A stretch of DNA of 64,000 bases from a virus. Below are positions 1 to 64,000 of the stretch, piece after piece. How positions within the stretch are numbered: the first letter of the stretch is position 1; every line of letters starts with the position of its first letter. Below the pieces are notes generated by a model. It was not told the DNA's origin. It searched no databases and saw nothing but the letters and a program-made list of their open reading frames with translations. The position numbers were made by a program, and so were the translations under genes. The DNA lies in the IMG/VR virus record IMGVR_UViG_3300009099_000001; one strand, given 5' to 3'.

Positions 1-3000
1 TCGTTCGCATCCGATACCGTACAGACTATCCCCTATCGCCGTTTCGCGCCGAACACCATCCCCCGCGCCAGTCTCGAAACCGTTACTGCCGACGCCGGCA
101 AGTACGTCGGCTACGATGCCGGCGGCGTCCCTACCGCATTGGACGCGCCGGACAGCAGCGGCCTCACCCAAACGCAAGTCGACGCGCGCATCGCCACCTG
201 GGCCCGCGCCGGTTCCACAGCCGACGTACCCGAAACCCGCATCCCGGCAGCCATCGCCCGGGATTCCGAACTGCCCGACGTATCCAACTTCCAGACCCAA
301 ACGCAAGTCGACGCCCGCATCGTCTCCTGGGCCCGCGCCGGTTCGTCCGCCGACGTGCCCGAAACCCGTATCCCGGCGTCTATCGCCCGGGATTCCGAAC
401 TGCCGGACACCAGCGCATTTCTCACGCAAGCCCAAATCGATGCCCGCATCACCGCCGGCGTCGCAGACTGGGCGGAACAGGGCAACGCAGACGCCCTCCC
501 GTCCGCCAAATACGGCGCAGCCACGATGCCGCTCGCTACGCTGCAGACCGTCACGGCCAATGCCGGCCAGTTCGTCGCCTACAACGCATCGGGCGTCGTC
601 TCCGCCGTGGACGCCCCTAGCGGCGGCGGGGGCGGCGGTCTCACCGAAACGCAAGTGGATGTACGCATCGCGCCCTGGGCACGGCGGGATACCGTACCCT
701 ATCAACTCTACGGCATCGCCAACGTCGAAGACAATCTGTACCGTATCGGTATCGACGCCAGCGTAACCCTCGTCGGCCACGCAGACGATTTTCACAACAT
801 CGGCGGCCTGGCCTTCGATCCGAGCGACGTCAACGTCTTCTACTACGTCCTAGCCACCGGGACCAATACCCAAGCCCTCTGGAAAGGCACGGTCGAACCC
901 TTCGCCGTCGAAGAAGTCGGAGACGTCCTGACCGAGACCACGAACAAGCAATGGACCTGCCTCGCCTTCGCCGGCGACGGTACCCTGTACAGCATCTCCA
1001 ACCAAGACCATCGCCTCTACAGCATAGACCCCGCCACCGGCGCCGGCACGGTGCAAGGCGCGGCTCTCACGCCTGAAAACGTGACCGGCATGACCTGGTA
1101 CGTGGACACCATGTACGTCATCGACGCCTCGACCGACGAACTCTATACCCTCAACGTCGGCGACCAAACCACGACCTCCATCGTCGATTTCAACGACCTG
1201 CGCGACGGCAGCATATGGCCGCACGGCCTCGCCGCCGTCCCGCCTTATCTCTATTGGGCCGACTCCTTCAACGATCACCTCTATCGCTGGCACGTGGCCG
1301 ACGGCTTTCTCGAAGACCTCGGCGACATGGGCGTCGGCAACGTGAGCGGCCTCTCCGCCGACCACCGCGCCGACTCTACGATCCCCGCGATCCCCGCCTT
1401 GAAATTCGCCGACGGCACCATCGGTATCCGTAGATTGGAATCCAATGCGGACCATGCCGGCCAAGTCGTCGGCTGGGATACCTCAGGAACCCCCGCGGCT
1501 CTGGATTTGCCCAGTACGACCGGTCTCCTCAACCAAACCCAAGTGGACGACCGAATAGCTGCAGGCGTCGCAGACTGGGCGGAACAAGGCAACGCAGGTA
1601 CCATTCCTACCGCAAAGTACGCCGCCAATACCCTGCCTTTGGCGACCCTTCAAACCGTAACGGGGAATGCCGGGCAGTACGTCGCCTACGACGCCGACGG
1701 CGTAATCGCCGCCGTGACTGCGCCTTCCGGCGGCGGCGGACTCACCCAAGCCCAAGTGGACGCCCGCATCGCCACTTGGGCGCGCGCCGGCTCGTCCGCC
1801 GACGTGCCGGAAACTCGTATCCCCGCCAGCATCGCCCGGGACAGCGAATTGCCCTCCGTCGCCGGCCTCTTGAATCAAGCCCAAGTCGATGCCCGCGTCA
1901 CCGCCGGCGTCGCAGACTGGGCGGAAACCGGCAACGCCACCACTATCCCCGTCGCCAAAATCCCCGCATCCATCGCCCGCGACAGCGAACTGCCCGACGT
2001 CTCGAATTTCCTGACCCAAACCCAAGTCGACGCCCGGGTATCCACGGGCGTCTTGGATTGGGCAGAGTCAGGCAACAGCAGCACCATCCCGTCCGCCAAG
2101 TTCGGATCCAACACCATCGCCCGCGCCGCCTTGCAAACCGTCACCGCCGACGCCGGGAAATACATCGGCTACAACTCTTCCGGCGTCGTCGTCGCCTTGG
2201 ACGCGCCCAGCGGCGGCGGCGGATTGACCAACGCCCAAGTCGACGCTCGCATCCAAGCCGGAGTCGCAGATTGGGCTGAAGTTTTTCCGTCCAAACTGTA
2301 CGGCATCAGCAACGACGAAGACGGCCTTTATCAAATCGCCACCGACGCCAGCGCCGCTACGCAAGTCAGCACTTCGGATTCGCATTACAACAACAGCGCC
2401 GGTTCGCTGGTCTTCGATCCCCAAGACCTCAACACGTTCTATTTCACGATCCTGTCCCAAACCGACGCCCGCTATCTCATCAAGGGCACTCTCGTCCCCT
2501 ACACGGCCGCTCGCCTCGGCTCCGAAATCGTCAGCGGCGTCAACAAGCAATTCAACGCAATGGCCTTCGCCGGCGACGGTACGCTCTATGCCGTCAGCCG
2601 TACCGACGACCATCTTTACACGCTGAACACGGCGACCGGCGTCGGCACGGTCCAAGGCTCGGCCCTCAGCTGGGGCAACATCACGGGCATGGCCTGGCAC
2701 GAAGGCCAAATGTACGTGATCGACGCCACCACCGACGCAATCGGTACCCTGAATTTGGCGGACGGCGCCATCACCAGCATCGTGGATTTCAACGATCACA
2801 TTACGGGATCGGTACAGCCGCAGGGCTTGGCCTCCGATCCTCCCTATCTGTATTGGGTCAACAACTTCAACGACCATCTGTATCGTTGGCACGTGACGGA
2901 CGAAACCCTCGACGACCAAGGCGAAATGCCTGTCGGCGGCGTGCAAGGCTTGGCCTTCGCCCAACTGCGTACCGTCCAAATCCCCATCGACCGTATCCCC

Positions 3001-4725
3001 GCCGGCATCGCCCGGGATTCCGAACTGCCCGACGTCTCGAATTTCCTGACCCAAAGTCAAGTCGATACGCGGGTATCCACGGGCGTCGCGGATTGGGCGG
3101 AACAGGGCAACGCCGGCACGATCCCTGCCGCCAAATACGCCGCCGCCACCATCCCCCGCGCCAGCCTCGCGACCGTCGCCGGCGACGCCGGCAAGTACGT
3201 CGGCTACGACGCCGACGGCGTAATCGCTGCCCTGGACGCCCCGTCCGGCGGCGGCGGTGGACTGACGCAAGCTCAAGTCGACGCCCGTATCGCTACCTGG
3301 GCCCGCGCCGGTTCGTCCGCCGACGTACCCGAAACCCGCATCCCCGCAGCCATCGCCCGCGATACCGAACTGCCTGATACTTCGTCGTTTCTGAACCAGA
3401 CCCAAGTCGACGCCCGCGTCACGGCAGGCGTGGAAGATTGGGCGGAAGTGGGCAACGCCGGCACGATCCCCAGCGGCAAATTCGCCGACAATACCATAGC
3501 CCTCTCCCGCATGACCACCGTCGAAGACGACGCCGGGAAATATATGGGCTACGACGCCGACGGCGTACCGGCGGCCCTCGACGCACCCTCCGGCGGCGGC
3601 GGCGGGCTCACCCAAGCCCAAGTCGACGCCCGCATCGCCACCTGGGCCCGCGCCGGTTCGTCCGCCGACGTGCCCGAAACCCGCATCCCGGCCGCTATCG
3701 CCCGGGATACCGAACTGCCCGACGTATCCAACTTCCAGACCCAAAGCCAAGTCGACGCCCGCATCGTCTCTTGGGCCCGCACCGGTTCGTCCGCCGACGT
3801 GCCCGAAACCCGTATCCCGGCGTCTATCGCCCGGGACAGCGAAATCCCCGACGTCTCGAATTTCTTGACCCAAACCCAAGTCGACGCCCGGGTATCCACG
3901 GGCGTCTTGGATTGGGCAGAGTCAGGCAACAGCAGTACGATCCCGGACAACAAAATCCCGGCATCCATCGCGCGGGATTCCGAAATCCCTGCCGTAGCGA
4001 CCTGGGCGCAATATCAGGCCCTCCGTCTCTACGGCACGTCCAACGACAACGACGCGTTCTACGAAATCGACCCCGCCGCAGATTGGGTCGCCTCAATCGG
4101 CGCCTTGGACGAATTCCAAAACAACGTCGGGGGCCTCACCTTCGACCCCGACGAACCCAACACCTTTTATTTCGTGGTCGTTTCGGCGACCGACGCCCTC
4201 TATCTCCACAAGGGCGTCCTGGCGCCGTTCGAATCGGATCGCGTCGGGCAAATCGTGTCCGGCATCAATCGCCGTTTTCGCGGTCTGGCCTTCGACGACA
4301 GCGGTACGCTCTGGGGCGTCTCCAACGCCGCCCGGCGCCTCTATCGCATCAATACCAGCACCGGCGCCGGTACCCTAGTCGGCAGCAATATGGCCTGGAC
4401 CACGGTCACGGGCATGACTTGGCACGACGGCGCCATGTACGTCGTCGACTCCGCCCGGGACGATATCGGCACGATCAATCTCAGCACCGCCGCCGTGACC
4501 CAAGTCTTCGATTTCAGCAATCTCCTTTCCGGCAGCATCTTCCCCGAAGGCTTGGCGTCCGACGGCACGTATCTGTATTGGACCAACGACGCCAACGATC
4601 ACCTGTATCGCGTTCACTTAGGCAATCAGACGATGGACGACATGGGCGAAATGCCCGTCGGCGGCGTGCGCGGCCTCACCTTCGCCACCACCACCCATCC
4701 CGTCATGCCCGACCCGCCGGAGTAA
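1..4725 (+). CDS. Repeat-rich tail-fibre / receptor-binding-like giant protein (5' end outside window)
   Basis: Frame 1 is open from base 1 to TAA 4723-4725 (1574 codons). More than 20 copies of a ~43-aa unit (LTQ.QVDARI..WA..G....IP..RIPA.IARDSELPDVS) alternate with three ~250-aa blocks. These blocks carry YWTD/NHL-like blade motifs (YLYWADSFNDHLYRWHV, YLYWVNNFNDHLYRWHV, YLYWTNDANDHLYRVHL). Function inferred from architecture only. Confidence 0.6.
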   Translation, partial: SFASDTVQTIPYRRFAPNTIPRASLETVTADAGKYVGYDAGGVPTALDAPDSSGLTQTQVDARIATWARAGSTADVPETRIPAAIARDSELPDVSNFQTQTQVDARIVSWARAGSSADVPETRIPASIARDSELPDTSAFLTQAQIDARITAGVADWAEQGNADALPSAKYGAATMPLATLQTVTANAGQFVAYNASGVVSAVDAPSGGGGGGLTETQVDVRIAPWARRDTVPYQLYGIANVEDNLYRIGIDASVTLVGHADDFHNIGGLAFDPSDVNVFYYVLATGTNTQALWKGTVEPFAVEEVGDVLTETTNKQWTCLAFAGDGTLYSISNQDHRLYSIDPATGAGTVQGAALTPENVTGMTWYVDTMYVIDASTDELYTLNVGDQTTTSIVDFNDLRDGSIWPHGLAAVPPYLYWADSFNDHLYRWHVADGFLEDLGDMGVGNVSGLSADHRADSTIPAIPALKFADGTIGIRRLESNADHAGQVVGWDTSGTPAALDLPSTTGLLNQTQVDDRIAAGVADWAEQGNAGTIPTAKYAANTLPLATLQTVTGNAGQYVAYDADGVIAAVTAPSGGGGLTQAQVDARIATWARAGSSADVPETRIPASIARDSELPSVAGLLNQAQVDARVTAGVADWAETGNATTIPVAKIPASIARDSELPDVSNFLTQTQVDARVSTGVLDWAESGNSSTIPSAKFGSNTIARAALQTVTADAGKYIGYNSSGVVVALDAPSGGGGLTNAQVDARIQAGVADWAEVFPSKLYGISNDEDGLYQIATDASAATQVSTSDSHYNNSAGSLVFDPQDLNTFYFTILSQTDARYLIKGTLVPYTAARLGSEIVSGVNKQFNAMAFAGDGTLYAVSRTDDHLYTLNTATGVGTVQGSALSWGNITGMAWHEGQMYVIDATTDAIGTLNLADGAITSIVDFNDHITGSVQPQGLASDPPYLYWVNNFNDHLYRWHVTDETLDDQGEMPVGGVQGLAFAQLRTVQIPIDRIPAGIARDSELPDVSNFLTQSQVDTRVSTGVADWAEQGNAGTIPAAKYAAATIPRASLATVAGDAGKYVGYDADGVIAALDAPSGGGGGLTQAQVDARIATWARAGSSADVPETRIPAAIARDTELPDTSSFLNQTQVDARVTAGVEDWAEVGNAGTIPSGKFADNTIALSRMTTVEDDAGKYMGYDADGVPAALDAPSGGGGGLTQAQVDARIATWARAGSSADVPETRIPAAIARDTELPDVSNFQTQSQVDARIVSWARTGSSADVPETRIPASIARDSEIPDVSNFLTQTQVDARVSTGVLDWAESGNSSTIPDNKIPASIARDSEIPAVATWAQYQALRLYGTSNDNDAFYEIDPAADWVASIGALDEFQNNVGGLTFDPDEPNTFYFVVVSATDALYLHKGVLAPFESDRVGQIVSGINRRFRGLAFDDSGTLWGVSNAARRLYRINTSTGAGTLVGSNMAWTTVTGMTWHDGAMYVVDSARDDIGTINLSTAAVTQVFDFSNLLSGSIFPEGLASDGTYLYWTNDANDHLYRVHLGNQTMDDMGEMPVGGVRGLTFATTTHPVMPDPPE

Positions 4726-4747
4726 TGGAACCGCCTAGGAATTTCCC

Positions 4748-5389
4748 ATGCTGTATTTCCTCCTTTCCAGTTGTCTAGCGCCTTGGCTCATAGGAGCCGG
4801 CATAAGCTCGACGACCCTCGAAACGTACCTTCACAAATTGGCGCAATTGCCCACAGCGCCCCATATCCAAGACATCCCCTACGACCGCAAGACATGGCGC
4901 CATTGGGTCGATGCCGACGGCGATTGCCAAAACACCCGCGCCGAAGTGCTCGTCGCCGAGTCGACCATCCCCGTAACTTTCCGTACCGACAAATCATGTA
5001 CCGTCCACACAGGACTTTGGTTCGGACCCTGGGGCGGCGAAGAACGCAAGTTCGCCGGCGATCTGGACATAGACCATCACGTGCCCCTGCTCAATGCCCA
5101 CAGGTCCGGCGGCGCCCATTGGTCGGCGACCGCCAAACGCGCCTACGCCAACGACTTGGCCTTGGCCCCGGCCCTGCAAGCCACGCAAGCCGCCATGAAC
5201 CGCTTGAAAGGCGGCAAAGGTCCCGAAGCCTGGAAACCGCCCGCGACCCAAGCCTGGTGCACGTACGCCCAAAATTGGATCGACGTCAAGACCAAGTACC
5301 ACCTCACCGTCACGTCCGCCGAACAAACCGCCTTGCACGAAATGCTGGCCACCTGCCCCACGACCGCATCTGCGCATTGTCCCAACTGA
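4748..5389 (+). CDS. Secreted DUF1524/HNH-type (GmrSD C-terminal-like) nuclease
   Basis: 213 aa. Hydrophobic signal-like N-terminus (MLYFLLSSCLAPWLIGAG), then DADGDCQNTRAEVL, DIDHHVPLLNAH, YANDL and NRLKGGKG blocks typical of DUF1524 nucleases. Confidence 0.6.
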   Translation: MLYFLLSSCLAPWLIGAGISSTTLETYLHKLAQLPTAPHIQDIPYDRKTWRHWVDADGDCQNTRAEVLVAESTIPVTFRTDKSCTVHTGLWFGPWGGEERKFAGDLDIDHHVPLLNAHRSGGAHWSATAKRAYANDLALAPALQATQAAMNRLKGGKGPEAWKPPATQAWCTYAQNWIDVKTKYHLTVTSAEQTALHEMLATCPTTASAHCPN

Positions 5390-5423
5390 CCCATCCCGTC
5401 ATGCCGGACGCATCGTCGTAGAC

Positions 5424-5450
5424 AAAGAAAAAGCCCCGGCAACCCGGGGC
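5424..5450 (-). terminator. Rho-independent terminator for 5475-5879
   Basis: Minus strand reads GCCCCGG-GTTG-CCGGGGC followed by TTTTTCTTTG. Lies between convergent genes. Confidence 0.7.
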
Positions 5451-5474
5451 TCTGGGACTGGCAACAGGTCAGGA

Positions 5475-5879
5475 TTACAGCACGCGTCGCCCGCCGAAAC
5501 TTAGACGTTCCCCATTCTCACGCTCGTTTTTTTGTGCCCATTGGCGCCTGGTCATTACAGGCGCTTCCTGCGCAGTTTCGCAGGGGGACGAGTGAAGTGT
5601 CGGTGGTTCCGGGTCTGGCTGTCCCGAGGCTTTGAAAACCGCGGCTTCGTCCGCGGTCATCACCGCGGCAACCATCGCCACGCGTCCGTTCCACTCTTTC
5701 CAATCGATTACGTCTCCAATCCGCTCAGTGCTGATGCAACCGGCGCGGGTTTTGACGACGATCCGACGTCCGGGGGTCCATTTCTCCCGCGCGCCGAGGT
5801 TGGCGCTGAAACAACGAATTCCCCAAACGAGCGGGTCTTCGCTGATTTTTTTCCAAGTAGCGGTGATAGGTACGGTCAT
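5475..5879 (-). CDS. Hypothetical early protein (WTPGR-domain paralogue family)
   Basis: 134 aa from ATG 5879, preceded by a CACAGGAG leader/RBS. Core EKWTPGRRIVVKTRAG..IGDVIDWKEW aligns with 50463-51101. The longer track ORF (to 5975) runs through the promoter. Confidence 0.7.
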   Translation of the reverse strand: MTVPITATWKKISEDPLVWGIRCFSANLGAREKWTPGRRIVVKTRAGCISTERIGDVIDWKEWNGRVAMVAAVMTADEAAVFKASGQPDPEPPTLHSSPCETAQEAPVMTRRQWAQKNERENGERLSFGGRRVL

Positions 5880-5908
5880 GACTGTCTCTCCTGTGCAACT
5901 ATACCTAT

Positions 5909-5937
5909 ATATTACCACAAGACTCACCGGATTGTAA
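5909..5937 (-). promoter_or_regulatory. Early promoter cassette copy (TTACAA-N17-TGG-TAATAT)
   Basis: Minus strand: -35 TTACAA (5932-5937), 17-nt spacer ending TGG, -10 TAATAT (5909-5914). Conserved ATTTCCCCTT sits upstream of the -35. Confidence 0.6.
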
Positions 5938-6080
5938 GGGGAAATCAACCCCAATCGCGAATTTGGTCCCAACAATTTTCATTCCACGGTGCCAATGGGT
6001 CTACTACCGAATATGCTTGGCTCAAGCCTTGGACAGCGACTAAGGGGCCGTGGCGGGCGGGGATGCCGGAATAAATGCAC

Positions 6081-6107
6081 AAAAAAGGCCCCGTTTCCTA
6101 CGGGGCC
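6081..6107 (-). terminator. Rho-independent terminator
   Basis: Minus strand GGCCCCG-TAGGAAA-CGGGGCC followed by TTTTTT. Confidence 0.7.
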
Positions 6108-6181
6108 TTGCGGGGTTCGGTTTCGCCTTCCAGCAGCAGGGGCCGGAAAGTGAAGGGGGCCAATAGACGGGTGGTACTCAT
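6098..6181 (-). CDS. 27-codon micro-ORF (or non-coding transcript) in a stand-alone promoter-to-terminator unit
   Basis: ATG 6181 lies behind the consensus leader CACACACAGGAGTTGTTC. Translation is MSTTRLLAPFTFRPLLLEGETEPRKAP. The TAG stop lies in the terminator loop. Below the ORF-track cutoff. Confidence 0.3.
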   Translation of the reverse strand: MSTTRLLAPFTFRPLLLEGETEPRKAP

Positions 6182-6211
6182 GAACAACTCCTGTGTGTGT
6201 GCGTATGGCCC

Positions 6212-6240
6212 ATATTACCACAGGACGAAAAGTAACGCAA
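6212..6240 (-). promoter_or_regulatory. Early promoter cassette copy (TTGCGT-N17-TGG-TAATAT)
   Basis: -10 TAATAT at 6212-6217, -35 TTGCGT at 6235-6240, ATTTCCCCTT upstream. Confidence 0.6.
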
Positions 6241-6247
6241 GGGGAAA

Positions 6248-6583
6248 TCACTCCCACTTCCGAAATTGGCGGTCAGTGGGCTTAGCGTTCTTGCTGGCAC
6301 GGAGGGCGCGTAGCGTCTGTTCCCACGTGAGTTCTTTGTAGTACCCGTGGATCAACAGCACGATTTCTGCAGCCTCCTTCCAATGGCTGGATAGGCATTG
6401 GAACCACATATAGCGGCGTCTATGTTGTTCGTCGGGGATGCCGTATTGGCGGAAGGCGGCAGCAATGGCGGGGTCTAAGGGGTCTTCCTTGACGGGCTTC
6501 GCATGTCGCTTGATATACCTTTCGGCTTTTTCCTGTACCTCGCGGCTCTTGGAGAGCGGCAAGAGATAGACAATTTTAGGCAT
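6248..6583 (-). CDS. Hypothetical protein
   Basis: 111-aa ORF, visibly AT-richer than its neighbours. No recognisable motif and no clear SD. Confidence 0.55.
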   Translation of the reverse strand: MPKIVYLLPLSKSREVQEKAERYIKRHAKPVKEDPLDPAIAAAFRQYGIPDEQHRRRYMWFQCLSSHWKEAAEIVLLIHGYYKELTWEQTLRALRASKNAKPTDRQFRKWE

Positions 6584-6609
6584 ACGCGTTCTTGATTAAA
6601 GAATGGATA

Positions 6610-6621
6610 TATACTTGTGCT
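6610..6621 (+). promoter_or_regulatory. Leaderless-type promoter for the portal gene (TATACT-N6-ATG)
   Basis: TATACT at 6610-6615, then 6 nt, then ATG 6622. Same geometry as at 19775 and 53997. Confidence 0.5.
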
Positions 6622-8193
6622 ATGACTGTCGCCATGACGCCCAAGTGGAACGCTGGCCTGCGGGCCTGGTTGCGGCGCTTGGGGACGCTGTTTGCTCCCG
6701 AAACCCCGTTGCCGCCGAGCCGGCCAGAGCCGCAGACGGCGGCGACTACGACGCTGCGCCCGGAAATTCGGCATCGCTTGGGGTATGGCCTCTGGGACGA
6801 AATCAAGGTCACGGATGCAGAGTCGCCCTATTATCAACCATCCCGTGTGGACTGGGTGGATCAGAGCCGGCGGCTTTTCGACATCGACGCCCGGGTACAG
6901 GGCGTGGTCGAAATGGTTCTGCGGGACATCTTGCGGGTGGGGTGGTCGTGGAAACTCAACGAAGACCTGCCGATGCGCCAGCAGGATACGATCCGAGCCA
7001 AGCTCGAAGATTTGGAGATGCGCTTGGACTTGTCACGGCAGATTACGGCGTGGCTGGAGTCGGTGTTCGTGGACGGGGATCTGTTTCTGCAGATCGTGAT
7101 CGACGGGCGCAGTAGACGCGTGCTCAAGGTCTTGCCGCTCTCCACGCTGCATATGGAGCGATTATCCAACGACTACGACGAGTTCGACGATCCCAATAAC
7201 GCCTTTATTCGGCGCGAATGGCCGGATACGTTTGGGGAATACCAGTGGCAGCGGGAAGACAGCGGAACGCCCTATGCCGCTTGGGAAATCTTGCACGTGC
7301 GCTGGGGGCAGATGCCCCGGCGTCGCTATGGACGGCCCCTGTTGGCAGCGGGCTTGGCGAATGCGCGATCTGCCAAACGCGGCGAGTTCGACATGGCGAT
7401 CCGACGGGCAGTGCGGGCCGGCATGAAGTTGCATCACCAAATCGGGGCCGACAGCGCCATGACGGGGCCCGTGACCGATCGTCAGATCCGGGAATATCTG
7501 GAGCTCAACAAGACGGCTCTGGACAATCCCTATGCCAGCGCCATAGATTTCTTCAGCAATGCGGGGACGACGATTTCGCCCATTCAGGGGGATGCCAATC
7601 TGTCGGACATCGACGACATCAAGCATCACGTGGATACCTTCTTCGTGCAGTCGCCCGTACCCAAACCCCTGCTCGGCTACAGCGACGACATTAATCGAGA
7701 CGTCTTGGGCAAGAGCCAAGAGCAATATCGGCTAACGCTGGAGGATATGTCTCGGTGGGTGGCCGCGGAATTGTTGCATCCGCTGTTGTGGCGCTGTCTG
7801 CTGATCGAAGGCACGCAGGACGGGACCTATATCCAGCAGCAAGACCTGACCTGTGAGTTCGGCAGTCGGGGTCTCTACGACGCGGAGCAGTTTGCGCAGA
7901 CGTCCGACAGCGTGCTCAAGTTGGTCAATCAGGGATTGCTCTCGCAAGAGGGGGCCTGGGACATCTTGGAGCGGGAACTCCCGCACTTCGACCGGGAAGC
8001 CGAACGGGAACGGCTCGAAGACATGGCGTGGGAACAAGCGCAGATGGACGCGGCCTTAGACGATGCGGATGAAGACGAGGACATGGAGAGCGGGGATGAC
8101 GGAGACGACACAGCAGACGATATGCAAGAAGCCCCTGCATGGAGGCTCAACGGATTTGCAGATGGCAAGCGGCTCGGATTTCGAGATGACTGA
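6622..8193 (+). CDS. Portal (head-to-tail connector) protein
   Basis: 523 aa. Conserved portal-like block RRYGRPLLAAGLANARSAKRGEFDMAIRRAVRAG and an acidic C-terminal tail (DADEDEDMESGDDGDD). Lies next to the terminase genes. Start chosen at ATG 6622 rather than TTG 6592. Confidence 0.75.
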   Translation: MTVAMTPKWNAGLRAWLRRLGTLFAPETPLPPSRPEPQTAATTTLRPEIRHRLGYGLWDEIKVTDAESPYYQPSRVDWVDQSRRLFDIDARVQGVVEMVLRDILRVGWSWKLNEDLPMRQQDTIRAKLEDLEMRLDLSRQITAWLESVFVDGDLFLQIVIDGRSRRVLKVLPLSTLHMERLSNDYDEFDDPNNAFIRREWPDTFGEYQWQREDSGTPYAAWEILHVRWGQMPRRRYGRPLLAAGLANARSAKRGEFDMAIRRAVRAGMKLHHQIGADSAMTGPVTDRQIREYLELNKTALDNPYASAIDFFSNAGTTISPIQGDANLSDIDDIKHHVDTFFVQSPVPKPLLGYSDDINRDVLGKSQEQYRLTLEDMSRWVAAELLHPLLWRCLLIEGTQDGTYIQQQDLTCEFGSRGLYDAEQFAQTSDSVLKLVNQGLLSQEGAWDILERELPHFDREAERERLEDMAWEQAQMDAALDDADEDEDMESGDDGDDTADDMQEAPAWRLNGFADGKRLGFRDD

Positions 8194-8203
8194 GTAAGCC
8201 GCT

Positions 8204-8704
8204 ATGACCTATCGCAACCGAATTAAAGAATTGCGGATGGTGCGGGTCCAGGACTTGCAGCCTGACCCGCGCAATTGGCGGGGTCATCCGGCTACCCAGC
8301 GCCAAGCGTTGACTGCCATGTTGGAACGCATCGGCTTAGCCGACGCGGTGCTCGTGCGGGAAACAGAGACGGGGCTGGTGCTGATCGACGGCCATCTGCG
8401 CCAAGACATTCTCGGGAGTGCCCCCGACACCCGGGTTCCCTGCTTGATACTCGATTTGGACGAGCAGGAAGCGGGGGAAGTCATGGGCACGTTGGATCCG
8501 TTGGCGGGCATGGCCGTCGCCGACGAAATCGCCTTGGCCGACTTGTTGGCGACGCTGCCCACCGAGGTACAGGCCCCCCTGGGCGAACTCTATGCCGATC
8601 CCCAGATCCCCGAATTGGAACTCGACTTGGACGCCGTGCCGGAAGTGGGTTCTGAACCCTCCGCTGCGGGGACGACATGCCCGAGGTGTGGCCATGTCTT
8701 CTGA
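8204..8704 (+). CDS. ParB-like nuclease (ParB/Srx N-terminal) domain protein with C-terminal CxxC
   Basis: 166 aa. LQPDPRNWRGH, LVLIDGHLR and acidic LDLDEQEAGEV blocks typical of the ParB N-terminal domain. C-terminal CPRCGHVF. Confidence 0.65.
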   Translation: MTYRNRIKELRMVRVQDLQPDPRNWRGHPATQRQALTAMLERIGLADAVLVRETETGLVLIDGHLRQDILGSAPDTRVPCLILDLDEQEAGEVMGTLDPLAGMAVADEIALADLLATLPTEVQAPLGELYADPQIPELELDLDAVPEVGSEPSAAGTTCPRCGHVF

Positions 8705-10256
8705 TGCTGCATGGCTGATATTCGGCAAATACAGACCGGATCGATACCAGCGCAATTCGTGGGTCGCGATGCAGCCGTTGGGCGTCAAGGTGCTGCAGGA
8801 AATCATGACCCAGGCCGGGTTGGCGATTGACACCTGTTCGCCCCAAGCGCCGCATTCGAATGTCGTTCTGGTTTCGCTGACCTCGGAACAGGACGTAGCC
8901 CAGTTCTATCAGCAGGTTTCGTTGCTGGAGCATTGGCAACCCCGGGTTCGTACGTTCCGCGTAGTCGCCGGGGGCTATGGCATGCAGAACCCCTACCCTC
9001 TACGGGACTATGTGGACTACATGTTTTTTGGCCGCGCGGAAAGCGAAATTGTGCAACTGCTTGCAGATGCGACGGCTAGGCGTCCCTCACACCATCCCGC
9101 GGTCATGAACGCTTTTGAGCAAATCCATCCTGTGGAAGTGGTGCAAGCCCAAACGCTGTACGACGGCCAGATTTTCCAGGAAGCGTTCACTGGCTGTCCG
9201 CTCAAGTGCAAGTTCTGCCATTACACGTTTGCCCGCAAACATCAAGGCACGGATCATGCGTACAGCATGAATACGGCGACGCGCGGCGCCCTGTATGTGC
9301 AGACGACCGGACATGGTACGGGGGGCGCCCAAGGAGAACAGAAGGGGAATCTGGAAATCACGTGGCCTCAGTTGTTGGACTGGCCGCATCCCCAATATTA
9401 TCCCCATGTTACGGTCGGGTTAGACGGTCCTTCGGTGCGACTGCGCACACTGTACGGCAAGCCGATTTCCGATTCGGAGATCGTAGAGGGTCTGGACACG
9501 TATTTCCGAGACTCGCATCAAGCCGGCTTGTCGGGGTCGTTCTTCAAGATCTACGACATTGGGGGCTTTCCGGGCGAGACGCAGACGGACAGGCAACAGT
9601 TAGAGCGTGCCTTGTGCCAAGTGGCCCCGCCGCCCAGGACAGACTATAAGGCCACGGTGATTGTGCATGTGACGCCATTCAAAGCCTCGGCTTGGACCCC
9701 GATGCAATGGGAGGCGTTTAGCCTGACGAATTTTGCGAAACTATACGGCCGACAAACGATTGCAGTCTGGGATGGCGACCCGTCTCGGCTGCATCATGCC
9801 AAGGGGGCGCGAACCCAAAACAAAGCGTATTACAGCACGTGGATCGAAGGACCGGGAATGCAATTGCTATATAGCGGAGCGGCGCGCCATGACGGCTCTG
9901 CGGCTCATCATAAGGCTTGGCATACCTTGCTCCACAGTCGCCAACTGAAGACGGCCCGTTCCGCGGTCCAAGTCCAGATGGTGCGGCGGGCATTCCCCGA
10001 CGTATTTCGGGCCTGGACGGGGGAGCACGAAGTCGGCGCGCCGTTGCCGACTCAGATTGCCAAGGCGACGGTGGACGTATCGGTACTCGCACGGATTGCT
10101 CGCAAGATGCGAAGGGAACGCCATCGTTCGGAAACGGAACCCGTAGCATCTTTTCTGGGACGGCGCAAGACGTTGTCGGGCAATCTCTTGGCGGCGGGTT
10201 GTGGCGCAGTTGCACCAGTCCCGCCGGGTGAAATCGCGCTCGTCGGCAGTGCGTAA
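8694..10256 (+). CDS. Radical SAM protein with B12-binding-like N-terminal domain
   Basis: 520 aa from ATG 8694 (11-nt overlap with the ParB-like gene). CxxxCxxC cluster motif in FTGCPLKCKFCHYTF. N-terminal VVAGGYGMQNPYPLRDYVDYMFFGRAESEI resembles the class-B rSAM Rossmann domain. Confidence 0.75.
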   Translation: MSSDAAWLIFGKYRPDRYQRNSWVAMQPLGVKVLQEIMTQAGLAIDTCSPQAPHSNVVLVSLTSEQDVAQFYQQVSLLEHWQPRVRTFRVVAGGYGMQNPYPLRDYVDYMFFGRAESEIVQLLADATARRPSHHPAVMNAFEQIHPVEVVQAQTLYDGQIFQEAFTGCPLKCKFCHYTFARKHQGTDHAYSMNTATRGALYVQTTGHGTGGAQGEQKGNLEITWPQLLDWPHPQYYPHVTVGLDGPSVRLRTLYGKPISDSEIVEGLDTYFRDSHQAGLSGSFFKIYDIGGFPGETQTDRQQLERALCQVAPPPRTDYKATVIVHVTPFKASAWTPMQWEAFSLTNFAKLYGRQTIAVWDGDPSRLHHAKGARTQNKAYYSTWIEGPGMQLLYSGAARHDGSAAHHKAWHTLLHSRQLKTARSAVQVQMVRRAFPDVFRAWTGEHEVGAPLPTQIAKATVDVSVLARIARKMRRERHRSETEPVASFLGRRKTLSGNLLAAGCGAVAPVPPGEIALVGSA

Positions 10257-10307
10257 TCGGGAACTCGGAGTCGACTCTCCCAGCGGTCCCCAGTAGCGTG
10301 AACCCGT

Positions 10308-10931
10308 ATGCCCGCTCTCAAGAGAAATCCCCGCAAGTTCACGATGGCGACGCGGCGGTTGCGAGTCATGCAATTACGGACCGCCGGTTACACGCTGCAA
10401 CAGATTGCCGATCAGGTCGGGTGCGGCAAGGCGACGGTCAGCCGGGATCTGGATTTTTGTCTCCAGGATTTGGCGGATCAACAACAGGATCAGACGACGC
10501 AGTTGCGCACGCTGTCCAATTATCTGCTGGACATGCTGTTACAGAAATTTTTGCCGTTGGCCTTGCAAGGCGACGGCAAGGCGGCAGATCGGGTACTGCG
10601 GATCAACAAGCAGAAGCGCGATCTGTACAAACTGGATGTCCCCGAACCCGTCGCTGAGACCGCAGAGACAGAGCGGGATACGACCCAGGGGGCACAAGAC
10701 CTGTTGGGGGTGTTGCTGCAAGCCAATCCGCTTTGGCAGCGGGGCGTATTTGCGACGGCTGACGGCACGTTCGACGAGGTGGGCTATCGCTATTGGAACC
10801 AGCTTGCCCATGATGCGATCCCCGTGAAAATTCCCGGCGACGGCTTTATCGAGCACCATCGGCAATTGACCGCTACGTATGTGGCGGCGCACCCGGAAGA
10901 GTTCGAGCCGCATGATGGATCGCAGACTTGA
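10308..10931 (+). CDS. terS: Terminase small subunit (HTH)
   Basis: 207 aa. N-terminal HTH (LRTAGYTLQQIADQVGCGKATVSRDL) followed by a helical region. Lies directly upstream of and overlapping the large terminase. Confidence 0.6.
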   Translation: MPALKRNPRKFTMATRRLRVMQLRTAGYTLQQIADQVGCGKATVSRDLDFCLQDLADQQQDQTTQLRTLSNYLLDMLLQKFLPLALQGDGKAADRVLRINKQKRDLYKLDVPEPVAETAETERDTTQGAQDLLGVLLQANPLWQRGVFATADGTFDEVGYRYWNQLAHDAIPVKIPGDGFIEHHRQLTATYVAAHPEEFEPHDGSQT

Positions 10932-12327
10932 ACCGCAGCCGGGGCCGCAGACCTCGTTTCTGACCAGTCAGGCCCAGATGGTCGTATTCGGGGGACAAGC
11001 CGGCGGCGGCAAATCCTACGGCCTCATCCTCGCGGCGCTCAATCTCTGCCTGAAATACGCCGATTTCCGCTGCCTGATGTTGCGCAAGATGCTGCGTTCG
11101 GGCGTGATGAGCATTTGGGAAGAGATGGTAGGCATCTGTGCGGATTGGCCCGAGGTCAAGCAGGTCCACAGGTCGGCCTTCCGCATTTATTTCGCCAACG
11201 GCTCCAGCATCCAACTCGGGCATCTCCAGAAGCCCGACAGTTTCCGCAGTTGGCAAGGCGGTCAGTTCCAAGCCGTGCTGTTCGACGAGATCGCCGAGGG
11301 CTTCACGGAGCGCGAGGTGACGTTTCTCGCTTGGTCCCGGGCCCGGGGCATGAGCAGCGGGCCGGCCTTGGTACGGGCGACTTGCAATCCGTCTTCCACT
11401 TCGTTCATCCGCAAGTACGTTGGGCCGTGGGTAATCAAGGATCATCCGCGGTATCCGACCCCGCACAATCAATGGTTGTATTTCGTGCGGCAGCAACCGA
11501 GCGACGACATCGTGTTTTACGATCACCCGGACGAAGCCCCCGAGAACACGGCGCCGATGTCGCTTACGTTCATCGGCAGTACGCTCCGGGACAACCCCAA
11601 GTTGTTGGAGGCCAATCCGCACTACGAAGCCCAATTGCGCGCCTTGCCGCATGTGGACTACAGGCAACAGGGGATGGGGGATTGGGACATCGTAGAAGGC
11701 GGCGGGGCGGTACTCAAGCGCAAGTGGATCTCGGTATGGACGCCTGCCGATTTGCCGCAAGACGAACTGCCGGTGAAAGTGTATGCCTGGGATACGGCGG
11801 GCCGCGTATCCGACCTGAAGGCGCCTAAGGGTCAGGATCGGGGCGACTACACGGTGGGCATGCTGGCCCATTATTACCCCGACAGCGAGCGGTTCGTGGT
11901 CATGGAAGTGTGGCGTGTACGCATTCCGGTAGGGGAATTGCAACCCGCTATCGTGGCCCGGGCGCGGGACCTTGGCCCCGAGGTCCATATCGCCTTGGAG
12001 CAAGAGCCGGGGTCGCAGGCCGCGGCCATGCTCGCTCACATGGTGCGCAACGAATTGACGGAGTACCAGGTGACGATCTACAAGCCGCAAGTCGACAAAG
12101 TGAGCCGGGCCGCTCTGCTGTCGTCGTTGGCGAGCAATGGGCGGGTTGCCATCATGGACGGGCCGTATCGAGACACGGTGTTGGACGAATGGCATCTGTT
12201 TCCCGAAGGCCCCTACGACGATACGGTGGATGCGGCGACCTTGGCGCTCAACACCGCGCGGAGCGTTCAGCCAGGGCCTAAGACGCCTGAACTGTGGCGG
12301 CCTCGAGTACGCCAGCTGAGGATATAA
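10912..12327 (+). CDS. terL: Terminase large subunit
   Basis: 471 aa. Walker A FGGQAGGGKSY, Walker B AVLFDEIAE, C-terminal RNaseH-like nuclease acidic residues (VYAWDTAG, DDTVDAATLAL). Confidence 0.85.
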   Translation: MMDRRLEPQPGPQTSFLTSQAQMVVFGGQAGGGKSYGLILAALNLCLKYADFRCLMLRKMLRSGVMSIWEEMVGICADWPEVKQVHRSAFRIYFANGSSIQLGHLQKPDSFRSWQGGQFQAVLFDEIAEGFTEREVTFLAWSRARGMSSGPALVRATCNPSSTSFIRKYVGPWVIKDHPRYPTPHNQWLYFVRQQPSDDIVFYDHPDEAPENTAPMSLTFIGSTLRDNPKLLEANPHYEAQLRALPHVDYRQQGMGDWDIVEGGGAVLKRKWISVWTPADLPQDELPVKVYAWDTAGRVSDLKAPKGQDRGDYTVGMLAHYYPDSERFVVMEVWRVRIPVGELQPAIVARARDLGPEVHIALEQEPGSQAAAMLAHMVRNELTEYQVTIYKPQVDKVSRAALLSSLASNGRVAIMDGPYRDTVLDEWHLFPEGPYDDTVDAATLALNTARSVQPGPKTPELWRPRVRQLRI

Positions 12328-12339
12328 GGAGGCGCCGTT

Positions 12340-15300
12340 ATGTTACGCATGGCCAACCTCGGCACGATGCGAGGCGACATTGAGATCGATGTCAGCGGGG
12401 CGCAAGCGTCGTTGGCCCGCCTCCAGGAATCCGTCCAACAGCAATCCCAACAGATCGGGCAGAAGATGCAGCGGATAGGCGGGGCGCTGTCGCTGGGCGT
12501 TACTGCGCCGATTGCGGGCTTGGCCGCCGCTGCCGCCAAGGAGTTCGGGACCTTCGACGAAAACTTGCGCCTCATCCGCCAGATGACCTCGGCCACCGGC
12601 GACACGATGGACGCCATGCGCGAAAAGGCGTTGGAATTGGGCCGGGTCACTTCGTTCAGCGCGGGCGACGCTACGCAAGCCATGCTGGAATTGGTCAAGG
12701 GCGGCTTCGACACGGAAAAAGCCCTCGGTGCGATTTCCGGCACGCTGAACTTGGCGGCGGCGTCAGGTATCGATCTGGCTTCTTCGGCGGAAGTCGTGAC
12801 CGACGTGTTGGCGACCTTCAATCTGCCGGCTTCGGCTCTGGACAGTACGGTAGATGCGATGGCGGGCAGCGTCAACAACGCGGCGCAAGGGTTTGGGGAA
12901 TTGACCTACGCCATGCAGACAGCGGCGGCCCCGTTCTCCAATGCGGGATTTTCCGTGCAAGACTTGTCGGCCGCCTTGGCGGTCATGGCCAACCAAGGGC
13001 TGAAAGGACAACGGGCCGGGACTACTTTGGGGCGGGTCATTACCGAGCTGTCCAATCCCCGCAACGACGCAGCCGCAGGCATGATCCATGACCTCGGGAT
13101 CAACGTCTTCAACGCCGCCGGCGAATTCAATTCGTTTCGCGACATTCTGGGCGATATGGAACAGGGGCTCAAGGGCATGACGGCGGAACAGCGCACGCAG
13201 TCCTTGGCGACCATCTTCGGCGGGGATGCCATCAAAGCGGTCCTGCCGTTGCTCAATGCCGGAGTCGCCGGCTTCGACGAATTGAAGGCGGCGGTACAGG
13301 AAGAAGGGTCGGCAATGGGTCTGGCCGAGGCTTCGATGGCGTCGTTCAACGGCGCCCTGAAGTACATCCAAGGGACCATCGGCACAGTGCTGATTTCCGC
13401 CATCGAGCCGCTGGCGGAAACGATTGGTACAGTCATCCGCAAGGTCGCGGACTTCATTGCCAAGTTCGCTACGTTGCCGCCAGGCGCCCGGCAATGGATA
13501 GGGATCTTCGCGGGCATCGCGGCCGCCGCCGGCCCCTTTCTGCTCATCCTCGGCAAAGTCGTAGCAGTCGGCGGGGCCATCTTCGCGGCGCTGAATCCGG
13601 TGACTCTGGTAATCCTCGGTGTCTCGGCGGCCGTACTGCTCTTGAGCAACCGCTTCAAATGGTTCGCGGGGTTACGGCAGCGACTCGCCAAGTGGTTGGA
13701 AATTGGGCCTATCGAACGCATGCAGAAGGCGTTCGAGGGCTTCAGCGCCTACACGGAACGACTCAAGGGCATTGACGGGCTATGGGCGAAAATCCGGGAC
13801 ATTTGGCACGTCGGCCTAGGGGATGTAGAAAGCAACCTGTGGACGGGGATCGCACAGTTCCTGCATGGCGGCGACATGTCCAAAGTCCAGGACATGGCGG
13901 GCACATGGGACGAAATTCCCCAACTGTTCATAGAAAAATTCAAGGCGGCGTTCAAGAAAGGCGGACCGGTCGCCAAGGCGATCCGCAAGATCTGGCAGAA
14001 ATTCACGCGGGGCTTGACGCAATTCTTTTCGCGTCTAGGCTTCAAGACGTCCGAAGCCGATCCCGGCGGCGTGTGGCATCCGTGGGCGGATCGCCTGCAG
14101 AGAGGCTTTGCTGATCTGTTCGACCACAATTCCGAGTTGCGCCAGAAGTTGCGGGAACAATGGGAATTCTTTACGGAAGACGTCTTCCGGTGGTTCACGG
14201 AAAATCTGTTGCCGCCGGGGTCCCAGGTCGCTATTGGGGATTGGGGTGCGATGGGCAGTGCTTTGGTCGATCAGTTTCGGAGTCTCTTCCGGCGTGATGG
14301 TCCTGTGCATAGAGCAATCCGTGATGTGTGGTGGTCGTTCAGCAACAACATCTTGCTGTGGCTGTCGCCGGCAGGGGCCGACATTGGGCGCGGGCGGGCG
14401 CACTGGGAAGACGAGAGCATCTTCAAACTGTGGGCCGAAGCGATCCAAGACCGTTTTGCGTCCATGTTCGGGCGCAACGGCAATGTACGCCGTGCGATGC
14501 AGAGCACCTGGGAAGACTTCGAAGTCGGCGCATGGAATTGGATTGCACGGCGGGTATTGCCGGCGGATACGGAAATCGGTTCCGACACGGAAGGGACTTG
14601 GAGCGAGATCGGCGACGCCATCGGCGACCGCTGGGACGACGCTCTGGCTAAGGGAAGCGACCTCTGGGGCGACATCAAAGAAGAATGGGACGACTTCGCG
14701 GAGCGGGCTTGGAAGTGGATTGCGAAGCAAGAAATCGAACCCGACGCAGACCGGAAGGCCGACGGCATCTGGGACAAGGTGAGCGCGGCGCTAGGGAAGA
14801 CCTGGGAAAAGGTGTTCGGGACCGAGAATACGCTGTGGAACGACATCACGGCGGCGTGGCAGGCTTTTCGGACATCGATTTCCACGCTGGTGCAGACGGC
14901 CCTCAACATTGAATTCCCTGAAGGCGCCGGCGTGATCGAAACTTGGCGTTCCGTGACCGAGCAACTGCGCACGGGATGGGAAAACGCCGTCGGCCCCGGT
15001 TCGGCCTTGCGCACGGCGATGAGCAATGTGTGGCAGGGCCTCAAGACGTTCTTGGGCGGTTTGGTCAGGGGACGACTGCCTCTCAAGATTGACCGGAAAC
15101 CCAAGTGGTTTGAAGAATTGGCGGAACGCGAGAAAGGCACCCCGTGGGAGTATATGTCCCAAGCGGAGTTCCGCAAGGCCCAAGCCCGTCACACGAACGA
15201 GTTGGCGCGGTGGCAAGAGCAAGTGGATCAATTTACCGATCCTGCGTCTCATTTGGGCGGAATGAAGCCAGAGGCGCATGCTGCCGTCTTAGAGGAGTGG

Positions 15301-18300
15301 GAGGCTCTGCACAGAGCAAGGCCACATTCAGTGTGGGAGGGCATGGAGAGGCCGGCGTGGATGGATTTGATGGACCAACAGGCTGAGGCCGACAGTCAGG
15401 CCGCCATCGATCAATTCTTCGCGCCGTGGCGCAATCTGTTCGACGGCTTGCGGCAGAAATGGGAAGAATTCCTAGGGCCGACATCGGAACTGCGCCAGAA
15501 GTTGAGCGACGTCTGGACGAAGTTCAAGACGTTCGTACAGACCCTCGTACAGACCGCTATCGACATGGCGGCGGGCGATCCTGAGAACCGCACATGGGAC
15601 AACTTCAAGGCCGCGTTGTCCGGCGACTTCGCCGCCTTGCTGGATGCCGGCGGCGAACTCTTCCTGGGCATCCAAAACACGTGGAACGCCTTTCGGGCGC
15701 GGGTATGGACTTGGCTGACGGGATCGCCGCCGCTGGGTACGCCCGAGACACTCATCCCGGATCTGGAAGACCCCGACTATCTGACGAAACTCTTGGAGTT
15801 CCAGCCGCCGGCCCGCATTCCGATTTGGGACGATTTGCAAGAAATCATCCAAGAGGGCTGGCAGTTGCTCTTGGCCGCAGGGTCGGCGCTGTGGACGAAC
15901 ATCAAGGCCACATGGACGGATTTCGGGTCTCGGGTCTGGGATTGGCTCAAGGGCGCGGCGATTGCCGTGACCGGCGGCGGGGACGACGACGTGCCCATGT
16001 GGAAGAAGATCCGCAACTTCATCGCCGGCTGGTTCGCCGCGATCTTCGTGTCGGGGTCTGCGCTATGGAAGGGGTTGCGAGCGATCTGGACAGTGTTCGG
16101 GACGATGGCTTGGAACTGGTTCAAGGGCCTGGTGATTCCGGCGGGAACCGACCCTGGCACCATTACGCTCTGGGATGCCGTAGTCGCCAAGATCGGCGCC
16201 TGGCTCGGCAAGGCGTGGGACGACGCGGGCACGTTCTGGACAGACTTGCAGACCCATTGGGATGCGTTTACGAAGGACGTCTGGGATTGGGTGAAGGAAC
16301 GCCGGATCAAGGCCGGCGCCGATCCGGAAAACATCACCATGTGGACTGCCGTTACCGGGACGATTGCCGGCTGGTGGGATGCGGCGTTGGCCACGGGGCA
16401 ATCGCTATGGACCCGGCTAGGGACCCATTGGGACAGCTTCAGCACGCGGGTCTGGGCTTGGGTCGTCGCCCGGCGTATCCAGGCTGGCGAGGCTGGCGGC
16501 AGCATGTGGAACCGCATTACGGCCAAGGTTTCGGGATGGTGGAACGCAGCGTTGCAAAAGGGCACGTCCCTATGGGACTCGCTGGGCGACGCGTGGGACA
16601 CGTTCGAGGCGCAGATTTGGACTTGGGCGATGGGGTTGGTCGTTGCAGCGGGCGAGACGCCGGCGGAAGGGGCGGGCACGTGGGCCTTGGTGCTACAAGC
16701 CTTAGGGTTGCAGTTTGCCAAAGCGGTAGGCCCAGACTCGCAATTCCGCAAGGACATTGACGCGGCCTGGGACAAGACGAACACTGCGATCAGCAATCGC
16801 ATCCGCACTACGTTCTTGCAGAACGTGGAAGAGCTGGATGCAGCGGGCGCAGCCCCGGAACTCAAGGCGCCTACCGACGAAATGATCCAAGACTGGGCGG
16901 CGGACAGTTTGTTTCCGGCCGCGGCGGAAGCCGGATTGTCGGCCATGACAGCGAATGTAGCCGCGCATATTGCCGGCGAACACGGGATCCTGGGACAAAT
17001 GTATACCGCATTCACGTTTGGACTGGGACACACCTTAGGCAAAATCATCGCCCAAATCAACCTGGCGACGGAAGTCATCAAGTATGCGATCTTGGGGATG
17101 TTCGTGCCGGGGTTTCGGGATCTGAATACCCAAATCAACGCGATCCTGAAAGCCGGCGATCAGGGGTTGACGACGGGGCTGCTCGCTGGCATCGAGACCG
17201 AGCAACAGCGGTATCGGGAAATGTTGGCCCCCGTTACGGAACCTCTCGGTATCGAACTGTTCGAGCCGGTCATGACGTGGGGCGAATTCGGACAAGAAGT
17301 GATGCCCCTATGGAGGCCGCCGCCCCCGCGTCCGGCGCTCCCCGAAGACACTTCTTTTGAGGACACCGTAAATCGACAAATCGCCCAAGGCGAAGAGGCG
17401 GCCAAGAAGGGCAACCGCGGCTGGCAGCAGCAACTTACGGAAAATCTGGGGAACGCTTTGCAAAACTTCCAGCCTGCCGCATTGACCGGCGGCCCTGTGT
17501 TTTCCGTGTTGCCGTCCCTGCTAATGTCGTCGCTCCAGGCCGGGCTCACGGCGGCCTGGGACGGCTTCGCTGCCTGGTTCCAAGAGACCCTTGCGACCCC
17601 CTTCGCCGGCTTGTGGACCGACATGTTCCAGGTCGACATCTTGGGCACAGTCGGGACGTTCTTCACCGATTTGGGCACGGACATTACGGAAGGCTTCACG
17701 GGCCTCAAAGACAATTGGGACGCTACCGTAAAGGGCTTCAGGGCGAAGGTCGAGAGTCTTTGGTCCGGCCTACGCCTGTATGCCCTGATCCAATGGAACC
17801 TGCTCGTTACGAGTTGGAAGGTTTGGTGGACAGCGCGCAAGAACGGGTTTGACGAGGTAGTCAAGGGGTTCAAGGAAAAGGTCGAAACCTTCTGGACTGC
17901 GCTCAAGGATTTCATCGTAGAGACTTGGGAGGCGGCTTGGGAGGCGGTGAAGGCGGCTATCGTAGGCGACAAGGCCAAAGGGGTTCTGGGACTGTGGGAT
18001 CGTCTAGGCGAAGGGCTGACGCTGGTCATGGACAAAGTCACGGCCCAAATCGACCGGATCACGAATTCCATCGAAGGGGCGATTGCGGCGTTCAACCGTC
18101 TCAAGGAACTCAATCCCTTGGGCTATTTCAAGCGCAAGGCGCGGGAAGCCGAGGAAACGCAGGTGCGCATCCAAGCCGCCGGGTTCGCGGGCATGATGCC
18201 GTTTGCCGAAGAAGAAGCGGAAGAAGTGAAGAAAGGCGGCAACTGGTTCACGCGCTTGCTGGGCTTCCAGCATGGCACGAAACATCATCCGGGCGGGCTG

Positions 18301-18537
18301 TCTTGGGTCGGCGAGGCGGGCCCGGAACTAATTGCGCCGCCGCGGGGCAGTCAGGTCTTTAGTCACGACGACTCGATGCGGATGATGCGCGAACAGAACG
18401 CACTGCTCCGGGAACAGACCCGGTTGCTGCAAGACCTCGAGCAAAGCCAAGTCAACGTGACTGCGCACTACGACGCCCAGCCGGACGAAGACCTGCTGAG
18501 TCAAGTGCAATACGCCCGGGCCTTGTTGCGGGCATAA
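12340..18537 (+). CDS. Tape measure protein (2065 aa)
   Basis: N-terminal TMP core (ELGRVTSFSAGDATQAMLELVKGGF...AMANQGLKGQRAGTTLGRVITEL) and transmembrane segments. About 25 Trp-rich ~45-aa repeats (LW..I...W..F...VW.WI). C-terminal GGLSWVGEAGPELI block. Strong RBS AAGGAGG. Confidence 0.8.
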   Translation: MLRMANLGTMRGDIEIDVSGAQASLARLQESVQQQSQQIGQKMQRIGGALSLGVTAPIAGLAAAAAKEFGTFDENLRLIRQMTSATGDTMDAMREKALELGRVTSFSAGDATQAMLELVKGGFDTEKALGAISGTLNLAAASGIDLASSAEVVTDVLATFNLPASALDSTVDAMAGSVNNAAQGFGELTYAMQTAAAPFSNAGFSVQDLSAALAVMANQGLKGQRAGTTLGRVITELSNPRNDAAAGMIHDLGINVFNAAGEFNSFRDILGDMEQGLKGMTAEQRTQSLATIFGGDAIKAVLPLLNAGVAGFDELKAAVQEEGSAMGLAEASMASFNGALKYIQGTIGTVLISAIEPLAETIGTVIRKVADFIAKFATLPPGARQWIGIFAGIAAAAGPFLLILGKVVAVGGAIFAALNPVTLVILGVSAAVLLLSNRFKWFAGLRQRLAKWLEIGPIERMQKAFEGFSAYTERLKGIDGLWAKIRDIWHVGLGDVESNLWTGIAQFLHGGDMSKVQDMAGTWDEIPQLFIEKFKAAFKKGGPVAKAIRKIWQKFTRGLTQFFSRLGFKTSEADPGGVWHPWADRLQRGFADLFDHNSELRQKLREQWEFFTEDVFRWFTENLLPPGSQVAIGDWGAMGSALVDQFRSLFRRDGPVHRAIRDVWWSFSNNILLWLSPAGADIGRGRAHWEDESIFKLWAEAIQDRFASMFGRNGNVRRAMQSTWEDFEVGAWNWIARRVLPADTEIGSDTEGTWSEIGDAIGDRWDDALAKGSDLWGDIKEEWDDFAERAWKWIAKQEIEPDADRKADGIWDKVSAALGKTWEKVFGTENTLWNDITAAWQAFRTSISTLVQTALNIEFPEGAGVIETWRSVTEQLRTGWENAVGPGSALRTAMSNVWQGLKTFLGGLVRGRLPLKIDRKPKWFEELAEREKGTPWEYMSQAEFRKAQARHTNELARWQEQVDQFTDPASHLGGMKPEAHAAVLEEWEALHRARPHSVWEGMERPAWMDLMDQQAEADSQAAIDQFFAPWRNLFDGLRQKWEEFLGPTSELRQKLSDVWTKFKTFVQTLVQTAIDMAAGDPENRTWDNFKAALSGDFAALLDAGGELFLGIQNTWNAFRARVWTWLTGSPPLGTPETLIPDLEDPDYLTKLLEFQPPARIPIWDDLQEIIQEGWQLLLAAGSALWTNIKATWTDFGSRVWDWLKGAAIAVTGGGDDDVPMWKKIRNFIAGWFAAIFVSGSALWKGLRAIWTVFGTMAWNWFKGLVIPAGTDPGTITLWDAVVAKIGAWLGKAWDDAGTFWTDLQTHWDAFTKDVWDWVKERRIKAGADPENITMWTAVTGTIAGWWDAALATGQSLWTRLGTHWDSFSTRVWAWVVARRIQAGEAGGSMWNRITAKVSGWWNAALQKGTSLWDSLGDAWDTFEAQIWTWAMGLVVAAGETPAEGAGTWALVLQALGLQFAKAVGPDSQFRKDIDAAWDKTNTAISNRIRTTFLQNVEELDAAGAAPELKAPTDEMIQDWAADSLFPAAAEAGLSAMTANVAAHIAGEHGILGQMYTAFTFGLGHTLGKIIAQINLATEVIKYAILGMFVPGFRDLNTQINAILKAGDQGLTTGLLAGIETEQQRYREMLAPVTEPLGIELFEPVMTWGEFGQEVMPLWRPPPPRPALPEDTSFEDTVNRQIAQGEEAAKKGNRGWQQQLTENLGNALQNFQPAALTGGPVFSVLPSLLMSSLQAGLTAAWDGFAAWFQETLATPFAGLWTDMFQVDILGTVGTFFTDLGTDITEGFTGLKDNWDATVKGFRAKVESLWSGLRLYALIQWNLLVTSWKVWWTARKNGFDEVVKGFKEKVETFWTALKDFIVETWEAAWEAVKAAIVGDKAKGVLGLWDRLGEGLTLVMDKVTAQIDRITNSIEGAIAAFNRLKELNPLGYFKRKAREAEETQVRIQAAGFAGMMPFAEEEAEEVKKGGNWFTRLLGFQHGTKHHPGGLSWVGEAGPELIAPPRGSQVFSHDDSMRMMREQNALLREQTRLLQDLEQSQVNVTAHYDAQPDEDLLSQVQYARALLRA

Positions 18538-18560
18538 AAAAAGCCCCGCTGGAGCGGGGC
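18536..18560 (-). terminator. Rho-independent terminator (minus-strand U-tract); hairpin also ends the TMP gene
   Basis: GCCCCGC-TCCA-GCGGGGC followed by TTTTTTT on the minus strand. Confidence 0.6.
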
Positions 18561-18679
18561 GTGGGCCGATTGCTAGCCGAGATTATCCTACTTCGAGACC
18601 CTCGAGCACCGTGCGGACGTCGGCGCTCAGGGACGATGGGTCATCCAAGACATAATGTGCTCCTTGTGGGGTGCGGATA

Positions 18680-18715
18680 CCCCGAAAGCCCCGTCTCCTA
18701 CGGGGCCGTGCGGGG
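18680..18715 (-). other. Intergenic long hairpin with SD-like loop (family member)
   Basis: Minus strand GCCCCG-TAGGAGA-CGGGGC with paired flanks, followed by CTTTCGGGGTAT and a CACAAGGAG leader. Confidence 0.5.
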
Positions 18716-18726
18716 TGAGGCGAGGG

Positions 18727-19248
18727 TCAGCGAGCGGCGGGATCGTAGGCGGCTTGCAGGGCGGCGTGCAGTTGGTCGCGCGTCCCGTCGAAGTCGCTCA
18801 GCCAAGCGACGAAACCGGGGAGTGGGGCGGCGTCGCGACTCAGGCTGTCGACATAGCGCCAGGCGTGGTCGTCGTCGGACATCACGTCCCCGTGGTCCAT
18901 GACGAAGCTGCCGGCGTCCTGCCAGCTGGTGAGCAGGGCGAAGCGGCCCTCGGTGCGCGTCATGGTGGGGCCGGGGTGCAGCCACACGTGGCGGGGGTCC
19001 GCCGGGACCGTGCTCCAGATCTGGGTCACGTACTCGGCGGCGTCACCGATGGGCACGCGGTCGATGAGTGCGACCAAGCGCTCGACGCGGGGCGTATGGT
19101 CGGCGTGGATCACGAGGACGTCGTCGCCCGCCGCGAAGGGGGCTTTGACGTCTACGTGCGTGCGCACACGCACGGCGGGGGTTTCGGCCGGGTGGCCGGG
19201 CCATGCGGAGCAGGGCAACTGCATGGCGGCGAAAACGGTTTCGGTCAT
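18727..19248 (-). CDS. Hypothetical protein (reverse-strand cassette inside the virion module)
   Basis: 173 aa from ATG 19248 behind GGAGG. No recognisable motif. Confidence 0.65.
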   Translation of the reverse strand: MTETVFAAMQLPCSAWPGHPAETPAVRVRTHVDVKAPFAAGDDVLVIHADHTPRVERLVALIDRVPIGDAAEYVTQIWSTVPADPRHVWLHPGPTMTRTEGRFALLTSWQDAGSFVMDHGDVMSDDDHAWRYVDSLSRDAAPLPGFVAWLSDFDGTRDQLHAALQAAYDPAAR

Positions 19249-19279
19249 GAGGAACCTCCGTGTGTGGATTGATAGAACT

Positions 19280-19309
19280 ATCATACCACAAGCGACGGCG
19301 GATTGCCAG
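19280..19309 (-). promoter_or_regulatory. Extended -10 promoter (TGG-TATGAT)
   Basis: Minus strand CTTGTGGTATGATAG. Weak -35 (CTGGCA). Confidence 0.45.
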
Positions 19310-19321
19310 TCCGAGATCGGA

Positions 19322-19591
19322 TCAGGGCGCGATGTGGATCACGTTGGCGGCGCCGTGTTCCCGGCGCACGGCCACGGCGCCGTCTGCTTCGAGGCGGTCC
19401 ATAGCCCGATGAATGGAGGGGATGCTGACTCCGGTTTCGGCGGCGATGACGGGCTGACTGACGGCAATCCCGCCGCCGGCCACGACGCGCACGGGCGCGT
19501 ACTTGTCCGCGTAGGTGCGGGTCAAGGCGGCGGCGCGGTCGGCGTCGAGGCTCTGCAGAAAGGCGAGTACGGCGCGGGTAGCCGGGGTCAT
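19322..19591 (-). CDS. Winged-helix (GntR/MarR-like) transcriptional regulator
   Basis: 89 aa from ATG 19591 behind ACACAGGAG. HTH VSQPVIAAETGVSIPSIHRAMDRLEADGAVAV. Confidence 0.6.
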   Translation of the reverse strand: MTPATRAVLAFLQSLDADRAAALTRTYADKYAPVRVVAGGGIAVSQPVIAAETGVSIPSIHRAMDRLEADGAVAVRREHGAANVIHIAP

Positions 19592-19620
19592 GCGGCACTC
19601 CTGTGTTTCTCTACGCTGCC

Positions 19621-19650
19621 ATATTACCACGAGGCGTGCGGCATTGCCAA
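19621..19650 (-). promoter_or_regulatory. Early promoter cassette copy (TTGGCA-N18-TGG-TAATAT)
   Basis: -10 TAATAT at 19621-19626, -35 TTGGCA at 19645-19650. Confidence 0.55.
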
Positions 19651-19772
19651 GATCCAATCGCAATATCCGAAACCCGACAGTGTGCGAAGCGACGTTTCGA
19701 GTGTGCGGCAATGGGGCCGTCGCCGGATATTCAGTGAAAATGTGCTACGATCCCGATATGTTCTAAATTTGT

Positions 19773-19786
19773 TATATACTGCACAC
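19773..19786 (+). promoter_or_regulatory. Leaderless-type promoter for the capsid gene (TGT-TATATACT-N6-ATG)
   Basis: TATACT at 19775-19780, 6 nt (gcacac), ATG 19787. No SD. Confidence 0.5.
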
Positions 19787-22318
19787 ATGAACGAGTTAAA
19801 TCGCACTGTCTGGTACGAGGCCGCACGCCCCGACGACTCGGACGCCCGCCCGCATATCCACGCGGTCGGGTTGGTGTTGGAGACGCCCACGCGCAACCGC
19901 ACCTGGTATCCGCGGGAAGTGGTCGAACAGGCGCATGCGGAGATGCCTGTGCCCTTTATGGGGCGCGACGGCCATCCCCCCAAGAGCGAACTGGCGCAAG
20001 GCGACCGATTTCAAGATTCCGCCGTCATGTGGACGCATCGGGAAATCCGGGAAGCCCTGATCAATGGACAACGGAAACCGTATGTCGCATTGCGGGGGAG
20101 GCTGCTGAAAACGGTCGGGGGCCAATCGATTCAAGAAGCCTTGGACGCCCGATATCCCGTGGGCGTCTCGATACGCGGATGGGCCGAATCTGCCGAATCT
20201 CGGACCATCGGCGATGATCACGTGAAGGTCCCACAGGGGTTGACTATTCAGACCTACGATCTGGTGCAGTCGCCGTCTTCGGTCGGCAGTCGGGCACAGA
20301 CGGAAAGCACTACTCTCCATTGCTTTGAAGCAGTGGATTTTCGTAAGGAGATTGCCATGAGCGAACATTCGGAAAAACCAGTCCCGCAGACCACCTCGGA
20401 AGAGGTCAAATCGGAAATGGCGGCACTCCAGGCGCAGCTGGCCAAGATGGAGGAACGGCTCCAGGCGCAGGAATCCGTCGTAACGGAAGCGCCGGCGCTC
20501 AATGATCAGATGACGCAGGAACTCCGGGAGACGGCGGAAAAACTCTATAAGCAGCAAAGTCAAACCATTCGGCTGTATGAGACCACCGAGTTGGTCAAGA
20601 GGAACATGTCCGACTGGATACAACAGTTCCCGGACTATATGCACGAGAAGGCCGAGCAAGACATGCGGGATCAGGCTGAACTGCTTTTGCATCGTTATTT
20701 GGACTTGACGCCGTCCCAGATATGGGAGCGCGCCGTCAAGAACATTACGCCGGTGCTGGCGCAGTGGGCGGCCGCCCAAGACCTGCAACGCCTCGGCGCC
20801 AAAGCCGACCGCTTCCGCGAAGCCGTCATGAAAGGCCAGCCCTTGACTTCCGAGACTGCCGCCGCGACGACCCCGCCGAGCACCAATCAACGGACTGGCG
20901 CCGGGCCCGTCGTGGAAGCGATGGAGACGGGGTTCGAGCAAAGGACAGGCCAACCAGAGTGGACCCGGTACAGTCACGACATGATGGAGTCGTTCGCCAC
21001 CGATCCCGGCTTTCGGCATGAGATCAAATCCAAGCTGAACGACAAGACGCATACGGAACTAGATTGGCATCCCGACGCCATGCGCGCGCACCCGAATATG
21101 GCGTATGTGCAAGAGGTGCTCCTGCACCATGACCGTATCCACGGCCAAGACCTGATCAACGAATATCAGAAGATCCACGAAAAGTTGAACATGCCGGGGC
21201 GCCAGAAGAAAGGCGACACCCTGGCATTCTGGGAAACCGTAACCAGCGGCGACGTCGCGACGCCGTCGACGACGGACCGGGCCATCATCATGGCGGCCCT
21301 GCCGATGTTGGTCTCCACCTCGGTGTTCGACTTCGGCACCGTGGCCGGTTCCGAGGTCAAGGTGCCTGACGAATTCCGGGAGACCTTCTATTCCCAGACC
21401 GCGACCACAGGCACTACGACGCTGACGGGCAATGCAGCGGTAGGCGACACTTTTCAATTGGACCATCAGAACTTGGACGCCGATACCGGAGTCACCATCA
21501 GCGGTTTGGACGAAAACACCGATTTCGTCGTGGACTATCGAAACGGCATCTTGCACTTCCTGACGGCCAGCTCTTTGGGCGATGCGACGTATGCCTATCG
21601 GGCCTACACGGGCAACGAGAACGCTGCCATTCAGCAATCGGAATGGCAGACCAAGCTGCACACGATCAACATCTCCTTCACCCGCCTGCAGACCAGCCTG
21701 ACCCGAGAGGCTATCGCCTACGCCCGCGCGGATACCGGCTGGGACGCCCGCACGCGGAACTTGTTCGGCCTGGCATTCGAGATCCAAGAAAAAATCGACA
21801 AGCAGAACTTTCAATTGGCGCAGACCGCCGCCCGCGTCGCCGGCCATGTGGCCACCGTGGGCAATGCTTCGATCAATCTCAACACGGACGAGGGTCTGAA
21901 ACAGTCGCGCACTGCCATCAGCAACGCCAAGTCGCTGATCGAAGACGACTTCTACATGGCCAACGCCATCATCGGGTCCGTGAAGAGCATCGAATTGCTG
22001 GCGGACTGGGAAGGCTTCCAAAGGGACGGCTTCCCCGACGGCACCTTGATGGCCAACGGCGTGGTGACGATGCACAAGGGCTGTCGAGTCGTCAAGACGA
22101 CGATGATGGATGACGATCACCTGCTGATTACGTCCCCGATGAGCGTGAGGTACCGCTCGCTACAGGGCGAAATGCTGAAGACCAGCGGTCCCGACCGGCC
22201 TGTGGATACCAGCACGGGACGCCCCAAGGACGTGGAAAGTTGGATTGTCTCTTGCGGCGACTGGGCCGGATTCCACCGTCCCGAGCGCACGGCGATGGTG
22301 CCCTTGGCGACTTCCTGA
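19787..22318 (+). CDS. Prohead protease-like / scaffold-like / HK97-fold major capsid fusion protein
   Basis: 843 aa in one uninterrupted frame. The N-terminal ~190 aa are globular (HAVGLVLETPTRNRTWYPREV, GRDGHPP). A coiled-coil acidic linker follows (EEVKSEMAALQAQLAKMEERLQAQE). The C-terminal ~450 aa are capsid-like. The track ORF start at 18899 is rejected because it overlaps two minus-strand genes. Confidence 0.55.
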   Translation: MNELNRTVWYEAARPDDSDARPHIHAVGLVLETPTRNRTWYPREVVEQAHAEMPVPFMGRDGHPPKSELAQGDRFQDSAVMWTHREIREALINGQRKPYVALRGRLLKTVGGQSIQEALDARYPVGVSIRGWAESAESRTIGDDHVKVPQGLTIQTYDLVQSPSSVGSRAQTESTTLHCFEAVDFRKEIAMSEHSEKPVPQTTSEEVKSEMAALQAQLAKMEERLQAQESVVTEAPALNDQMTQELRETAEKLYKQQSQTIRLYETTELVKRNMSDWIQQFPDYMHEKAEQDMRDQAELLLHRYLDLTPSQIWERAVKNITPVLAQWAAAQDLQRLGAKADRFREAVMKGQPLTSETAAATTPPSTNQRTGAGPVVEAMETGFEQRTGQPEWTRYSHDMMESFATDPGFRHEIKSKLNDKTHTELDWHPDAMRAHPNMAYVQEVLLHHDRIHGQDLINEYQKIHEKLNMPGRQKKGDTLAFWETVTSGDVATPSTTDRAIIMAALPMLVSTSVFDFGTVAGSEVKVPDEFRETFYSQTATTGTTTLTGNAAVGDTFQLDHQNLDADTGVTISGLDENTDFVVDYRNGILHFLTASSLGDATYAYRAYTGNENAAIQQSEWQTKLHTINISFTRLQTSLTREAIAYARADTGWDARTRNLFGLAFEIQEKIDKQNFQLAQTAARVAGHVATVGNASINLNTDEGLKQSRTAISNAKSLIEDDFYMANAIIGSVKSIELLADWEGFQRDGFPDGTLMANGVVTMHKGCRVVKTTMMDDDHLLITSPMSVRYRSLQGEMLKTSGPDRPVDTSTGRPKDVESWIVSCGDWAGFHRPERTAMVPLATS

Positions 22319-22319
22319 T

Positions 22320-22766
22320 ATGCATACCCTGTTCAACCCTTCCCGTAACCGGATCATGCAGGTCGGCTCGCGGCGCATTGCGCCGCAGGGCCGGCTCACG
22401 ATGTCGGACGAGGTGTTTCGGTCTCTCTTGCAGAGCCAAGAGCATCTGCCCTATGGGTATCGGATCGATAGTCCGTGGGGCGCCAATTGGGACTCCTGCC
22501 GCCGCCATATCCGCCGTGCGGCGGCGCGGCAGGCTGTGTCGGCGCCCGATCCCGTTCCCGAACCAGCGCCCCCGCCCCAATTACAGGACTTGCCGCGCAT
22601 GTCCGACGTCATTCGGGAGGCGTTGGCCGAGGTCGATATTGCGACCGTAGACGGGGTACGGGCGGCATCCGACGATTTCTTGATTGCTTTGCCGCATATC
22701 GGGCCCGTCACCGTAGCCCGTTGGCGCGAGTTCTTGGCGCAAGATGGCTCCAGTTCCGCTGACTGA
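22320..22766 (+). CDS. Hypothetical virion protein with C-terminal helix-hairpin-helix-like motif
   Basis: 148 aa. ATG 22320 lies 1 nt after the capsid stop. C-terminal LPHIGPVTVARWREFL. Confidence 0.55.
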   Translation: MHTLFNPSRNRIMQVGSRRIAPQGRLTMSDEVFRSLLQSQEHLPYGYRIDSPWGANWDSCRRHIRRAAARQAVSAPDPVPEPAPPPQLQDLPRMSDVIREALAEVDIATVDGVRAASDDFLIALPHIGPVTVARWREFLAQDGSSSAD

Positions 22767-23370
22767 CGTGGCTACTGCCGTAGAAACGCGTCTCGGGGCT
22801 ACCCTGTTGCAAGACACAGGGTTGACCGGGGATGCGTTGGTGCGGCTTGCCTTGTTGGAAATCCCGGAATATCTCTACGACGCCCGGACGGACGACGTGT
22901 ATTTGGATCGGGCGGGCAATTCCGCAGACACGTACACGGACGAATGGGTGGCGATGGTAGATCGGATTTCCGACGGACATCGCTCCGTATGGACCCAGGA
23001 CGCTGCCGATCCCAGTCGCATTCGGCATCACCATGTCCAGGACCGCCGCGTACGCGTCGTCGTGCAACCCCTCATTCCGGGGACCCGCGCCGCCTTGGCC
23101 GCCGATACCTGGAGCAGCGAAACGGTAGATCTCGACCCTGCGCTCCAGCAGGCGTTGCTCGCCTACACGGAATGGCAGACGCGGGACCAGCACGAAACCC
23201 TCACCAACACCGACCGCTTGAGCGGGCGTTCTTTCCGGGTCGAGGGCCTGGAAGTGCGGGAGACACACGGCGGCTCCACGGGGACGGCGGCCACCGCCGC
23301 CGACAATGCCCGGAACCGTTTTTTGCAATGGGCGCAACGCTATCGGCGGCCCGGCGGGATTTCGGGATGA
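22744..23370 (+). CDS. Hypothetical virion protein (head-tail adaptor position)
   Basis: 208-aa ORF. Function suggested by position only. Confidence 0.5.
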   Translation: MAPVPLTDVATAVETRLGATLLQDTGLTGDALVRLALLEIPEYLYDARTDDVYLDRAGNSADTYTDEWVAMVDRISDGHRSVWTQDAADPSRIRHHHVQDRRVRVVVQPLIPGTRAALAADTWSSETVDLDPALQQALLAYTEWQTRDQHETLTNTDRLSGRSFRVEGLEVRETHGGSTGTAATAADNARNRFLQWAQRYRRPGGISG

Positions 23371-23756
23371 CGACTGCGCTCCCCGATACGGCTTGGGCCT
23401 TGGACCAAATCCGCGCCCTGTTGCCCGCCTATGGGCGGGATTTGACGCTGTTCGCCATTCCCGCCGTGAACGACCCCCGCTTCGGTACGGGTCAAGAAGA
23501 ACAGCGGGCGACCGTGCGCGCCTTCGTGCAACCCGTCGGCGGCGGCGCCATGCGCTTCAACCGCGGCATTCAGGACAGCACGACCAAGCAATATCGCCTC
23601 TATGCATTGGACCCTGGCTTGGAGACGGACACCTATTTCCGCTTTCAGCAGGACGCGGGCATTACCTTGGGTACCGGAGACGAAACGCGTCTGCGCATAA
23701 TCGAGACGCTGTATCTACACGGCATCTACGTAGCGACGGCAGAGGCGGCGAACTGA
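23367..23756 (+). CDS. Hypothetical virion protein (head closure position)
   Basis: 129 aa. ATGA overlap with the upstream gene. Confidence 0.55.
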   Translation: MTTALPDTAWALDQIRALLPAYGRDLTLFAIPAVNDPRFGTGQEEQRATVRAFVQPVGGGAMRFNRGIQDSTTKQYRLYALDPGLETDTYFRFQQDAGITLGTGDETRLRIIETLYLHGIYVATAEAAN

Positions 23757-24160
23757 TGGCCCGGAAACCGGCGCTCACACGGCGCTCTACGCTCGACAAA
23801 GGGTCGGCTGTGCGACTGACCTGGTCCGGCAAATTGCCCGACAACATCACCTATATGTCTACCTCTCGGTTGCGCAACGCGGTCGAAACGGCGATGGGCC
23901 GCATGAGCAGCGAGATGGAGACGCACGCCAAACTCACGGCGCCGTGGACGGACCGCACGGGCAACGCCCGCCAGGGTCTCTACAGCAATGTGCGCACTGA
24001 AGGCGCATCCAAAGTCATCGTGGAGTTGGGGCACGGCCCCGCCATCCATTACGGCAAGTATCTGGAGACGGCGCATAAGGGCAAGTACGCCGTGATCGGG
24101 CCGACGCTCGAACGGTATGCCCCGAGCGTACCGCGGCGCATTCAGCAGGAGTTCGACTGA
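23756..24160 (+). CDS. HK97 gp10-like tail-completion/neck protein
   Basis: 134 aa. AKLTAPWTDRTGNARQGLYSNV...VELGHGPAIHYGKYLE resembles the gp10 family pattern. TGATG overlap. Confidence 0.5.
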   Translation: MARKPALTRRSTLDKGSAVRLTWSGKLPDNITYMSTSRLRNAVETAMGRMSSEMETHAKLTAPWTDRTGNARQGLYSNVRTEGASKVIVELGHGPAIHYGKYLETAHKGKYAVIGPTLERYAPSVPRRIQQEFD

Positions 24161-24720
24161 TGTCTGCCGACCGCCCCTGGTACGACGAAGTAGTGCAGAT
24201 CCCCGAACTGGTGGTGGCCGAAATCGACCGGGACATGAAAGACCCGCAGACCGCGGGGCTGCCGCCGGGGTATGGCGGTCTGTTCGGCAAACTGCCCGGC
24301 GGCGTCAGCACCGGTGGCAGTTCGCTCGCCAAGGACCGGGCGCAATTCACTGCCGGCGGCGCCATCTATCTCCTGAACATCCGGGTCTGCGAGCAGGGCA
24401 TCCAGCCAGGTCCGACCCCCGGGTTGTATCACTGCATGATCCAACTGGCGATGGACACGGACTACATGGGCAAGCCCCACGACCATATCCAAATGCTCCA
24501 GGTGTTCCGGCGCACTCGTTGGCTCTTGGACCGCAACACGCTGTCGAGTCAGGAGTACTCGGAATTTGCGACCTTGGCCGACGGGACGACGGCACGCCCG
24601 CCGACCGCACATCGGCAAGCCACCTTCGTGTTCGAGCAACAGGGCATGACCCAAGGCGGGCGGGACGAACTGGCGTCCGAGCATATGGTCCAAATCTACC
24701 GTGTAGGCAGTACTCACTAA
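24160..24720 (+). CDS. Hypothetical virion protein (tail terminator position)
   Basis: 186-aa ORF with a 1-nt overlap with the upstream stop. Confidence 0.5.
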   Translation: MSADRPWYDEVVQIPELVVAEIDRDMKDPQTAGLPPGYGGLFGKLPGGVSTGGSSLAKDRAQFTAGGAIYLLNIRVCEQGIQPGPTPGLYHCMIQLAMDTDYMGKPHDHIQMLQVFRRTRWLLDRNTLSSQEYSEFATLADGTTARPPTAHRQATFVFEQQGMTQGGRDELASEHMVQIYRVGSTH

Positions 24721-24733
24721 AGGAAGCACTTCT

Positions 24734-25258
24734 ATGGCTCATCTCGCTTTCGGCTCGCAACCCTTTGGTCTACGCGAACTACGCGTACAGGCGTTGACCA
24801 CGGGCGCGACGACCGTGCCCCTGCCGAACATTTCCACGTTGTCGTTGAACCCGCAGTTCATCAGCGGCGAATTGTCCGGCGACGACCAAATCGTAGCCCT
24901 GGGCAGCATCATCTCCAGCGCCGAATGGTCGCTGGAAGCCGGCGGTCTCAGCATGGACGCCTATGCCGTCATGTTCGGCCAGACGGCTACGGAAACGGGT
25001 ACGACGCCCAACCGCGTTTCCCGTTTGAGGTATCTCGGCGCGCAGGACTTGCCCTACTTTCGCATCATCGGACGTGCTTTGGACGCTACGGCCGGCGACT
25101 TGTTGATCACGATCAATCGGGCCAAGATCAACAGTCACGACGGCGGCTTTTCTTACGGCGAGTTCTATATGACCTCCGCCGACGGCATCGCCTTGGCGGA
25201 CAGCACGGGGCAGATTTACACGTACTCCGCGCGACAGGCCCGCGCCGCCATCCCGTAA
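24734..25258 (+). CDS. Putative major tail (tube) protein, short paralogue
   Basis: 174 aa with RBS AAGGAAG. Aligns with the C-terminal 170 aa of 25272-26330 (GDDQIVALGS..SLEAGGLSMDAYAVMFGQ...YFRIIG...INRAKIN). Confidence 0.45.
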   Translation: MAHLAFGSQPFGLRELRVQALTTGATTVPLPNISTLSLNPQFISGELSGDDQIVALGSIISSAEWSLEAGGLSMDAYAVMFGQTATETGTTPNRVSRLRYLGAQDLPYFRIIGRALDATAGDLLITINRAKINSHDGGFSYGEFYMTSADGIALADSTGQIYTYSARQARAAIP

Positions 25259-25271
25259 AGGAGGCAATCTC

Positions 25272-26330
25272 ATGGCTTACGACGATCCGCGACCCTTCGG
25301 CTTACAGTCGGTGTGGGTGGCGCGGACCTGGAATGCCGTCGGACACAAAGTGCGCGGCTTCGGATATACGTGGGACCCGAATCCAGTCGCTACACCCGCT
25401 TTGGTCGGCGCAGTAGACGTGACCGGGGGTGTCGCGACTGCCACGTTCGGCGGCAATCTCATATCAGGTCCTATTACCGTGACGGCTACGGGCACAGGTA
25501 CCGCCATTACCGAAGTGGTGTCGGCACGATCTTCTTTTGCATACCAACTCACACCGACCCGGCGCACGGTCGTAACTTTGAGCGATACGGATTGGACCGA
25601 CGCTCGCCCTTACAGCTGCGCCAACGCCCGCCAAGCCCAGAGCATTACGCTACGGGCGGCCAGCGTCACTAGTCTGGACGTCTACTTGAACGCCGCGGAC
25701 GACGAATTGGATGCGGCGCATCAAGTCGAATCCGCCAACGTGTTGTTCAGCGCCGGTACGGACATCGACAGCGATCCCGCCGTGCTGTATATCTTCAACG
25801 GTTTCCAGACCGCCAATCCGACGCCTACGAACGGCGACGCCATTACATTGGTGATCGACGGCGAGGCGCGGCATGTGGCGCGCATGGCGGCGGCCAACAG
25901 CATGACGTTCAGTCATAGTTACAAGACGGGCGAGATGCAAGGCAACGATCAGATCGTGGCCGTGGGCACCCGCTTGGCGAGTCTGGAAGGGGACCTGGAA
26001 TCCGGCGGCATCGACTTCGATGCGTACGAAATCATGCTGGGCCAGGACATCGCCCTGAACACGACCACCGGCACCACCGAAGTCACGGGCAGCAACGTCA
26101 ATCCGTACTTCAAGATCAGCGGCGTAGTGACCGACCCCAATGCGCAGGGGTCCACGGAAGTGGTCATCTACCGAGCCAAGCTGAATTCGCTGGAAGGCAG
26201 CTTCAGCGACGCCAAGTTCCTGGTCACTTCCGGGTCCCTGATGGCGATCAAGGAAAGCGACGCTAGCGACAATATCTACGACCTGTATGCTTACGAGACC
26301 CAGGTCGCCCGGGATCTGTCTACGTTCTGA
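25272..26330 (+). CDS. Putative major tail (tube) protein, long paralogue with N-terminal extension
   Basis: 352 aa with RBS AGGAGG. The C-terminal half is paralogous to 24734-25258 (GNDQIVAVGT..SLEGDLESGGIDFDAYEIMLGQ...YFKISG...IYRAKLN). Confidence 0.45.
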   Translation: MAYDDPRPFGLQSVWVARTWNAVGHKVRGFGYTWDPNPVATPALVGAVDVTGGVATATFGGNLISGPITVTATGTGTAITEVVSARSSFAYQLTPTRRTVVTLSDTDWTDARPYSCANARQAQSITLRAASVTSLDVYLNAADDELDAAHQVESANVLFSAGTDIDSDPAVLYIFNGFQTANPTPTNGDAITLVIDGEARHVARMAAANSMTFSHSYKTGEMQGNDQIVAVGTRLASLEGDLESGGIDFDAYEIMLGQDIALNTTTGTTEVTGSNVNPYFKISGVVTDPNAQGSTEVVIYRAKLNSLEGSFSDAKFLVTSGSLMAIKESDASDNIYDLYAYETQVARDLSTF

Positions 26331-26342
26331 GCAGGAACCTCT

Positions 26343-27008
26343 ATGTCCGACCTCACTACCGATTTTCAGTCTTGGCTGCAAGAGGCACGTCAAGGCGTCG
26401 AATATACGTTTCCCAATGCACAAATGACAATCCGCCATCGCAAGGTCACGTTGCTCGACTTGGCGGCGCACGGTCAATTGCCGGATGGCTACGAGCAAGA
26501 CTTCCACGACTTGATGCAGCAAAGCCAGCGGCGTCAAACCGACAACGAAACAACGACTGCAGACGGCGACGCCACGGGGTTTCAGCAGAACGCCAAAATG
26601 TTGCTGCTGGCAGAAGCGCTGTTGCGTGACCATTGGCTGTACCCGGAAATCACGGACGAACAACGGAACGAGGCCATCGGCTATCTAGGCGCCGAAGACA
26701 AACTGACGTGGTTCATGTCGCTCGTGGAGGGCGGCACTGCCGCGGACACCTTTCCAGAGGGCGGGGATACCGAAACATCAGCTGCGCCAGTGGCAATGGA
26801 TGCTGCACCAAGTCGCCAAAGACTACGGGTGTCGGCCCAGCACGCTCGTCAACGACGAACTGGACAAGACGCTGTTCGATCTGTCGGTACACCGCCTGGG
26901 CAACCTGATCGAGGGGAAACTGCAGGAGACGGACAGCAAGGGGAAACCCAAACATACGCTGGAGAAACTGTTGGGGGTGCCGCTGGCACAACGCAGCGGA
27001 TTGGCTAG
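26343..27008 (+). CDS. Tail assembly chaperone-like ORF (3' extent uncertain)
   Basis: The acidic N-terminal ~150 aa look genuine. Beyond ~26790 the frame becomes low-complexity (RQRLRVSAQHARQRRTGQD), while the +1 frame looks protein-like. Confidence 0.4.
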   Translation: MSDLTTDFQSWLQEARQGVEYTFPNAQMTIRHRKVTLLDLAAHGQLPDGYEQDFHDLMQQSQRRQTDNETTTADGDATGFQQNAKMLLLAEALLRDHWLYPEITDEQRNEAIGYLGAEDKLTWFMSLVEGGTAADTFPEGGDTETSAAPVAMDAAPSRQRLRVSAQHARQRRTGQDAVRSVGTPPGQPDRGETAGDGQQGETQTYAGETVGGAAGTTQRIG

Positions 27009-27042
27009 CGTGCAAGAATTACTGACACTGCCACGAGGATAA
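26800..27042 (+). CDS. Second-frame ORF of the chaperone region (separate gene or frameshift product)
   Basis: This frame is open from 26707, with its first ATG at 26800. MLHQVAKDYGCRPSTLVNDELDKTLFDLSVHRLGNLIEGKL looks like real protein. It is +1 relative to 26343. Confidence 0.4.
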   Translation: MLHQVAKDYGCRPSTLVNDELDKTLFDLSVHRLGNLIEGKLQETDSKGKPKHTLEKLLGVPLAQRSGLASVQELLTLPRG

Positions 27043-27047
27043 TCATC

Positions 27048-27494
27048 ATGGCTCAAACTTTTCAATCCGCTTCGACGTTGTACTTGAAGCATCTGTTTCC
27101 GATAATGCGCATCACCCGCCAATTGGAGACCGGGGCCGTTACCGATCTGTTGACGGGGCTGACGTATACCGAGGTGTTGGCGTTGATGGAATACGATACG
27201 CTGGAAGAAGACGCCATCATCACGGTCAACGACGCGGTACTTCACGTGCGGACTGCCGCCGGCTCCGTGGTTACGGCCGACATCGGGATTGCGAACATCG
27301 GTACGGACACGGACAACACGTTCTTCAACGATGCCGACCTGAACACGACGGGGACCGTGTACACCACAGTGACCCGCGCGCGCAACTTGGGGCCCGATCA
27401 GCATTTGGTGGCGAAGGCCAGTACGGACGTAGGGGCGAATTTGGACGCCCGCGTCGATTTCGATTTCACCCTGATGAGGCGTCGTCGCTTCTAA
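27048..27494 (+). CDS. Hypothetical virion protein
   Basis: 148-aa ORF with RBS GAGGA. Confidence 0.6.
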   Translation: MAQTFQSASTLYLKHLFPIMRITRQLETGAVTDLLTGLTYTEVLALMEYDTLEEDAIITVNDAVLHVRTAAGSVVTADIGIANIGTDTDNTFFNDADLNTTGTVYTTVTRARNLGPDQHLVAKASTDVGANLDARVDFDFTLMRRRRF

Positions 27495-28009
27495 TGCCTA
27501 CGCAAGGGACGGCAACGGGGGCGACCCCGGTCAATATCGTTTCCGGGTTGAATTTGCAGCGGGGCGACACCTACTATCTGCAGAACAACGGGTTCGGGCG
27601 CATTTATCTGGCCGAAGCCGTATCCACGCCGGCAACGACCAGTACGGCCTATCTCTTGTTGCCGCCTGCCGAGCGGATCGAAAAGACGATCACCCGCGAG
27701 GGGTTGTGGGTTTGGTCCGAAGGGCCGTCGCAACTTTCGGCGACGAAGATTGCCCTGGCCCCCGGCCCGCTACGCGACAAATTCCCGATCGACGTCAGCA
27801 GTGCAGACTACGAAGACGCAGACGGTTTCATCTTGCAGTCCAACCATTCGGCGGATCAAGCCGTGACCTATGTACCCTTCGACAGCGACACCGACCGCAC
27901 GGAAACCCTGCCCTCCGGCGGGTTTGTGCAAGTCGCCAATACCCCCGTCCTGATCCATACCGTGCGGATGACAGGATCCCCGCAGAACTTGGTGGCCGGG
28001 AAACTGTAA
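27494..28009 (+). CDS. Hypothetical virion protein
   Basis: 171-aa ORF with a TAATG overlap. Confidence 0.6.
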   Translation: MPTQGTATGATPVNIVSGLNLQRGDTYYLQNNGFGRIYLAEAVSTPATTSTAYLLLPPAERIEKTITREGLWVWSEGPSQLSATKIALAPGPLRDKFPIDVSSADYEDADGFILQSNHSADQAVTYVPFDSDTDRTETLPSGGFVQVANTPVLIHTVRMTGSPQNLVAGKL

Positions 28010-28022
28010 GGCGCGTAGACGG

Positions 28023-30797
28023 ATGTCTCGGCGCCGTGCACGACGATTCGGCCCCCGCGTCGCGTCCCGCACCTACTGGCATTGGTGGCGTTCCGCCGGT
28101 GGGCCGCCGCAGCCCGTAACTCCCATCTCTTCGTCCCATCGGGTCGATTTGCGCGACACGCTCGCGCTTTCCGAGCGTTTGTCGGAAGCGCTGGATTATC
28201 GCGTCACGCTGCAGGATACGGCGGCCCTACAAGATTTACTGGCTACCACGTTGCACGTGGGCGGCCAAATGGAAACCGTATCTTTGCGCGACGTCTTGAT
28301 AAGCAGCGACCGCCTCAGCGCCGAAGTAATCCGCCATGTCCAACTCCAGGACATGTTGGTGCTGGACGACCGCCTGTCAGCTCTGCTGACGAAAATCGTC
28401 GCTTTGCGGGACGACGTGAGCGGATCGTTGACGGATACCCTGACGGCGACTCTGCAAACTAGCGAAACCGCCGCTTTGCGCGACGTATTGGCTTTGCTCG
28501 AAACCCTCAGCGTCAGCGTGCAGTACCGGGTAGAGTTGAGCGACGACGTAACTCCGGCCTTGCGCGACGAACTGGACAACGTGTTACGCCTCGAAGACAG
28601 TCTGATCGGCGTGTTGGACGACCGCTTGGTCTTGCGTTTTACCTATCGCAACGATTTACGCGACGCCTTGGCGCCTCACGACCTGTTGCATACCGCTTTG
28701 GAGACGGCGCAATTGTTCTACGTGTCGTTGCAAGACGATCTGACGCCTACGGACACGCTGACCACCTCGACCGCCTTCGTCTACAACACGGCGTTGCGGG
28801 ATACCCTGTACCCTACGGAACGCATGTCGACGACTTTGACGTCGGCCAGCGGCGCCGTGCTACACCATAATTTACAGGATACGCTCCGCCCGACGGATAC
28901 GCTGACGGTCTCTACAGCGTTCGTGCTGTCTCATAGTTTGCGTGACGACATACGGCCCGCCTTGCGGGACACGTTGCAAACCGTCTTGAGTCAAGGACAT
29001 GTCTATACTGCGCAGTTGCGAGATGCGCTGAATGTCTTGCCGGAATGGGAATTCGGATTGCAAGCCGTACCGCCGGCCGCAGACGAAATCGTGCGCTTCG
29101 TCACGATCCGCGCGAGTCCCGCCGCAAACACGGACACTCTGTTTTACGATATCGAACCCGATCCGTTCGTAGGGCGGCGCACCTTCGAGTATCAGGGAAT
29201 TACCGGTACGCTTTCGCGCATTCGTTGGTTTTCCAGCGGCGACCTGTTGATGAACGGCCGCGTACCGACAGGCAGCGCGTTGGAATTTACCGGCGTGATC
29301 AATCGAGGGTCCAACGAGTTTCTGTGGCGCCCCTTGTTTCTGACCCGTTCAGGACACCGCTTCCAATTACCCGAAAGCATCACTACCGTTATTGGAAACT
29401 CGTTCATCCGTGTTCGGCTGGGCGCTGCCGGCAGCGCATTCCGTGCTCTGCTCAACATCCCGAACGAGCCTATTCTCGTCGTATTCGGCAGACCCTACGA
29501 CGTGTATACGCGTCCCCGCGGCATAGGCGAGCGCTTGACCGTGAACCCCGCCGTTCCGCTGGGCGTCTATGCCCACGATGCGCTTGTCGGCCACACGCCG
29601 TTAGGCGCCACGGAATTGTGGGACCCCGGCTTAGGGTCCATTCAGATTTTTCGGCGCGGCTCCGAAACGTGGCTGTACGACACGACTCAACAGCAATTTC
29701 GGCAGTTCGACTTGAGCGCGCAGACCTTAGCGGCTCCCAATGCGTTGTCCGGCGCCGGCCATACGGGTCTACGCGGTTTCGTATGGCACAACAACAACAA
29801 TTATTATGTCAATTTGGTCTCTTCGACATTCGGCCGGGTCGATCCGACGGCGCCATCCACCGTGGAGGTCGCCGACGTCGAATACGAACCCATAGCGTTG
29901 GCTTCGGACGGCACGACTCTGTATGTAATGAAAAACCGTACCCGAGTCGTATCCGACATCAATCCTACCAACGGAGCCTTGAGCAATAGTCGCAGATTGG
30001 ACAGCGGCGATCATACGCCGACCGCCATGCACTATTTCCAAGGCGCACTGTTTATCGCCGCGGACGACCCGTCCGGCGGCAGTCTGTTGTTGCGCTGGAC
30101 GATAGGGACGACCGGTTCCGTCGCCTATGAGGTGGGCACGACTTCCTATACCATCGAGTCCCTGACGGACGACGGCACGCAATTGATCGGAGCCGACAAT
30201 CAGGGCCGGATTGTAGGCTTTACGCTACCGGCGGCCCCGCCCGTGGCCGACTATCTCAGTGTCCAGGAGGAAGACCGCGGCGAATTGCGGGAACGCCTGC
30301 AGCCGACGGAATCCTTGGCGATCAGCATGTCTATCCAAGTTTCCTTGCAGGACACCCTGACGCCTACCGATCACATCGCCGCGTTGGACGTCCAGCGTCC
30401 CTACCATTATGCACTGGCGTTGCAAGACGATGTGGCGGCGGACGACACCTTGACTACGACGGCGGTATCCACGCATACGTTGCGAGACGCCGTGACGTTG
30501 CGGGATATACCGCCGCATACGGGCATTGTCAGCGGCGGACCGGCTCCTCATCACTATACGTCCGGCATGCGCGAAGTCTTGACGACGACGGATACGCTCA
30601 CCGTATCGGTATCCGAAACCCATAGCCTACGCGACGTTTTGACGCCGACGGACCGGATCAGCCATACGCTGCATCGCGGCATTCACTATACGCAGACGGT
30701 TCGGGATGTTTTAGATATAATGGACACGTTAGTAGTACAATTCCGACGGCAACGATCTTTGAATCACTTTACGCTTAATCGGGTTTCTCTCAATTAA
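28023..30797 (+). CDS. Fibre/baseplate-like protein with L(R/Q)D periodic repeats flanking a propeller-like core
   Basis: 924 aa. About 20 N-terminal and about 8 C-terminal copies of a ~20-aa unit (..LRDTL.PTD.LT.S....). The central ~450 aa are beta-rich. Confidence 0.6.
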   Translation: MSRRRARRFGPRVASRTYWHWWRSAGGPPQPVTPISSSHRVDLRDTLALSERLSEALDYRVTLQDTAALQDLLATTLHVGGQMETVSLRDVLISSDRLSAEVIRHVQLQDMLVLDDRLSALLTKIVALRDDVSGSLTDTLTATLQTSETAALRDVLALLETLSVSVQYRVELSDDVTPALRDELDNVLRLEDSLIGVLDDRLVLRFTYRNDLRDALAPHDLLHTALETAQLFYVSLQDDLTPTDTLTTSTAFVYNTALRDTLYPTERMSTTLTSASGAVLHHNLQDTLRPTDTLTVSTAFVLSHSLRDDIRPALRDTLQTVLSQGHVYTAQLRDALNVLPEWEFGLQAVPPAADEIVRFVTIRASPAANTDTLFYDIEPDPFVGRRTFEYQGITGTLSRIRWFSSGDLLMNGRVPTGSALEFTGVINRGSNEFLWRPLFLTRSGHRFQLPESITTVIGNSFIRVRLGAAGSAFRALLNIPNEPILVVFGRPYDVYTRPRGIGERLTVNPAVPLGVYAHDALVGHTPLGATELWDPGLGSIQIFRRGSETWLYDTTQQQFRQFDLSAQTLAAPNALSGAGHTGLRGFVWHNNNNYYVNLVSSTFGRVDPTAPSTVEVADVEYEPIALASDGTTLYVMKNRTRVVSDINPTNGALSNSRRLDSGDHTPTAMHYFQGALFIAADDPSGGSLLLRWTIGTTGSVAYEVGTTSYTIESLTDDGTQLIGADNQGRIVGFTLPAAPPVADYLSVQEEDRGELRERLQPTESLAISMSIQVSLQDTLTPTDHIAALDVQRPYHYALALQDDVAADDTLTTTAVSTHTLRDAVTLRDIPPHTGIVSGGPAPHHYTSGMREVLTTTDTLTVSVSETHSLRDVLTPTDRISHTLHRGIHYTQTVRDVLDIMDTLVVQFRRQRSLNHFTLNRVSLN

Positions 30798-30807
30798 GGA
30801 ACATCGC

Positions 30808-31314
30808 ATGGACAATAAACTCGTTACGACTTTGCAGGCTACCGAACGCATCATGACCGAGATGCGGATGAATTCGCAGTTGCGCGACACGTTGCGGCCC
30901 CACGGCACCGTCATGGTCTGGATGAACGACGAAATCGAACCCTATTCCGTCAACCACAATCTCGTGGTCAACGCCGGACATATCCTGATTGCTTCGCAGT
31001 TTCAGGAAACCACGCGGCCCGACTTGATCACGCATGTCGGTCTCGGTACCGGGGCCTCCGATTTCACCGATGCTACGCAGACCACTTTGGGCACGGAAGT
31101 CGGTACCCGGGTGTCTGCGACCATCACGCGCAGCAATGCGGAAGTGACCCTCGCTGCGACGTTCGCCGCCGGCAACGCCACGGGCAACATTCAGGAAGCC
31201 GGTTGTTTCACGGCCAGCACATCCGGCACCATGTATGCGCGGACGCAGGTCGCACCGGCCCGCAACAAGACGGCCTTGGACAGTCTGACGATTTCGTGGG
31301 TCTTGGTATTCTGA
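30808..31314 (+). CDS. Hypothetical virion protein
   Basis: 168-aa ORF with RBS AAGGAA. Confidence 0.6.
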   Translation: MDNKLVTTLQATERIMTEMRMNSQLRDTLRPHGTVMVWMNDEIEPYSVNHNLVVNAGHILIASQFQETTRPDLITHVGLGTGASDFTDATQTTLGTEVGTRVSATITRSNAEVTLAATFAAGNATGNIQEAGCFTASTSGTMYARTQVAPARNKTALDSLTISWVLVF

Positions 31315-31316
31315 AT

Positions 31317-31874
31317 ATGCTCGCCTATCAAGATCTTTGTCCGCCTGACGGCCCCCCGCTGTCGCCGAAGTCGCCCTTGGGCAAGTTGGACCCAGACCGT
31401 GAAATCGAATTCGCTTTCGAGATCTGGGACTCCGAAAATCAGAAATTGACGGCCAAGACGCCTTGCGTCCAAGTATGGCAGGAACCTAATCTGTTCCTGT
31501 TGAGTTGCTTCGGACAGAAAAGAGATTGGTGGAGTCGGCAAACCGCATACAACACGGAGATACCGATACCTGACGTCAAGGACGCCAGCCGTAAAAAACT
31601 AGTGTCTTCCAGTGAATACGTCGAGTTGTACCGTGAGACGACGCCCAGGCGGAAGATGCACCCGGTGACTTTTCCGTTGGATGCACAGTGGCAAGCGACG
31701 CCGTGGCCGACTTTGCGCCGCAAAGCCTGGATATACGAATGCAAAATTGCCTACTATCAAACCATGACGGATTCCGATCCGGTTTTCGTACAATCTATGG
31801 ACGAGTACGGCGACACGCTGTTGGATCCTGATTTCAGCTACAACATTCAGCACGAACTGAATAGGGCCGGATAG
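31317..31874 (+). CDS. Hypothetical virion protein
   Basis: 185 aa from ATG 31317, 2 nt after the upstream stop. Confidence 0.55.
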   Translation: MLAYQDLCPPDGPPLSPKSPLGKLDPDREIEFAFEIWDSENQKLTAKTPCVQVWQEPNLFLLSCFGQKRDWWSRQTAYNTEIPIPDVKDASRKKLVSSSEYVELYRETTPRRKMHPVTFPLDAQWQATPWPTLRRKAWIYECKIAYYQTMTDSDPVFVQSMDEYGDTLLDPDFSYNIQHELNRAG

Positions 31875-31880
31875 GGCCGC

Positions 31881-32525
31881 ATGACCGTCGTTTTCGCCAA
31901 CAACGTATCCACCACATTGACGGCGGACATCACGGCTACGGCTACGGACTTGACCCTGGCGTCGGCGACCGGCTGGCCCGCCATCGCCGGCGGCGATCAT
32001 GCTTGGGTGACGTTGGACGACAGCACGAATATCGAAGTCGTCAAGGCTACGGCCAGGATCGGCGCCGCCTTGCAAGTCGAACGGGGCCAAGACGGCACTA
32101 CGGCGGCGACTTTCAGTAGCGGTACGGTCGTGGAAATGCGGATCTGCGCCGCCTTGCTGACGGACATTCAAGGCGGCGGCACGGGCACTATTACCCATCA
32201 CCTGTATTTCGGCGCGTCGACTACGGCCTTGACGTCGTTCAACGCGGGTACGCTGGCTACGTTGCAAGAAACGACCGACGCCCCCGGGGAACACGACGTA
32301 ACCATAGACGGCAGTAGTCTCGCCGACGGCTGGACTGCGTATATCGTGACCGTAGACCCCAGCCTGTTGCAGAACGTGTACGTCGACAATTTTCAGACGG
32401 GGACGTTCCAATTGCCGGCCAACACGGGAACCTTGACGTCCGGCGGCGAGACTTACCACATCTATTCCGCGCCCAACCAGCGCGGCGGCATCAGATTGAA
32501 TTTGCGCTTGGAGATTACGCAATAA
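31881..32525 (+). CDS. Hypothetical virion protein
   Basis: 214-aa ORF. Confidence 0.55.
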   Translation: MTVVFANNVSTTLTADITATATDLTLASATGWPAIAGGDHAWVTLDDSTNIEVVKATARIGAALQVERGQDGTTAATFSSGTVVEMRICAALLTDIQGGGTGTITHHLYFGASTTALTSFNAGTLATLQETTDAPGEHDVTIDGSSLADGWTAYIVTVDPSLLQNVYVDNFQTGTFQLPANTGTLTSGGETYHIYSAPNQRGGIRLNLRLEITQ

Positions 32526-34384
32526 TGGCCCGCGTGCAAGGCGCCCAGACCAACTTTCCCGGTTGGATCCAAAACAGTTTTCTGCGCGGCGCCGCCTATC
32601 GGGCGCAAGACCTCGATTGGCAAGGCTTTATCTCGAGTACCGACAGTCAGGGCCAAGCCGACGCCTTGGCGTGGTTGACGGAACATCTAGGGGACAACGT
32701 AACCGCCGTATCCAGTCTCACCTTGCAGGGCGAAGATCTGGAAATCGCCTACACGAACCAGGCCGGATCCCAAACCGCGGCCGTCAATCTCTCGTTCCTG
32801 TTTCAAGGCGTCGCCAACGTCTCGGGACACAGCGAAGGGTGGGCCGAGACGCGGATCAATACGGCCTCCTACGGCGTGTCCAATCCGGCGATCTGGGTCT
32901 GGCAAGACGCCGACGGCAATCTGGAAATCGGAGATACGCAAGGCTACGTCAACGGCGTGCTGGCCCTGTCTACCGGCGGCGGATCGGGATGGAACCGCGG
33001 CGCGGCCAACGCCCAAGCGACGTTTTGGGCTAAACGATCTACGAACTCTCACGTCAATCATACGACCCGCGCCGGCACGAGTACCGGCGCCCATACGCAC
33101 GAAATCGACGGCCAAGAAATCGGCGGCATGGCTTGTTCTGACGATACGATGTGGTTGGTCCGTTTAGGCGGCGTCAGCCAAGAAATTCGTCTGCTGGCTT
33201 ACGGTATCGACGCCGACGGCAATCAAGACCCTGTGCCCAACAGCGCTCTGCCGTCTACGGACATCACGTCCCATATGCCCACAGGATTTGTGGCCAATGC
33301 CGATCTGCGCGGCTTAGTCCACTACGACGGTCACGTCTACGTATTGGTGTATACCCAAGACACCGACGGCGTGCCCATTACCCGGGCCTTGGCTTTCGCC
33401 GAAGACTCGCCCTTTACCCGCAATGCGGACCTGGATCGTGAGTTCGGCGTACACACGAGCGTGACCGACGGCTGGTTCTTGGAAAACACCGACTTCATCT
33501 CCCATAGTCACTGGATTACCCGGTACACGGTGACTTCGGTCTTGGATCATACCGATACGCCGCGGATATTCGGAGCCGCGGGTCTGCCGTTCGTCGTCAA
33601 TACGGACCAAGACGGATTGCTGTTCAGCCGCCTGGCAGACAGTGCTTTGGGAGATCCGTTTACCCCGCTAGCGTCCAATCTGGCAGTGCCCCACGACGCG
33701 TTGACGGAAATCACCGGATTGGACTTTTCCACGTATGCCTACCTTGCCGTCCATGTCCACGATTCGTACAATCGCAACGCAAATACTTGGCTCGTGCCCT
33801 ACGCGCAATTGAACGGCTTGTCCGTTTCTGCCGACACTACGTTGCAGGATGCTGCCAACAATGCGCGTCGCACCACGGCTTGGCTGGGCGCCCATGAAAT
33901 CGAAATCGGATTGGTCCGACGTGCCGCCAACGGCCTTGCCATCGGCGCACTGGCCGAAGTACAGGAACCTATGCGGACGGATCTGATCGGCTCGTATACC
34001 AGCCCCCACGACGCCACGAATTTCGTCAGTACGGCCATTACGTTGCCGTCAGCCCCTGACGGCGGTTTGTACGGCATTTCGTTCGGAGACGAGATGGCGG
34101 CGATCCAATGGTTTCTGGCCGAGGATCTCCTGACGCGGACGCGCATTCCGAACTCTACGACGTCGCCTACGGACGCCAACAGCATTTTGCTGTCTTCCGT
34201 CTTGGGGACGCGCGACGTGCGTTTGGCGCGGGAAAACTATACGCTGTCCCATGATGCGCTGGCTTTCTGGGTCTCGCATACAGGACATTCGCCGTATCCC
34301 TTACGCTTGTATCGTACATGGACCAGCACTCTTACCAATTTGACTATCCATGCCGACGTGTATGGCCTGGGTAGACGTACTTAG
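32525..34384 (+). CDS. Hypothetical tail/fibre-associated protein
   Basis: 619-aa ORF, beta-rich, with a TAATG overlap. Confidence 0.6.
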   Translation: MARVQGAQTNFPGWIQNSFLRGAAYRAQDLDWQGFISSTDSQGQADALAWLTEHLGDNVTAVSSLTLQGEDLEIAYTNQAGSQTAAVNLSFLFQGVANVSGHSEGWAETRINTASYGVSNPAIWVWQDADGNLEIGDTQGYVNGVLALSTGGGSGWNRGAANAQATFWAKRSTNSHVNHTTRAGTSTGAHTHEIDGQEIGGMACSDDTMWLVRLGGVSQEIRLLAYGIDADGNQDPVPNSALPSTDITSHMPTGFVANADLRGLVHYDGHVYVLVYTQDTDGVPITRALAFAEDSPFTRNADLDREFGVHTSVTDGWFLENTDFISHSHWITRYTVTSVLDHTDTPRIFGAAGLPFVVNTDQDGLLFSRLADSALGDPFTPLASNLAVPHDALTEITGLDFSTYAYLAVHVHDSYNRNANTWLVPYAQLNGLSVSADTTLQDAANNARRTTAWLGAHEIEIGLVRRAANGLAIGALAEVQEPMRTDLIGSYTSPHDATNFVSTAITLPSAPDGGLYGISFGDEMAAIQWFLAEDLLTRTRIPNSTTSPTDANSILLSSVLGTRDVRLARENYTLSHDALAFWVSHTGHSPYPLRLYRTWTSTLTNLTIHADVYGLGRRT

Positions 34385-34395
34385 GAGAAACATTC

Positions 34396-35592
34396 ATGGC
34401 ACCTGAAACTACCGTACCGACTACCGAGAATTTGTACGAACCTATCGAAACGCGCTTTCGCAGGCAGGCGAACGGCTGGCATCACGTCGTCGACAGCTTG
34501 CCGACCCGCTTTCAGCGGGACAGAGGACCCTTGGCCGTCATCAGCCCCGACAATCGACTCAAGACCTGGGGCACCGCATTGGACGCTCAAGTCCAACCTT
34601 GGAACGGCGTAGACGTCCATCTCGTCGATCAAGGCAACGGATTGTATGTGTCTCAACTGACTAAGGCCGATGCCGACAAGCTCCGCTATTTTCGCCCGAC
34701 GGCAGACGCGACCTCCGCTGCCGCCGAAACGCGGAACGAACCTATCGATGCCTGCATCGAAGGGATTTTCGACGAAAATCATATCGACGATTTCGGCTAT
34801 TGGGTCGGTCGCTTCGACGATTTGCCGGAATGGATGGGCGACGACGTAGAGATTTCAGTCAGTGGGCCGGACACCGGCGGATCGCCGCATCAGCTGTACT
34901 TGATTGCGCCGGACGTGGCGGCGAACCGAATGCCGCCCTGGTTGCGCGTCAACGGCGTATGGTGCCTCGTAACGCCGGCGGATCACCAACACCATCCCGG
35001 TCACTGGATACTGGGCGCTGTCCGCGACGACGTTGCCGTGATCCGCACCTATGAGGGCGAAGCGTTGCCCAACGACGACACGTTGCCGATCCGCACCCGC
35101 AGACAAATTCGACCGCTGTTCCGCCACATCTGCCCGATTGTCCGAGGCCATATGCAGCCGACGAAAGAGCAAGGCCGCGAATATCGGGCTTGGCGCGCTG
35201 CGGCGACGGTCATCGAATACGGCATCATGGGCGTCTCGGGCGCGCAGGGACAGGCGAATTTTTATCGGCGCAAGGAACAGGAAAGCGCTGCGGCTTGCAA
35301 CCGTAAACGACAATGGGCCCATGCGCGTTTCGCCAAGGCCAAGGCGAAGTTGGCCGCCTACGCGAATTACGACTTTCAGCAGTGGCTGGACGAAACGCAG
35401 GAAGAATTTGCCCTGAGATGGATGCATGAAGCCGATCTCGCCGCAAAGAGCGCCTCCGATGCGTGCCGACGGGCCGAGAGTATCGAAGAAACCGTTGCGA
35501 CGAAATTGGCGGAAATCGAAGCGGCCGAAGCCGTCGTCGAACCCTTGGAAGCCAAGTACGCCGACATTATTCGTCAGATGTATCTGCACTGA
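34396..35592 (+). CDS. Hypothetical protein with C-terminal coiled coil
   Basis: 398 aa with RBS AGGAG. C-terminal helical heptads. Confidence 0.6.
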   Translation: MAPETTVPTTENLYEPIETRFRRQANGWHHVVDSLPTRFQRDRGPLAVISPDNRLKTWGTALDAQVQPWNGVDVHLVDQGNGLYVSQLTKADADKLRYFRPTADATSAAAETRNEPIDACIEGIFDENHIDDFGYWVGRFDDLPEWMGDDVEISVSGPDTGGSPHQLYLIAPDVAANRMPPWLRVNGVWCLVTPADHQHHPGHWILGAVRDDVAVIRTYEGEALPNDDTLPIRTRRQIRPLFRHICPIVRGHMQPTKEQGREYRAWRAAATVIEYGIMGVSGAQGQANFYRRKEQESAAACNRKRQWAHARFAKAKAKLAAYANYDFQQWLDETQEEFALRWMHEADLAAKSASDACRRAESIEETVATKLAEIEAAEAVVEPLEAKYADIIRQMYLH

Positions 35593-35617
35593 CCTCTATG
35601 CCCTAGGAGACCAAAGC

Positions 35618-36595
35618 ATGCCTACTGCAGAAACTTCGACTATCCCGTCTAGGCCGGTTACGGCACGTTCGCGCGGCAGCTCGCGTGCGGCGCGCAGACG
35701 CACACCGGAATTGACGGACGAGGCAGAGTTCAATATTGTCGCGCCTTTCTGGGAAGGCGACGAACCCGAATACCATTCCGTGCACTTTATCCATTCCATC
35801 GGCATCTATAATCAAGTCACGCAAAACACGTATCCAGACTTCGTCGGTTTGGTTACGCCGCCGGAAGCCGTCTTTGTTTGGTACGACGACATGCATCCCG
35901 ATTGGCCTCGATCCGATACGCAGATGCGCCTTGTCTTAAACGCCGTAAAATCCGGCAGCGCCGAACTTTGGTATGAAATCGATCATCAACTGACGCCGTT
36001 GGACCACGTTCCGCATCATTATCGGTTTTGGCTCAACAATCACTGTCCTATTCGATACGGGCTGATGCTGGACGTGCTGCAGGGCACGGACGCCGTCGCC
36101 AACCAGAAACGCCGGCGGATGGTCACGAAGTGGGCCCTGCGCGAAACAGGAGACGGCTTCAAGGCCCGAGTGTTCGGCGGCAGACCCGTCGCCGTCAGAC
36201 CCTCGGCGACGCTGATCGGGCCTGGCGAAGTGATGTTGGCTTTGGTCTTTTCTACGTTGTTGGCCGCCGGCGAAGGGGCCAATCTCGAAGACGACGACAA
36301 GTGGCAGCACATTAGGACCAATCTGGATACGACTGGGCCGCACATGGTCGAGTTTATCGATGTGGCTCAGTGGGCACCCCATTTGGCGGCTATGCGCGCC
36401 GGGACGCTGTTCAAGATCGCCAAGATGGGGACGCGGGAAAACGGGCAAATCTACTATTACCCGGAAGACCCGCCGGAAGCGGAAAAGCCGACGCTGAACG
36501 CCAACCATACGCGCTGGGCGAACCGCATTATCGACAGGGATATCGAAAGGGCGCCGTATCCTTTGCCCGTCTGGGAAACTGTGCGTAACGTATAA
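35618..36595 (+). CDS. Hypothetical protein
   Basis: 325 aa from ATG 35618 behind AGGAG-N8. Confidence 0.6.
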   Translation: MPTAETSTIPSRPVTARSRGSSRAARRRTPELTDEAEFNIVAPFWEGDEPEYHSVHFIHSIGIYNQVTQNTYPDFVGLVTPPEAVFVWYDDMHPDWPRSDTQMRLVLNAVKSGSAELWYEIDHQLTPLDHVPHHYRFWLNNHCPIRYGLMLDVLQGTDAVANQKRRRMVTKWALRETGDGFKARVFGGRPVAVRPSATLIGPGEVMLALVFSTLLAAGEGANLEDDDKWQHIRTNLDTTGPHMVEFIDVAQWAPHLAAMRAGTLFKIAKMGTRENGQIYYYPEDPPEAEKPTLNANHTRWANRIIDRDIERAPYPLPVWETVRNV

Positions 36596-36604
36596 TCAAC
36601 GTAG

Positions 36605-36637
36605 GCGGGCCGGCTTTCACCTCTCCGGCCCGCTTTT
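36605..36637 (+). terminator. Rho-independent terminator (+ strand)
   Basis: GCGGGCCGG-11 nt loop-CCGGCCCGC followed by TTTT. Confidence 0.65.
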
Positions 36638-36643
36638 CCGCTG

Positions 36644-38908
36644 ATGGCCGTATCCGCATCGCAGACGCTACTCGGCCATTGGCTGCCCACAGAACGCATC
36701 AAACTCGCGGTCGCCTACGACATCGCCCTGGCGCATGAAATCCTGCGCCTGCACACGTTCCGACTGCTCTTTGGGGCAATGGACCCAGGGACCGGGTTCC
36801 TCGAACCTAGCCGCCTGAAAGACGCCCACGCCGAGACGAAGCCGCTGCTCAAGCGAACCCGCGAGACGATCCGAGATAGTCTGCGCTGGGGCATCGAACA
36901 ATCCGTGATGGTCGGCCTGGCCCGCGGCATGGACGCCCATGACCGCTGGTTTCGGGCACCCATCGCAGAGAGCTACACGGCCTTGCGACGGCAGTTGGTC
37001 GTCCAAGGTTGGCAGATCTATGGCCCTACGAGCGTAGGGGAGCGTGCCGGTCGGTTGTCCCAGTGGCTGTGGCGGGAACATGCTGTCCGTCGCTGCATCA
37101 TGAAAAAAATGCTGCTCGAGCAACACGAGGGCACCAGTGCTTGGCAAGCCGCCAAAGCCCTGGAATCGATGTTCGGGACGCCCATCGAAGGGCCACGCTG
37201 GTTGTCGACCCGCTTGCAACGCCTGACTCCCAAAGACCGCCTGCAATCGCAACGCGGGTTAGTCACGTCGCAGTTGGCCGCCGCCGAAGCCGCACAGGGC
37301 AAGTTCCGCGGCCTCAGTTACCGCACCTTGCGCATTGCCCGCACCGAAATCAGCCGTACCCATCACGCAGTCAACAAAGAACTGTATGCAATCCAACCGT
37401 GGGTGACGGGAGTCCGCTGGAGGCTGTCGCCGGGCCATCCGCAAATCGACATCTGCGACGAACTGGCGGCGAAAGGTGTGTATTCCAAGTACGACGTGCC
37501 CCACTTGCCACATCCGCATTGCATGTGTTTCTTGACTCCCGAGACGATGCCCCGAGACCAATGGGACCAGAAAGTGGCGGGTCATGCCACGGGTAAGAAC
37601 CAGTTCCTCAGCAACTATCAAGACTTCGTGGGCTACAGCCCGATCCGCGCCCCCGCCATCCCGGAAAAGCAACGGGGACCATTTCGGGATGCATTGCAGC
37701 GATGGATGGGCGACAAACCACCGCAAAGTCCCCAGACCCGCCAGTTGGCCCAAGAGTACCGGGAACTGCGCTGGTGGGACCGCAAGATGGGCGGCTTACG
37801 CCGCGCCTTCGGGCGTGGTCGACAGCCAGAAATCGACCGGGCCGTGAAGGCCCAGAAAGGTGATGCCTGGTTGCGCCGACAACCCCTGTTGGCGCATGCG
37901 GCTATCGACCCGTCGGTCCTCAACATCCGCAACAACATGGATGAGTGCAAGAACCTTACTGCGGGAGCGCCGCCGCCGAAACCCTTGCCCCCTCTCTCTA
38001 CCCGTGTTGCAGGCCCGCGGCGCAAGGGGGCGACGCCGAGTGCCGCGCGGGTCCGCAAACGCATTCGGCGGTTGCAGCAGGTATCGCAGCGGCAAAGAGA
38101 ACAGATCCGGGCGCAAATTGGCCAAGACGAAGCCACATGGCGGGCCCTGTTTTCGGAAAACCAAGGCGAATACGACGACGACGTTTTTGCCGCGCGCAAA
38201 CAGCGCATGAAGAAACTGCGACAACGCATCGAGGCATCGACCGCGCGCCTCGCCGCTGTGCGCCAAAAGGCCCACGACAAGATCAACGCGTCCATTCGCC
38301 ATCACTCAGAACGCGGCGTACAGATTGAGATATACGATACGGAAATGCCGGATCGCGAAAAGAAGATATTGCGACATTACATCACAGAATTACAGCAATT
38401 GGTACCGGACCGCGGGGAAACCTATCGGGTAGGATGGGGGTGGGAGTCCAACATATCTCGGGAGTTCTTTGTCAATTTTTCTGACGAGCCGCGCCGTGGC
38501 GTGCTGTACGTCAGCGACAACAGCACACCTGCTACCTGGATACACGAGTTAGGGCACCTCATCGACGAAAATCCCCGCATAATGCAGAAAAGCGTTAATC
38601 ACTTGTACTCCCGTACTCAATCCGAAAAGGCCCGCTCCTTAAAAGACATCACGGGCCAAAATTACAAGTCCAAAGAAACAGCCCGGCCTGATGAATTTTT
38701 CCATGCCTACGTCGGCAAAGATTATTCAGGCCAGAAAGGGTGGGTTCCCAATCCCTATGCGGAAACTGCGGCGCAGAACCCGCGCATTGATGGCACCGAA
38801 ATCGTAAGTATGGGACTCGAAGAGATGTATAGCAATCCGGTTCGTTTGGCCGAAGAAGACCCCCGCCTCTTCGATTTTATTTGGAACGAGATCATGCACG
38901 GAGATTGA
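36644..38908 (+). CDS. MuF / SPP1 gp7-like head morphogenesis protein fused to a C-terminal HExxH metallopeptidase-like domain
   Basis: 754 aa. MuF block YRTLRIARTEISRTHHAVN...LSPGHPQIDICDELA...PHLPHPHCMCFL. C-terminal ATWIHELGHLIDENP. The last ~600 nt are visibly AT-richer. Confidence 0.7.
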   Translation: MAVSASQTLLGHWLPTERIKLAVAYDIALAHEILRLHTFRLLFGAMDPGTGFLEPSRLKDAHAETKPLLKRTRETIRDSLRWGIEQSVMVGLARGMDAHDRWFRAPIAESYTALRRQLVVQGWQIYGPTSVGERAGRLSQWLWREHAVRRCIMKKMLLEQHEGTSAWQAAKALESMFGTPIEGPRWLSTRLQRLTPKDRLQSQRGLVTSQLAAAEAAQGKFRGLSYRTLRIARTEISRTHHAVNKELYAIQPWVTGVRWRLSPGHPQIDICDELAAKGVYSKYDVPHLPHPHCMCFLTPETMPRDQWDQKVAGHATGKNQFLSNYQDFVGYSPIRAPAIPEKQRGPFRDALQRWMGDKPPQSPQTRQLAQEYRELRWWDRKMGGLRRAFGRGRQPEIDRAVKAQKGDAWLRRQPLLAHAAIDPSVLNIRNNMDECKNLTAGAPPPKPLPPLSTRVAGPRRKGATPSAARVRKRIRRLQQVSQRQREQIRAQIGQDEATWRALFSENQGEYDDDVFAARKQRMKKLRQRIEASTARLAAVRQKAHDKINASIRHHSERGVQIEIYDTEMPDREKKILRHYITELQQLVPDRGETYRVGWGWESNISREFFVNFSDEPRRGVLYVSDNSTPATWIHELGHLIDENPRIMQKSVNHLYSRTQSEKARSLKDITGQNYKSKETARPDEFFHAYVGKDYSGQKGWVPNPYAETAAQNPRIDGTEIVSMGLEEMYSNPVRLAEEDPRLFDFIWNEIMHGD

Positions 38909-38912
38909 CCTC

Positions 38913-39275
38913 ATGTCGTCACCCCGTCGCACCGCCGCCGTCTTCGATATTCCGTTGCCGTGGGGGACTTCCCACCGCGCCGAAGTCGCCATCGAACAAT
39001 CGAGGGGTACAGTGAGGGAAGCACGACGGCAGAGAGGGCCGCGCTTGGCTGCGGTCAGTGATTGGCAAGTAGTGCATAACCCTACGCGGTTGTCGGATGA
39101 GGAACTCCTTGAGGCTCTCTACGCGCAAACCCGCCTGTACGCTCTGACCGCAGAGCCGATTGGCTACTTCCCCCTGCCCATCTACTACGACATCGCCTGC
39201 GTGCAAGCCGCCTTTCCGGGCACGCATGTGGTCCAGGCTCCGAAGTTCGAGTCGAAGCCGGGTCGCATCTACTAG
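38913..39275 (+). CDS. Hypothetical protein (possible immunity partner of the MuF C-terminal domain)
   Basis: 120-aa ORF, 4 nt after the MuF stop. Confidence 0.5.
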   Translation: MSSPRRTAAVFDIPLPWGTSHRAEVAIEQSRGTVREARRQRGPRLAAVSDWQVVHNPTRLSDEELLEALYAQTRLYALTAEPIGYFPLPIYYDIACVQAAFPGTHVVQAPKFESKPGRIY

Positions 39276-39281
39276 GCGCAC

Positions 39282-39307
39282 AAAAAAGGCCCGCTCTGCA
39301 GCGGGCC
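39282..39307 (-). terminator. Rho-independent terminator of the minus-strand early region
   Basis: GGCCCGC-TGCAGA-GCGGGCC followed by TTTTTTG on the minus strand. Confidence 0.7.
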
Positions 39308-39327
39308 TGGGGGGACGGGGAAGGGGG

Positions 39328-39531
39328 TTAGATTTCGCTTTCCCGCAAGATGTCTTCGACTTCGCCCTCGGCGAAGTCACAGTCCTCGAGCAGATCCAGC
39401 AGATAATCGTCTACCGGATCGTCTTCGGCCCAAGCCATGCCTTGGCCGGACGCAATCTCGCCGAGCACGAAGCTCTGCTGATGGCGTGGTACGCCCAATG
39501 CTTCCATGGCAGTTGCGTATTCAATGTGCAT
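39328..39531 (-). CDS. Small acidic hypothetical protein
   Basis: 67 aa. C-terminus rich in D/E (EDDPVDDYLLDLLEDCDFAEGEVEDIL). RBS AAAGGAG. Confidence 0.6.
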   Translation of the reverse strand: MHIEYATAMEALGVPRHQQSFVLGEIASGQGMAWAEDDPVDDYLLDLLEDCDFAEGEVEDILRESEI

Positions 39532-39573
39532 GCGACGTCTCCTTTGTGAGAGCCAAGTCCAGATACCCCGAAA

Positions 39574-39592
39574 GCCCCGTTTCCTACGGGGC
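39574..39592 (-). other. Intergenic hairpin with SD-like loop (family member)
   Basis: GCCCCG-TAGGAAA-CGGGGC followed by TTTCGGGGTAT. Confidence 0.5.
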
Positions 39593-39658
39593 TGAGCAGG
39601 GATAGGGAGGGATTAGGCCAAGATTGGATGACGCGGATAATGCGCCTCTGGTAGGGGA

Positions 39659-39889
39659 TCAGTCGAGACCGATCTCGTCGAAGCGGTTGACGATATCTAA
39701 CAACCGCACGACCCGTCGGCGTACAGCCGGGTCTTTGGCTAGGTGGTTGGCAAGGGTTTCGTATTCGGCAAGCAACTTTTCGAGTTCCGATTTGAGATGG
39801 ACGTTGTCTTCGTCCCAGACAATCTCGGAAGTCCAATCAGTGCAGGATTTCGCTGTAGCATACTGATAGGTCTCAAAATCCTTGTGCAT
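39659..39889 (-). CDS. Small hypothetical protein
   Basis: 76 aa from ATG 39889 behind GGAGGAAATCCCCG. The 347-aa track ORF is a read-through artefact. Confidence 0.6.
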   Translation of the reverse strand: MHKDFETYQYATAKSCTDWTSEIVWDEDNVHLKSELEKLLAEYETLANHLAKDPAVRRRVVRLLDIVNRFDEIGLD

Positions 39890-39924
39890 CGGGGATTTCC
39901 TCCGGTGTGGGGGTCTGGGCGAGC

Positions 39925-40218
39925 TTAGGCCAAGCAATGATCCCGGCGATAGATCCGGGTCGAAGTGCCGCAGCACGTCACGTGGAACAGGGCCGGCGGC
40001 CAAGACAGCGCCGCGGGGCTGGCGGGCTCCGGGTGAATGGCGACCGAGACCCCGACCAAGTCGGGGTCCATGCGGATTTCGCTGTGCGCGCTGGCCAGCA
40101 CGCCGCGGGCGGCATGGGTAGCGCCGCCGAGGTACTGGCTGGTGAGCACGGTCTCGCGGCCGTGGGCGATGTCGGTCGCGGTTTCCCGCTTCCAGTGGGT
40201 GATCACGATGTGGTACAT
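39925..40218 (-). CDS. Small hypothetical protein
   Basis: 97 aa with consensus leader CACACAGGAGACAGAGC. Confidence 0.6.
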   Translation of the reverse strand: MYHIVITHWKRETATDIAHGRETVLTSQYLGGATHAARGVLASAHSEIRMDPDLVGVSVAIHPEPASPAALSWPPALFHVTCCGTSTRIYRRDHCLA

Positions 40219-40257
40219 GCTCTGTCTCCTGTGTGAGAGGTTGCGTATACCCCGAAA

Positions 40258-40276
40258 GCCCGGTCTCCTGCCGGGC
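40258..40276 (-). other. Intergenic hairpin with SD-like loop (family member)
   Basis: GCCCGG-CAGGAGA-CCGGGC followed by TTTCGGGGTATACG. Confidence 0.5.
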
Positions 40277-40299
40277 TGTGCGGGGTCGGGGTTTGTTGC

Positions 40300-40530
40300 C
40301 TAGGAGGGCCGGTATCCGTGGGGATACCGCTTGACCTCTTCGGTCAAGTCGGCGGAAATCAAGGTCGCGTAGGCTTGGCCGCCGGAACGCAGTTCCTTGT
40401 GGGTCACGGCCATAGCCTCTTGCCAGCGACCCTCGAGCAGAACCGAGCCGGGGTCGGCGTCTACGAAATCTTCGTAGACTTCGATCCATTCCCCGGTCTG
40501 CGGGTTCTTGCGGTGGTGGGTGATGTACAT
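40300..40530 (-). CDS. Small hypothetical protein
   Basis: 76 aa with leader CACACAGGAGTATCGC. Confidence 0.6.
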   Translation of the reverse strand: MYITHHRKNPQTGEWIEVYEDFVDADPGSVLLEGRWQEAMAVTHKELRSGGQAYATLISADLTEEVKRYPHGYRPS

Positions 40531-40562
40531 GCGATACTCCTGTGTGTTTCTCTATGCTTCCC

Positions 40563-40591
40563 ATATTACCACAAGACGGAATCCACTGCAA
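40563..40591 (-). promoter_or_regulatory. Early promoter cassette copy (TTGCAG-N17-TGG-TAATAT)
   Basis: -10 at 40563-40568, -35 at 40586-40591. Confidence 0.6.
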
Positions 40592-40776
40592 GGAGCAATC
40601 GCAGATGGGCCCGAGATTGCCTCCAATGGGTCTCGCCGTCAGCGGGGAGCATAGGGTACAATCCCTGTATCGCCGCGCTCGACACCGGGTATCGGCTAAC
40701 ACTTGGCAGGGTGAAAGCGGTTCCTCCCTTCTCGGCCCGCCGAAGCCCTCGGTCCCGCGGCGAGTCTTCCTCCGTC

Positions 40777-41616
40777 ATGTCGAGCATCTACCGCGCCCTG
40801 TCACTCGGAGCCGGCGTGCAGTCCAGCGTCCTTGCCTTGCGTTTCGCCCAGCAGGACCCTGAGTTGCTGGACCTTGGCTATCCGCCGCCGGACGTCGCCC
40901 TGTTCGCCGATACGCAGTGGGAACCACAGGGAATATACCGTCATCTGGACTGGCTGGAAACGCAACTGACATTTCCCTTGGTCCGTGTCACGGCGGGAAA
41001 TCTCAAGGCCAACGCGACGGCGGGCGTCAATCTCGCGGGCAAGCCTTGGCTGGACATCCCCATCCACTTTCGGGACGGTTCCCGGAAAATGATGCAGCGG
41101 CGGCAATGTACCGCCGACTACAAGATCCGGCCTCTGTACCGCGCATTGCGCAAATTGGCGGGGGGGGTACCGAAACGACCCTTTCCCAAGGACATCACGG
41201 TGGAGATGTATCTCGGTATCAGTTTCGATGAAATCCAGCGCATGAAGCCGAGCCGGGAACGCTGGCTTACCAACCGCTTTCCCCTGGTCGATTTGCGCAT
41301 GACGCGTGCGCAATGCCGTGACTGGTTTGCGGAACGGTATCCCGGCAGGTCCTTGGCGCGCTCCGCGTGTATCGTCTGCCCGCTACACAGTGCTGCCGAT
41401 TGGCAGCATCTACGCACACACGAACCCGCCGCTTGGCGGGAAGCCGTGGAGTTCGATGCCGTGCTGCGAGACGGCCATCCGAGCCGCGGACGTATCCGGG
41501 GAGACATGTATCTCCATCATCGCTGCGAACCCATCGAGGTGGCCGTCGCACAGGATTCGGACGACAGTCCGCCCTCGCTCTTCGATCTGGAGTGCGAAGG
41601 CATGTGCGGCGTGTAG
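40777..41616 (+). CDS. PAPS reductase-like (PP-loop superfamily) protein, phage type
   Basis: 280 aa from ATG 40777. Variant PP-loop LSLGAGVQSSVLAL, QCTADYKIRP, and Cys-rich C-terminus CIVCP...ECEGMCGV. The start is uncertain because an in-frame GTG occurs at 40711. Confidence 0.6.
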   Translation: MSSIYRALSLGAGVQSSVLALRFAQQDPELLDLGYPPPDVALFADTQWEPQGIYRHLDWLETQLTFPLVRVTAGNLKANATAGVNLAGKPWLDIPIHFRDGSRKMMQRRQCTADYKIRPLYRALRKLAGGVPKRPFPKDITVEMYLGISFDEIQRMKPSRERWLTNRFPLVDLRMTRAQCRDWFAERYPGRSLARSACIVCPLHSAADWQHLRTHEPAAWREAVEFDAVLRDGHPSRGRIRGDMYLHHRCEPIEVAVAQDSDDSPPSLFDLECEGMCGV

Positions 41617-41623
41617 ACGCAAC

Positions 41624-41646
41624 AAAAAGCCCCGCCGGAGCGGGGC
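41624..41646 (-). terminator. Rho-independent terminator for 41671-41937
   Basis: GCCCCGC-TCCG-GCGGGGC followed by TTTTTG on the minus strand. Confidence 0.65.
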
Positions 41647-41670
41647 TTGGTGCCCGACGGGGTGCGGTGC

Positions 41671-41937
41671 TTACTGGGTCAGCCATGCCGAGTTGTACGG
41701 CTGCTCGCTCCGATCTGCATGCAGTCGGACGGCCATGACGCAAAACTCGCCAAAGCCTACCCAGAGGTCGGACACGATTTCACTCTCGCTTGCCATCATC
41801 ACCTGATGATGACGCGCAATCAGGGCCAGCGCCGCGGACCGGGCCGCCGCAACTGTCTGGCACTCCACCACATTGCTGTGAATGGGTTTCAAGTCGTACC
41901 CGGGGCCGGGGAACCGACTGCTACGTATTTGGATCAT
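41671..41937 (-). CDS. Small hypothetical protein (paralogue of 58349-58627)
   Basis: 88 aa. IHSNVVECQTVAAARSAALALIARHHQVMMAS...AWLTQ aligns with FHNTVECQTEEAARAVVKALVAQHHKVVCAS...AWLTA. Confidence 0.65.
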   Translation of the reverse strand: MIQIRSSRFPGPGYDLKPIHSNVVECQTVAAARSAALALIARHHQVMMASESEIVSDLWVGFGEFCVMAVRLHADRSEQPYNSAWLTQ

Positions 41938-41968
41938 GCGATATCTCCTGTGTGTTGGGTATACGCCA

Positions 41969-41980
41969 ATAATACCACAA
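41969..41980 (-). promoter_or_regulatory. Extended -10 promoter (TGG-TATTAT)
   Basis: Minus strand CTTGTGGTATTATTGG. No clear -35. Confidence 0.45.
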
Positions 41981-42050
41981 GTCGAGATCGGGTGCACGAC
42001 GAAAGCGGATTGGATCCGTGAGTCGGAGCGGGTCGGGTATAATCCCTAGT

Positions 42051-42100
42051 GCCCCCGGTGGCCATTTGGACGACGGCCTCTAGTAGCCGGGGGCTTTGGC
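42051..42100 (+). ncRNA. Candidate ~50-nt small RNA (TATAAT-N7-nested hairpin-U tract)
   Basis: TATAAT at 42038-42043 in the context GGGTATAATCCCT (compare GGGTACAATCCCT at 40654-40666). GCCCCCGG (42051-42058) pairs with CCGGGGGC (42087-42094), with an inner GGCC/GGCC stem, then TTTGGCTTG. Confidence 0.3.
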
Positions 42101-42122
42101 TTGCGGAATGAGAACGCGCTAG

Positions 42123-42197
42123 GGTCTCGGCGGGAGTCGAACCCGCCCAATTGGATGAAGCCATGCCTATCTGTCGCCCAGACATGTCCATTCGTTA
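42123..42197 (-). other. tRNA-like remnant (T-arm and 3' acceptor only)
   Basis: GCGGG-TTCGACT-CCCGC is identical to the T-arm of the tRNA at 44306-44377. I could not fold an acceptor 5' strand, D-arm or anticodon arm. Confidence 0.3.
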
Positions 42198-42269
42198 CAG
42201 CCCCGCCGGGAATTGAACCCGGTACCTCGCCGTGGACAGTAGCGGATGCAACCGTTACACTTCGGGGCT
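42198..42269 (-). tRNA. tRNA, anticodon GUC (Asp-type), non-canonical C37
   Basis: Hand-folded cloverleaf. Acceptor AGCCCCG/CGGGGCT, D-stem GTGT/GCAT with loop AACGGTT. Anticodon stem CGCTA/CGGCG (A-C at the loop end), loop CTGTCCA. T-arm CCGGG-TTCAATT-CCCGG. No encoded CCA. Confidence 0.6.
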
Positions 42270-42290
42270 TTGGCTCCTATTCCGACAATC

Positions 42291-42578
42291 TCAGATATGG
42301 CGTTGATAGCCCCGGTTGCGGCCTCGGCTGTTGTTCTTGTTGCGTTTTGTGGCCCCGCGGCGTTGCCCTCGGGATCGTTGGCTTTTGGCGGCGGCTTCCC
42401 GCTCCAACTGTTCTTTTCGGCGCTGCGCCTTCGCTTCCCGCAGGGCGAGTTTCGCTGGGCTAATGTCGGGCGGCGTTGCAGACTTAGGTGGGGCGGGGGA
42501 TTTCCGCTTGCTGACCGTGCGCCGAAAATGGCGGCGGTTGCCCTGTTGGCGGGCTTTACTGGCTTTGGGCGTTCGCAT
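42291..42578 (-). CDS. Arg/Lys-rich small protein (paralogue family)
   Basis: 95 aa with RBS AAGGAGGAA. REAKAQRRKEQLEREAAAKSQRSRGQRRGATKRNKNNSRGRNRG. Confidence 0.55.
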   Translation of the reverse strand: MRTPKASKARQQGNRRHFRRTVSKRKSPAPPKSATPPDISPAKLALREAKAQRRKEQLEREAAAKSQRSRGQRRGATKRNKNNSRGRNRGYQRHI

Positions 42579-42837
42579 TTCCTCCTTGGGAACGCAAGTC
42601 GGGAATAGGCAACTCTGCCTCGGCGAAGGTGGCGAAGGTCAGCGACCACAATTCCAGGCCATCAGCCCGCCTATAGCCCCGTAGTTGCAAGAACCGCGGG
42701 TTGGGGATCAGATACTCTTGCAACAGTGCCCCTTGCGCAGCGAGGCCGGCTGCAAGGCTGTCGTAGTACCGCTGTTCCTTACGCGTACGCCCGAAGATGG
42801 GCACGGCAAAGATATCCACGGTACAGGTCTCATCCAT
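42556..42837 (-). CDS. Hypothetical protein
   Basis: 93-aa ORF with an 8-nt overlap with the upstream gene. Confidence 0.5.
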   Translation of the reverse strand: MDETCTVDIFAVPIFGRTRKEQRYYDSLAAGLAAQGALLQEYLIPNPRFLQLRGYRRADGLELWSLTFATFAEAELPIPDLRSQGGNANAQSQ

Positions 42838-43093
42838 CCTCTACTCCTTCGGCATAGCGCACGAACGTCGTCTGCCACAGTTTGCGCTCGTCGTTGAGCC
42901 AGGCCGTCAATTCGCAGTACAGCAGTTGTGGGTCGGACTGGTGCTTTTGGACGAGCGTATTCCAGCAGTCCCACGTATGCCGGCGGACATCGACGCCCGG
43001 CAATGTGCGAAATGTGATCTGCTCTCGATAATGCGCCGTCGCTCCCTCCTGCAGAGCGAAGACATGCACGACGACGGCATCGGGCTTAGGCAT
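42830..43093 (-). CDS. Hypothetical protein
   Basis: 87 aa from ATG 43093 (MPKPDAVVVHVF...), overlapping the upstream stop by 8 nt. Confidence 0.5.
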   Translation of the reverse strand: MPKPDAVVVHVFALQEGATAHYREQITFRTLPGVDVRRHTWDCWNTLVQKHQSDPQLLYCELTAWLNDERKLWQTTFVRYAEGVEDG

Positions 43094-43361
43094 GGGCTTG
43101 CTGCGGCTTACGGCGGCGGACATTCACCCGTTGTCTGGGGGGGGCAAGTATCGACAAGCCCCGCAAATGCTTGGTGTGTGGATGCTTACCCCCGCTCTGT
43201 TTCGCCCGACGTTTCTTGCGATTATGCGCAGTCTGCTCTGCTTGCAGGGCGGTACGGGCGGCTTTGGCCTCTAGCCAACGGCTGGCTTGCGGCAAGGGAG
43301 TGCGGGTACGGGAACGTCTAGGCATTGCCACGGTCCGGGAACCCGTCTTCTTCCTGCCCAT
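43086..43361 (-). CDS. Arg/Lys-rich small protein (paralogue family)
   Basis: 91 aa from ATG 43361 behind GGAGGCAGAG. MGRKKTGSRTVAMPRRSRT...HNRKKRRAKQSGGKH. Starts 30 nt after the suppressor-like tRNA. Confidence 0.55.
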   Translation of the reverse strand: MGRKKTGSRTVAMPRRSRTRTPLPQASRWLEAKAARTALQAEQTAHNRKKRRAKQSGGKHPHTKHLRGLSILAPPRQRVNVRRRKPQQAHA

Positions 43362-43390
43362 CTCTGCCTCCGGTCTGTGGTTTCCAGTCA

Positions 43391-43462
43391 TAGCCCCGAC
43401 GGGAATCGAACCCGCTAGAACCGCGTCTAAAGCACGGCGTGTATCCATTGCACCTCGGGGCC
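43391..43462 (-). tRNA. Suppressor-type tRNA, anticodon UUA (reads UAA ochre)
   Basis: Clean hand-folded cloverleaf. Acceptor GGCCCCG/CGGGGCT (G1-U72), D-stem GTG/CAC with loop AATGGAT. Anticodon stem CCGTG/CGCGG with canonical 7-nt loop C-T-TTA-G-A (U33, purine 37). Variable region TTCTA. T-arm GCGGG-TTCGATT-CCCGT. Confidence 0.65.
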
Positions 43463-43476
43463 TATAGTTGTTCGGG

Positions 43477-43689
43477 TCAACCCCAAGGACCGCCCCATTT
43501 GCTACCGCTGCGCCGTTTTTTGCCCGCCCGTTTATTGCGACGCGCCGTTGTTTTGCGGCGGCTTCGATTCCAGGCTTCCGCCCTGAGCCATTCCTTGCGG
43601 CGCAACTCCTTGGCGGCCGCCCGCGCCTCCTGTTCCGTGCGATGTTCGGTTGCATCTTGGCGCGTGTGCGTTCTGCGCTTCCTGCCCAT
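43477..43689 (-). CDS. Arg/Lys-rich small protein (paralogue family)
   Basis: 70 aa with RBS AGGAGGAAGAG. MGRKRRTHTRQ...AAAKELRRKEWLRAEAWNRSRRKTTARRNKRAGKKRR. Confidence 0.55.
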   Translation of the reverse strand: MGRKRRTHTRQDATEHRTEQEARAAAKELRRKEWLRAEAWNRSRRKTTARRNKRAGKKRRSGSKWGGPWG

Positions 43690-43716
43690 CTCTTCCTCCT
43701 GTATATGATGTCTGGG

Positions 43717-43945
43717 CTATTTCACTTTGCCCCGCGTCCCGTGACGGCGTATCCGCCGCCCGCCCCGATTGTTTTTGTTTCGCCGCGTCGCTCCCCTCCT
43801 GCGGGCGAGTTTGTGTTTGCGCTTGTTTCCCGCGGTGTCAGGCTGCTTGTTCCCGCCGTCGTTGTGCTTTGGCCGCGGCCGCGGCGTGCTTGGCCGGATG
43901 CGCGGTCGGGTCCACGGCATCCGGGTCGGGCACATCATGCGTCAT
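43717..43945 (-). pseudogene. Frameshifted member of the Arg/Lys-rich family
   Basis: ATG 43945 behind AGGAGGAAAGC opens a 35-codon frame (MTHDVPDPDAVDPTAHPAKHAAAAAKAQRRREQAA). The family C-terminus (ARRRGATRRNKNNRGGRRIRR) continues in another frame (track ORF 43717-43938). Confidence 0.4.
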
Positions 43946-43974
43946 GCTTTCCTCCTATGCTGGATTTCGTCAGG

Positions 43975-44041
43975 GGCCTATTACGGGGATCGAACCCGCC
44001 GCCGTCCCAGGAACAGAGGGACTGCGCCGCCCAGGATAGGC
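43975..44041 (-). tRNA. tRNA-like gene, possible anticodon GUU (Asn-type), truncated D-arm
   Basis: Acceptor GCCTATC/AATAGGC (one C-A mismatch). Perfect anticodon stem GTCCC/GGGAC with loop T-CTGTTCC-T. T-arm GCGGG-TTCGATC-CCCGT. Only ~12 nt lie where the D-arm should be, so it may be a pseudogene. Confidence 0.3.
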
Positions 44042-44305
44042 CGCGTCGTCAGGGCACGATTTCAAGATGCTGGATTGAGGTCGTCATATGTGTGCTCCTG
44101 TAGTCCTGTGTTTCAATCCCCCGCCGCCGGGAATCGCTCCGGTCGTCGCCCCATATGACAACTCACGGACCCACGGCGGGGGAACCCTCTTCGTACCTTG
44201 CAGTACTGTCGCGAAACGGGGCGCTACCGTCTCCTATGCCCAGCGGAAATCAATAGGCACGGCCCTCCAGATGCCAGGATAAAACCAGGGCGACTTGGGC
44301 GCCCA

Positions 44306-44377
44306 CAGTCCCGGCGGGAGTCGAACCCGCTACCCTGCGCGATACAGACGCCCATGCAGCCGTTACACTTCGGGACT
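44306..44377 (-). tRNA. tRNA, anticodon GUA (Tyr-type, short variable arm), non-canonical U37
   Basis: Acceptor AGTCCCG/CGGGACT, D-arm GTGT-AACGGCT-GCAT. Anticodon stem GGCGT/GCGCA, loop CTGTATC. T-arm GCGGG-TTCGACT-CCCGC. The 5' end abuts the stop codon of 44378-44818. Confidence 0.55.
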
Positions 44378-44818
44378 TCATTCGGTCTCCTGCTGCGGAA
44401 ACGACGGCGGTAGATTGCGCACAATGCGCACAGTCTCCACACTGAGAGCGATCAGACGTCGCAGATGGTCAATCAACCTTGCCGGCTCGTCGGCGAACCA
44501 GGCGTTGGGGTCATTCACGATCCCGCTCTCCTTGTCTTGACGGATGTAGAGGCGATCCCGTGCCCAATCCAACGGCGAGCGACCATTGACGATATAGGCA
44601 TGAGCGTCGTCGGGAATGTCTCGCAGCGTGACATGCGGCGTTACGTGCAGCACACTGCGGTCAGCATTGCGTCGCCAATCGTGCCCGCAATCCCGTTGCT
44701 GCTGCTCAGCCGCACAAAGGGCACAGCCCCACCGCATCGGACGCATACCCAGACGATACGGCTCGACGGCATCGGGATCGACTTCCAGGCGCATAGGGCG
44801 CGGTGTCGATTGGGTCAC
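44378..44818 (-). CDS. Stand-alone protein resembling the distal part of the Type ISP restriction-enzyme C-terminal specificity domain
   Basis: 146 aa with GTG start in a GTGA overlap. YIVNGRSPLDWARDRLYIRQDKESGIVNDPNAWF...LIALSVETVRIVRNLP. Confidence 0.5.
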   Translation of the reverse strand: MTQSTPRPMRLEVDPDAVEPYRLGMRPMRWGCALCAAEQQQRDCGHDWRRNADRSVLHVTPHVTLRDIPDDAHAYIVNGRSPLDWARDRLYIRQDKESGIVNDPNAWFADEPARLIDHLRRLIALSVETVRIVRNLPPSFPQQETE

Positions 44819-45258
44819 AGCAACCTGGCTTGGGTTACTTCACCGATAGCGGCGTGATCTAGAGATCGATAGATGTCTTCGATATGCACGAGTGAGTCAT
44901 ACTGACACCAAGCAGTCTGAATCTGCTTCCAGTGTTTGCCGTCAGCGGGAAAATGCACCTTCACCCAATCTCGCTGCGCGTCGTAATCCCCCTCCAACTC
45001 TACGACAAGCCAATCCTGAAACGTCCGTGAAGGTTGCATCAGCGCCGTCTCGGGCGGCAGCACGAAATAAGGGCCCCGCCGAGGATCCAACCGGGAGTTA
45101 AACTCTATGATCGCGCGTTTGACTTGCGCAGTGAGCTGCGCCTTGTCGTAATTCCACAGCCACGCGTCGCAGTTGGTCTTAACCCCGTTGGAAAAGCACC
45201 GAAATACGGCTCCGCCTGATGCTGTTTCCTGAACACTTTTTATGGTAGACATCCGCAC
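44815..45258 (-). CDS. Stand-alone protein resembling the proximal part of the Type ISP C-terminal domain (paralogue 2)
   Basis: 147 aa. VFRCFSNGVKTNCDAWLWNYDKAQL...IIEFNSRL...FQDWLVVE. Paralogous to 45264-45710. Confidence 0.45.
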   Translation of the reverse strand: MRMSTIKSVQETASGGAVFRCFSNGVKTNCDAWLWNYDKAQLTAQVKRAIIEFNSRLDPRRGPYFVLPPETALMQPSRTFQDWLVVELEGDYDAQRDWVKVHFPADGKHWKQIQTAWCQYDSLVHIEDIYRSLDHAAIGEVTQARLL

Positions 45259-45263
45259 ACTAT

Positions 45264-45710
45264 TTATAGCAACGGATCTTGGCGCAAGACCCCGGCCGCT
45301 GTTTGGTCTAAGGCGTTCAGCACCGCCTTCATGGGTACGAGATCCTCAAAGCGACACCACCCTGTAGATGTGTTTGTCCAATGCCGCCCGTCTGCCGCAA
45401 ACCTCACTTCGACTGCATCGCGTGTGCGGTCGTAACCGCCTACGATTTCCACGATCAGCCAATCTGCAAAATTCCGCGCCGGATGAGAGATGTAGGCATT
45501 GGGAGGCAGCATCCAATGGCTTCCCCAACACGCATCCAGAGCTGCGTTGTAGGCCACGATTTGCGCTTTGGTCTGAACCGTCTGGGCACCGAGATCATAG
45601 TTCCAAACCCACGCGTCGTTGTTTGTGCATACGCCTCGACTATAGACACGGAAAATCACGTTGGGGTTAAGGGCTTCTTCCCGGGCCTGAGATAGCGACT
45701 TCTTCGGCAT
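45264..45710 (-). CDS. Stand-alone protein resembling the proximal part of the Type ISP C-terminal domain (paralogue 1)
   Basis: 148 aa. IFRVYSRGVCTNNDAWVWNYDLGAQ...IVAYNAAL...FADWLIVE. Starts 3 nt after the csf3-like stop. Confidence 0.45.
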   Translation of the reverse strand: MPKKSLSQAREEALNPNVIFRVYSRGVCTNNDAWVWNYDLGAQTVQTKAQIVAYNAALDACWGSHWMLPPNAYISHPARNFADWLIVEIVGGYDRTRDAVEVRFAADGRHWTNTSTGWCRFEDLVPMKAVLNALDQTAAGVLRQDPLL

Positions 45711-45713
45711 CGT

Positions 45714-46532
45714 CTACAACTCCCGCATAGCCCCTAGCCAGTCCATATCGGCGGCTTCGTCCAAATGCATGACGGGCCGGGGGTTGTCCGTCCCGTCATG
45801 GGGCACGTCTTCCGCCCCGACCAACTGTCGGGCCGTGCGATACGGGCTGGGCCGGCAATAGGCGAACCAGGGCAGATGCCAGTAGGGGGGCGTCCACGGC
45901 AGATATTGATAGACGGGCGGGAAGACGTCGAAATCGTCGCCCCGGATGTCTCGGCCATGCAGATGCGCAAAGGGCACGGTACGTCCCGTCAGAACCAAAT
46001 CTCCCGCATCCGTGGGTGCTTGGATAGGCGCCACCTGCCATTGGGCGACGCGGCCACGGCCCGCCTTGGCATCGGCGCCGACATAGGTGATGATTTGGAG
46101 TTCCGCCTGCAAGCGTTCCGGGTCGGCGAGAGCCAAGCACCCGATACGGGCAGTATGCGTCAAGCGGCGGCTCAACCGCTTCACCTTCCAGCGGCCCACC
46201 TTTTTCTGGACATTGCGCTGGCCGGGCCGTACCCGATGCATGCGATAGTCGGGGATACGGGTATGGGTGTAGACCGTGGAGTGCGTCACGGGCGTCTCGG
46301 GGACCAAAGGCGTACATGCCCAGAGAGGTTTGCCCTCAAGGGTATCCCGCAAGAACAAGGAGGGCAAATCGACAATCTGCAACCCGGCCTGCTGTGTGGA
46401 ACGGTCGAAGTAGAGGAATGACAGCATGCTGTCCAACTGCAGACTGTCTGCCGGGGCGTGCGTAATGTACGGCGTGATGAGCCGGGCTTGCACGTGTACG
46501 AGGGTGAAGGTCTGGGCACCTTGGAGAGACAT
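45714..46532 (-). CDS. csf3: Cas5-like RAMP protein (Csf3-like), type IV
   Basis: 272 aa. N-terminal beta-strand FTLVHVQARLITP, LDSMLSF, glycine-rich loop GADAKAGRGRVAQW. 1-nt TGATG overlap with the cysH-like gene. Confidence 0.55.
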   Translation of the reverse strand: MSLQGAQTFTLVHVQARLITPYITHAPADSLQLDSMLSFLYFDRSTQQAGLQIVDLPSLFLRDTLEGKPLWACTPLVPETPVTHSTVYTHTRIPDYRMHRVRPGQRNVQKKVGRWKVKRLSRRLTHTARIGCLALADPERLQAELQIITYVGADAKAGRGRVAQWQVAPIQAPTDAGDLVLTGRTVPFAHLHGRDIRGDDFDVFPPVYQYLPWTPPYWHLPWFAYCRPSPYRTARQLVGAEDVPHDGTDNPRPVMHLDEAADMDWLGAMREL

Positions 46533-47296
46533 CAGAATGGCGTATAGCCCGACTCGAACTTTTTCATGTCAGGTACCCGCTGCAATACGGCGGTCCAGGT
46601 CTGAGGCCACAGTTGACGAATGGCATCCACGGCCCCTGCTTGGATGGCGGGCAAATAGGTGAAGGGGCCGACTCGCTGTCGCTCCGGGGGAATGCCGGCA
46701 GCGCGCATGCGGTCGTACACGGCATTGTAGGGCACGGCATAGGCCGCCAGATAGGCCCAGATATCCGTGTCGGTCCAATCGTGCAACGGATTGCATACCA
46801 GCTGCGTAGATTTCCGCTGATACGCCGGTCCATGTCGCACGAAATGCCACGCCCGGTCTTGCGACTCGGTAGCCCGCAGTCCTAGCAACAAGCCTCGATA
46901 CCCCAACCGCACCCCGAGGGGCACGCCGTTGGGTTCCATGACCTGCAACGGCGGGTCAGGGTCGGGCGGCGGCCAATGGTCGAATTCCACGCCCGGCGCA
47001 ATCTCGTACCGCTGACGCACGGCCACATGGTGCAACAACGGCGTCTGGGCGACGAAGCGCCGGGTCTCGGGCAACACCGTGAACTCTTCGTCCTGATAGA
47101 GACCCGGCAATTGAGGGTCGATTTGGCGGGCCATGTGCAGCAGCACCGTGCTGTCCTTGCCGCCGGAAAAGGCAACTACGGTATCCGGGGTCTCGGCCAA
47201 GTGCGTACGGAGCAGGTCTTGGGCTTGCTGTACGCGCCGCCGGAAGAGATCCGTGCGGCTATGGGCTTGATAGCCGAGTCGGGTCAAACGGTCCAT
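46532..47296 (-). CDS. CysH-like PAPS reductase family protein (type IV-B accessory)
   Basis: 254 aa from ATG 47296, 2 nt after the csf2-like stop. Canonical PP-loop VVAFSGGKDSTVLLHMA. The 373-aa track ORF start is rejected. Confidence 0.7.
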   Translation of the reverse strand: MDRLTRLGYQAHSRTDLFRRRVQQAQDLLRTHLAETPDTVVAFSGGKDSTVLLHMARQIDPQLPGLYQDEEFTVLPETRRFVAQTPLLHHVAVRQRYEIAPGVEFDHWPPPDPDPPLQVMEPNGVPLGVRLGYRGLLLGLRATESQDRAWHFVRHGPAYQRKSTQLVCNPLHDWTDTDIWAYLAAYAVPYNAVYDRMRAAGIPPERQRVGPFTYLPAIQAGAVDAIRQLWPQTWTAVLQRVPDMKKFESGYTPF

Positions 47297-47298
47297 CG

Positions 47299-48144
47299 TC
47301 AGCTCAACTGCACGCGGTCCGTACCGAGGGTCCCGTCCAATAGGCCCTGCTGCATGGCGGCGTGATGCGTAGCGAGATGGTCCTGCCACGGGCCGATGTC
47401 CGTCGGCCCCTCCAACTGCTGCCAATGCACGCGGCCCCGACCCTGGCTGGCCCGCGCCCCGATGTATTGGTCCCAGGCTTGCAGTGCTGCCCTGCCCGCG
47501 GCGACGACTGCCGGCGTAGACCAGCGGTCGAAGAGCAGCTCGACCCAGATCTGGGTGCCGGCGGCCAACGTCTCGTACTGAAACAGCATTTGATTGCCGC
47601 TGGCGACGTCGCCCGTGCCCCGGGTGCGCACTTCGTCTTGGACCAGATCCCAAATGCTGATATCGGGCACCTCGAGTTCGGGGGCCAGCAGTCCCAATTT
47701 TTCTTGATTTTCCCGACAGACGACCAGAGCCAACACTTTGAGGTCGCTGCGGGGGAGCAGGAACGCGTCTACGCTGCCGCCGAGCAGCCGGAAGTTCGGA
47801 TAGAGATCGAAGATCTGTTGGGCGTACTCGTTTTCCGCCGCCGGCGCCTTGCTGCCCTGCTTGAGCGAGCCGCCGGCATACAGCAGATTGACCGCACTCT
47901 GGCTCAAGCCGCCCACCGGAATTTCCAGCTGTTGCAGCAGCCTGTCGGCCAAAGGCGTGCGCAGCATGACGCTGCGCAAGGCGTTGGCCGACAGGCAGGG
48001 CATGCGCACGGGTACGCCGTCAATCACCTCCAGTTGCCGCATAAAGAGCGTGGTGTTGCCTTGGGTGGACAGCGTATCGCCGTGGGCCACCGGGGAAAGG
48101 GTTTCGAGCCGCAGCGTGATACGCGGCGGGGCTTCCAGGGTCAT
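47299..48144 (-). CDS. csf2: Cas7-like RAMP protein (Csf2-like), type IV
   Basis: 281 aa. ITLRLETLSPVAHGD, MPCLSANALRSVMLR, FRLLGGS, C-terminal G-rich loop ARASQGRGRVHW. ATGA overlap with the cas11-like gene. Confidence 0.6.
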   Translation of the reverse strand: MTLEAPPRITLRLETLSPVAHGDTLSTQGNTTLFMRQLEVIDGVPVRMPCLSANALRSVMLRTPLADRLLQQLEIPVGGLSQSAVNLLYAGGSLKQGSKAPAAENEYAQQIFDLYPNFRLLGGSVDAFLLPRSDLKVLALVVCRENQEKLGLLAPELEVPDISIWDLVQDEVRTRGTGDVASGNQMLFQYETLAAGTQIWVELLFDRWSTPAVVAAGRAALQAWDQYIGARASQGRGRVHWQQLEGPTDIGPWQDHLATHHAAMQQGLLDGTLGTDRVQLS

Positions 48145-48533
48145 GAGGCGTCGTCTCCTTGGCGGCGTTGCCGCTTGTGGGTATCGTGGACATGCCGCGC
48201 CAACAGGATCAACGTCTGCGTCTGGGTCCGGTACAGTTGCAGCGCATCGGGCGACAGGTCACGTAACAGGGCGAGCAGCGTTTCGGGGCGACCCGCCGCC
48301 GGCCAACGCATATGCGCCGCCAGCTTGTCCCAGAAAAGACGGGGCCGGTCGCTCTGCAAAGCCGCAATGCGTACCCGGTCTTCGAGCCGCACGAAGCGGG
48401 TAGGACCCTCGAGCACGCCCACTCCGTCGTAGGTGTTGTACTGGTCGAGGGCATAGGCCAGCAGGGACACGGCTTGTTGTTCCGGCGGCGTCAAATCGGC
48501 AGTCAGGTCGGTGTCAAGGTCACTAATGTTCAC
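48141..48533 (-). CDS. cas11: Cas11-like small subunit (by position, size and helical composition)
   Basis: 130 aa with GTG start. Helical, basic C-terminus. Sits between the csf1-like and csf2-like genes. Confidence 0.45.
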   Translation of the reverse strand: MNISDLDTDLTADLTPPEQQAVSLLAYALDQYNTYDGVGVLEGPTRFVRLEDRVRIAALQSDRPRLFWDKLAAHMRWPAAGRPETLLALLRDLSPDALQLYRTQTQTLILLARHVHDTHKRQRRQGDDAS

Positions 48534-48638
48534 TTTCGGATTCCTTGGTTCAGTGTTTCACCGGTGTCTGCCCGACCAGAGTCGGCTTGTACGACACCTC
48601 CCCACCTAACGACGCCGTGACACGCGCCGGAACTGAGC

Positions 48639-49346
48639 CTACTCCTCGGCATAGGCCATGAGCAACGCGGGGATGAAATCGGCGTCGTCGCGGCGGGCTG
48701 CCACTTGCATGGCGTCGGCTTCGTGGCGCCAGCGCAGATAGCGGGCCGGCGTCTTCCATTGCCCGCGCAATTCGCTCTTCGTCACGCCCTGCGCCAGCAA
48801 CCGGCTCATGCGCTGTACGAGGTCGTCTGTGCGCTGGGGATGCAGGGCGATGCGCTGCGAGATGTCGTAATGCAGCGCATGCACGTATACAGCGGCCTGA
48901 GACGTGAATTCGACCAACGGCCACAACCGCGGTTTGGTGTCTGCCGTCATCAAGCCCGCCCCGTAGCAACGAGGCGTCATGGTCGGCAAGAGCGTTTTCC
49001 ATGTCACCCTGTCGGGGTGCGGTGCGAACGTCGGCCAGACCACCGACCCGTCCTGTACCCAGAACGAGCGATTGCTGGTCATGCCTTTGGCTTTGGTATG
49101 CCCATAGAACCAGGCACACGCGGGGCAGATGTACCGGCTGAAGCGCAGATTTTCCGCATGCCGGGTGAAGGTGGACGTCTCGATTTGGGTCACGGGCACG
49201 GCTTGCGCCGTAGGCCGGCCACAGGTCGCACAAGGCGTATCCGGGGGCACGTCTTCCGGCTGATGTTTCGCCGCCAGGGGCGGGCAGCCCAAGGCTTCCC
49301 AGACGGCCTGGGATACGGAACGGGGCAACGCGGAAGACGACAGCAT
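48639..49346 (-). CDS. csf1: Csf1-like large subunit (two CxxC pairs), type IV
   Basis: 235 aa. PCATCGR...YICPACAWFYG zinc-ribbon-like pairs near the N-terminus. First gene behind its own promoter. Confidence 0.5.
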   Translation of the reverse strand: MLSSSALPRSVSQAVWEALGCPPLAAKHQPEDVPPDTPCATCGRPTAQAVPVTQIETSTFTRHAENLRFSRYICPACAWFYGHTKAKGMTSNRSFWVQDGSVVWPTFAPHPDRVTWKTLLPTMTPRCYGAGLMTADTKPRLWPLVEFTSQAAVYVHALHYDISQRIALHPQRTDDLVQRMSRLLAQGVTKSELRGQWKTPARYLRWRHEADAMQVAARRDDADFIPALLMAYAEE

Positions 49347-49351
49347 AGCCC

Positions 49352-49379
49352 TTTATAGCATACAATCGCCGAGGATCAA
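49352..49379 (-). promoter_or_regulatory. Promoter of the type IV-B-like operon (TTGATC-N16-TGC-TATAAA), near-leaderless
   Basis: -35 at 49374-49379, extended -10 TGcTATAAA with hexamer at 49352-49357. ATG 49346 lies only 5 nt downstream, with no SD. Confidence 0.5.
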
Positions 49380-49398
49380 AATCAGCCTAGGAACCCGA

Positions 49399-49426
49399 CC
49401 AGGCCCCCGGCATTGCCGGGGCCTGG
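49399..49426 (-). terminator. Hairpin (weak terminator) separating the upstream operon from the csf1 promoter
   Basis: CCAGGCCCCGG-CAATG-CCGGGGGCCTGG with one bulge. The U-tract is distant. Confidence 0.35.
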
Positions 49427-49443
49427 GTCCGTGGGGCAGCCGC

Positions 49444-49893
49444 TCAGGGCTCGGCATAGCGCGCCTTCAGGGAGGGACAAATCAGCTGAGACCAGATTTT
49501 CGTATGCAGCGCACTCGCTGCGGCGAGGCCCCGTTGCAAGTCTTTGCCGTCGATATGCGGCGCAACCCGCCACCCCACACAACGCAGCCGCGGCTTCTCG
49601 GGCTGGAGCGCGAGCAAAGGACAGGGGATACCCGGCGGCGACCAGGGATCGTGCCCTAGCCGCAGCCACCACCCCGTGTACGACAGCTGGCGGCTCGCAT
49701 GCGGCGACAGCAGATAGGTCAGCACGGCGTCGAGACTGGTCTCCAAATACCTGATATGACTCTCGGGACACGTACCTGTCGAGTCACCGTCGACGAGGCG
49801 TATTTCGGGCGACATCGTGAGCGCGTTGAACAAGCCGGCGTCGTTCCGCCCACCAGTGCCCCAGCGCCAAACAGCAGGAATGTGCGTCAGCAT
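49444..49893 (-). CDS. Hypothetical protein
   Basis: 149 aa from ATG 49893, which overlaps the upstream stop (ATGCTGA). Confidence 0.5.
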   Translation of the reverse strand: MLTHIPAVWRWGTGGRNDAGLFNALTMSPEIRLVDGDSTGTCPESHIRYLETSLDAVLTYLLSPHASRQLSYTGWWLRLGHDPWSPPGIPCPLLALQPEKPRLRCVGWRVAPHIDGKDLQRGLAAASALHTKIWSQLICPSLKARYAEP

Positions 49894-50387
49894 CGGGGAC
49901 TCTCCGCGGTATACAGGCCGCCCGTCAGATCGTCCAAATGCACCTTGAGGGCCCAGGCCAGTTGCGTCCAATCCCACGGCGCTCGGTCTTCCAACAGGGC
50001 CAAGGGGACATGGCTCTGCAACCGCGGGTAGCGGCGTTGCGCTCCTGCCATGCGGCGCGTACGCAAGCGCATGACGTCGCCGCGCATCTGGCCCCGGAGG
50101 GGACGCTCCCAATCCTGCGTGAGGCGCATCTCCAGCGAGTGGACGCAGATCGGCATCGTGAAAGGGTCCCAATGCCCGATCCGAAAATCCCGCAAGGCTT
50201 GGCGCGCCGGCGGACGGGGTCGATACTCTCCGGTACGCAGCTGCTGCCAACGCACTCCGAGGAAGTCACAGGCCGCGCCCGTGACGTCGTAACTGTCGCT
50301 CTGGCGATAGGCCCCGTAGCCGCGCTGCCACCGCCCGGCTTGCAACTCGCCCAAAAAAGTGCGCCAAAGCGCATAGGCGTTGTCCAT
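49887..50387 (-). CDS. Hypothetical protein (paralogue of 51957-52475)
   Basis: 166 aa with leader ACACAGGAGGCACT. Shared W..FL..L..GRW, DF.GV.WQ, AWA...LD..TGG.Y blocks. Confidence 0.6.
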   Translation of the reverse strand: MDNAYALWRTFLGELQAGRWQRGYGAYRQSDSYDVTGAACDFLGVRWQQLRTGEYRPRPPARQALRDFRIGHWDPFTMPICVHSLEMRLTQDWERPLRGQMRGDVMRLRTRRMAGAQRRYPRLQSHVPLALLEDRAPWDWTQLAWALKVHLDDLTGGLYTAESPRC

Positions 50388-50415
50388 AGTGCCTCCTGTG
50401 TTATGGGGTTCTACG

Positions 50416-50447
50416 CGCTCAAGCCCGGCTTCCTGCCGGGCTGAGCG
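50416..50447 (-). other. Intergenic long hairpin with SD-like loop (family member)
   Basis: CGCTCAGCCCGG-CAGGAAG-CCGGGCTTGAGCG (about 13 bp). Confidence 0.5.
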
Positions 50448-50462
50448 TGTAAATAAGGCGGC

Positions 50463-51101
50463 CTACCGTGAGCGCAACGAGCGCAGTATGCCCTTGGCGG
50501 CCATTGCGTTCTCGTAGGCATCGATAAGCTTTGCCTCAGGCCAGGTCTCTGCACCCTCCGCTTGCAATGTTTGCATCACCGCCGTATGGGCTGCTACATG
50601 ATGGTCCAGTGTGGCGTCAAAGGGTTCAGGCTGAACCTGCGGGGACGTGATACCCGCGGGTTCGACCGCCACTTCTTGCACTTGGCGTCCCTGGAGATTG
50701 TATGCGCCACCCAGATACGTTACGACGTACGCTTCGCCCTCAATCGCAACCTCATCGCCTACAGTCAGAGACCCTGCGTCTACGACAGACCCTACAATTG
50801 ATGGCAAGGTAGTGGGTTTAGCTGGGGCCGGGGCTTGTGCTTGCTCGAAACGGGCCGCTGAGCCTTCATCCATCAGCGCGACCACCAATTTGGTGTTCCC
50901 GTTGCCGTATTCCATCCACTCGACGAGGCAAGCGATCCGGTGCGTGCGGGACTCGCCGGATTTCGTAACCACTACAATTTCGCGGCCTGGTGTCCATTCG
51001 TCGGCTATGCCGAGATCGGGACCGTAAGCACTTGCGCCCCACTCTTCCCAACTGCTCAAGTTGTCGGATTCGATGCGGCGGTAACTGAACTGGATGCTCA
51101 T
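50463..51101 (-). CDS. Hypothetical protein (WTPGR-domain paralogue family)
   Basis: 212 aa. DEWTPGREIVVVTKSGESRTHRIACLVEWMEY aligns with 5475-5879. Confidence 0.65.
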   Translation of the reverse strand: MSIQFSYRRIESDNLSSWEEWGASAYGPDLGIADEWTPGREIVVVTKSGESRTHRIACLVEWMEYGNGNTKLVVALMDEGSAARFEQAQAPAPAKPTTLPSIVGSVVDAGSLTVGDEVAIEGEAYVVTYLGGAYNLQGRQVQEVAVEPAGITSPQVQPEPFDATLDHHVAAHTAVMQTLQAEGAETWPEAKLIDAYENAMAAKGILRSLRSR

Positions 51102-51133
51102 GAGTAACTCCTGTGTGTGCGACTATACTCTTA

Positions 51134-51162
51134 ATATTACCACAAGACGAGTTGAATTGTAA
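51134..51162 (-). promoter_or_regulatory. Early promoter cassette copy (TTACAA-N17-TGG-TAATAT)
   Basis: -10 at 51134-51139, -35 at 51157-51162. Upstream ATTTCCCCTT and CCAAT-N6-ATTGG. Confidence 0.6.
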
Positions 51163-51202
51163 GGGGAAATCCGCCCCAATCGTGAAATTGGTTCGACCAA
51201 TT

Positions 51203-51718
51203 TCATTCCACGGCGATTTCCGTCAGGATCTCGAACCGCCACGGGCGACGGGCCTTGACAATCCGGATCAGGCCCCGGCTCTCCAGCCAATGCAAGTGTT
51301 CGCTGAGTTGTCGTTCCCCGGCGGGGATCTCGGTCATCAGGCGTTCGATAGGACCCATGACTCTCCCTGTACCTGCATCTGCCCGACAGAGATAGGCCCA
51401 GATGCGTCTGCGTATGCTAGGCCACAGCAACCGGATCTCTTCCGCCAGCGTCAAATCCCGCGGCGAGATGCGTATCCAATACCCTGTACTCTGGTTCCGC
51501 TTTCGGGGGAATTTCCGCACGCAGCCCAAGGCCACCAACCGTTGGACGTATTTGTATGTGTTGCTCGGGGAATAGCCTACCGCGCCCGCTATCTGTCTTG
51601 CCGTCAGCCACACCACCTGATCGCCGGCGGCGGTACAGACCGTATCGAGGTGGCGCCATACGGCGATGCTGGCGGGACACAAGCGCGGCCCGATGGCGGG
51701 TACGAGTTTCTCGGGCAT
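51203..51718 (-). CDS. Tandem winged-helix DNA-binding protein
   Basis: 171 aa from ATG 51718 (TGATG overlap). LTARQIAGAVGYSPSNTYKYVQRLVALG and GERQLSEHLHWLESRGLI. Confidence 0.55.
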   Translation of the reverse strand: MPEKLVPAIGPRLCPASIAVWRHLDTVCTAAGDQVVWLTARQIAGAVGYSPSNTYKYVQRLVALGCVRKFPRKRNQSTGYWIRISPRDLTLAEEIRLLWPSIRRRIWAYLCRADAGTGRVMGPIERLMTEIPAGERQLSEHLHWLESRGLIRIVKARRPWRFEILTEIAVE

Positions 51719-51939
51719 CACAGAAACATCTCGGGATTGACCGCTTGGAGCAGACGGCGGTACATCGTGCCCACGGCCCCATGACTTTCGCACACGGCAG
51801 ACACCCACGCTTCCGGCCAGTCCTGGGTCATATTGCGCACACCCCAGGCGCCGGAACGAAACTGGAACACGGTGCCCACTTCCGTGAAGGGACCGGCGGA
51901 GTCCAGCGTCAGTTGCACGCTGAACTCCACCCATTCCAT
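51718..51939 (-). CDS. Small hypothetical protein
   Basis: 73 aa from ATG 51939 behind GGAGG-N8. Confidence 0.5.
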   Translation of the reverse strand: MEWVEFSVQLTLDSAGPFTEVGTVFQFRSGAWGVRNMTQDWPEAWVSAVCESHGAVGTMYRRLLQAVNPEMFL

Positions 51940-51956
51940 CTGCGTCGCCTCCAGGG

Positions 51957-52475
51957 CTAGACAGAGCACGGTCTCTCCCAACTGCAGGCGTCTCCGTATG
52001 CGCCGCCGGTAGACCAGTCCAACTGGGACTCGATAGCCCAAGCCATGCCGTCCCAAGACCAGGACGACTCGTCATGCAGCCACTCCAGGGTCAACGCCCC
52101 CGTATCCGCATACAGTCGCTCCAGATCTGCAGACAGCATGCCGTCCTGCAGTTCCACAGGAGCCCTGTAGGCCCCCTCTTCGAGGGCCGCCTTTTCGATT
52201 TGATCCCAGACGTCGCGGTACACGTCGCCAAACGTGAGCCCCAACTTCGCCTGATCCTTCGGGCGATAGTGGAAGTAGGGTGCGCCGCCGCCCAACTCGC
52301 CTTGATACTGCCACTTCACGCCGGCGAAATCCGCCATCGCACCGACAGAGCAAAACTGCCCTGCACAACGCAAATAGTGGTCGCCCCATTCCCAGCGGCC
52401 CATGCGCAGCGCTGCCAGGAAGTCCTGCCACGTCCGCACCTCGGCGGGCGTGAGCTCCAGTTGCTTCGTCTCCAT
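51957..52475 (-). CDS. Hypothetical protein (paralogue of 49887-50387)
   Basis: 172 aa with leader ACACAGGAGAGGCAT. Confidence 0.6.
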   Translation of the reverse strand: METKQLELTPAEVRTWQDFLAALRMGRWEWGDHYLRCAGQFCSVGAMADFAGVKWQYQGELGGGAPYFHYRPKDQAKLGLTFGDVYRDVWDQIEKAALEEGAYRAPVELQDGMLSADLERLYADTGALTLEWLHDESSWSWDGMAWAIESQLDWSTGGAYGDACSWERPCSV

Positions 52476-52504
52476 ATGCCTCTCCTGTGTAGGGTCGTAT
52501 ACGC

Positions 52505-52535
52505 GCCGAAACCCGGCCTCCTGCCGGGCACGGCG
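52505..52535 (-). other. Intergenic long hairpin with SD-like loop (family member)
   Basis: CGCCG..CCCGG-CAGGAGG-CCGGG..CGGCG. Confidence 0.5.
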
Positions 52536-52550
52536 GATCTTGCGTGCGTG

Positions 52551-53036
52551 TTACCAAGGAATTTCCGGATCGTAGCCTATCGCCAGCGCATCTTCCAGCA
52601 GTTGCGGGCTGCCCCGGAAATCCCGAATCCAGACGGCCAATCCCTCCGGCGGCAACGGATACGGCGTCTCGAGACGCTCGAAACGCCATTGCTGGGGCCA
52701 GTCCGTCGTCAGCATGCGCACGTGGCCTATCGTCACGGTATCGTCCGGCCAGATCAAATCCAGACGATACCGCTGGTCCCCTAGGTCTACCAGGGCTACC
52801 TCACGCCGGGGCGCCGGTTCTACGGCCCAGGTCTGCCGGGTCCCGCCGAGCGCCGGTTGCTCTACGCCGACCAACTTCATGATCGTCGCTATCGCCATCG
52901 CCTCCGTGGGAAAGGTGACGACAACCTCGCGGCCAGGTCCCCAGGCCCGCAATTCGTCCGGGTGCGGAATAGACGCCGTGGCCGTGCGTCCTACACCGCT
53001 TTGCGTCCCGGGCCGGAAAATCAAATCTTGCTGCAT
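52551..53036 (-). CDS. Hypothetical protein (distant WGPGR-motif relative)
   Basis: 161 aa. LRAWGPGREVVVTFP. Leader ACACAGGAGACACGAT. Confidence 0.6.
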   Translation of the reverse strand: MQQDLIFRPGTQSGVGRTATASIPHPDELRAWGPGREVVVTFPTEAMAIATIMKLVGVEQPALGGTRQTWAVEPAPRREVALVDLGDQRYRLDLIWPDDTVTIGHVRMLTTDWPQQWRFERLETPYPLPPEGLAVWIRDFRGSPQLLEDALAIGYDPEIPW

Positions 53037-53064
53037 ATCGTGTCTCCTGTGTCGAGTCTTCTAC

Positions 53065-53098
53065 GCGCCTAAGCCCCGGTTCCTCCGGGGCTAGGCGC
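53065..53098 (-). other. Intergenic long hairpin with SD-like loop (family member)
   Basis: GCGCCTAGCCCCGG-AGGAA-CCGGGGCTTAGGCGC (about 14 bp). Confidence 0.5.
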
Positions 53099-53112
53099 AT
53101 GCAACGTGAAGG

Positions 53113-53499
53113 TTACGCCGCCTGGAGGCGGGCGAGGGTGGCCTTGCATGCATTGATGGTGTCTTGGATGCCGCTCATGGCTCGCGTTTCCTTTTTGGTG
53201 TACGGGTACGTGTACCCGTCCAACCGCGCTTGCGCCGCGGCCATGTCTTGGCGGGCTTGCTGCATCTGCAGATCCCGGATTTGCAGCTTCCCGGCTTCGA
53301 CGCCCAGCCGGCTCGCCAGCGCGCTGTTCGCTTCGATCTGGGCTTCGACCGTGGCGGCCAGCGCATCGTTGCCCAGGTTCCGTAGGGCGGCTCGCAGACT
53401 CTGGTTCGTCGCGTGCAGGGAAGCAGCGGCTTCGCGCAGGGCAGGGGCGGCGTGGTCGATGTGGGTGGCGGCGGCGGGAGAGAGTTGGACCTTTTCCAT
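53113..53499 (-). CDS. Coiled-coil hypothetical protein
   Basis: 128 aa, Ala/Gln-rich helical. Leader CACAGGAGGAAATC. Confidence 0.6.
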   Translation of the reverse strand: MEKVQLSPAAATHIDHAAPALREAAASLHATNQSLRAALRNLGNDALAATVEAQIEANSALASRLGVEAGKLQIRDLQMQQARQDMAAAQARLDGYTYPYTKKETRAMSGIQDTINACKATLARLQAA

Positions 53500-53525
53500 G
53501 ATTTCCTCCTGTGGGGTTCGGATAC

Positions 53526-53560
53526 CCGAAAAGCCCGCTCTCCTAGCGGGCCGTTTCGGG
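53526..53560 (-). other. Intergenic long hairpin with SD-like loop (family member)
   Basis: CCCGAAA..GCCCGC-TAGGAGA-GCGGGC.TTTTCGGG. Confidence 0.5.
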
Positions 53561-53571
53561 GTAGGCCGAGA

Positions 53572-53889
53572 CTATTTGAGGCGGCGTTGTTCGTCGATCC
53601 GCATCTGGATTTCGGAGATCAGGCCGTCCCGTTCGTCTGCCGGCGCCGCGTCGTGCTGCGCCCACAGGCCCTTGATCTCCGTGCCGAGTTCCGCATGGCG
53701 GGCGGTTTCCCAAGCCCGGATTTCCGCCTTCAGGTTGCGAACCGTCGCGGCCTGCCCAGACAGGGCCGACTCGAGCGCCGCCTTCTGGGTCAGACTGGCA
53801 TGAGGCAGGCTTGCCTCCATCATCGCCGATACGTCGGCGACGGCTTCGATCATCTTCGTCAGGGCTAGGGGCAACAAGGTCTGGCTCAT
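53572..53889 (-). CDS. Coiled-coil hypothetical protein
   Basis: 105 aa with leader ACACACAGGAGTAATCAC. Confidence 0.6.
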   Translation of the reverse strand: MSQTLLPLALTKMIEAVADVSAMMEASLPHASLTQKAALESALSGQAATVRNLKAEIRAWETARHAELGTEIKGLWAQHDAAPADERDGLISEIQMRIDEQRRLK

Positions 53890-53922
53890 GTGATTACTCC
53901 TGTGTGTGTTTCTATGCTTCCC

Positions 53923-53951
53923 ATATTACCACAACGCGAAATGGACTGCAA
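53923..53951 (-). promoter_or_regulatory. Early promoter cassette copy (TTGCAG-N17-TGG-TAATAT)
   Basis: -10 at 53923-53928, -35 at 53946-53951. GATTGG-N5-GATTGG direct repeat at 53965-53981, shared with the divergent + promoter. Confidence 0.6.
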
Positions 53952-53996
53952 GGGGAAATTGCAGATTGGTCTCCGATTGGTCCTAGGGCGATAGCC

Positions 53997-54008
53997 TATA
54001 ATAAGAGC
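53997..54008 (+). promoter_or_regulatory. Leaderless-type promoter for the M23 peptidase gene (TATAAT-N6-ATG)
   Basis: TATAAT at 53997-54002, 6 nt, ATG 54009. No SD. Confidence 0.5.
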
Positions 54009-55322
54009 ATGTCGCCTCAATCTCCGTTCCGTCTCTTCAATCCCGTCGGCGCCGCCGGCGGCCAGAAACTCGTCTCCCAGGGCTGGGGGACGCATCCCGA
54101 GTGGTACAAGACTTGGGGCATCAAGGGGCACAACGGCATCGATTTGGCCGTGCCCGTCGGTACGCCCGTGCGCTGTGCCGGGGCCACCGAGGGCAAGGTG
54201 GTCGTCTCCAAGCAGCATACGGACCATCTCAAGGAAAACCGCGCCCCGTTGGGCACGCACATCATCATCGAGCATGAGCCGTGCGAGGATTTTCCCGGCG
54301 GCTATCAGACGCTCTACGCCCATCTCAATCTGCAGGACGTCTTCGCCGGCAATCGGGTCAGTCCAGGACAGCACATCGGAACCAGCGGCAACACGGGAAA
54401 CAGCACGGGGCCACATCTGCATTTCGGGCTACGTCCCTTGCCCTACGATCACGACGACGGCTGGCTCGGCTTCGTAGACCCGCAGTCTTGGATTTCGTGG
54501 GACCATGACCCGTTCCCCGCCTACGTCTCGCGCTACAACCCCTATCGCAAAGTGCAAGGGCTGCCGGAACTCGAGCCGGAAGAACCCGTCACGAAATACG
54601 GGCCCGGCGAATACGGGAAACTCAGCGCCTCCCAAGCAGAACGCGATCGCACCCAAGTCGCTCTCCCCGTGCAGACGGAAACGCCGAACCCCGAACCCGA
54701 ACCGGCGCCCGCCTCGAAACTCAAGCAGATCACGGACCGTCTCGAAGCCCAAGACGACGACGGCGAGGGCACGGTCATCGTCAAGCGTGTGGTCGGGGGC
54801 ATCGGCAAAGCCGGGGCCCGCGGGTCCGTGTGGCTGGCTGTGATGCACGCCGTAATCCAGATCTGGACCGGCGGGGAAACCGGTTTGTGGAAAGCCGTGC
54901 AGACGGTATTGGCCGTGACGGGGACCGCCGCGACCTTGGCGGCAACGCCCGTTGCCACAGTGCCGGCACCAGCGCCTATCCCTGTACCGCCCGCAATCCA
55001 AATCGTAGAGCCCACCGCTACCCCCATCCCGACGCCTATCGTGGTCCAGACCCTACCGACGCCCATCGTCCCTACCCCTGTCACGCACAACGCCGAATGC
55101 CGGCATACAGCCCTCGGCAACTTTTGGATACGCCCCGAACCGCGTACCGACAGCTTCTATCCGGATCGTCGCGCCACGCAGCCCGGCGAAACCTATTGCC
55201 TCGTCCGCCGCATTGACCGCGACGACGGCCCGTGGGTGCAGCTGGAAGGGTTGGGCTGGGTACGCCTCACCGATGGGGCGCAACGCAGTTTCGATTTGCC
55301 CGCCGCCTTGCCGGCGGGATAA
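54009..55322 (+). CDS. M23 (LytM-type) peptidoglycan endopeptidase with membrane segment and C-terminal extra domain
   Basis: 437 aa. GHNGIDLAVPVGTPV (HxxxD) and GNTGNSTGPHLHF (HxH). Hydrophobic stretch GSVWLAVMHAVIQIW...VLAVTGTAATLAA. Pro-rich linker and ~80-aa C-terminal domain. Confidence 0.85.
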   Translation: MSPQSPFRLFNPVGAAGGQKLVSQGWGTHPEWYKTWGIKGHNGIDLAVPVGTPVRCAGATEGKVVVSKQHTDHLKENRAPLGTHIIIEHEPCEDFPGGYQTLYAHLNLQDVFAGNRVSPGQHIGTSGNTGNSTGPHLHFGLRPLPYDHDDGWLGFVDPQSWISWDHDPFPAYVSRYNPYRKVQGLPELEPEEPVTKYGPGEYGKLSASQAERDRTQVALPVQTETPNPEPEPAPASKLKQITDRLEAQDDDGEGTVIVKRVVGGIGKAGARGSVWLAVMHAVIQIWTGGETGLWKAVQTVLAVTGTAATLAATPVATVPAPAPIPVPPAIQIVEPTATPIPTPIVVQTLPTPIVPTPVTHNAECRHTALGNFWIRPEPRTDSFYPDRRATQPGETYCLVRRIDRDDGPWVQLEGLGWVRLTDGAQRSFDLPAALPAG

Positions 55323-55337
55323 CCGCAGGCGTCAGTC

Positions 55338-56444
55338 TCACCAACCCGTAGACACGAAGTTGTCCGGTTTCGTCGCGGGATCGTCTACGCGGGACATTTC
55401 GTCGAGCAAAATCTCGCCGTCGTATAAGCGGATCCGCACGGCCACGTATCCCGCCTGCATTTCGACCATCTGCGCACAGCGGCGAAACTCGTTCCAGGCA
55501 CGCGTTTCGTCGTCGGTGCGCAACCACGGAGAGACCCGGCCCGGCGGCGTCGCTTGAAAGTCTGCCTCAACTACGATCCGAAAGCGGTCCTTGCGCGGCC
55601 CTAGGCGCTCATCCGGCCTCCCCAGCAACGCGGCGACAGCATGCTTCACCGTCTCCCGCGTCAGGCGCCGCGGCGTGAAATACGCTTCGTGCTCCCGACG
55701 TCCCCAGTTCGAATTGCGGAACAGAAACGTACCCGCCGGGATCGGGCGGGGATACGCGACGTTGTCCACGATCTCGGCCTCCCTGAACTCGGCCACCGCC
55801 GAGACGGGGCAAATACCCACGATGCGGTCCAAGATCCCCGGCGGCTTATCCTGCGCGCGCTTGACGGCTACGCTGTCGACTGCCGCATAGAATCCCTGGT
55901 AGTCCAGCAGGCTTGCGCCGACAAAGCCCGGAATCGTGACGTCCATATCCGCGTAGAAGTCCTGGCCGCCGGGCAACGGCGGCAAATCCAAGATCGTAGT
56001 CGCAATGCGCCGCCAGATGTCGTGGGGCACATCGGGCACGTCGAGGCGAGACTGCGCCATCCCGTCGGCGCGGCAGAGAGCCGCATGCAGGCTCGGCGTA
56101 GCGCGAAAGCGCCCGGCGACCAAATTCGTGCGCGTCGCCATGCGCGGATACCCCGCATGGACCAGCGGCGACATGCCCCACGGTGCACGCGCCTCGAAGC
56201 ACCACGCAAAGATCCACCGCATCAGCAGCTGTACAATCTCTTTGGCCAGGGCCGGGGCATCGAGATCGCCGGGGTCTGACGCTTGGTCGAATACGGCTTG
56301 CCCGTACACCTCCACGGCGTGCCGTACCGCGGCCAACAAGCGTTGTTCATGCGCGTGGTCTTGTGCAGACTCTGCGTCCGTCGCCGCCCGGAGCGCGTCC
56401 CAATCGGCGGGCGTCCATTGGCTCAGATCGTGGCTAGACGTCAT
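55338..56444 (-). CDS. Hypothetical protein translationally coupled to the integrase; distant resemblance to the helical N-terminal region of Type IIG/ISP/BREX-type methyltransferases
   Basis: 368 aa from ATG 56444 (ATGA overlap with the integrase stop). LLMRWIFAWCFEARAPWG and HEAYFTPRRLTRETV blocks. No SAM-binding or NPPY motif follows. Confidence 0.35.
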   Translation of the reverse strand: MTSSHDLSQWTPADWDALRAATDAESAQDHAHEQRLLAAVRHAVEVYGQAVFDQASDPGDLDAPALAKEIVQLLMRWIFAWCFEARAPWGMSPLVHAGYPRMATRTNLVAGRFRATPSLHAALCRADGMAQSRLDVPDVPHDIWRRIATTILDLPPLPGGQDFYADMDVTIPGFVGASLLDYQGFYAAVDSVAVKRAQDKPPGILDRIVGICPVSAVAEFREAEIVDNVAYPRPIPAGTFLFRNSNWGRREHEAYFTPRRLTRETVKHAVAALLGRPDERLGPRKDRFRIVVEADFQATPPGRVSPWLRTDDETRAWNEFRRCAQMVEMQAGYVAVRIRLYDGEILLDEMSRVDDPATKPDNFVSTGW

Positions 56445-57360
56445 CGGGGGACCGTGCCCCATCGCCCGGCCTCCATTTCTTGCAAGAGCGGGTCTTTCGA
56501 CCAGGCGGCTTGGACCACGCGCTGCAGGCGTTCCCGTCGCCGCGGGCACCACGGCATATAGTATCGCTCCGTAGTCTTGATGCTGTGATGGCCGAGCAGC
56601 ATGGAGACGTCTTCCATCGACGTACCTGCTTGCAACAACTCCACGGCGAAAGTATCCCGAAATCGATGACTATGCCCGTCGGAAATGCCGGCCTTGCGAA
56701 ATATCGTCTTCAGCCGATCTTGCCATAAGCCCGAAATGCTGCGGCGCATGCCCTTGCCCGACCAAAAATAATAGCGGGCCGAGGTCGGCGGAAACGCCGC
56801 CAAGGCCGTCATTACTTGCGGGGCCACGGGCATCATGACTCCAACCCCCGTCTTGGTGCGCCGGACCGTCAACGTCCCGTCCACGATGGCGCCGTGCACG
56901 GGAAGCGTACACGCATCCCCTACGGCCAAGCCCGTGGTGCGCATCAGCAGGCACAAGGCATAGTCACGGGGCGAAGTCTGCCGGGCCACGTCCAAGATGC
57001 GCTCGATCTGGGGGGGGGAAACGCCCGCGTGGGGCGTTGTTGGAATTTGGGCGAGCGCAATCCCGCCGCCGGGTCGCGAGGCAGTTTGCCCATCTCGACG
57101 CAGAAGCGAAAGAACCGCTTGACCTGCCCTAGCATGATGCCTTGGGTACTCGCTGCTTGATGCAATTGATTGCGCCAGGCGCGTACCATCTCGACCTCGC
57201 AATCGGCCAAGCGGGTAATCCCTTGGGCGGCGGCATACTGGCGGAACGGCTCCAGCGTACAGCGATACCGCGTCACCGTGTCCGCGCACAGATTACGGCC
57301 CCGCAGATCCTCGTAGAAAATCTCTATCGCAGCCTCGAGCGTAACGTCAGTCGAACTCAT
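56441..57360 (-). pseudogene. int: Tyrosine integrase interrupted by a frameshift at a C9 homopolymer
   Basis: N-terminal SAM-like domain in frame A (57360 down to the run). Catalytic domain in frame B (HSHRFRDTFAVELL, LLGHHSIKTTERYY) down to 56441. The frames meet at G9 (+ strand 57010-57018). One extra C, or a -1 slip, gives ...RAFPPPQIERILDVARQ... Confidence 0.8.
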
Positions 57361-57643
57361 AGCGACGGAACCCCCGCAATTGCCTTACCTGCACCCAGCC
57401 CGCCGCCAGCGCATAGGGACTGAAGGGGAGGCCCCAGACCCAGCACCAAGCCGTTTCCCGTTCACCCGTGGTCACCTCGCTGACGTGCAACTGCGTCGCC
57501 GCGGGTATCGAAGCACACTCGTCCGCTGCAGCGTGCGCTTCCCGGCGCAACGTTACCGCCGTCGCCGTGTCCGCGTACCAAATCTGATTGGACCCTTTCA
57601 AGCCCGCGCGAATTTCCGTCCAATCGGCGGTTTCGTAATCCAT
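57347..57643 (-). CDS. Small hypothetical protein
   Basis: 98 aa from ATG 57643 behind GAGGCACAGGAC. Overlaps the integrase start by 14 nt. Confidence 0.5.
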   Translation of the reverse strand: MDYETADWTEIRAGLKGSNQIWYADTATAVTLRREAHAAADECASIPAATQLHVSEVTTGERETAWCWVWGLPFSPYALAAGWVQVRQLRGFRRYEFD

Positions 57644-57701
57644 GTCCTGTGCCTCTACCGCGGGGCCGACGCAGGTTGGATGGATGCGGCGAATTCCTGC
57701 A

Positions 57702-57944
57702 TCACCGTATACGGGGCGAGCATCCCCTCCACATACACTTCCGTTGATCATCGATATCTCGGAGTTCTTGCTCAATCAACGCCGGCTGCGTCAGCCGCTC
57801 CAAGGCCATATCCACCCGCAGCCGCATGAGATCGTATCGGGCATTGACCAAACGGCGCGTACCGAAAGGGCATTCGGCATAGAATTCCCGGAGCCAGTCG
57901 TCGGCGCTGAAATCCGCACCTACCTCACCTACCTCTTCGCGCAT
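57702..57944 (-). CDS. Small hypothetical protein
   Basis: 80 aa with RBS ACAGGAGGAACCCT. Confidence 0.6.
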   Translation of the reverse strand: MREEVGEVGADFSADDWLREFYAECPFGTRRLVNARYDLMRLRVDMALERLTQPALIEQELRDIDDQRKCMWRGCSPRIR

Positions 57945-57962
57945 AGGGTTCCTCCTGTAGGA

Positions 57963-57990
57963 CCCCAGGCCGCCCGTAGGCGGCCTGGGG
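57963..57990 (-). other. Perfect 12-bp intergenic hairpin
   Basis: CCCCAGGCCGCC-TACG-GGCGGCCTGGGG. This member has no AGGAG loop. Confidence 0.5.
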
Positions 57991-58009
57991 CATAGATTGG
58001 GGCGGGCCG

Positions 58010-58273
58010 CTAGTACAGTCCCACGTCCGCCAGGGTGAAGGGCGAAGCCGTCCTTTCGGCCTCCGTCTCGTCGCGACCGCAGCCGTACATGCTGGCTCCG
58101 CTCGGATCATACAGCGTGGCGCTGTCGAGACAGCCGTCGGCCACGGCATCCTCGACTTCCCGTTCCACGTCTGGCCAAACCGCTAGGGCTTCGGCCGCCG
58201 TGGCGTACTCGCGCGACGTGGTCTCGTACCAGTCGCCATATTGTTGTCGCCAGACAACGATGCGATAATTCAT
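58010..58273 (-). CDS. Small hypothetical protein
   Basis: 87 aa with RBS ATAGGAGCAACC. Confidence 0.6.
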   Translation of the reverse strand: MNYRIVVWRQQYGDWYETTSREYATAAEALAVWPDVEREVEDAVADGCLDSATLYDPSGASMYGCGRDETEAERTASPFTLADVGLY

Positions 58274-58300
58274 GGTTGCTCCTATGTGTGTGTCAGACAG

Positions 58301-58334
58301 CCCAAAAGCCCCGGCTCCTCCGGGGCTTCGGGCA
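58301..58334 (-). other. Intergenic long hairpin with SD-like loop (family member)
   Basis: GCCCGAAGCCCCGG-AGGAG-CCGGGGCTTTTGGGC (about 14 bp). Confidence 0.5.
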
Positions 58335-58348
58335 CATGTGCGGAACCC

Positions 58349-58627
58349 TTAGGCGGTCAACCACGCCATGTTCTTCCAGCATCGGGTTTCCGCGTATCGC
58401 ACCTCGACCGAGGCGACGTGTTCGACGTGTTCACGGCCCCGCAATACATCGATCTGGCAATACATGGGCCGCTCGCTGGCGCACACCACCTTGTGGTGCT
58501 GCGCTACGAGCGCCTTGACGACGGCTCGCGCCGCTTCTTCCGTTTGGCATTCCACGGTGTTGTGGAATGTCTGGGTTGCGCTCCAGGCCCTCTGGCTTAC
58601 AACCCGGCTGCTACTGACTTCGTACAT
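58349..58627 (-). CDS. Small hypothetical protein (paralogue of 41671-41937)
   Basis: 92 aa from ATG 58627 behind AACACAGGAGTTTCGC. Confidence 0.65.
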   Translation of the reverse strand: MYEVSSSRVVSQRAWSATQTFHNTVECQTEEAARAVVKALVAQHHKVVCASERPMYCQIDVLRGREHVEHVASVEVRYAETRCWKNMAWLTA

Positions 58628-58655
58628 GCGAAACTCCTGTGTTGAGTATGCCTCC

Positions 58656-58684
58656 ATATTACCACAGGTCACGAGGGAACACAA
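58656..58684 (-). promoter_or_regulatory. Early promoter cassette copy (TTGTGT-N17-TGG-TAATAT)
   Basis: -10 at 58656-58661, -35 at 58679-58684. Overlaps the 3' end of the upstream gene. Confidence 0.55.
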
Positions 58685-58998
58685 GGGGCAATGACGTAGC
58701 CATCTGCGTCTGTGAAGCCGCGGTCCTGCAGATGCGCCAAGAAGTCGTTAGCGCCGCGGATGTCCGCTGCGGACGCTTCCAGCGCCCAGAGATGCAACAC
58801 CGGCCGGGTCAACTGCTTGGTGCTCGTATATCCGAAACGATCCCGCATGAAATAATGGATCGCCTGCGCCCCCGCCGCAAGATGCGCGAACTCCGTCCCC
58901 GTGAGTTTCCGGTCGCGAGCGAGTTGGATCAGGTGAAAACCCCGCGCCACGTCCAAATCCGTAACTTTCGGCATGTCGTCCCCCATGCGGATTTTCAT
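58669..58998 (-). CDS. Hypothetical protein
   Basis: 109 aa with an ATGA overlap with the GIY-YIG gene. Confidence 0.55.
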   Translation of the reverse strand: MKIRMGDDMPKVTDLDVARGFHLIQLARDRKLTGTEFAHLAAGAQAIHYFMRDRFGYTSTKQLTRPVLHLWALEASAADIRGANDFLAHLQDRGFTDADGYVIAPCVPS

Positions 58999-59510
58999 CG
59001 CTTACCCCTGCGCTTACACCGCTCCGCTTTGGCCTTCGCGTAGCCCGCCGCGGCACCATATTTCGCTTTGTATCGACCGTAGAGATTTTTGCATTCTTTG
59101 CACTTGCTGGCCAAGCCGCTACTGCGAGATGCATCCCGATGAAAGCAGTCTGCCGGGTATCTCCGCCGACACCAAGCACAGGGATACAGCCGCCCCGCCC
59201 GGATCCGCTCCGTCGGGCTCTGACCCGCAAACGGGGGGTTCTGCCGATTGAGCCGCATTCGCACGGGCACGGCTTGGAGATGCTCCCATTCCAGGCGGTT
59301 CGCTTCGTCCGGGCACTCCGTCTCCGCCAATGTCTCGCACAGCGGCTCTCGCTCCACTTGCAGGCACGCCTTGAGCAACGGATTTCCAGTGCGAAAATGT
59401 TTCCCGCGATGATTGATTAATCGCTCCCTTACCGTCTGGGTCGTCTGCCCGATATACGTTTGGCCCGTGGCGAAGCGGATTGCGTAAATGCGATGGCGTG
59501 GCCCCGTCAC
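58995..59510 (-). CDS. GIY-YIG nuclease with C-terminal Cys-rich domain
   Basis: 171 aa from GTG 59510 (GTGA overlap). RIYAIRFATGQTYIGQTTQTVRERLINHR. C-terminal CAWCRRRYPADCF...CKECKNLYGRY. Confidence 0.7.
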   Translation of the reverse strand: MTGPRHRIYAIRFATGQTYIGQTTQTVRERLINHRGKHFRTGNPLLKACLQVEREPLCETLAETECPDEANRLEWEHLQAVPVRMRLNRQNPPFAGQSPTERIRAGRLYPCAWCRRRYPADCFHRDASRSSGLASKCKECKNLYGRYKAKYGAAAGYAKAKAERCKRRGKR

Positions 59511-60022
59511 GTCGCCAACTCCGCGGCCGGATGCGTCAGCCTCACGCCGGCTCCCTTCGTGTGGGGGATTTTGTGCGGATGGATCTCTGCCAAGCCCCGC
59601 GTCCGCAAGCTGTCTACCGCCAACCACACGGTAGACGGCGACAGTCCCAAGAGACGGCCTAGCGTCGCATAGGACTCCCAGCACACCGACGTTTGGGCCA
59701 CCAGATACGCATACACTTGTTGCTCACCCGGCGACCAGAAGGCGGCTCGTATCCGAGACGCGCGTTGCGTTGCCGTCCAAACGGGTATCGCATAGGTATG
59801 TCCGCACGGGTGCCCGTGATGCGGGACGACCACCAACAGGCCGGCTTGCCGTAAGCGAACGAGTTTGCGGCGTACCACACACGGCGCCGCATGCACGACC
59901 CCAGCCAGCTGCTGCGAAGTACGCTGCACCTGCCCGCCGGGTGCAGCCTTGCACTCGGCCTCGAGATGCTCGAACAGGGCTTGGGCGACGCCCCCTAGCC
60001 CTTTGCGGCCCTGCCCGATCAT
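59507..60022 (-). CDS. Winged-helix protein (paralogue family flanking dnaN), copy 3
   Basis: 171 aa with ATGA overlap. ...AAFWSPGEQQVYAYLV...WESYATLGRLLGLSPSTVWLAVDSLRTRGL. Confidence 0.6.
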   Translation of the reverse strand: MIGQGRKGLGGVAQALFEHLEAECKAAPGGQVQRTSQQLAGVVHAAPCVVRRKLVRLRQAGLLVVVPHHGHPCGHTYAIPVWTATQRASRIRAAFWSPGEQQVYAYLVAQTSVCWESYATLGRLLGLSPSTVWLAVDSLRTRGLAEIHPHKIPHTKGAGVRLTHPAAELAT

Positions 60023-60558
60023 ATCGCCAACTCCGCCTGGGTATGGGTCAAGACGAACCCCGCCCGATGTTCCCCCTTGGTTCGCCGCGGGTGCTCTTGC
60101 AGCACGCCCCGCCGCTGGAGGGCACGTCCCGCTTGCCGGACGGTCATGCGGGACGTACCGAGCTGCATGCCTATCTCCGTATACGACTGCCACACTACGC
60201 GGTTCTGCGTGAGCAGCCAGTCGTACAGCAGATTTTCGCTGCGGGTCCAGAAGGCCGCACGGAGGGCAGACGCACGGCCCCGCGCCGTCCAATAGGGCAA
60301 GCCGTACAGATGGCCCCGGGCATGCTTGGGTCTACGCGTTACCCGCAGGCAGCGCGCAGCGCTCAAATAGGCGACTTGCGGCGCCATCATTTTGGGATGC
60401 GACGAGACGGCAGCGGCGATCTGTCGATACGTCTGGGGCACCTCTACGCCCGGCTCGCCCTCGCACAACATCTCAATGTGCCGGAAGACCAACCAGGCGA
60501 CTTGACCGAGACTGACGCGACTGCCGTGCGGGGAGGGCGGCAACGAGTCCGCCATCAT
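60019..60558 (-). CDS. Winged-helix protein (paralogue family flanking dnaN), copy 2
   Basis: 179 aa. ATGATG overlaps the dnaN stop. ...AAFWTRSENLLYDWLL...WQSYTEIGMQLGTSRMTVRQAGRALQRRGV. Confidence 0.6.
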   Translation of the reverse strand: MMADSLPPSPHGSRVSLGQVAWLVFRHIEMLCEGEPGVEVPQTYRQIAAAVSSHPKMMAPQVAYLSAARCLRVTRRPKHARGHLYGLPYWTARGRASALRAAFWTRSENLLYDWLLTQNRVVWQSYTEIGMQLGTSRMTVRQAGRALQRRGVLQEHPRRTKGEHRAGFVLTHTQAELAI

Positions 60559-61757
60559 CCTTTCCCGGCACGCGGTGGGGACATGGGCATGATTACATGC
60601 AGAAAGTCGAACTCTGCCTGCGGCACGGGACGCAAGACGCCCGGCCTGCCGGCTGCCGCCAATCCGATTTCCAATTCCGCCGCCCCCACATGTTGGAGGA
60701 AATCGATGACGTACTGGCCGTTGAACGCAATCTCCAGTGCAGGGCCGTCGACCCGTGCCGGGATCTGGTTCGTATTTGCGCCCCGTTGCGCACTTTCCGC
60801 CGAGACTGCAATTTCGCCGTCCGGATGGAGGGTCTGTCGGGGGGCACACGTCAACGAGACCGTACCGTGGGACTCCCGCGAAAACAAGAACGCGGCCCGC
60901 ACGCTTTGGTGCAAATCGTCCGTCTGCGCGTGGACCCGCGTCTGCGTCTCCGCATCCTCCGGGATAATCCGCCGATAGTCGGGGAACGTGCCGTCGATCA
61001 ACTGGCAGATCAGCAACACCCGGTCGAACGTCCCGCCGTCATGCCCCCGACCCCCCAAGGCAAAGTGGATCTGGTTGCCGTTGGTCGTGGTCGCGAGGCG
61101 GATCGGCCGACTGCGATCGGCGTCGCCCCAGAGCCGAGCCAATTCCGTCAAGGCGGTCGCTGGCACCAAGGCCCGCACTTCCGGTGTGCTCGCCGTCGTC
61201 GGCGCCGTGCAGACGCTGAGCCGGAAGCCGTCCGTGGCCGCCATCGTCAAGGTGTCGTTCGCAAAACGGAAATCCACCCCCGCCAGATTGGGACGCTCTG
61301 GCGTCTTGGCCGCGGCGAAGACGGTACGCTCGATCATGCCGCGCAAGCCCTGCAGATCCAATTGCACGGTCTCCCCGTCGCCAGCGATCTCCGTCGGGAT
61401 TTCCGGGAATTCCGCGGCGGCCACCGTATGAAATGCCGCCTGATAACTACCGCACTGTACTTCCAGTTGCCGGGTTTCGTCCTGGTATTGCAGTACGATT
61501 TTGCGGTCCGCAGGCAGCAGGGCGACAAAATCCGTCATCAGACGCGCCGGGACGGTCACGGCGCCCGGGGCCAGCACATCGCAGTCCACCCAGACGTTGA
61601 GGCTAATGTCCAGATTGGTGCTGACCAGCCGGATACCGTCCTCCGACGCCTCGAGCAGGATATTCTCCAAGACGGGCAATGTGGGCCGGCTGGCCACGAT
61701 CCTACCTACATGCCCTAAGACCTTCTGTAGGTACTGTGCCAAAATCCGAATGTGCAT
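60555..61757 (-). CDS. dnaN: DNA polymerase III beta sliding clamp
   Basis: 400 aa from ATG 61757 behind AGGAGTGGATCT. LQKVLGHVGRIVASRPTLPVLENILLEASEDGIRLVSTNLDISL and three-domain length. Confidence 0.8.
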   Translation of the reverse strand: MHIRILAQYLQKVLGHVGRIVASRPTLPVLENILLEASEDGIRLVSTNLDISLNVWVDCDVLAPGAVTVPARLMTDFVALLPADRKIVLQYQDETRQLEVQCGSYQAAFHTVAAAEFPEIPTEIAGDGETVQLDLQGLRGMIERTVFAAAKTPERPNLAGVDFRFANDTLTMAATDGFRLSVCTAPTTASTPEVRALVPATALTELARLWGDADRSRPIRLATTTNGNQIHFALGGRGHDGGTFDRVLLICQLIDGTFPDYRRIIPEDAETQTRVHAQTDDLHQSVRAAFLFSRESHGTVSLTCAPRQTLHPDGEIAVSAESAQRGANTNQIPARVDGPALEIAFNGQYVIDFLQHVGAAELEIGLAAAGRPGVLRPVPQAEFDFLHVIMPMSPPRAGKG

Positions 61758-61767
61758 AGATCCACTC

Positions 61768-62304
61768 CTATGTGGCCAACTCGGCGTCATCGCCGAGAGT
61801 CAAAACAATGTGGTTGCGGGAAATCACGCCGCGACGTTCCAGCGCCGCCAAAGCGTCGTTAATCGTGGCCTGCGAGTACTCCAGGGCCGCCGCCAACTCT
61901 TGTTGAGTTTGCGCCCGCTCCTGGGGTCCCCGCAGAAAATGGGTATATAGGCGGTCTTGCGCCGGCGTCCAAAAATGCCGACGCAGATAGGCGGCGCGGG
62001 CCCAGGGCGTCCAAGCCGGCGTCGCATAGCGGTGGGGCCGACAGTCGCGTCGCACTCGCAACCCGCCCGACGCTTCGAGGCGCCCGATTTGCCAGCTGAC
62101 GAAACTCTCGTTGCTGTACAGCGGTTGCGCCAATTCTTTCAGCGAAAATTGCACCCACCCGTCGGAACTCTCGGCGCACGCTGCTTCGATGCGGTCAAAA
62201 ATGCCCCGCGCCAACTGCCCGAAGGTCAAGACGGACCAAACAGGCGCAAGAACATCCCTGTCACGAAGGCGCAGAACACCAAGGTGCCTATGCCATATCG
62301 CCAA
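61768..62304 (-). CDS. Winged-helix protein (paralogue family flanking dnaN), copy 1
   Basis: 178 aa with TTG start directly after the upstream stop. ...RRHFWTPAQDRLYTHFL...QQELAAALEYSQATINDALAALERRGV. Confidence 0.55.
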   Translation of the reverse strand: MAIWHRHLGVLRLRDRDVLAPVWSVLTFGQLARGIFDRIEAACAESSDGWVQFSLKELAQPLYSNESFVSWQIGRLEASGGLRVRRDCRPHRYATPAWTPWARAAYLRRHFWTPAQDRLYTHFLRGPQERAQTQQELAAALEYSQATINDALAALERRGVISRNHIVLTLGDDAELAT

Positions 62305-62637
62305 TCATGTTTCATCTGCATCGTGCTCGCTCCTGTGTCTGCGCAATTCGTCTAATACACTGCAATACCCGTTGTACAGCACCCGGATTTGACGATACAG
62401 CAGCCCTATCGCCTGACTGCCCGCGGGCCGGGTCTCGGCGGCCAAGTCGAACTGGAAACTCAGCATGTCGGTCAATCCCTCTTCGAGGTGCCGGATTTCC
62501 CGTTCCAGTTGCGCTATGGGCACCCACGTATCCAGCGACGCCAGATAGACGCCGGGATTGCGATCCGTCACCTCGTCTTCGCGCGGATCTTGGCCGAGGG
62601 TCAGGGGGGCTGCCGGCTTGTCTGTCGCCTTCGTCAT
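62305..62637 (-). CDS. Hypothetical protein
   Basis: 110 aa from ATG 62637 (ATGA overlap). Confidence 0.55.
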   Translation of the reverse strand: MTKATDKPAAPLTLGQDPREDEVTDRNPGVYLASLDTWVPIAQLEREIRHLEEGLTDMLSFQFDLAAETRPAGSQAIGLLYRQIRVLYNGYCSVLDELRRHRSEHDADET

Positions 62638-63221
62638 TTCGTCCATTCCCGCAAACATCGGTCGAATTCAGCCTGTACGTCTACGGCATCCGGTTTCGGC
62701 CTCTTCCGCATCGTGATTTCTCCCGTGGCGCCCAGATAAAAGAGCGCCAGCGGCAACGCGTCCCGCCATAACGCGTCCTCCAAATAATGATTGGGGATGC
62801 TGTGCTTGACCGGCCAATACCAGCCTGGCGTTTCGTCCCCCTCTTGCCCGCGTTCCACGAATTGCAGTATGCCACGCTGCTTGTCATGCGGCGGGCAGCC
62901 CAACTCGGGATGCCAGGATATCCCTACGGCATGCAGTTTCGGATCATGCAACAGCGGCTTGCTCATCGCTTCGCGTTCGATTTCGCGCACCAACGCCGCG
63001 CCCCATTCCAACATGGCCCAGGGCGACAGGCAAAAGGCTGGATACTGCCGAAACCCCCCCGTCACGTAGGCGGGTCCCGCCGCAATGTCTTGGAGCGGGG
63101 AATAGCCTTGCAGGAACTGCGACAATTCAGGGGTCTCGCGTACCTCTTCATCCAGGCCCCACTCCCACAAAAGCCGACTGGCTTCCCAGCGCGGCATCGT
63201 GACGGGTTTGGCTTTCGTCAT
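62634..63221 (-). CDS. Hypothetical protein
   Basis: 195 aa from ATG 63221 (ATGA overlap). Confidence 0.55.
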   Translation of the reverse strand: MTKAKPVTMPRWEASRLLWEWGLDEEVRETPELSQFLQGYSPLQDIAAGPAYVTGGFRQYPAFCLSPWAMLEWGAALVREIEREAMSKPLLHDPKLHAVGISWHPELGCPPHDKQRGILQFVERGQEGDETPGWYWPVKHSIPNHYLEDALWRDALPLALFYLGATGEITMRKRPKPDAVDVQAEFDRCLREWTK

Positions 63222-63412
63222 CCCCATCTCCGTTGCCGGCGCATATGCCGCCGCTTGCGTTTCCGGTCCTGCTGGGCGCGCTTCGCCTTGGTGCGATTCC
63301 GCACGCCCGGCACACTGCCCTTGCGTTCTTGTTGGTCGGCTTCGTAGTGGCTACGGCCGTCAATCAGGCCGAAGCCGAGCCAGTCGTGCGGTTTCTTGCG
63401 TACTGGCTTCAT
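63218..63412 (-). CDS. Small basic hypothetical protein
   Basis: 64 aa with ATGA overlap. C-terminal KAKRAQQDRKRKRRHMRRQRR. Confidence 0.5.
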   Translation of the reverse strand: MKPVRKKPHDWLGFGLIDGRSHYEADQQERKGSVPGVRNRTKAKRAQQDRKRKRRHMRRQRRWG

Positions 63413-63711
63413 GATTGCTCCAAGTAGAGATTCTGTTCCCGCCGGGTCATTTGGCGGACTTGGTGGCGTCGATTGACATGCTGGCGCCAGAAACCAGGGC
63501 CGTAAATTCGCACGTAACAGGCAACGTCGTAGCGGTTCCACGTTGTGCAGCCGTCGCGTTTCGCGAGACCCTCCTGCGTGAACAATTCTGCAATGCGCGC
63601 GTACGTCCACGACCGGTCCAGATACCATTTCCGAGGCAGCAATCGTTCAAACGCCGCATCAATTTTCTGCCGACGTGCTACCCGATGTGGGGCATAGCGA
63701 TTTTTGGGCAT
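63409..63711 (-). CDS. Hypothetical protein
   Basis: 100 aa from ATG 63711 behind GGGAGGGAGAATACG. Confidence 0.6.
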   Translation of the reverse strand: MPKNRYAPHRVARRQKIDAAFERLLPRKWYLDRSWTYARIAELFTQEGLAKRDGCTTWNRYDVACYVRIYGPGFWRQHVNRRHQVRQMTRREQNLYLEQS

Positions 63712-63728
63712 CGTATTCTCCCTCCCTA

Positions 63729-64000
63729 TCAAAACGGAATGGGGTCGTCGTCGTCTTCGGCCCACGGCGGCGGATCCATCGCCGGCGGCGCAGCTTCCTG
63801 CTGCGGCTTGGATCCGGCGAGAGCGCAAAACGCGACGCGCAACCCTTGGAGGGGACCGAATTTCGCCTCGAACCCCCCGTAGTCCTTGCCGGGCGGTTCG
63901 ATTTCCACGATCTCAGCCGTGCCGTCCTTGCGGGTCACGGGCACGGTTCCCGTACGCGCCGCCAGCAACTCGGCCATGACGATCCAAGCCCCGCTCTCCT
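63729..64000 (-). CDS. ssb: Single-stranded DNA-binding protein (N-terminus outside window)
   Basis: The frame is open to the window edge. Gly/Pro/Gln-rich linker and the diagnostic acidic tail EDDDDPIPF at the C-terminus. Confidence 0.7.
   Translation of the reverse strand, partial: ESGAWIVMAELLAARTGTVPVTRKDGTAEIVEIEPPGKDYGGFEAKFGPLQGLRVAFCALAGSKPQQEAAPPAMDPPPWAEDDDDPIPF

Follow-up and report, generated by a model that had tools for sequence, protein, structure and literature searches.

Introduction

Stop-reading tRNAs have been predicted in phages that keep the standard genetic code. The Xanthomonas jumbo phage XacN1 carries two CUA tRNAs (PMC5852040) and the Klebsiella phage phiKp24 carries a tRNA-Sup-TTA (PMC8386662), both with a standard code and no identifiable target, and TAA suppressors have been tallied across phage genomes (bioRxiv 10.1101/2021.08.26.457843). 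In recoded phages (Lak, crAss-like phages and others), TAG is read as Gln or TGA as Trp (bioRxiv 10.1101/2021.08.26.457843; PMC9523058); reassignment of TAA has not been established for any phage (bioRxiv 10.1101/2022.06.29.495998). Dense tRNA arrays occur in phages and mobile elements, and it has been proposed that phage tRNAs serve to evade tRNA-targeting enzymes (PMC5966550, PMC6409571, PMC10264068, PMC11555353).

Here we describe a tRNA gene with a UUA anticodon in a 64-kb stretch of phage DNA (64,000 nucleotides, hereafter the window). Suppressor tRNAs without a known target have already been reported in standard-code phages, and the tRNA described here is a further example. To our knowledge, UAA is the one stop codon without an established reassignment in bacteria or bacterial viruses. 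Because tRNAs that read UAA are rare in nature, well-formed examples are candidates for testing phage ochre suppression. The classical ochre suppressors of E. coli are tRNA-Tyr, tRNA-Lys and tRNA-Gln with single anticodon changes to UUA; they are laboratory-selected host alleles whose charging is known, and Eggertsson and Soll reportedly reviewed the classical suppressors in 1988 (cited in PMC8386662).

Gene content of the phage

The window is phage DNA with 61% G+C. Its plus strand carries virion genes from position 139 to about 41616, including those for a portal-like protein (6592..8193), the large terminase (10879..12327), a 2065-aa PhageMin_Tail protein (12340..18537), a major-tail-like protein (25272..26330) and further large proteins. 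The minus strand from 41.6 to 64 kb holds small early-type genes, among them those for a tyrosine integrase (56441..57289), a DnaN sliding clamp (60555..61757), several helix-turn-helix proteins and a PAPS-reductase-like PP-loop protein; a plus-strand gene for an M23 peptidase (54009..55322) lies inside this region. The presence of an integrase indicates that the phage is temperate. The large terminase matches itself at 100% identity on a 96,351-bp JGI contig; among 5.8 billion proteins, the next best match to it is only 36% identical, which suggests that the lineage is unsampled, and no related viral locus was found with the large terminase and a 272-aa neighbour as queries. A pattern for the anticodon arm of the tRNA had no match in IMG/VR, and blastn of the tRNA and its cluster against 50,697 phage records returned either nothing or matches of 20-36 nt, mostly confined to the T arm and 3′ half. 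The closest homologues of DnaN are cellular (52% identity) and lie on contigs of 3.5-4.4 Mb; our guess is that the host is an Eremiobacterota or Chloroflexota-like bacterium.

Identification of the UUA tRNA gene

The original prediction placed an ochre-suppressor-type tRNA at 43391-43462 and proposed ARAGORN as a check. At default settings, ARAGORN calls a single tRNA in the 64-kb window, a minus-strand tRNA-Stop (anticodon tta) at 43391..43462. The search of the whole window against all 4227 Rfam families agrees on coordinates, strand and anticodon, with a full-length match to RF00005 (model positions 1-71) that scores 44.8 bits, the gathering score being 29 (E = 2.6e-6), and the element is also recovered by the covariance model R1 described below. 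The interval 43391-43462 is thereby confirmed as a genuine tRNA gene, 72 nt long and of class I, with an ochre-type UUA anticodon. Two other interpretations of the element were rejected. On the plus strand the loop would carry C33 and the T loop would be absent; and an attP site containing part of a host tRNA does not suit an element that is full-length and lies about 13 kb from the integrase gene (56441..57289).

On the minus strand, the tRNA reads GGCCCCG AG GUGC AAUGGAU ACAC G CCGUG CUUUAGA CGCGG, followed by UUCUA GCGGG UUCGAUU CCCGU CGGGGCU A. The acceptor stem GGCCCCG/CGGGGCU has seven base pairs with a G1.U72 wobble, and the anticodon stem CCGUG/CGCGG consists of four Watson-Crick pairs and a U.G pair closing a canonical 7-nt loop, C-U-UUA-G-A, with U33 and a purine at position 37. 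A T loop UUCGAUU, which fits the consensus UUCRANY, sits on a 5-bp T stem, and G18G19 are present. The stems and loops listed in the original prediction are thus all correct once they are read on the minus strand; the strand, A8, the G1.U72 wobble, the C13xA22 mismatch, A73 and the missing CCA were absent from it.

U8 is near-universal in tRNAs, where it pairs with A14. The UUA tRNA departs from elongator tRNAs in having A at position 8, together with A14, and its D stem is not fully paired, C13xA22 being a mismatch. The discriminator base is A73, and the gene does not encode CCA, the bases after its 3′ end being UGACUGG. The cloverleaf has a folding energy of -27.5 kcal/mol against a minimum free energy of -29.2 kcal/mol, a gap of 1.7 that equals or beats that of comparable tRNAs, minimum free energy folding of these GC-rich tRNAs being itself uninformative (z about -1).

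The amino acid that such a tRNA might carry was considered from its identity elements. In a global alignment with 478 tRNAs from the arrays described below, the best matches had at most 55 of 72 positions identical and came from many isotypes. In its 3′ half, the tRNA is similar to tRNA-Glu from Streptomyces phages and from one array. Among array tRNAs that combine G1.U72 with A73, Glu is the commonest isotype (8 of 27), with Lys, Leu, Arg, Val and Ile also represented, a statistic that leans mildly to Glu. By known identity rules, U34-U35 with A73 would likewise be compatible with the lysine enzyme, and mischarging by the glutamine enzyme is frequent for tRNAs with UUA or CUA anticodons. Taken together, U34, U35, A73 and G1.U72 fit best with a candidate Glu-, Lys- or Gln-type origin.

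Paralogues, remnants and small ORFs around the UUA tRNA

The existence of a tRNA cluster, as originally proposed, is confirmed by ARAGORN under relaxed settings, which adds three minus-strand elements: an Asp(gtc), a Tyr(gta) and a poor Gly(tcc)-like one. The GUC gene (42198..42269; Asp-like, with G73) is detected by ARAGORN under relaxed settings only and scores 37.4 bits with Rfam and 66.2 bits with R1; it is 69% identical to the UUA tRNA (repeat family D1), its loop CUGUCCA has a non-canonical C37, and its anticodon stem contains an A31xC39 mismatch. The tRNA-like GUA gene (44306..44377), also found by ARAGORN under relaxed settings only and not reported by the Rfam scan of the window, scores 69.8 bits with R1 and shows compensatory changes. 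It has a 'Tyr'-like anticodon yet belongs to class I, with G73, a loop CUGUAUC bearing a non-canonical U37 and a G27xA43 mismatch.

Two further elements on the minus strand are remnants. The degenerate tRNA-like element at 43973..44042, which relaxed ARAGORN calls 'Gly(tcc)' near 43973..44041, keeps the acceptor and T arm but has a 5-bp stem closing a 9-nt loop; R1 gives it 15.4 bits, and in Rfam it yields only a sub-threshold tRNA-Sec match of 17.5 bits. The element at 42118..42192 (repeat family D2) was recognized by alignment and by an R1 match of 16.9 bits on the T arm only. It contains a perfect T arm (42130-42148) and the 3′ acceptor strand, no convincing 5′ half being found for it, and could be the 3′ fragment of a host tRNA in an attP site. 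Within the cluster, the Rfam threshold is passed by the UUA tRNA and, of the three elements that relaxed ARAGORN adds, by the Asp-like tRNA only.

The UUA, GUC and GUA genes are each 72 nt long and pairwise 69-76% identical. They have in common A8, a GUGY/RCAY D stem and the same acceptor sequence, and we therefore regard them as paralogues. Across the three, 95% of stem cells are paired, compared with 36-56% in slid-register controls, and compensatory double changes are seen at six pairs, four of which lie in the anticodon stem; this indicates, as modest evidence from n = 3 sequences, that the paralogues may have diverged under cloverleaf constraint. Only in the UUA copy is the anticodon stem paired throughout and the loop canonical, with U33 and purine 37, and so its description as the best-formed tRNA in the cluster holds; the other two have C37 or U37 and one anticodon-stem mismatch apiece. 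Arranged as GUC, GUA and UUA, consecutive anticodons are separated by one substitution. The acceptor and T arms are the best-conserved parts.

The UUA tRNA lies between two small, very basic ORFs on the same strand. One of them (43477..43689; 70 aa, 36% K+R, with an AGGAGG ribosome-binding site) stops 14 nt upstream of the tRNA, and its start region is duplicated at 43350-43384 (repeat family D4); the other (43086..43361; 91 aa, with a GGAGG ribosome-binding site and a TAA stop) begins 29 nt downstream. Neither has a family match. The basic ORFs interleaved with the tRNA elements are weakly alike, two of them having an 83%-identical start region, and the region probably grew by duplication of a module made up of an ORF plus a tRNA. 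A strong intrinsic-terminator-like hairpin with a T run at 41627..41648 on the minus strand, also matched by several sRNA-terminator models, ends the leftward transcription unit that holds the cluster, and the UUA tRNA sits near the distal end of this unit. No sigma-70-like promoter was found before the UUA tRNA.

tRNAs of the same body type in external arrays

For comparison with other loci we defined an A8 type, a grouping made for this study and not a curated one, that comprises clustered tRNAs with A8, R9, a D stem GUGY/RCAY and a normal cloverleaf; the UUA tRNA has all of these features. A pattern for the common 5′ half of the three paralogues had no match in IMG/VR or in the metagenome collection. 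Among genomes it matched a prophage-like stretch of an Eremiobacterota genome, in which two odd elements that are tRNA-like and have the same body, one with G33 and the other with a 6-nt loop, lie between ParB/methylase genes. A looser pattern (A8, GUGY ... RCAY and a T loop) returned 61 metagenome loci and four viral contigs of IMG/VR. After acceptor and T-stem pairing had been checked, 32 distinct external sequences of the A8 type were found to be good cloverleaves; their sense anticodons correspond to Lys, Trp, Arg, Gly, His, Asp, Ala, Val, Ile and Pro, and they sit in dense arrays of 8-34 tRNAs on metagenome and IMG/VR viral contigs. Most of these external tRNAs have U14, so that A8/U14 is the usual U8:A14 pair swapped, and the three tRNAs of the window have A14. 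Position 37 is a purine in 25 of the 26 external members used for the model described next.

The covariance model R1, built from 26 external A8-type tRNAs, gives the UUA tRNA 64.0 bits (E about 3e-15), all three tRNAs of the window 64-70 bits and the two remnants 15-17 bits. These scores are circular in part, as the pattern used to collect the external tRNAs had itself been derived from those of the window. In Rfam, A8-type sense tRNAs of the external arrays range from 44 to 52 bits, and the 44.8 bits of the UUA tRNA are therefore normal for its type. Since both paralogues and the external sense tRNAs carry A8, this base is a family trait and not a sign of decay.

The anticodon is another matter. 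A stop anticodon is absent from all 478 tRNAs in comparable arrays. A narrow pattern combining the anticodon loop and the T loop found 57 loci in IMG/VR, mostly tRNA-Leu(UAG), and the three Sup(UUA) tRNAs among them have bodies unrelated to that of the UUA tRNA. The body type of the UUA tRNA is thus ordinary for phage arrays and its anticodon exceptional. When the ORFs of all fetched loci were compared with those of the window, no protein was shared save for one marginal match, so that neither the array contigs nor the Eremiobacterota locus represents a related phage.

Stop codon usage in the window

Gene calling by codon usage under the standard code gave 74 genes, which end in TGA (40), TAA (21) or TAG (13), TAA thus accounting for 28%. 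The ten plus-strand TAA stops cited in the original prediction are real. It named TAA as the most frequent stop among the plus-strand virion genes that it had checked; over all 29 plus-strand genes, TAA ties with TGA at 12 each (41% for TAA), followed by TAG with 5. The large terminase and the 2065-aa tail protein are among those encoded by genes with a TAA stop.

The original prediction saw no whole-genome recoding and no long gene split by in-frame TAA, and it suggested a re-prediction of the full genome with TAA as sense. Applied to the window, such a re-prediction lowers the coding density from 0.897 to 0.834 and the summed coding score from 4882 (74 genes) to 4113 (60 genes), and each merge across a TAA scores below the separate genes. 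Gene calls and re-prediction agree that no long gene is interrupted by TAA, and within the window the standard code gives the best density and score. No gene that needs an in-frame TAA was found in the 64 kb, and no release factor, synthetase or tRNA-processing gene was found among the roughly 35 window proteins scanned against Pfam or PHROGs, a set outside which fall many small structural ORFs. The features expected of a recoded phage, namely in-frame reassigned stops, avoidance of the stop codon and accessory factors (the last among the same scanned proteins), are thus lacking in the window. The window uses the standard code, and TAA is not reassigned.

Extension of individual proteins by regulated read-through, which had been put forward as one role for the tRNA, is not borne out either. 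An in-frame gene follows downstream of 3 of the 21 TAA stops, as against 6 of the 13 TAG stops and about 3 of the 40 TGA stops, and the continuations after TAA therefore look like chance; the extensions past TAA mostly have negative coding scores, and the genes that follow in frame all have their own ribosome-binding site and ATG. From the TAA of the large terminase (12325-12327), a linker of four codons leads to the 2065-aa gene, which is next in frame with no stop between. This TAA falls within the ribosome-binding site TAAGGAGG, which marks the junction as classic translational coupling. Back-up stops within three codons are found after 3 of the 21 TAA stops and 2 of the 40 TGA stops, with no convincing enrichment.

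Proposed role of the UUA tRNA

The gene is, to judge from its sequence, structurally maintained. We propose that it arose by duplication and divergence inside the small tRNA cluster of the phage. It is probably co-transcribed with the small ORFs of the leftward unit that ends at 41627-41648, since it has no promoter of its own and is positioned between such ORFs. Host RNase P and 3′ processing enzymes would then excise the tRNA, and the CCA end would be added by the host because the phage gene encodes none. If a host synthetase charges it, the tRNA is expected to read UAA and, more weakly by wobble, UAG; the outcome would be low-level stop read-through, with neither a code change nor programmed protein extension. 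This reading, in which an intact, host-matured tRNA, if charged, gives weak and untargeted UAA read-through without any change of code, is the one that we tentatively favour. With efficient UAA suppression, the large terminase and the 2065-aa protein would be made as a fusion, and back-up stops are not enriched near the ends of TAA-terminated genes; any activity of the tRNA must therefore be weak or absent. Other observations also speak against this reading. The unusual features A8, G1.U72 and C13xA22 might compromise folding or recognition, and the neighbours of the UUA tRNA are partly degenerate, so that the cluster may be decaying. The 0/478 count in arrays implies, moreover, that a tRNA with a stop anticodon is normally not kept.

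It is possible, though somewhat doubtful, that the UUA tRNA decodes nothing at all, being either a relic of a decaying cluster, with a drifted anticodon, or a tRNA-shaped RNA with another role, in which case its 'stop' anticodon would be incidental. Possible roles of this sort are an RNase P/Z processing signal that separates the messages of the small ORFs, and a decoy or replacement substrate for host tRNA-cleaving enzymes. Two of the five cluster elements are clear remnants, the two sister tRNAs show C37 or U37 and mismatched stems, conservation is highest in the acceptor and T arms, and tRNA or tRNA-like elements and small basic ORFs follow one another in regular alternation within duplicated modules, all of which would suit such a view, as would the same-body elements with G33 or a 6-nt loop in the Eremiobacterota prophage-like region, the want of stop anticodons among the 478 array tRNAs and the proposal that phage tRNAs and tRNA arrays are anti-defence devices (PMC10264068, PMC11555353, PMC12803027). 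Against it, the copy in which the anticodon stem is perfect and the loop canonical is the UUA one, and compensatory change at four of the five anticodon-stem pairs among the paralogues implies that the lower half of the tRNA is constrained as well. A replacement tRNA, for its part, requires a sense anticodon, and we know of no anticodon nuclease that targets a UUA anticodon.

The opposite view, that UAA is read for a purpose, we consider unlikely, whether it is framed as programmed read-through or local recoding that yields specific extended or fused proteins, with TAA-containing genes perhaps lying in the ~32 kb that the 96,351-bp source contig has beyond the window, or as selection of the tRNA as an ochre suppressor, stage-specific or expressed from the prophage, for controlled extensions, fusions or TAA-containing genes outside the window, to which we likewise give little credence. 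The tRNA is intact, TAA makes up 41% of the plus-strand virion-gene stops, and no stop separates the terminase TAA from the 2065-aa tail gene, which continues in the same frame. However, in-frame neighbours are no commoner after TAA than after TAG, each of those that follow TAA has a ribosome-binding site and an ATG of its own, TAAGGAGG encloses the terminase stop, and the coding score drops at each TAA merge. Nor is TAA depleted as a terminator in the way that the reassigned codon is in recoded phages (bioRxiv 10.1101/2021.08.26.457843), and predicted phage ochre reassignments have failed alignment checks (bioRxiv 10.1101/2022.06.29.495998). Least probable is that the suppressor harms host protein termination to the advantage of the phage. 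This idea of sabotage, raised in the original prediction and also for phiKp24 (PMC8386662), draws its sole support from the anticodon itself. It meets the objections that 28% of the phage's own genes end in TAA, so that UAA suppression would not be host-selective, that the phage is temperate (integrase 56441..57289) and a toxic tRNA would burden the lysogen, and that no compensating phage release factor was found among the ~35 window proteins scanned.

The UUA tRNA is useful because it lies in a standard-code genome and because its sister tRNAs suggest a possible one-step route from GUC through GUA to UUA. The A8-type body may act as a distinct substrate for host enzymes and is of potential interest for the design of orthogonal suppressor tRNAs. 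Should the tRNA prove inactive, it would illustrate that 'suppressors' in phage tRNA clusters are over-predicted when the call is based on nothing but the anticodon. Should it instead be a functional suppressor, acting on the terminase/2065-aa junction to give a fusion or on TAA-containing genes outside the window, it would be the first functional natural UAA-decoding system in a bacterial virus.

Comparison with known systems

Recoded phages and the phage described here both encode a tRNA with an anticodon that matches a stop codon. The recoded phages differ from the window in having many in-frame recoded stops, mainly in late genes, in avoiding that codon as a terminator, in their low coding density under the standard code and, in some cases, in encoding a release factor or a synthetase. 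The classical ochre suppressors of E. coli are matched in the UUA anticodon, one substitution away from a sense anticodon (here in the series GUC, GUA, UUA), and in the expectation of weak suppression, with UAA read better than UAG; unlike them, the gene of the window is a natural, diverged phage paralogue.

The dense tRNA arrays have in common with the window the A8, GUGY/RCAY body, and non-canonical anticodon-loop positions are a further likeness in the case of the window's two paralogues. Unlike the arrays, which carry sense tRNAs only (0/478 with a stop anticodon), the cluster of the window is small and partly degenerate, and unlike phage tRNAs that counter cleavage, the UUA tRNA cannot replace any cleaved host tRNA. 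With XacN1 and phiKp24 the window shares a predicted stop-reading tRNA among other phage tRNAs, a standard code and in-silico read-through without targets, and with phiKp24 also the UUA anticodon itself. It differs from both in that the phage is temperate, has 61% GC and comes from an unsampled lineage, and in that its cluster is tiny, comprising three paralogues and two remnants in place of a full array; the UUA tRNA is set apart further by its unusual A8 body and by a sequence unrelated to those of other viral UUA tRNAs.

Organization of the tRNA cluster

Four small minus-strand ORFs (42291-42578, 43086-43361, 43477-43689 and 43838-43945), each preceded by a strong ribosome-binding site, alternate with the tRNA and tRNA-like elements of the cluster. 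Three of the four encode very basic products (29-36% Lys plus Arg), and none has a match in Pfam or PHROG. The ORFs show weak mutual similarity, and the start regions of two of them (43350-43384 and 43678-43712) are 83% identical; this pattern suggests that an "ORF plus tRNA" module was duplicated in tandem. Between the Gly-like tRNA remnant and the GUA tRNA-like gene, the minus strand has a long GC-rich hairpin (44110-44183; about -41 kcal/mol, z = -2.1), and a terminator-like hairpin (44288-44304) directly follows the GUA element.

Genes outside the cluster

Three adjoining minus-strand ORFs of about 147 aa each (44378-44818, 44815-45258 and 45264-45710) match parts of PF18135, the C-terminal specificity domain of Type ISP restriction enzymes: in two the match is to the domain's N-terminal end, in the third to its C-terminal end. 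The products resemble either domain fragments or proteins made of a single stand-alone domain. A few kb from the cluster, the minus-strand gene at 46532-47296 encodes a PAPS-reductase-like PP-loop protein (PF01507) that also weakly matches the TilS-type PP-loop family. The last gene of the plus-strand block (40777-41616) carries an SLGAGVQSS motif.

Within that strand's virion genes, at 12325-12340, the 2065-aa PhageMin_Tail gene is in frame with the large terminase gene and begins four codons past its TAA stop codon, which is contained in the ribosome-binding site of the tail gene (TAAGGAGG). A terminase followed directly by a tape-measure-like gene is an unusual gene order.

The phage also encodes a DnaN sliding clamp (60555-61757, minus strand). 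Its nearest homologues, at 52% identity, are located on cellular contigs of 3.5-4.4 Mb, and the next-closest tier is Chloroflexi-named.

Comparison with external tRNA bodies

Two odd tRNA-like elements with the A8/GUGC body seen in the window occur on the minus strand of locus L059 (1683-1752 and 2314-2385), from the Eremiobacterota MAG CAWCFE010000002.1. One ("Arg cct", 43 bits) has G33; its companion combines a 6-nt loop with a T stem of 6 bp. Both are flanked by phage-type genes (ParB-like, MT-A70 methylase). Their occurrence there may hint at the phylum of the host, but the locus and the window have no proteins in common.

The unusual body, of which no description was found in the literature searched, recurs in metagenome contigs (L060-L120) and IMG/VR contigs (L123-L126), with A8 instead of U8, mostly U14, and a GUGY/RCAY D stem. 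In the A8 and U14 combination the two bases of the U8:A14 pair appear to have changed places. These external tRNAs carry many sense anticodons and are sited in dense arrays of 8-34 tRNAs.

Follow-up and report, generated by a model that had tools for sequence, protein, structure and literature searches.

The locus described here raises the question of what three small genes with likeness to a restriction enzyme are doing at the tail of a type IV-B csf operon. The source contig (96 kb) was identified as phage, and the part of it analysed, referred to below as the window, is a stretch of 64,000 nucleotides. A reading made from the letters of this DNA, without database searches, had taken the three open reading frames (here A, B and C) for pieces of the C-terminal target-recognition domain (TRD) of Type ISP restriction enzymes, coupled to the type IV-B genes. 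It had offered two possible roles, a DNA-recognition adaptor for the array-less complex or decoy subunits directed at host defence. All three frames, and the peptide strings quoted from them, were found where that reading had placed them.

Layout of the operon

The features of the locus, all on the minus strand, are given below in the direction of transcription.

49405-49384, minus strand: terminator-like hairpin just upstream of csf1
48639-49346, minus strand: csf1, type IV Cas8-like large subunit, first gene of the operon (PADLOC typeIV_Cas8/Csf1, 5.1e-11)
48141-48533, minus strand: cas11-like small subunit (PADLOC typeIV_Cas11, 2.6e-7)
47299-48144, minus strand: csf2, type IV Cas7 (PADLOC typeIV_Cas7, 5.9e-31)
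46532-47296, minus strand: cysH-like gene of the PAPS-reductase family, between csf2 and csf3, with its ATG at 47296 (Pfam PAPS_reduct, 4.9e-16)
45714-46532, minus strand: csf3, type IV Cas5, directly upstream of A (PADLOC typeIV_Cas5, 1.3e-16; TIGR03116 weak)
45264-45710, minus strand: ORF A, 148 aa, homologue of the first TRD block at residues ~12-60 followed by an orphan beta-rich domain (residues 60-148)
44815-45258, minus strand: ORF B, 147 aa (145 aa from an ATG at 45252), paralogue of A with the same architecture
44378-44818, minus strand: ORF C, 146 aa, stand-alone Type ISP TRD 'guide' subdomain
44306-44377, minus strand: tRNA-Tyr(gta)-like gene, opening 1 nt past the stop codon of C (ARAGORN, relaxed threshold)
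44304-44288, minus strand: terminator-like hairpin after the tRNA-Tyr(gta)-like gene

The junctions that tie the trio to the csf genes are short, as had been described. In the sequence, the TAG stop of csf3 is followed after 3 nt by the ATG of A, and the TAA stop of A after 5 nt by the GTG of B, with an alternative ATG 6 nt inward; B and C overlap by GTGA. A hairpin scan revealed no terminator-like site between csf1 and C. Because of this spacing and the lack of an intervening terminator-like site, A-B-C, which close the csf1-cas11-csf2-cysH-csf3 operon at its 3' end, very probably share a transcript and translational coupling with the csf genes, and the whole appears to form one transcription unit. 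The csf2 protein has 48 homologues at 30-49% identity, and no CRISPR array is present in the 64-kb window. The tRNA-Tyr(gta)-like gene opens a cluster of tRNA genes on the minus strand and forms one 74-nt repeat family with two Rfam-supported tRNAs.

Relationship of the three proteins to the Type ISP recognition domain

ORF C matches the Type_ISP_C family of Pfam (PF18135) with E=8e-13 and 48.6 bits, over profile positions 271-341 of 342. This score lies above the gathering threshold of 25.9 bits, below which A and B fall. Compared with the PDB by phmmer, C matches LlaGI (1.4e-13), LlaBIII (9e-13) and DrdV (2.8e-7), and the same three structures are the sole Foldseek matches of its AlphaFold (AF2) model (pLDDT 88.8; 129-145 aligned columns, TMq 0.56-0.64). 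Nothing was found for this model among the BFVD viral structures. The earlier reading placed C at the end of the C-terminal domain of Type ISP enzymes; C is, more exactly, the complete 'guide' subdomain at the C-terminus of the TRD. In the enzyme the guide is a conserved C-terminal module that packs on the core of the TRD and contacts the backbone of the DNA but reads no sequence, and its helical bundle has been likened to the conserved regions of HsdS (PMC4872093).

Identity between the protein and the C-terminal parts of bacterial Type ISP genes is 55-61%, and the homologues closest to it belong to Type ISP genes that are fragmented or relict and stand beside Mrr, helicase, coupler and MTase ORFs. 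These two observations indicate a rather recent capture of C from a Type ISP gene of cellular origin. Every homologue inspected proved to be the C-terminus of a bacterial Type ISP gene, a relic of one or a solitary copy, and none adjoins csf genes. C also carries a 12-residue insertion (C32-x2-C35...C44-x-H46) that is absent from its closest homologues.

An end-to-end alignment of ORFs A and B shows 41% identity and needs only one gap, of one residue, which agrees with their earlier description as paralogues. Their pN is 0.41 and their pS 0.83, with synonymous sites saturated, and 32 of the 60 identical residues are encoded by different codons. Judged by these values, A and B are real, old paralogues under purifying selection. 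A reading of the two as a frameshifted pseudogene was rejected, since they are collinear paralogues, each with its own start codon near the start of the domain, and pN is far below pS.

Both proteins match Type_ISP_C over profile positions 2-42 at sub-threshold scores (E=0.0084 and 15.7 bits for A; E=1.3e-4 and 21.6 bits for B). The homology is independently backed by the PADLOC profile REase_MTase_IIG (A 1.1e-5, B 1.5e-6), by an A/B profile whose only 3 matches in the PDB, LlaGI, DrdV and LlaBIII, all fall at the start of the TRD, and by hhalign against full TRDs (probability 98.3%, E 1.2e-14), where the alignment is confident only over residues ~15-63. By these sequence comparisons, A and B share homology with the TRD over residues ~12-60, which correspond to its first conserved block, comprising a core strand, Loop IV and the start of the jaw. 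The description of A and B as pieces of the domain holds for this start block and fails beyond it: residues 60-148 do not align to the TRD in hhalign, and the C-terminal halves show no TRD-core fold. That region is novel, tryptophan-rich and under selection, with one full-length relative (P0077, see below) among 1.84 billion (1.84e9) representatives. In each of the two proteins, the first conserved TRD block (~50 residues) is joined to a beta-rich domain specific to the lineage. The AF2 model of A has a pLDDT of 54.8 (65-85 at residues 63-135), and SH3-like structure matches of this low-confidence model were non-significant and were set aside for function.

The relationship to Type ISP enzymes, which the sequence-only reading had named as a point on which it could be refuted, is confirmed as homology by the HMM and PDB comparisons. 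Its observation that no nuclease, helicase or methylase accompanies the trio also stands. Pfam identifies no Mrr-family nuclease (Mrr_cat), helicase or methylase domain in A, B or C, and full-length Type ISP queries match the 64-kb window at A, B and C only. Similarity to the SF2 helicase-like ATPase or to ISP_coupler was found neither in A-C nor elsewhere in the window, and a search of the window for a gamma-class N6-adenine methyltransferase was likewise negative, with ~32 kb of the 96-kb source contig lying outside it. No single polypeptide here carries a complete TRD (core, jaw and guide): C holds the guide only, and A and B the first ~50 residues. Other than RM profiles, A-C match no family in PHROGs or PADLOC. 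With pI values of 6.26 (A), 6.41 (B) and 6.20 (C), and D+E about equal to K+R, the three proteins are nearly neutral, which rules out a DNA mimic of the Ocr/ArdA type.

Association with type IV-B loci and relatives elsewhere

A general linkage of such genes to csf was not upheld, which counts against the sequence-only reading on the second ground for refutation that it had named, homologues never linked to csf genes. The comparison covered 29 related csf2 loci (L006-L034), mostly on phage contigs. Neither phmmer nor profile HMMs run with --max found a homologue of A, B or C within 10 kb in any of them, and A-C do not recur with csf1, cas11, csf2 and csf3 across these independent loci. In 24 of the 29 relatives, which are all those where both genes were found, csf3 is followed by cysH, whereas in the present operon cysH precedes csf3. 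GC3 is 0.61-0.66 in the trio, against 0.74-0.81 in the csf genes and 0.76 in the tape-measure gene. Based on the lower GC3, the absence from 29 csf loci and the atypical gene order, it appears that the trio is a later insertion into the operon tail and not a core part of type IV-B. Only in this phage was a link between A-C and type IV-B seen, and since the trio is absent from the 29 related loci it is of no use in explaining type IV-B function generally. No report was found in the literature of Type ISP-domain genes tied to type IV-B, nor of an accessory gene of this kind, in keeping with the earlier remark that no description of the association was known. The function and partners of type IV-B are themselves not established in the literature (PMC8175902).

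The 90% clusters of A and C contain no other member. A blastn search of the locus against 50,697 phage records gave no match, and scans of IMG/VR with C, the A/B profile, P0077 and the neighbour of P0077 gave no relatives. The only tblastn matches of C in the phage database are two unannotated Listeria records. The trio is a singleton, an arrangement without a relative in IMG/VR or the phage database.

P0077 is the third member of the A/B family and its sole full-length relative, intact save for a 5' cut at a contig junction (L005). It appeared to lie just downstream of a type III-A csm operon and was considered as a second CRISPR link, which was rejected because L005 is likely an assembly chimera. 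The ORF begins exactly at a CRISPR repeat, inside a 1.7-kb 'giant spacer' between repeats, and the 'spacers' beside it match other parts of the phage in the window. L005 is likely an array and a phage joined through spacer-protospacer identity, and P0077 therefore comes from a related phage. On this phage fragment no C-like gene follows P0077 within 1.4 kb.

Possible roles and comparison with known systems

From sequence, A, B and C are best read as acquired, selectively maintained phage accessory genes built from parts of a Type ISP (LlaGI/LlaBIII-like) TRD. The most likely mechanism would have A, B or both attach to C by way of the core-guide interface of the native enzyme, and the resulting A/B-C complex would be a small, catalytically dead pseudo-TRD. 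Such a complex would compete for DNA with presumed Type ISP enzymes of the host, or with the related Type IIL enzymes, and so hinder them; by an alternative route, it may mis-assemble with the MTase-TRD clamp of the enzyme. The decoy would be co-expressed with the other presumed counter-defence module of the phage, type IV-B. Interference of an A/B-C complex with Type ISP-like restriction in the host is plausible. However, an isolated subdomain must here beat its covalently attached counterpart, and we know of no Type ISP inhibitor of the pseudo-TRD kind. Taken as a whole, with the later insertion and the A/B-C anti-restriction decoy together, this explanation is the best available, and it is put forward tentatively, as having a substantial but less than even chance. 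A pseudo-TRD in which guide C, with A and B as alternative heads, either poisons Type ISP/IIL enzymes or couples the DNA-handling surface of such an enzyme to the IV-B complex is considered unlikely.

The operon shared with the csf genes, in which the junctions are tight and no terminator-like site intervenes from csf1 to C, would also fit a role for A-C as subunits or accessories of the Csf complex, giving the array-less complex a module for binding or steering on DNA. The trio occupies the slot after csf3 where relatives carry cysH, and the undefined role and partners of type IV-B (PMC8175902) are consistent with such a part. However, no homologue was seen within 10 kb in any of the 29 related csf loci, those of C that were inspected belong to Type ISP genes or stand alone and never adjoin csf, and the GC3 of the trio is unlike that of the csf genes. 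The proposal of a DNA-recognition adaptor is weakened further by the identity of C, as the guide takes no part in reading the DNA sequence (PMC4872093), and a role within the type IV-B complex is distinctly unlikely. Somewhat better placed, but still more doubtful than probable, is a new function outside both restriction and type IV-B, such as a small DNA- or RNA-binding complex acting on phage DNA or on the tRNA cluster. This would suit the novel, selected, tryptophan-rich residues 60-148 of A and B, the lineage-specific CxxC...CxH insertion of C, the tRNA-Tyr that begins right after the stop codon of C, and the lack of a C-like gene within 1.4 kb after P0077. Against it, C is still 55-61% identical to genuine Type ISP guides, suggesting that its original interaction surfaces are kept, and there is no positive sign of any specific other activity.

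Two further explanations appear very unlikely. The trio might be the captured 3' end of a Type ISP gene that is breaking up without function, since the closest bacterial homologues of C are mostly fragments or relics beside transposases, the trio is unique to this contig, and its GC3 has not ameliorated to the phage value. However, the three ORFs are intact, lie in three different frames with their own start codons and are compactly coupled; the A/B duplication is old, with both copies intact and pN far below pS; and another phage fragment carries P0077, a further relative that is cut at its 5' end only by the contig junction. Equally improbable is that A-C supply specificity in trans to a split methyltransferase or restriction system, where A and B would be the heads and C the scaffold, in the manner of HsdS, and the catalytic subunit would lie beyond the window. 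The retention of both TRD-end conserved blocks around a replaced middle, the comparison of the guide helical bundle with HsdS conserved regions (PMC4872093) and the ~32 kb of the 96-kb contig beyond the window are compatible with this arrangement. The 64-kb window, however, shows no methylase, helicase or nuclease homology, and the C-terminal halves of A and B show no TRD-core fold.

If functional, the genes would be a case in which a phage has turned subdomains of a host restriction enzyme into small, free-standing proteins, an anti-restriction route so far undescribed for Type ISP enzymes. If the pseudo-TRD reading is true, they would be the first case of a module derived from RM enzymes being functionally tied to an array-less CRISPR-like effector. 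A-C offer a concrete test set of three small proteins related to a well-studied enzyme family with solved structures, and the prediction is clear, namely inhibition of LlaGI-type cleavage or translocation.

Among known systems, LlaGI and LlaBIII (PDB 5FFJ, 4XQK) contain counterparts of C and of the start blocks of A and B. Residues 60-140 of C match residues 1496-1574 within the guide (residues ~1440-1578) at E 1e-13, and the predicted fold of C is alike over ~130 columns. Residues ~15-60 of A and B match residues ~1220-1266, the first core segment with Loop IV and the start of the jaw. These enzymes are single polypeptides of >1500 aa carrying an Mrr nuclease, an SF2 ATPase, a coupler, an MTase and a complete TRD, whereas the phage here encodes three non-catalytic proteins of ~147 aa, with two copies of the start block and with the greater part of the TRD core and jaw absent or replaced. 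DrdV (Type IIL/IIG, PDB 7LO5) shares both TRD-end blocks, C matching at 945-1026 and A and B at 658-701. It is, however, a 1029-aa nuclease-methylase fusion, with neither a stand-alone guide nor a CRISPR-like association. The bacterial relict or solitary Type_ISP_C ORFs (e.g. P0013 in L003, P0042 in L035) resemble C in covering the guide region in 100-250 aa at 55-60% identity. They are mostly frameshift fragments of full-length genes or adjacent to transposases, have no A/B-like partner, and do not occur in phages or csf operons.

On the type IV side, the loci with a CysH-like gene (e.g. that of Mycobacterium sp. JS623, and others on phages and plasmids) consist of Csf1, Cas11, Csf2, Csf3 and a CysH-like protein without an array, as does the present one, and those in the literature are likewise borne by mobile elements. 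The related type IV-B loci have no Type_ISP_C-like gene, and those where both genes were found have csf3 followed by cysH, whereas in this phage the order is cysH, csf3 and then A-B-C.

The csf operon and its surroundings

The window is a tailed-phage contig (tape-measure gene, 12340-18537; head-morphogenesis gene, 36644-38908). It carries a compact operon running from 49346 to 44378 on the minus strand.

Genes of the csf operon, with supporting matches
48639-49346, minus, csf1 (PADLOC typeIV_Cas8, 5e-11)
48141-48533, minus, cas11 (PADLOC Cas11, 3e-7)
47299-48144, minus, csf2 (PADLOC Cas7, 6e-31)
46532-47296, minus, cysH-like, PAPS-reductase family (Pfam PAPS_reduct, 5e-16)
45714-46532, minus, csf3 (PADLOC Cas5, 1e-16)
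45264-45710, minus, ORF A
44815-45258, minus, ORF B
44378-44818, minus, ORF C

Matches of the csf genes to TIGR03115 and TIGR03116 are weak. No CRISPR array is present in the 64-kb window, consistent with subtype IV-B. The junctions described from sequence alone are exact: csf3 and A are separated by 3 nt, A and B by 5 nt, and B and C overlap at GTGA. Terminator-like hairpins on the minus strand occur only at 49405-49384 (upstream of csf1) and 44304-44288 (downstream of the tRNA after C), with none between csf1 and C. As the same reading held, A, B and C contain no nuclease, helicase or methylase, and these are also absent from the whole window. A second PAPS-reductase-like gene (40318-41616, plus strand; phrog_424, 1e-43) lies outside the operon, and its ORF in present form has no Pfam match.

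A tRNA cluster (41996-44377, minus strand) begins 1 nt past the stop codon of C.

Members of the tRNA cluster
44306-44377, minus, Tyr(gta)
43973-44041, minus, Gly(tcc)
43391-43462, minus, suppressor-type tRNA(tta)
42198-42269, minus, Asp(gtc)
near 41996-42072, minus, odd tRNA-like element

Just two of them reach the default thresholds of ARAGORN or Rfam. The stretches between the tRNAs (0.5-1.1 kb) have a strong AT skew (-0.27) and contain no convincing ORFs.

Domain identities of A, B and C

ORF C had been read as the end of the Type ISP C-terminal domain, an assignment borne out by the Pfam profile Type_ISP_C, which matches above threshold (48.6 bits, E 8e-13, profile positions 271-341 of 342). 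Sequence matches in the PDB are limited to three enzymes: LlaGI (chain residues 1324-1402, or 1496-1574 in full-length numbering), LlaBIII (residues 1496-1574) and the Type IIL enzyme DrdV. A structure model built from an alignment of 37 homologues (mean pLDDT 88.8) retrieves the same three in Foldseek, with 129-145 aligned columns and TMq of 0.56-0.64, and no other significant match. In LlaGI the guide subdomain (residues 1440-1578) of the target-recognition domain (TRD) is a Greek-key sheet with helices and an inserted hairpin; it is the best-conserved part of the TRD, packs against the TRD core, touches the DNA backbone and steers DNA to the ATPase, and plays no part in sequence recognition (PMC4872093). 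The predicted secondary structure of C, four strands followed by helices with a hairpin between them and a long C-terminal helix, matches this guide. Based on the agreement of sequence, fold and secondary structure, C is a stand-alone guide subdomain. None of the close Type ISP homologues has the 12-residue insertion of C (C32-x2-C35...C44-x-H46; residues 32-46, window 44680-44725), which may form a zinc knuckle and which falls in a lower-confidence part of the model (pLDDT ~67).

In most loci inspected, the nearest relatives of C (55-61% identity) correspond to the 3' portions of Type ISP genes in bacteria. Those in L001, L004 and L036, low-coverage long-read assemblies, are fragmented by frameshifts and lie beside Mrr, helicase, coupler and MTase ORFs, and those in L002 and L003 are relics adjoining transposases. 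A solitary guide-only ORF of 116 aa (L035:6001-6351) occurs in a closed bacterial genome (354x coverage). Around it lie TIR, integrase and AAA_16/TPR genes, and no methylase or helicase adjoins it; stand-alone guide ORFs may exist in cells too. Homology of C to Type ISP genes starts ~9 nt upstream of its start codon, which places the capture breakpoint at the B/C junction.

ORFs A and B can be aligned over their whole length at 41% identity. Synonymous sites are saturated (pS 0.83) against a pN of 0.41, which indicates that the duplication is old and that selection has retained both copies ever since. In each, residues ~12-60 share homology with the first conserved TRD block. Type_ISP_C matches here at positions 2-42 (sub-threshold), PADLOC REase_MTase_IIG matches A at 1e-5 and B at 1.5e-6, and the three PDB matches of an A/B profile (LlaGI, DrdV and LlaBIII) all fall at the TRD start. 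Alignment to seven complete TRDs with hhalign gives a probability of 98.3%, with confidence dropping to zero past residue ~63. When 1.84 billion representatives were searched exhaustively with HMMER, nearly all of the 44 significant matches other than A and B cover the TRD-start block alone (Type_ISP_C was correctly positioned in 9 of 10 checked), and only one protein, P0077, matches over the full length. A model from a shallow alignment is poor overall (pLDDT 54.8); its residues 63-135 form a small beta-barrel with non-significant SH3-like matches. Since TRD homology is confined to residues ~12-60 and the rest is matched only by P0077, A and B are chimeras of a retained TRD-start block and a lineage-specific domain. 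Their description as pieces of the specificity domain thus applies to the block, while the remainder shows no TRD alignment.

Linkage to CRISPR loci

In L005 (JGI 3300007048, Ga0101643_100029), the gene for P0077 directly follows a type III-A csm operon. This association was rejected because the ORF starts at a CRISPR repeat (the first ~20 residues are missing), the repeat spacings, normal at first (72-87 nt), turn to 1778, 528 and 1148 nt, and the spacers match different parts of the window phage. The stretch L005:9700-13470 includes three 'giant spacers' of 0.5-1.7 kb that consist of DNA of a related phage. Matches in the window, at 3327-3377, 50392-50447, 38825-38899 and within the A gene (45327-45647), come from a short spacer (9825-9873) and from pieces of the long 'spacers'; the match of the normal spacer has 86% identity over 51 nt. 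The simplest reading is that L005 is likely an assembly chimera, passing from array to related phage through spacer-protospacer identity. On this reading P0077 is a third member of the A/B family, of phage origin, and a type III-A host holding a spacer inside an A-like gene targets this phage group. No C-like gene occurs within 1.4 kb after P0077. Separately, the ~50-nt sequence matched by the L005 CRISPR spacer occurs at least five times within a 1528-aa ORF bearing a DUF6923 repeat (139-4725, plus strand).

A general tie between the trio (A, B and C) and type IV-B did not survive a survey of 29 loci with Csf2 homologues of 36-50% identity (17 IMG/VR phage contigs, 7 metagenome contigs and 5 MAG contigs). 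By phmmer and unfiltered profile HMMs, none has an A, B or C homologue within 10 kb. In the loci complete enough to show it, gene order is csf1-cas11-csf2-csf3-cysH, with csf1 displaced in one (L024). In the window the order is instead csf2-cysH-csf3 (45714-48144) followed by A-B-C, and the operon is thus rearranged. A and B have a GC3 of 0.61 and C one of 0.66, lower than the five csf/cysH genes (0.74-0.81) and the tape-measure gene (0.76). Given this, the atypical order and the empty survey, the trio seems to have been inserted later at the end of a rearranged operon, and it represents one instance, not a conserved IV-B accessory. The surveyed loci themselves form a sizeable type IV-B family, the 17 on phage contigs being joined by others in MAGs labelled Gammaproteobacteria, Dehalococcoidia, Methylomirabilota and Gallionellaceae, and the genes downstream of them are highly variable.

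Possible roles and comparison with known systems

The A/B block and C would represent the conserved blocks at both ends of the TRD, and the guide surface that packs against the core could offer A/B and C a native interface. The most economical model is therefore that A-C and/or B-C complexes would form through this interface as a catalytically dead pseudo-TRD, whose most plausible use in a phage would be interference with a putative host Type ISP/IIL enzyme. We hold this decoy model tentatively, as possible though short of probable; the neutral pI of the proteins and the lack of precedent count against it. A neofunctionalised, unrelated role is somewhat unlikely. An adaptor role in the IV-B complex, proposed earlier beside the decoy, would concern a trio seen in this one operon and is unlikely. 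That the ORFs are the specificity part of a split RM system, with a putative partner beyond the window, appears very improbable, and it is highly doubtful that the trio, with A and B under selection, is a relic.

The association had been thought undescribed and, in the literature searched, no publication joins Type ISP with type IV CRISPR or names PF18135; the only IV-B accessory in reviews and the viral IV-B report is the cysH-like gene. The weight of the trio is limited in that it is a single case with roles predicted from sequence and model. The guide domain itself is already known. The architecture is new: the guide stands alone, the start block is duplicated and chimeric, and both lie in a phage IV-B operon.

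Follow-up and report, generated by a model that had tools for sequence, protein, structure and literature searches.

A probable array-less subtype IV-B CRISPR-Cas module in the genome of a tailed phage

The window, which is the whole 64-kb stretch of viral DNA that was analysed, carries five open reading frames (ORFs) on the minus strand between positions 45714 and 49379, together with promoter-like, terminator-like, restriction-enzyme-like and tRNA features around them. Read in the direction of the minus strand, the locus is composed of the following features.

49384-49405, minus strand: terminator-like hairpin with a T-rich tail (consensus scan; pattern match only)
49352-49360, minus strand: extended -10-like motif TGCTATAAA (sequence; consensus match only)
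48639-49346, minus strand: csf1, type IV large-subunit signature gene, 235 aa (PADLOC typeIV_Cas8/Csf1_0_IV)
48534-48638, minus strand: csf1-cas11 intergenic gap, 105 nt (ORF map)
48141-48533, minus strand: cas11, type IV small subunit, 130 aa, GTG start (PADLOC typeIV_Cas11)
47299-48144, minus strand: csf2 (cas7), backbone RAMP subunit, 281 aa (PADLOC, profile and fold matches)
46532-47296, minus strand: cysH-like, PAPS-reductase-family PP-loop ATP pyrophosphatase, 254 aa (Pfam PAPS_reduct)
45714-46532, minus strand: csf3 (cas5), RAMP subunit, 272 aa, with a C-terminal extension of ~45 aa (PADLOC Csf3)
44378-45710, minus strand: three packed restriction-enzyme-like genes (Pfam Type_ISP_C, PADLOC), namely
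45264-45710, minus strand: restriction-enzyme-like gene 1 (Type_ISP_C, 8.4e-3)
44815-45258, minus strand: restriction-enzyme-like gene 2 (Type_ISP_C, 1.3e-4)
44378-44818, minus strand: restriction-enzyme-like gene 3 (Type_ISP_C, 8e-13)
44306-44377, minus strand: tRNA gene (Rfam tRNA, 38.3 bits against a gathering score of 29)
44288-44304, minus strand: terminator-like hairpin after the tRNA (consensus scan; pattern match only)

The ORF map and the translations bear out the coordinates and motifs that a sequence-only reading of this DNA had given for the five ORFs. All five have a third-position G+C content (GC3) of 0.74-0.81, which supports their coding status. The same reading described the five genes as joined by overlaps of 1-4 nt; this holds for two of the four junctions, cas11/cas7 (4-nt overlap) and cysH/cas5 (1-nt overlap), and fails for the other two, csf1 and cas11 being 105 nt apart and cas7 and cysH 2 nt apart. 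The csf1-cas11 gap is predicted to fold no better than its shuffles (z=+0.5), and measures around 50-70 nt in the relatives, according to tblastn coordinates. The cysH-like ORF is the ATG-started portion of a longer TTG ORF, whose upstream extension has a non-coding composition (GC3 of 0.50 vs 0.74).

We identify the locus, with a probability of roughly 90%, as a full subtype IV-B CRISPR-Cas effector module that has no array and whose genes run csf1-cas11-csf2(cas7)-cysH-like-csf3(cas5). The IV-B-like call of the sequence-only reading is upheld by the profile search that it recommended, in which type IV profiles match four of the proteins and PAPS_reduct matches the fifth; the tests that it named as able to overturn the call were each run or approximated, all with outcomes favourable to IV-B. 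The Csf1 product, with its two CxxC pairs (CATC and CPAC), matches the PADLOC Csf1 profile over residues 16-193 (E=5.1e-11). Its cysteines C39, C42, C74 and C77 do not vary across 15 homologues (alignment A3), and tblastn places csf1 homologues at the same position in related loci; no sequence match to Csf1 was found in the PDB. The 130-aa protein in the Cas11 slot matches the typeIV_Cas11 profiles (E=2.6e-7, 1.9e-6 and 1.8e-4), the first of these values marking the weakest-supported assignment in the module. In most related loci a Cas11 homologue of 31-41% identity separates csf1 from cas7; in locus L016, csf1 is placed after cysH.

The two proteins proposed as RAMPs proved to be so by profile, and in the case of Cas7 also by fold. 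Cas7 carries ITLRLETLSPVAHGD, MPCLSANALRSVMLR, FRLLGGS and SQGRGRV, and matches PADLOC typeIV_Cas7 over its full length (E=5.9e-31). The NCBIfam cas7_csf2 match is weak (2e-4), and the NCBIfam csf2 and csf3 matches fall far under their cut-offs. The Cas7 family profile (A1) matches the type IV-B Csf2 of 7jhy (E=6.3e-12). An AlphaFold2 model of the protein (pLDDT 88, pTM 0.84) was compared with the PDB by Foldseek, and its best 50 matches are all type IV Csf2 or type III Csm3, including 7xg1_G (E=7e-11, TM 0.62) and 7jhy_a (E=1.4e-7); as modelled, Cas7 has a type IV/III Cas7 fold. Cas5 matches PADLOC typeIV_Cas5/Csf3_0_IV (E=1.3e-16, with residues 8-221 aligned to positions 3-209 of the 222-position profile), and its family profile (A2) gives full-length matches to the solved Csf3 structures 8rc3_F (E=3.3e-13) and 7xfz_B (8.4e-10). 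The G-rich loop of Cas5 (AKAGRGRV) and a WTPPYW motif are conserved in the homologues. Pfam has no match for four of the five module proteins, whose sequences are, by these comparisons, divergent.

The remaining protein was correctly read as CysH-like with a canonical PP-loop, FSGGKDST. It matches Pfam PAPS_reduct (E=1.7e-16), PHROG 2302 (E=4.9e-28) and, in PADLOC, BrxP (3.4e-9) and DndC (1e-7). In alignment A4 the residues S44, G46, K47, D48, S49, E144, S145 and R148 are invariant and there is no conserved cysteine, the single Cys of the window's protein included; this agrees with the signature of IV-B CysH, a PP-loop without conserved cysteine (PMC8175902). The window's protein shares with DndC, SspD, BrxP and assimilatory CysH a PP-loop at the N-terminus and membership of the PAPS_reduct fold family, whereas their C-terminal catalytic cysteine motif is absent from it. 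PADLOC and profile scans found no Dnd, Ssp or BREX partner genes adjoining the module.

Regarding other CRISPR components, the absence of cas1, cas2, cas6, DinG and an array from the 64 kb was confirmed: TRF and a direct-repeat search found no CRISPR array, the Rfam scan returned tRNAs only, and PADLOC, Pfam and PHROGs detected no Cas1, Cas2, Cas6, DinG or RecD among the other ORFs of the window, around 32 kb of the 96,351-bp source contig lying outside it. The only repeat-like element, at 44110-44140, was rejected as a CRISPR repeat (16 bits against a cut-off of 45), its sole metagenome match being an ordinary intergenic site.

The upstream hairpin is placed between the preceding gene (49444-49815) and the promoter-like motif of csf1. 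This motif, which had been reported as the module's own promoter, was found at 49360-49352 as a consensus match only, located 5 nt ahead of the csf1 ATG; the window has two copies of the 9-mer, vs 0.76 expected by chance, and a two-hexamer sigma-70 scan does not call the site. It is a possible promoter for a leaderless or near-leaderless csf1 mRNA, and we infer both this promoter and the "early operon" from position and consensus match. Downstream, the junctions from the module to and through the three restriction-enzyme-like genes are a 3-nt gap, a 5-nt gap and a 4-nt overlap, and the three are probably co-transcribed. They have a lower GC3 (0.61-0.66) and match PADLOC REase_MTase_IIG (up to 2.7e-22). 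Genes 1 and 2 are paralogues (41% identical) whose products resemble the beginning of the C-terminal domain of Type ISP/IIG restriction enzymes; the product of gene 3 resembles the end of this domain, and its C-terminus matches LlaGI, LlaBIII and DrdV (E=1e-13). The tRNA begins 1 nt past the stop of the last operon gene, and folds with a 7-bp acceptor stem and a T arm; its anticodon loop is read as CUGUAUC, with GUA as anticodon, and ARAGORN does not call it. The hairpin that follows is a possible end of the transcription unit.

Gene content identifies the window as a tailed phage: its genes include those for TerL (6e-84), the tape measure and major tail proteins, an integrase, a DnaN sliding clamp and an M23 peptidase. 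The integrase-encoding phage is probably temperate, and its host probably belongs to the Chloroflexota. The module sits in the non-structural arm, approximately 33 kb from the terminase and on the opposite strand. A large protein database yielded 49 Cas7 homologues, of which the nearest is only 49% identical, and relatives of the module occur in 22 IMG/VR viral contigs and several prophages. All five genes are found together in 16 related loci (L001-L014, L016 and L019), three duplicate places included. Uncultivated phage and prophage loci (L003, L004, L028-L030; IMG/VR L006-L027) contain the same five-gene module as the window, with identities of 41-50% for Cas7, 24-33% for Cas5, 27-37% for Csf1, 31-41% for Cas11 and 23-40% for CysH; L003, L004, L028, L029 and L030 have phage neighbourhoods with TerS, TerL, portal and capsid. 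The related loci differ from the window in that many of them have the module directly upstream of the terminase genes, and in that the gene order is cas7-cas5-(0-2 extra genes)-cysH in those with the closest Cas7. None has the three restriction-enzyme-like genes (no homologues detected in L001-L027) or adjacent tRNAs, which by this comparison are not conserved partners of the IV-B module.

Two features that the sequence-only reading had singled out as unusual turned out to have precedents. The first, the viral location, is already published: according to reviews, prophages as well as free phages carry type IV systems (PMC7038947, PMC8730458), and virus-borne IV-B is known from the Bathyarchaeia "Fuxiviridae" (PMC10848311) and a Methanoperedens virus (bioRxiv 10.1101/2023.08.02.551345), besides the 22 IMG/VR contigs. 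The other, cysH between cas7 and cas5, is shared by four viral contigs with the order csf1-cas11-cas7-cysH-cas5 (L022, L023, L025 and L026). The locus adds a divergent example of an array-less IV-B module already known from phages. The Fuxiviridae and Methanoperedens virus systems likewise have csf1, cas11, csf2, csf3 and a cysH-like gene on a virus genome without an adaptation module; these are archaeal viruses, whereas the window is a tailed phage. Compared by description, the Fuxivirus locus has a two-repeat mini-array and CysH adjoining Csf3 at the module end, in contrast to the array-less cas7-cysH-cas5 arrangement of the window.

The megaplasmid IV-B system of Mycobacterium sp. JS623 (7JHY) also has csf1, cas11, csf2, csf3 and a cysH-family gene, and both modules are without array, Cas6, helicase and adaptation module. 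The mycobacterial module is plasmid-borne in Actinobacteria; the window's, by contrast, is on a phage and has cysH between cas7 and cas5. The window's Cas7 model superposes on 7jhy_a with a TM of 0.54/0.64, at a structure-based identity of only around 21%. As the sequence-only reading had correctly stated of a mycobacterial IV-B complex loaded with non-CRISPR RNA, the solved complex binds heterogeneous RNA (PMC7937560); Csf1 and Csf3 are unresolved in it and CysH was not included (PDB 7JHY). A tblastn search of PLSDB with the window's Cas7 returned only one plasmid, from Thermococcus nautili (26% identity), so this clade is remote from the plasmid clade. Type IV-A complexes (7XG1, 8RC3) are the best structural matches to the Cas7 model (TM 0.61-0.68), and type IV-A Csf3 is the best sequence-profile match to Cas5. 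However, type IV-A systems include a DinG helicase, Cas6/Csf5 and a CRISPR array, all of them missing from the window, and they usually lack the Cas11 that the window does encode.

The literature searched up to 2025-26 holds no settled function for IV-B systems, and a counter-defence role has been proposed for the virus-borne ones. For the window's module we put forward, tentatively and at less than even odds, a counter-defence mechanism of RNA filament plus adenylation, drawn from the solved Mycobacterium complex and from PP-loop enzyme chemistry. Csf2 and Cas11 would polymerise into a Csm-like double filament on non-CRISPR RNA of around 55-60 nt, capped by Csf3 and Csf1. The CysH-like enzyme would act as an ATP alpha-hydrolase, adenylating a substrate, plausibly nucleic acid held by the filament, with no sulfonucleotide reduction. 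The phage may deploy the module while it grows lytically, as a counter-defence or a means of competing with other mobile elements, by sequestering or chemically marking small RNAs or nucleic acids; adaptive immunity would not be provided.

Alternatively, the complex could load crRNAs from host arrays, processed by a host Cas6, and bind competitor or host DNA or RNA, silencing it without cleavage as type IV-A does. Such borrowing of guides has been proposed for array-less IV-B (PMC7038947, PMC7937560); the locus has every gene of a Cascade-like surveillance complex, its Csf3 shows full-length conservation with the crRNA-handle-binding IV-A Csf3, and a mini-array is known from the IV-B locus of one archaeal virus (PMC10848311). 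We nevertheless find it unlikely, as the window contains neither an array or mini-array nor a convincing solitary repeat, Cas6 and a helicase are likewise absent from it, and co-expressed I-E crRNAs were not loaded into the mycobacterial complex (PMC7937560). Another proposal is that the ribonucleoprotein positions the CysH-like enzyme on phage nucleic acid near packaging, where a protective mark made through an adenylated intermediate would shield progeny DNA or transcripts from host restriction. The module of related phages often lies immediately ahead of the packaging genes, on the same strand, and is followed by HNH, TerS and TerL (L003, L004), GP3_package and Terminase_3 (L028) or TerL and Portal_Mu (L030), with TerL-like or portal-like families just downstream in further loci. 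CysH accompanies the Cas genes in nearly all related loci, and its nearest defence-system relatives, BrxP, DndC and SspD, are DNA-modification enzymes. In lambdoid phages, however, unrelated cargo genes also occupy the late-operon position that the module has in its relatives. The distance and strand of the window's module relative to the terminase, and the binding of RNA rather than DNA by the solved complex, speak further against late modification, and phosphorothioation chemistry is excluded because the CysH-like protein has no catalytic cysteine (PMC8175902); we regard this proposal as quite improbable.

A reading of the module as a non-functional remnant, in decay or carried as selfish cargo without any present use to the phage, seems very improbable. 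The module has no array and no nuclease, its sequences are very divergent from the reference Cas profiles, and even its nearest Cas7 relative is distant; but the five ORFs are intact with coding-like GC3, the four Csf1 cysteines, the G-rich loops of Cas7 and Cas5 and the CysH PP-loop are invariant across homologues of 25-50% identity, and the five genes are kept together in many independent phage backgrounds. Finally, we give hardly any credence to the suggestion that some other characterised family accounts for the two RAMPs and the zinc-finger protein, with motif-level likeness only. The lack of Pfam matches for four proteins would fit it, but it is contradicted by four independent type IV profile families matching in the expected gene slots, by the structural match of Cas7 and by the PDB profile matches of Cas7 and Cas5; Pfam Csf3 matches are, moreover, on record for homologues in L001, L003, L028, L029 and L030.

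The module is composed of five genes on the minus strand, and these ORFs, together with every motif quoted in the sequence-only reading, are present where that reading had placed them:

48639-49346, minus strand: csf1 (PADLOC Csf1, family Csf1_0_IV / typeIV_Cas8, E=5.1e-11)
48141-48533, minus strand: cas11 (PADLOC typeIV_Cas11, E=2.6e-7)
47299-48144, minus strand: csf2/cas7 (PADLOC typeIV_Cas7, full length, E=5.9e-31)
46532-47296, minus strand: cysH-like gene (Pfam PAPS_reduct, E=1.7e-16)
45714-46532, minus strand: csf3/cas5 (PADLOC Csf3, family Csf3_0_IV, near full length, E=1.3e-16)

The GC3 of the five ORFs is 0.74-0.81, which is typical for real genes in a sequence of 61% GC. The cysH-like gene is the 254-aa, ATG-started part of a longer TTG ORF whose upstream extension has a non-coding composition. 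When the five proteins were compared with profiles, each of the four Cas proteins matched its own type IV PADLOC family, in agreement with the identities proposed from the sequence. Family alignments of Cas7, Cas5, Csf1 and the CysH-like protein (A1, A2, A3 and A4, respectively) were built from homologues. Two more Csf1 profiles also match Csf1, and the two CxxC pairs of its zinc-finger (four cysteines) are invariant in 15 homologues; among solved structures, no relative was found with the Csf1 family profile. The protein encoded between csf1 and csf2 matches three typeIV_Cas11 profiles, with E values from 2.6e-7 to 1.8e-4, and its slot is kept in relatives; its assignment to Cas11 is the weakest of the five. 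The Cas7 profile matches the solved type IV-B Csf2 (7jhy) with E=6.3e-12. An AlphaFold2 model of Cas7 (47299-48144; pLDDT 88, pTM 0.84) has 170 PDB matches at E<=0.001, with TM up to 0.68 and E=1.4e-7 for 7jhy_a, and the best 50 of the 170 are type IV Csf2 or type III Csm3. The fold is that of Csf2/Csm3, so the outcome that the sequence-only reading had named as a refutation, RAMPs with some other fold, did not occur. Regarding Cas5, its profile matches the solved type IV-A Csf3 (PDB 8rc3_F) with E=3.3e-13 over the whole chain, and the protein is assigned to type IV Csf3; a word-indexed search for Cas5 homologues retrieved only Cas5 itself. Pfam and NCBIfam barely detect the four Cas proteins, which are therefore very divergent.

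The CysH-like protein carries the FSGGKDST motif and also has PP-loop matches. Weaker matches, to BrxP (3.4e-9) and DndC (1e-7) over the shared core only and to SspD, were also obtained in PADLOC. Its family keeps S44, G46, K47, D48 and S49 of the PP-loop and an ES..R motif, and no conserved cysteine was found in the alignment of 14 homologues. The published signature of IV-B CysH is a PP-motif SGGxDS/T with the catalytic Cys absent, predicted to be an ATP alpha-hydrolase or adenylating enzyme (PMC8175902); the PP-loop kept here, with no conserved cysteine, agrees with the claim that this is the accessory gene that defines the subtype. Membership of a Dnd, Ssp or BREX type 4 system was considered and rejected, because there is no conserved cysteine and none of the partners (DndA/B/D/E, SspA-C, PglX etc.) is present in the window. 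A second gene of the PAPS-reductase family is found at 40318-41616 on the plus strand (432 aa; PADLOC SspD, E=8e-10). Its product has a PP-loop-like motif, SLGAGVQSS, and a cysteine-rich C-terminus, and the gene lies at the end of the structural arm, positionally unrelated to the IV-B CysH.

The remaining ORFs of the window were scanned with PADLOC as ten concatenated pseudo-proteins, and many of them also against Pfam or PHROGs. The criteria that exclude other subtypes are DinG (IV-A, IV-E), RecD (IV-D) and a Cas10-like HD large subunit (IV-C). No Cas1, Cas2, Cas6/Csf5, DinG, RecD or Cas10 was found in the 64-kb window, and TRF, a direct-repeat search and Rfam likewise find no array in it: there are no direct-repeat families of >=20 nt within 120 nt, and no CRISPR-DR family reaches the Rfam gathering score. 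These scans cover the 64-kb window of the 96,351-bp source contig, about 32 kb of which lies outside. A type III (Csm/Cmr) system was rejected, as the window has no Cas10 with Palm/cyclase and HD domains, and the large-subunit slot is occupied by the 235-aa Csf1; Cas7 also matches Csm3, by a weak profile hit (E=9.6e-3) and by Csm3 folds. The gene content of the window therefore indicates subtype IV-B and no other type IV subtype. Based on the 64-kb window of the 96,351-bp contig, we estimate a probability of about 0.9 that the locus is a bona fide IV-B module.

Downstream of the operon there is one element that resembles a CRISPR repeat:

44140-44110, minus strand: CRISPR-repeat-like element GGAGCGATTCCCGGCGGCGGGGGATTGAAAC, a GC hairpin followed by GGATTGAAAC, with the classic ATTGAAAC tag at its end

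This element was rejected as a solitary CRISPR repeat. It scores 16.1 bits against Rfam CRISPR-DR9 (cut-off 45), GGATTGAAAC occurs as a single copy in the window, and a metagenome scan with the 22-nt core of GGAGCGATTCCCGGCGGCGGGGGATTGAAAC matched one unrelated 2.9-kb contig, before a start codon and with no array. The likeness to a repeat is most likely due to chance.

The carriage of the module by a virus had been presented as a novelty, and virus-borne IV-B modules have already been published. They include CysH-containing modules of Bathyarchaeia viruses, which are accompanied by a mini-array (PMC10848311), and a module with CysH in a Methanoperedens virus (bioRxiv 10.1101/2023.08.02.551345). 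The call is therefore correct, and its novelty is that of one more divergent member. Overall, we are confident that the array-less IV-B identification stands, with small corrections, and that its novelty is modest. The locus, from a phage with a probable Chloroflexota host, is very divergent: no relative above 50% identity exists among 15 billion proteins, and Cas7 is its own representative when these are clustered at 50%. In a database of 5.8 billion clusters, Cas7 has 49 homologues, the best non-self one at 49% identity. The Cas7 profile retrieved 1,107 representatives at E<=1e-3, of which 124 at E<=1e-30. A large sister group consists of Cas7 homologues of 430-520 aa (P0196-P0305; P0047-P0049), in which an N-terminal extension of ~200 aa is fused to the Csf2-like domain (profile E=1e-59 to 1e-29).

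A scan of IMG/VR identified 22 viral contigs with a relative. The complete module is present in 16 related loci (L001-L014, L016 and L019, with three duplicate places; tblastn with the five window proteins), where the order is nearly always csf1-cas11-cas7-cas5-(0-2 genes)-cysH; in L016, csf1 comes after cysH. The order of the window, csf1-cas11-cas7-cysH-cas5, is also found in a more distant viral group, and was confirmed by PADLOC in one of its members (L022). The position of cysH between cas7 and cas5, which had been considered unusual, is thus not unique but one of the known variations. In other collections, relatives are scarce. A tblastn of Cas7 against PLSDB found one archaeal plasmid among 72,556, and this one distant; the 50,697 deposited phage genomes of INPHARED have no DNA or Cas7 match; a DNA search of 5,426 complete E. 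coli genomes with a lambdoid-type relative gave no match; a glycine-rich search pattern identified at least two relatives among GTDB species representatives, both MAG fragments; and BFVD has one weak match only.

The neighbourhoods of the relatives were also compared. In two uncultivated phages or prophages (L003 and L004) the module has nin-like genes (RusA, DUF1367, YbcO) on one side and genes for HNH, TerS, TerL, protease, capsid and portal on the other. In L028, GP3_package and Terminase_3 are immediately downstream of it; in L029 it is flanked on one side by HNH genes and on the opposite side by genes for endolysin, holin and tail; and in L030 it is upstream of TerL, Portal_Mu and Mu-F. 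In the Dehalococcoidia MAG (L001), the module adjoins an integrase, and the element that contains it also has a NikA-like gene. The module is immediately upstream of TerS/TerL/portal genes, in the same orientation, in L003, L004, L028 and L030 (also in L011, L018 and L027), and in the lambdoid-like relatives it comes after RusA, DUF1367 and YbcO. As the comparison shows, many phages with unrelated backbones carry the five genes as one block, often immediately upstream of terminase genes. Such a position suggests that the module is expressed from the late operon in those relatives, and its recurrence points to a phage-serving role in the lytic cycle. The main value of the analysis is this comparison, which outlines a IV-B clade associated with viruses, and the candidate experimental systems that it offers; for the study of IV-B function, the temperate lambdoid-like relatives could prove easier to work with than the uncultivated phage of the window.

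IV-B is the CRISPR-Cas subtype that is least understood in function; it lacks both an array and a nuclease, and its obligatory CysH-like partner is unexplained. No published function was found in the literature searched, and the 2025 classification still has IV-B as uncharacterised. In Mycobacterium, Csf2 and Cas11 of the IV-B complex form filaments assembled on heterogeneous RNA of ~55-60 nt, an assembly known only for that complex (PMC7937560). By analogy with the solved IV-B complex, Csf2 and Cas11 of the phage could polymerise on RNA of non-CRISPR origin, and Csf3 and Csf1 would occupy the ends. The CysH-like protein would adenylate a substrate, instead of reducing PAPS or taking part in phosphorothioate synthesis, a proposal made because of PP-loop enzymology and the missing cysteine. 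The module might serve the phage in lytic growth, by counter-defence or inter-element competition, as inferred from its carriage by phages and its recurrent position just before packaging genes. We put forward this combination of RNA filament, adenylation and counter-defence or competition tentatively, with the odds leaning against it.

Among the alternatives, it is unlikely that the complex borrows guides from host arrays. A late-acting machine for nucleic-acid modification is improbable as well. In its fullest form, an essentially virus-restricted IV-B clade would act late, beside packaging genes, as an RNA-scaffolded nucleic-acid-modifying machine, and this form is equally doubtful. The clade would be virus-restricted in view of the 22 IMG/VR contigs and the prophages, against almost none in plasmids, deposited phages and E. 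coli and at least two relatives among GTDB species representatives. In this scheme, the cysteine-less PP-loop enzyme would receive nucleic acid bound by the Csf filament and would adenylate and so modify it, with the result that phage nucleic acid is protected or host guide RNAs are disabled. If true, this would be the first function for IV-B, non-immune and virus-serving. A functionless remnant is very improbable for five genes with the GC3 of real genes that recur together in so many loci, and that the proteins are not Cas at all, faint as they are to Pfam and NCBIfam, is barely conceivable given their type IV profile matches.

The window is from a tailed phage, as illustrated by the following features:

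10879-12327: TerL (PHROG 979, 6e-84)
in the window: tape measure protein (2,065 aa)
in the window: major tail protein and head-morphogenesis proteins
in the window: M23 peptidase
56441-57289: tyrosine integrase
60555-61790: DnaN sliding clamp

On the plus strand, 139-4725 is a 1,528-aa ORF in which TRF finds several tandem repeats, 129-345 nt long and 73-89% identical, and its product is probably a repetitive phage fibre or surface protein. The IV-B module is in the minus-strand, non-structural arm, and its operon may be called early from this arm position. No close relative of the phage was found among the 50,697 deposited phage genomes. The named relatives of DnaN are all Anaerolineae or Anaerolineales, and among genome-encoded relatives of the module the nearest belongs to the Dehalococcoidia MAG; thus, the host is likely a member of the Chloroflexota. 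The closest CysH is also that of the Dehalococcoidia MAG, at 40% identity. Cas5/Csf3 has a C-terminal extension of ~45 aa (45714-45850) that ends in DWLGAMRE, and the corresponding stretch of the MAG (L001, 11590-11727) ends in DWFEAMRE. This extension, common only to these two homologues, hints at a common ancestry of the two modules.

Regarding the junctions, overlaps of 1-4 nt had been claimed throughout. They hold for cas11/cas7 (4 nt) and cysH/cas5 (1 nt), and the other two junctions are gapped, by 105 nt between csf1 and cas11 and by 2 nt between cas7 and cysH. A structured RNA in the 105-nt gap was rejected, as its predicted folding is no better than that of shuffled sequence. Upstream of csf1 there is a probable gene (49444-49815, GC3 0.74), followed by a terminator-like hairpin (49405-49384) and by an extended -10-like motif, TGCTATAAA, at 49360-49352, 5 nt short of the csf1 ATG. 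The motif is a consensus match only, with two copies in the window against 0.76 expected. The second exact copy (45263-45271, minus strand) overlaps the stop of 45264-45710, and 4 nt separate its end from the GTG of 44815-45258. Its geometry is like that in front of csf1, and it may serve as an internal leaderless promoter or be there by coincidence.

Three tightly packed genes follow cas5, and the region downstream of the operon, at 42100-44400 on the minus strand, has a cluster of tRNA genes and of tRNA-like T-arm elements:

45264-45710, minus strand: Type ISP/IIG-like gene
44815-45258, minus strand: Type ISP/IIG-like gene
44378-44818, minus strand: Type ISP/IIG-like gene
44377-44306, minus strand: tRNA (Rfam gathering score reached; anticodon read as GUA)
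43462-43391, minus strand: tRNA (Rfam gathering score reached, and ARAGORN; anticodon UUA, ochre-suppressor type)
42269-42198, minus strand: tRNA (Rfam gathering score reached; odd anticodon loop)

The first two genes encode paralogues of 41% identity that match the first ~40 positions of Pfam Type_ISP_C, and the third corresponds to the last ~70 positions of that family and also matches LlaGI, LlaBIII and DrdV at their C-termini (E about 1e-13). Their GC3 is lower than that of the module. Taken together, they resemble a restriction-enzyme specificity domain that has been split or fragmented, and could be an anti-restriction decoy. As IV-B accessories they were rejected: a search of L001-L027 detected no homologue, and for this reason they are treated as locus-specific cargo. 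The tRNAs were rejected as conserved partners, with any tRNA in the fetched flanks of two of 25 loci and adjacent to the module in none. The three genes and the tRNAs are thus separate curiosities, not components of the conserved IV-B system. The first tRNA starts one base past the last stop codon and is followed by a terminator-like hairpin. A UAA-reading tRNA is unexpected, because TAA is an ordinary stop codon in this phage (23 of 68 rough gene calls in the window). Two more fragments bearing GGGTTCGAnTCCC are found near 43975-44042 and 42125-42150, and the cluster is interspersed with small, extremely basic ORFs with good ribosome-binding sites (43689-43477, 43361-43086 and 42577-42290). 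A second restriction-enzyme-like fragment lies in the same phage arm, at 55338-56552 on the minus strand; it encodes 404 aa with no Pfam match, and residues 199-315 match positions 439-555 of the PADLOC Type IIG (restriction-methyltransferase) profile with E=2.7e-11.
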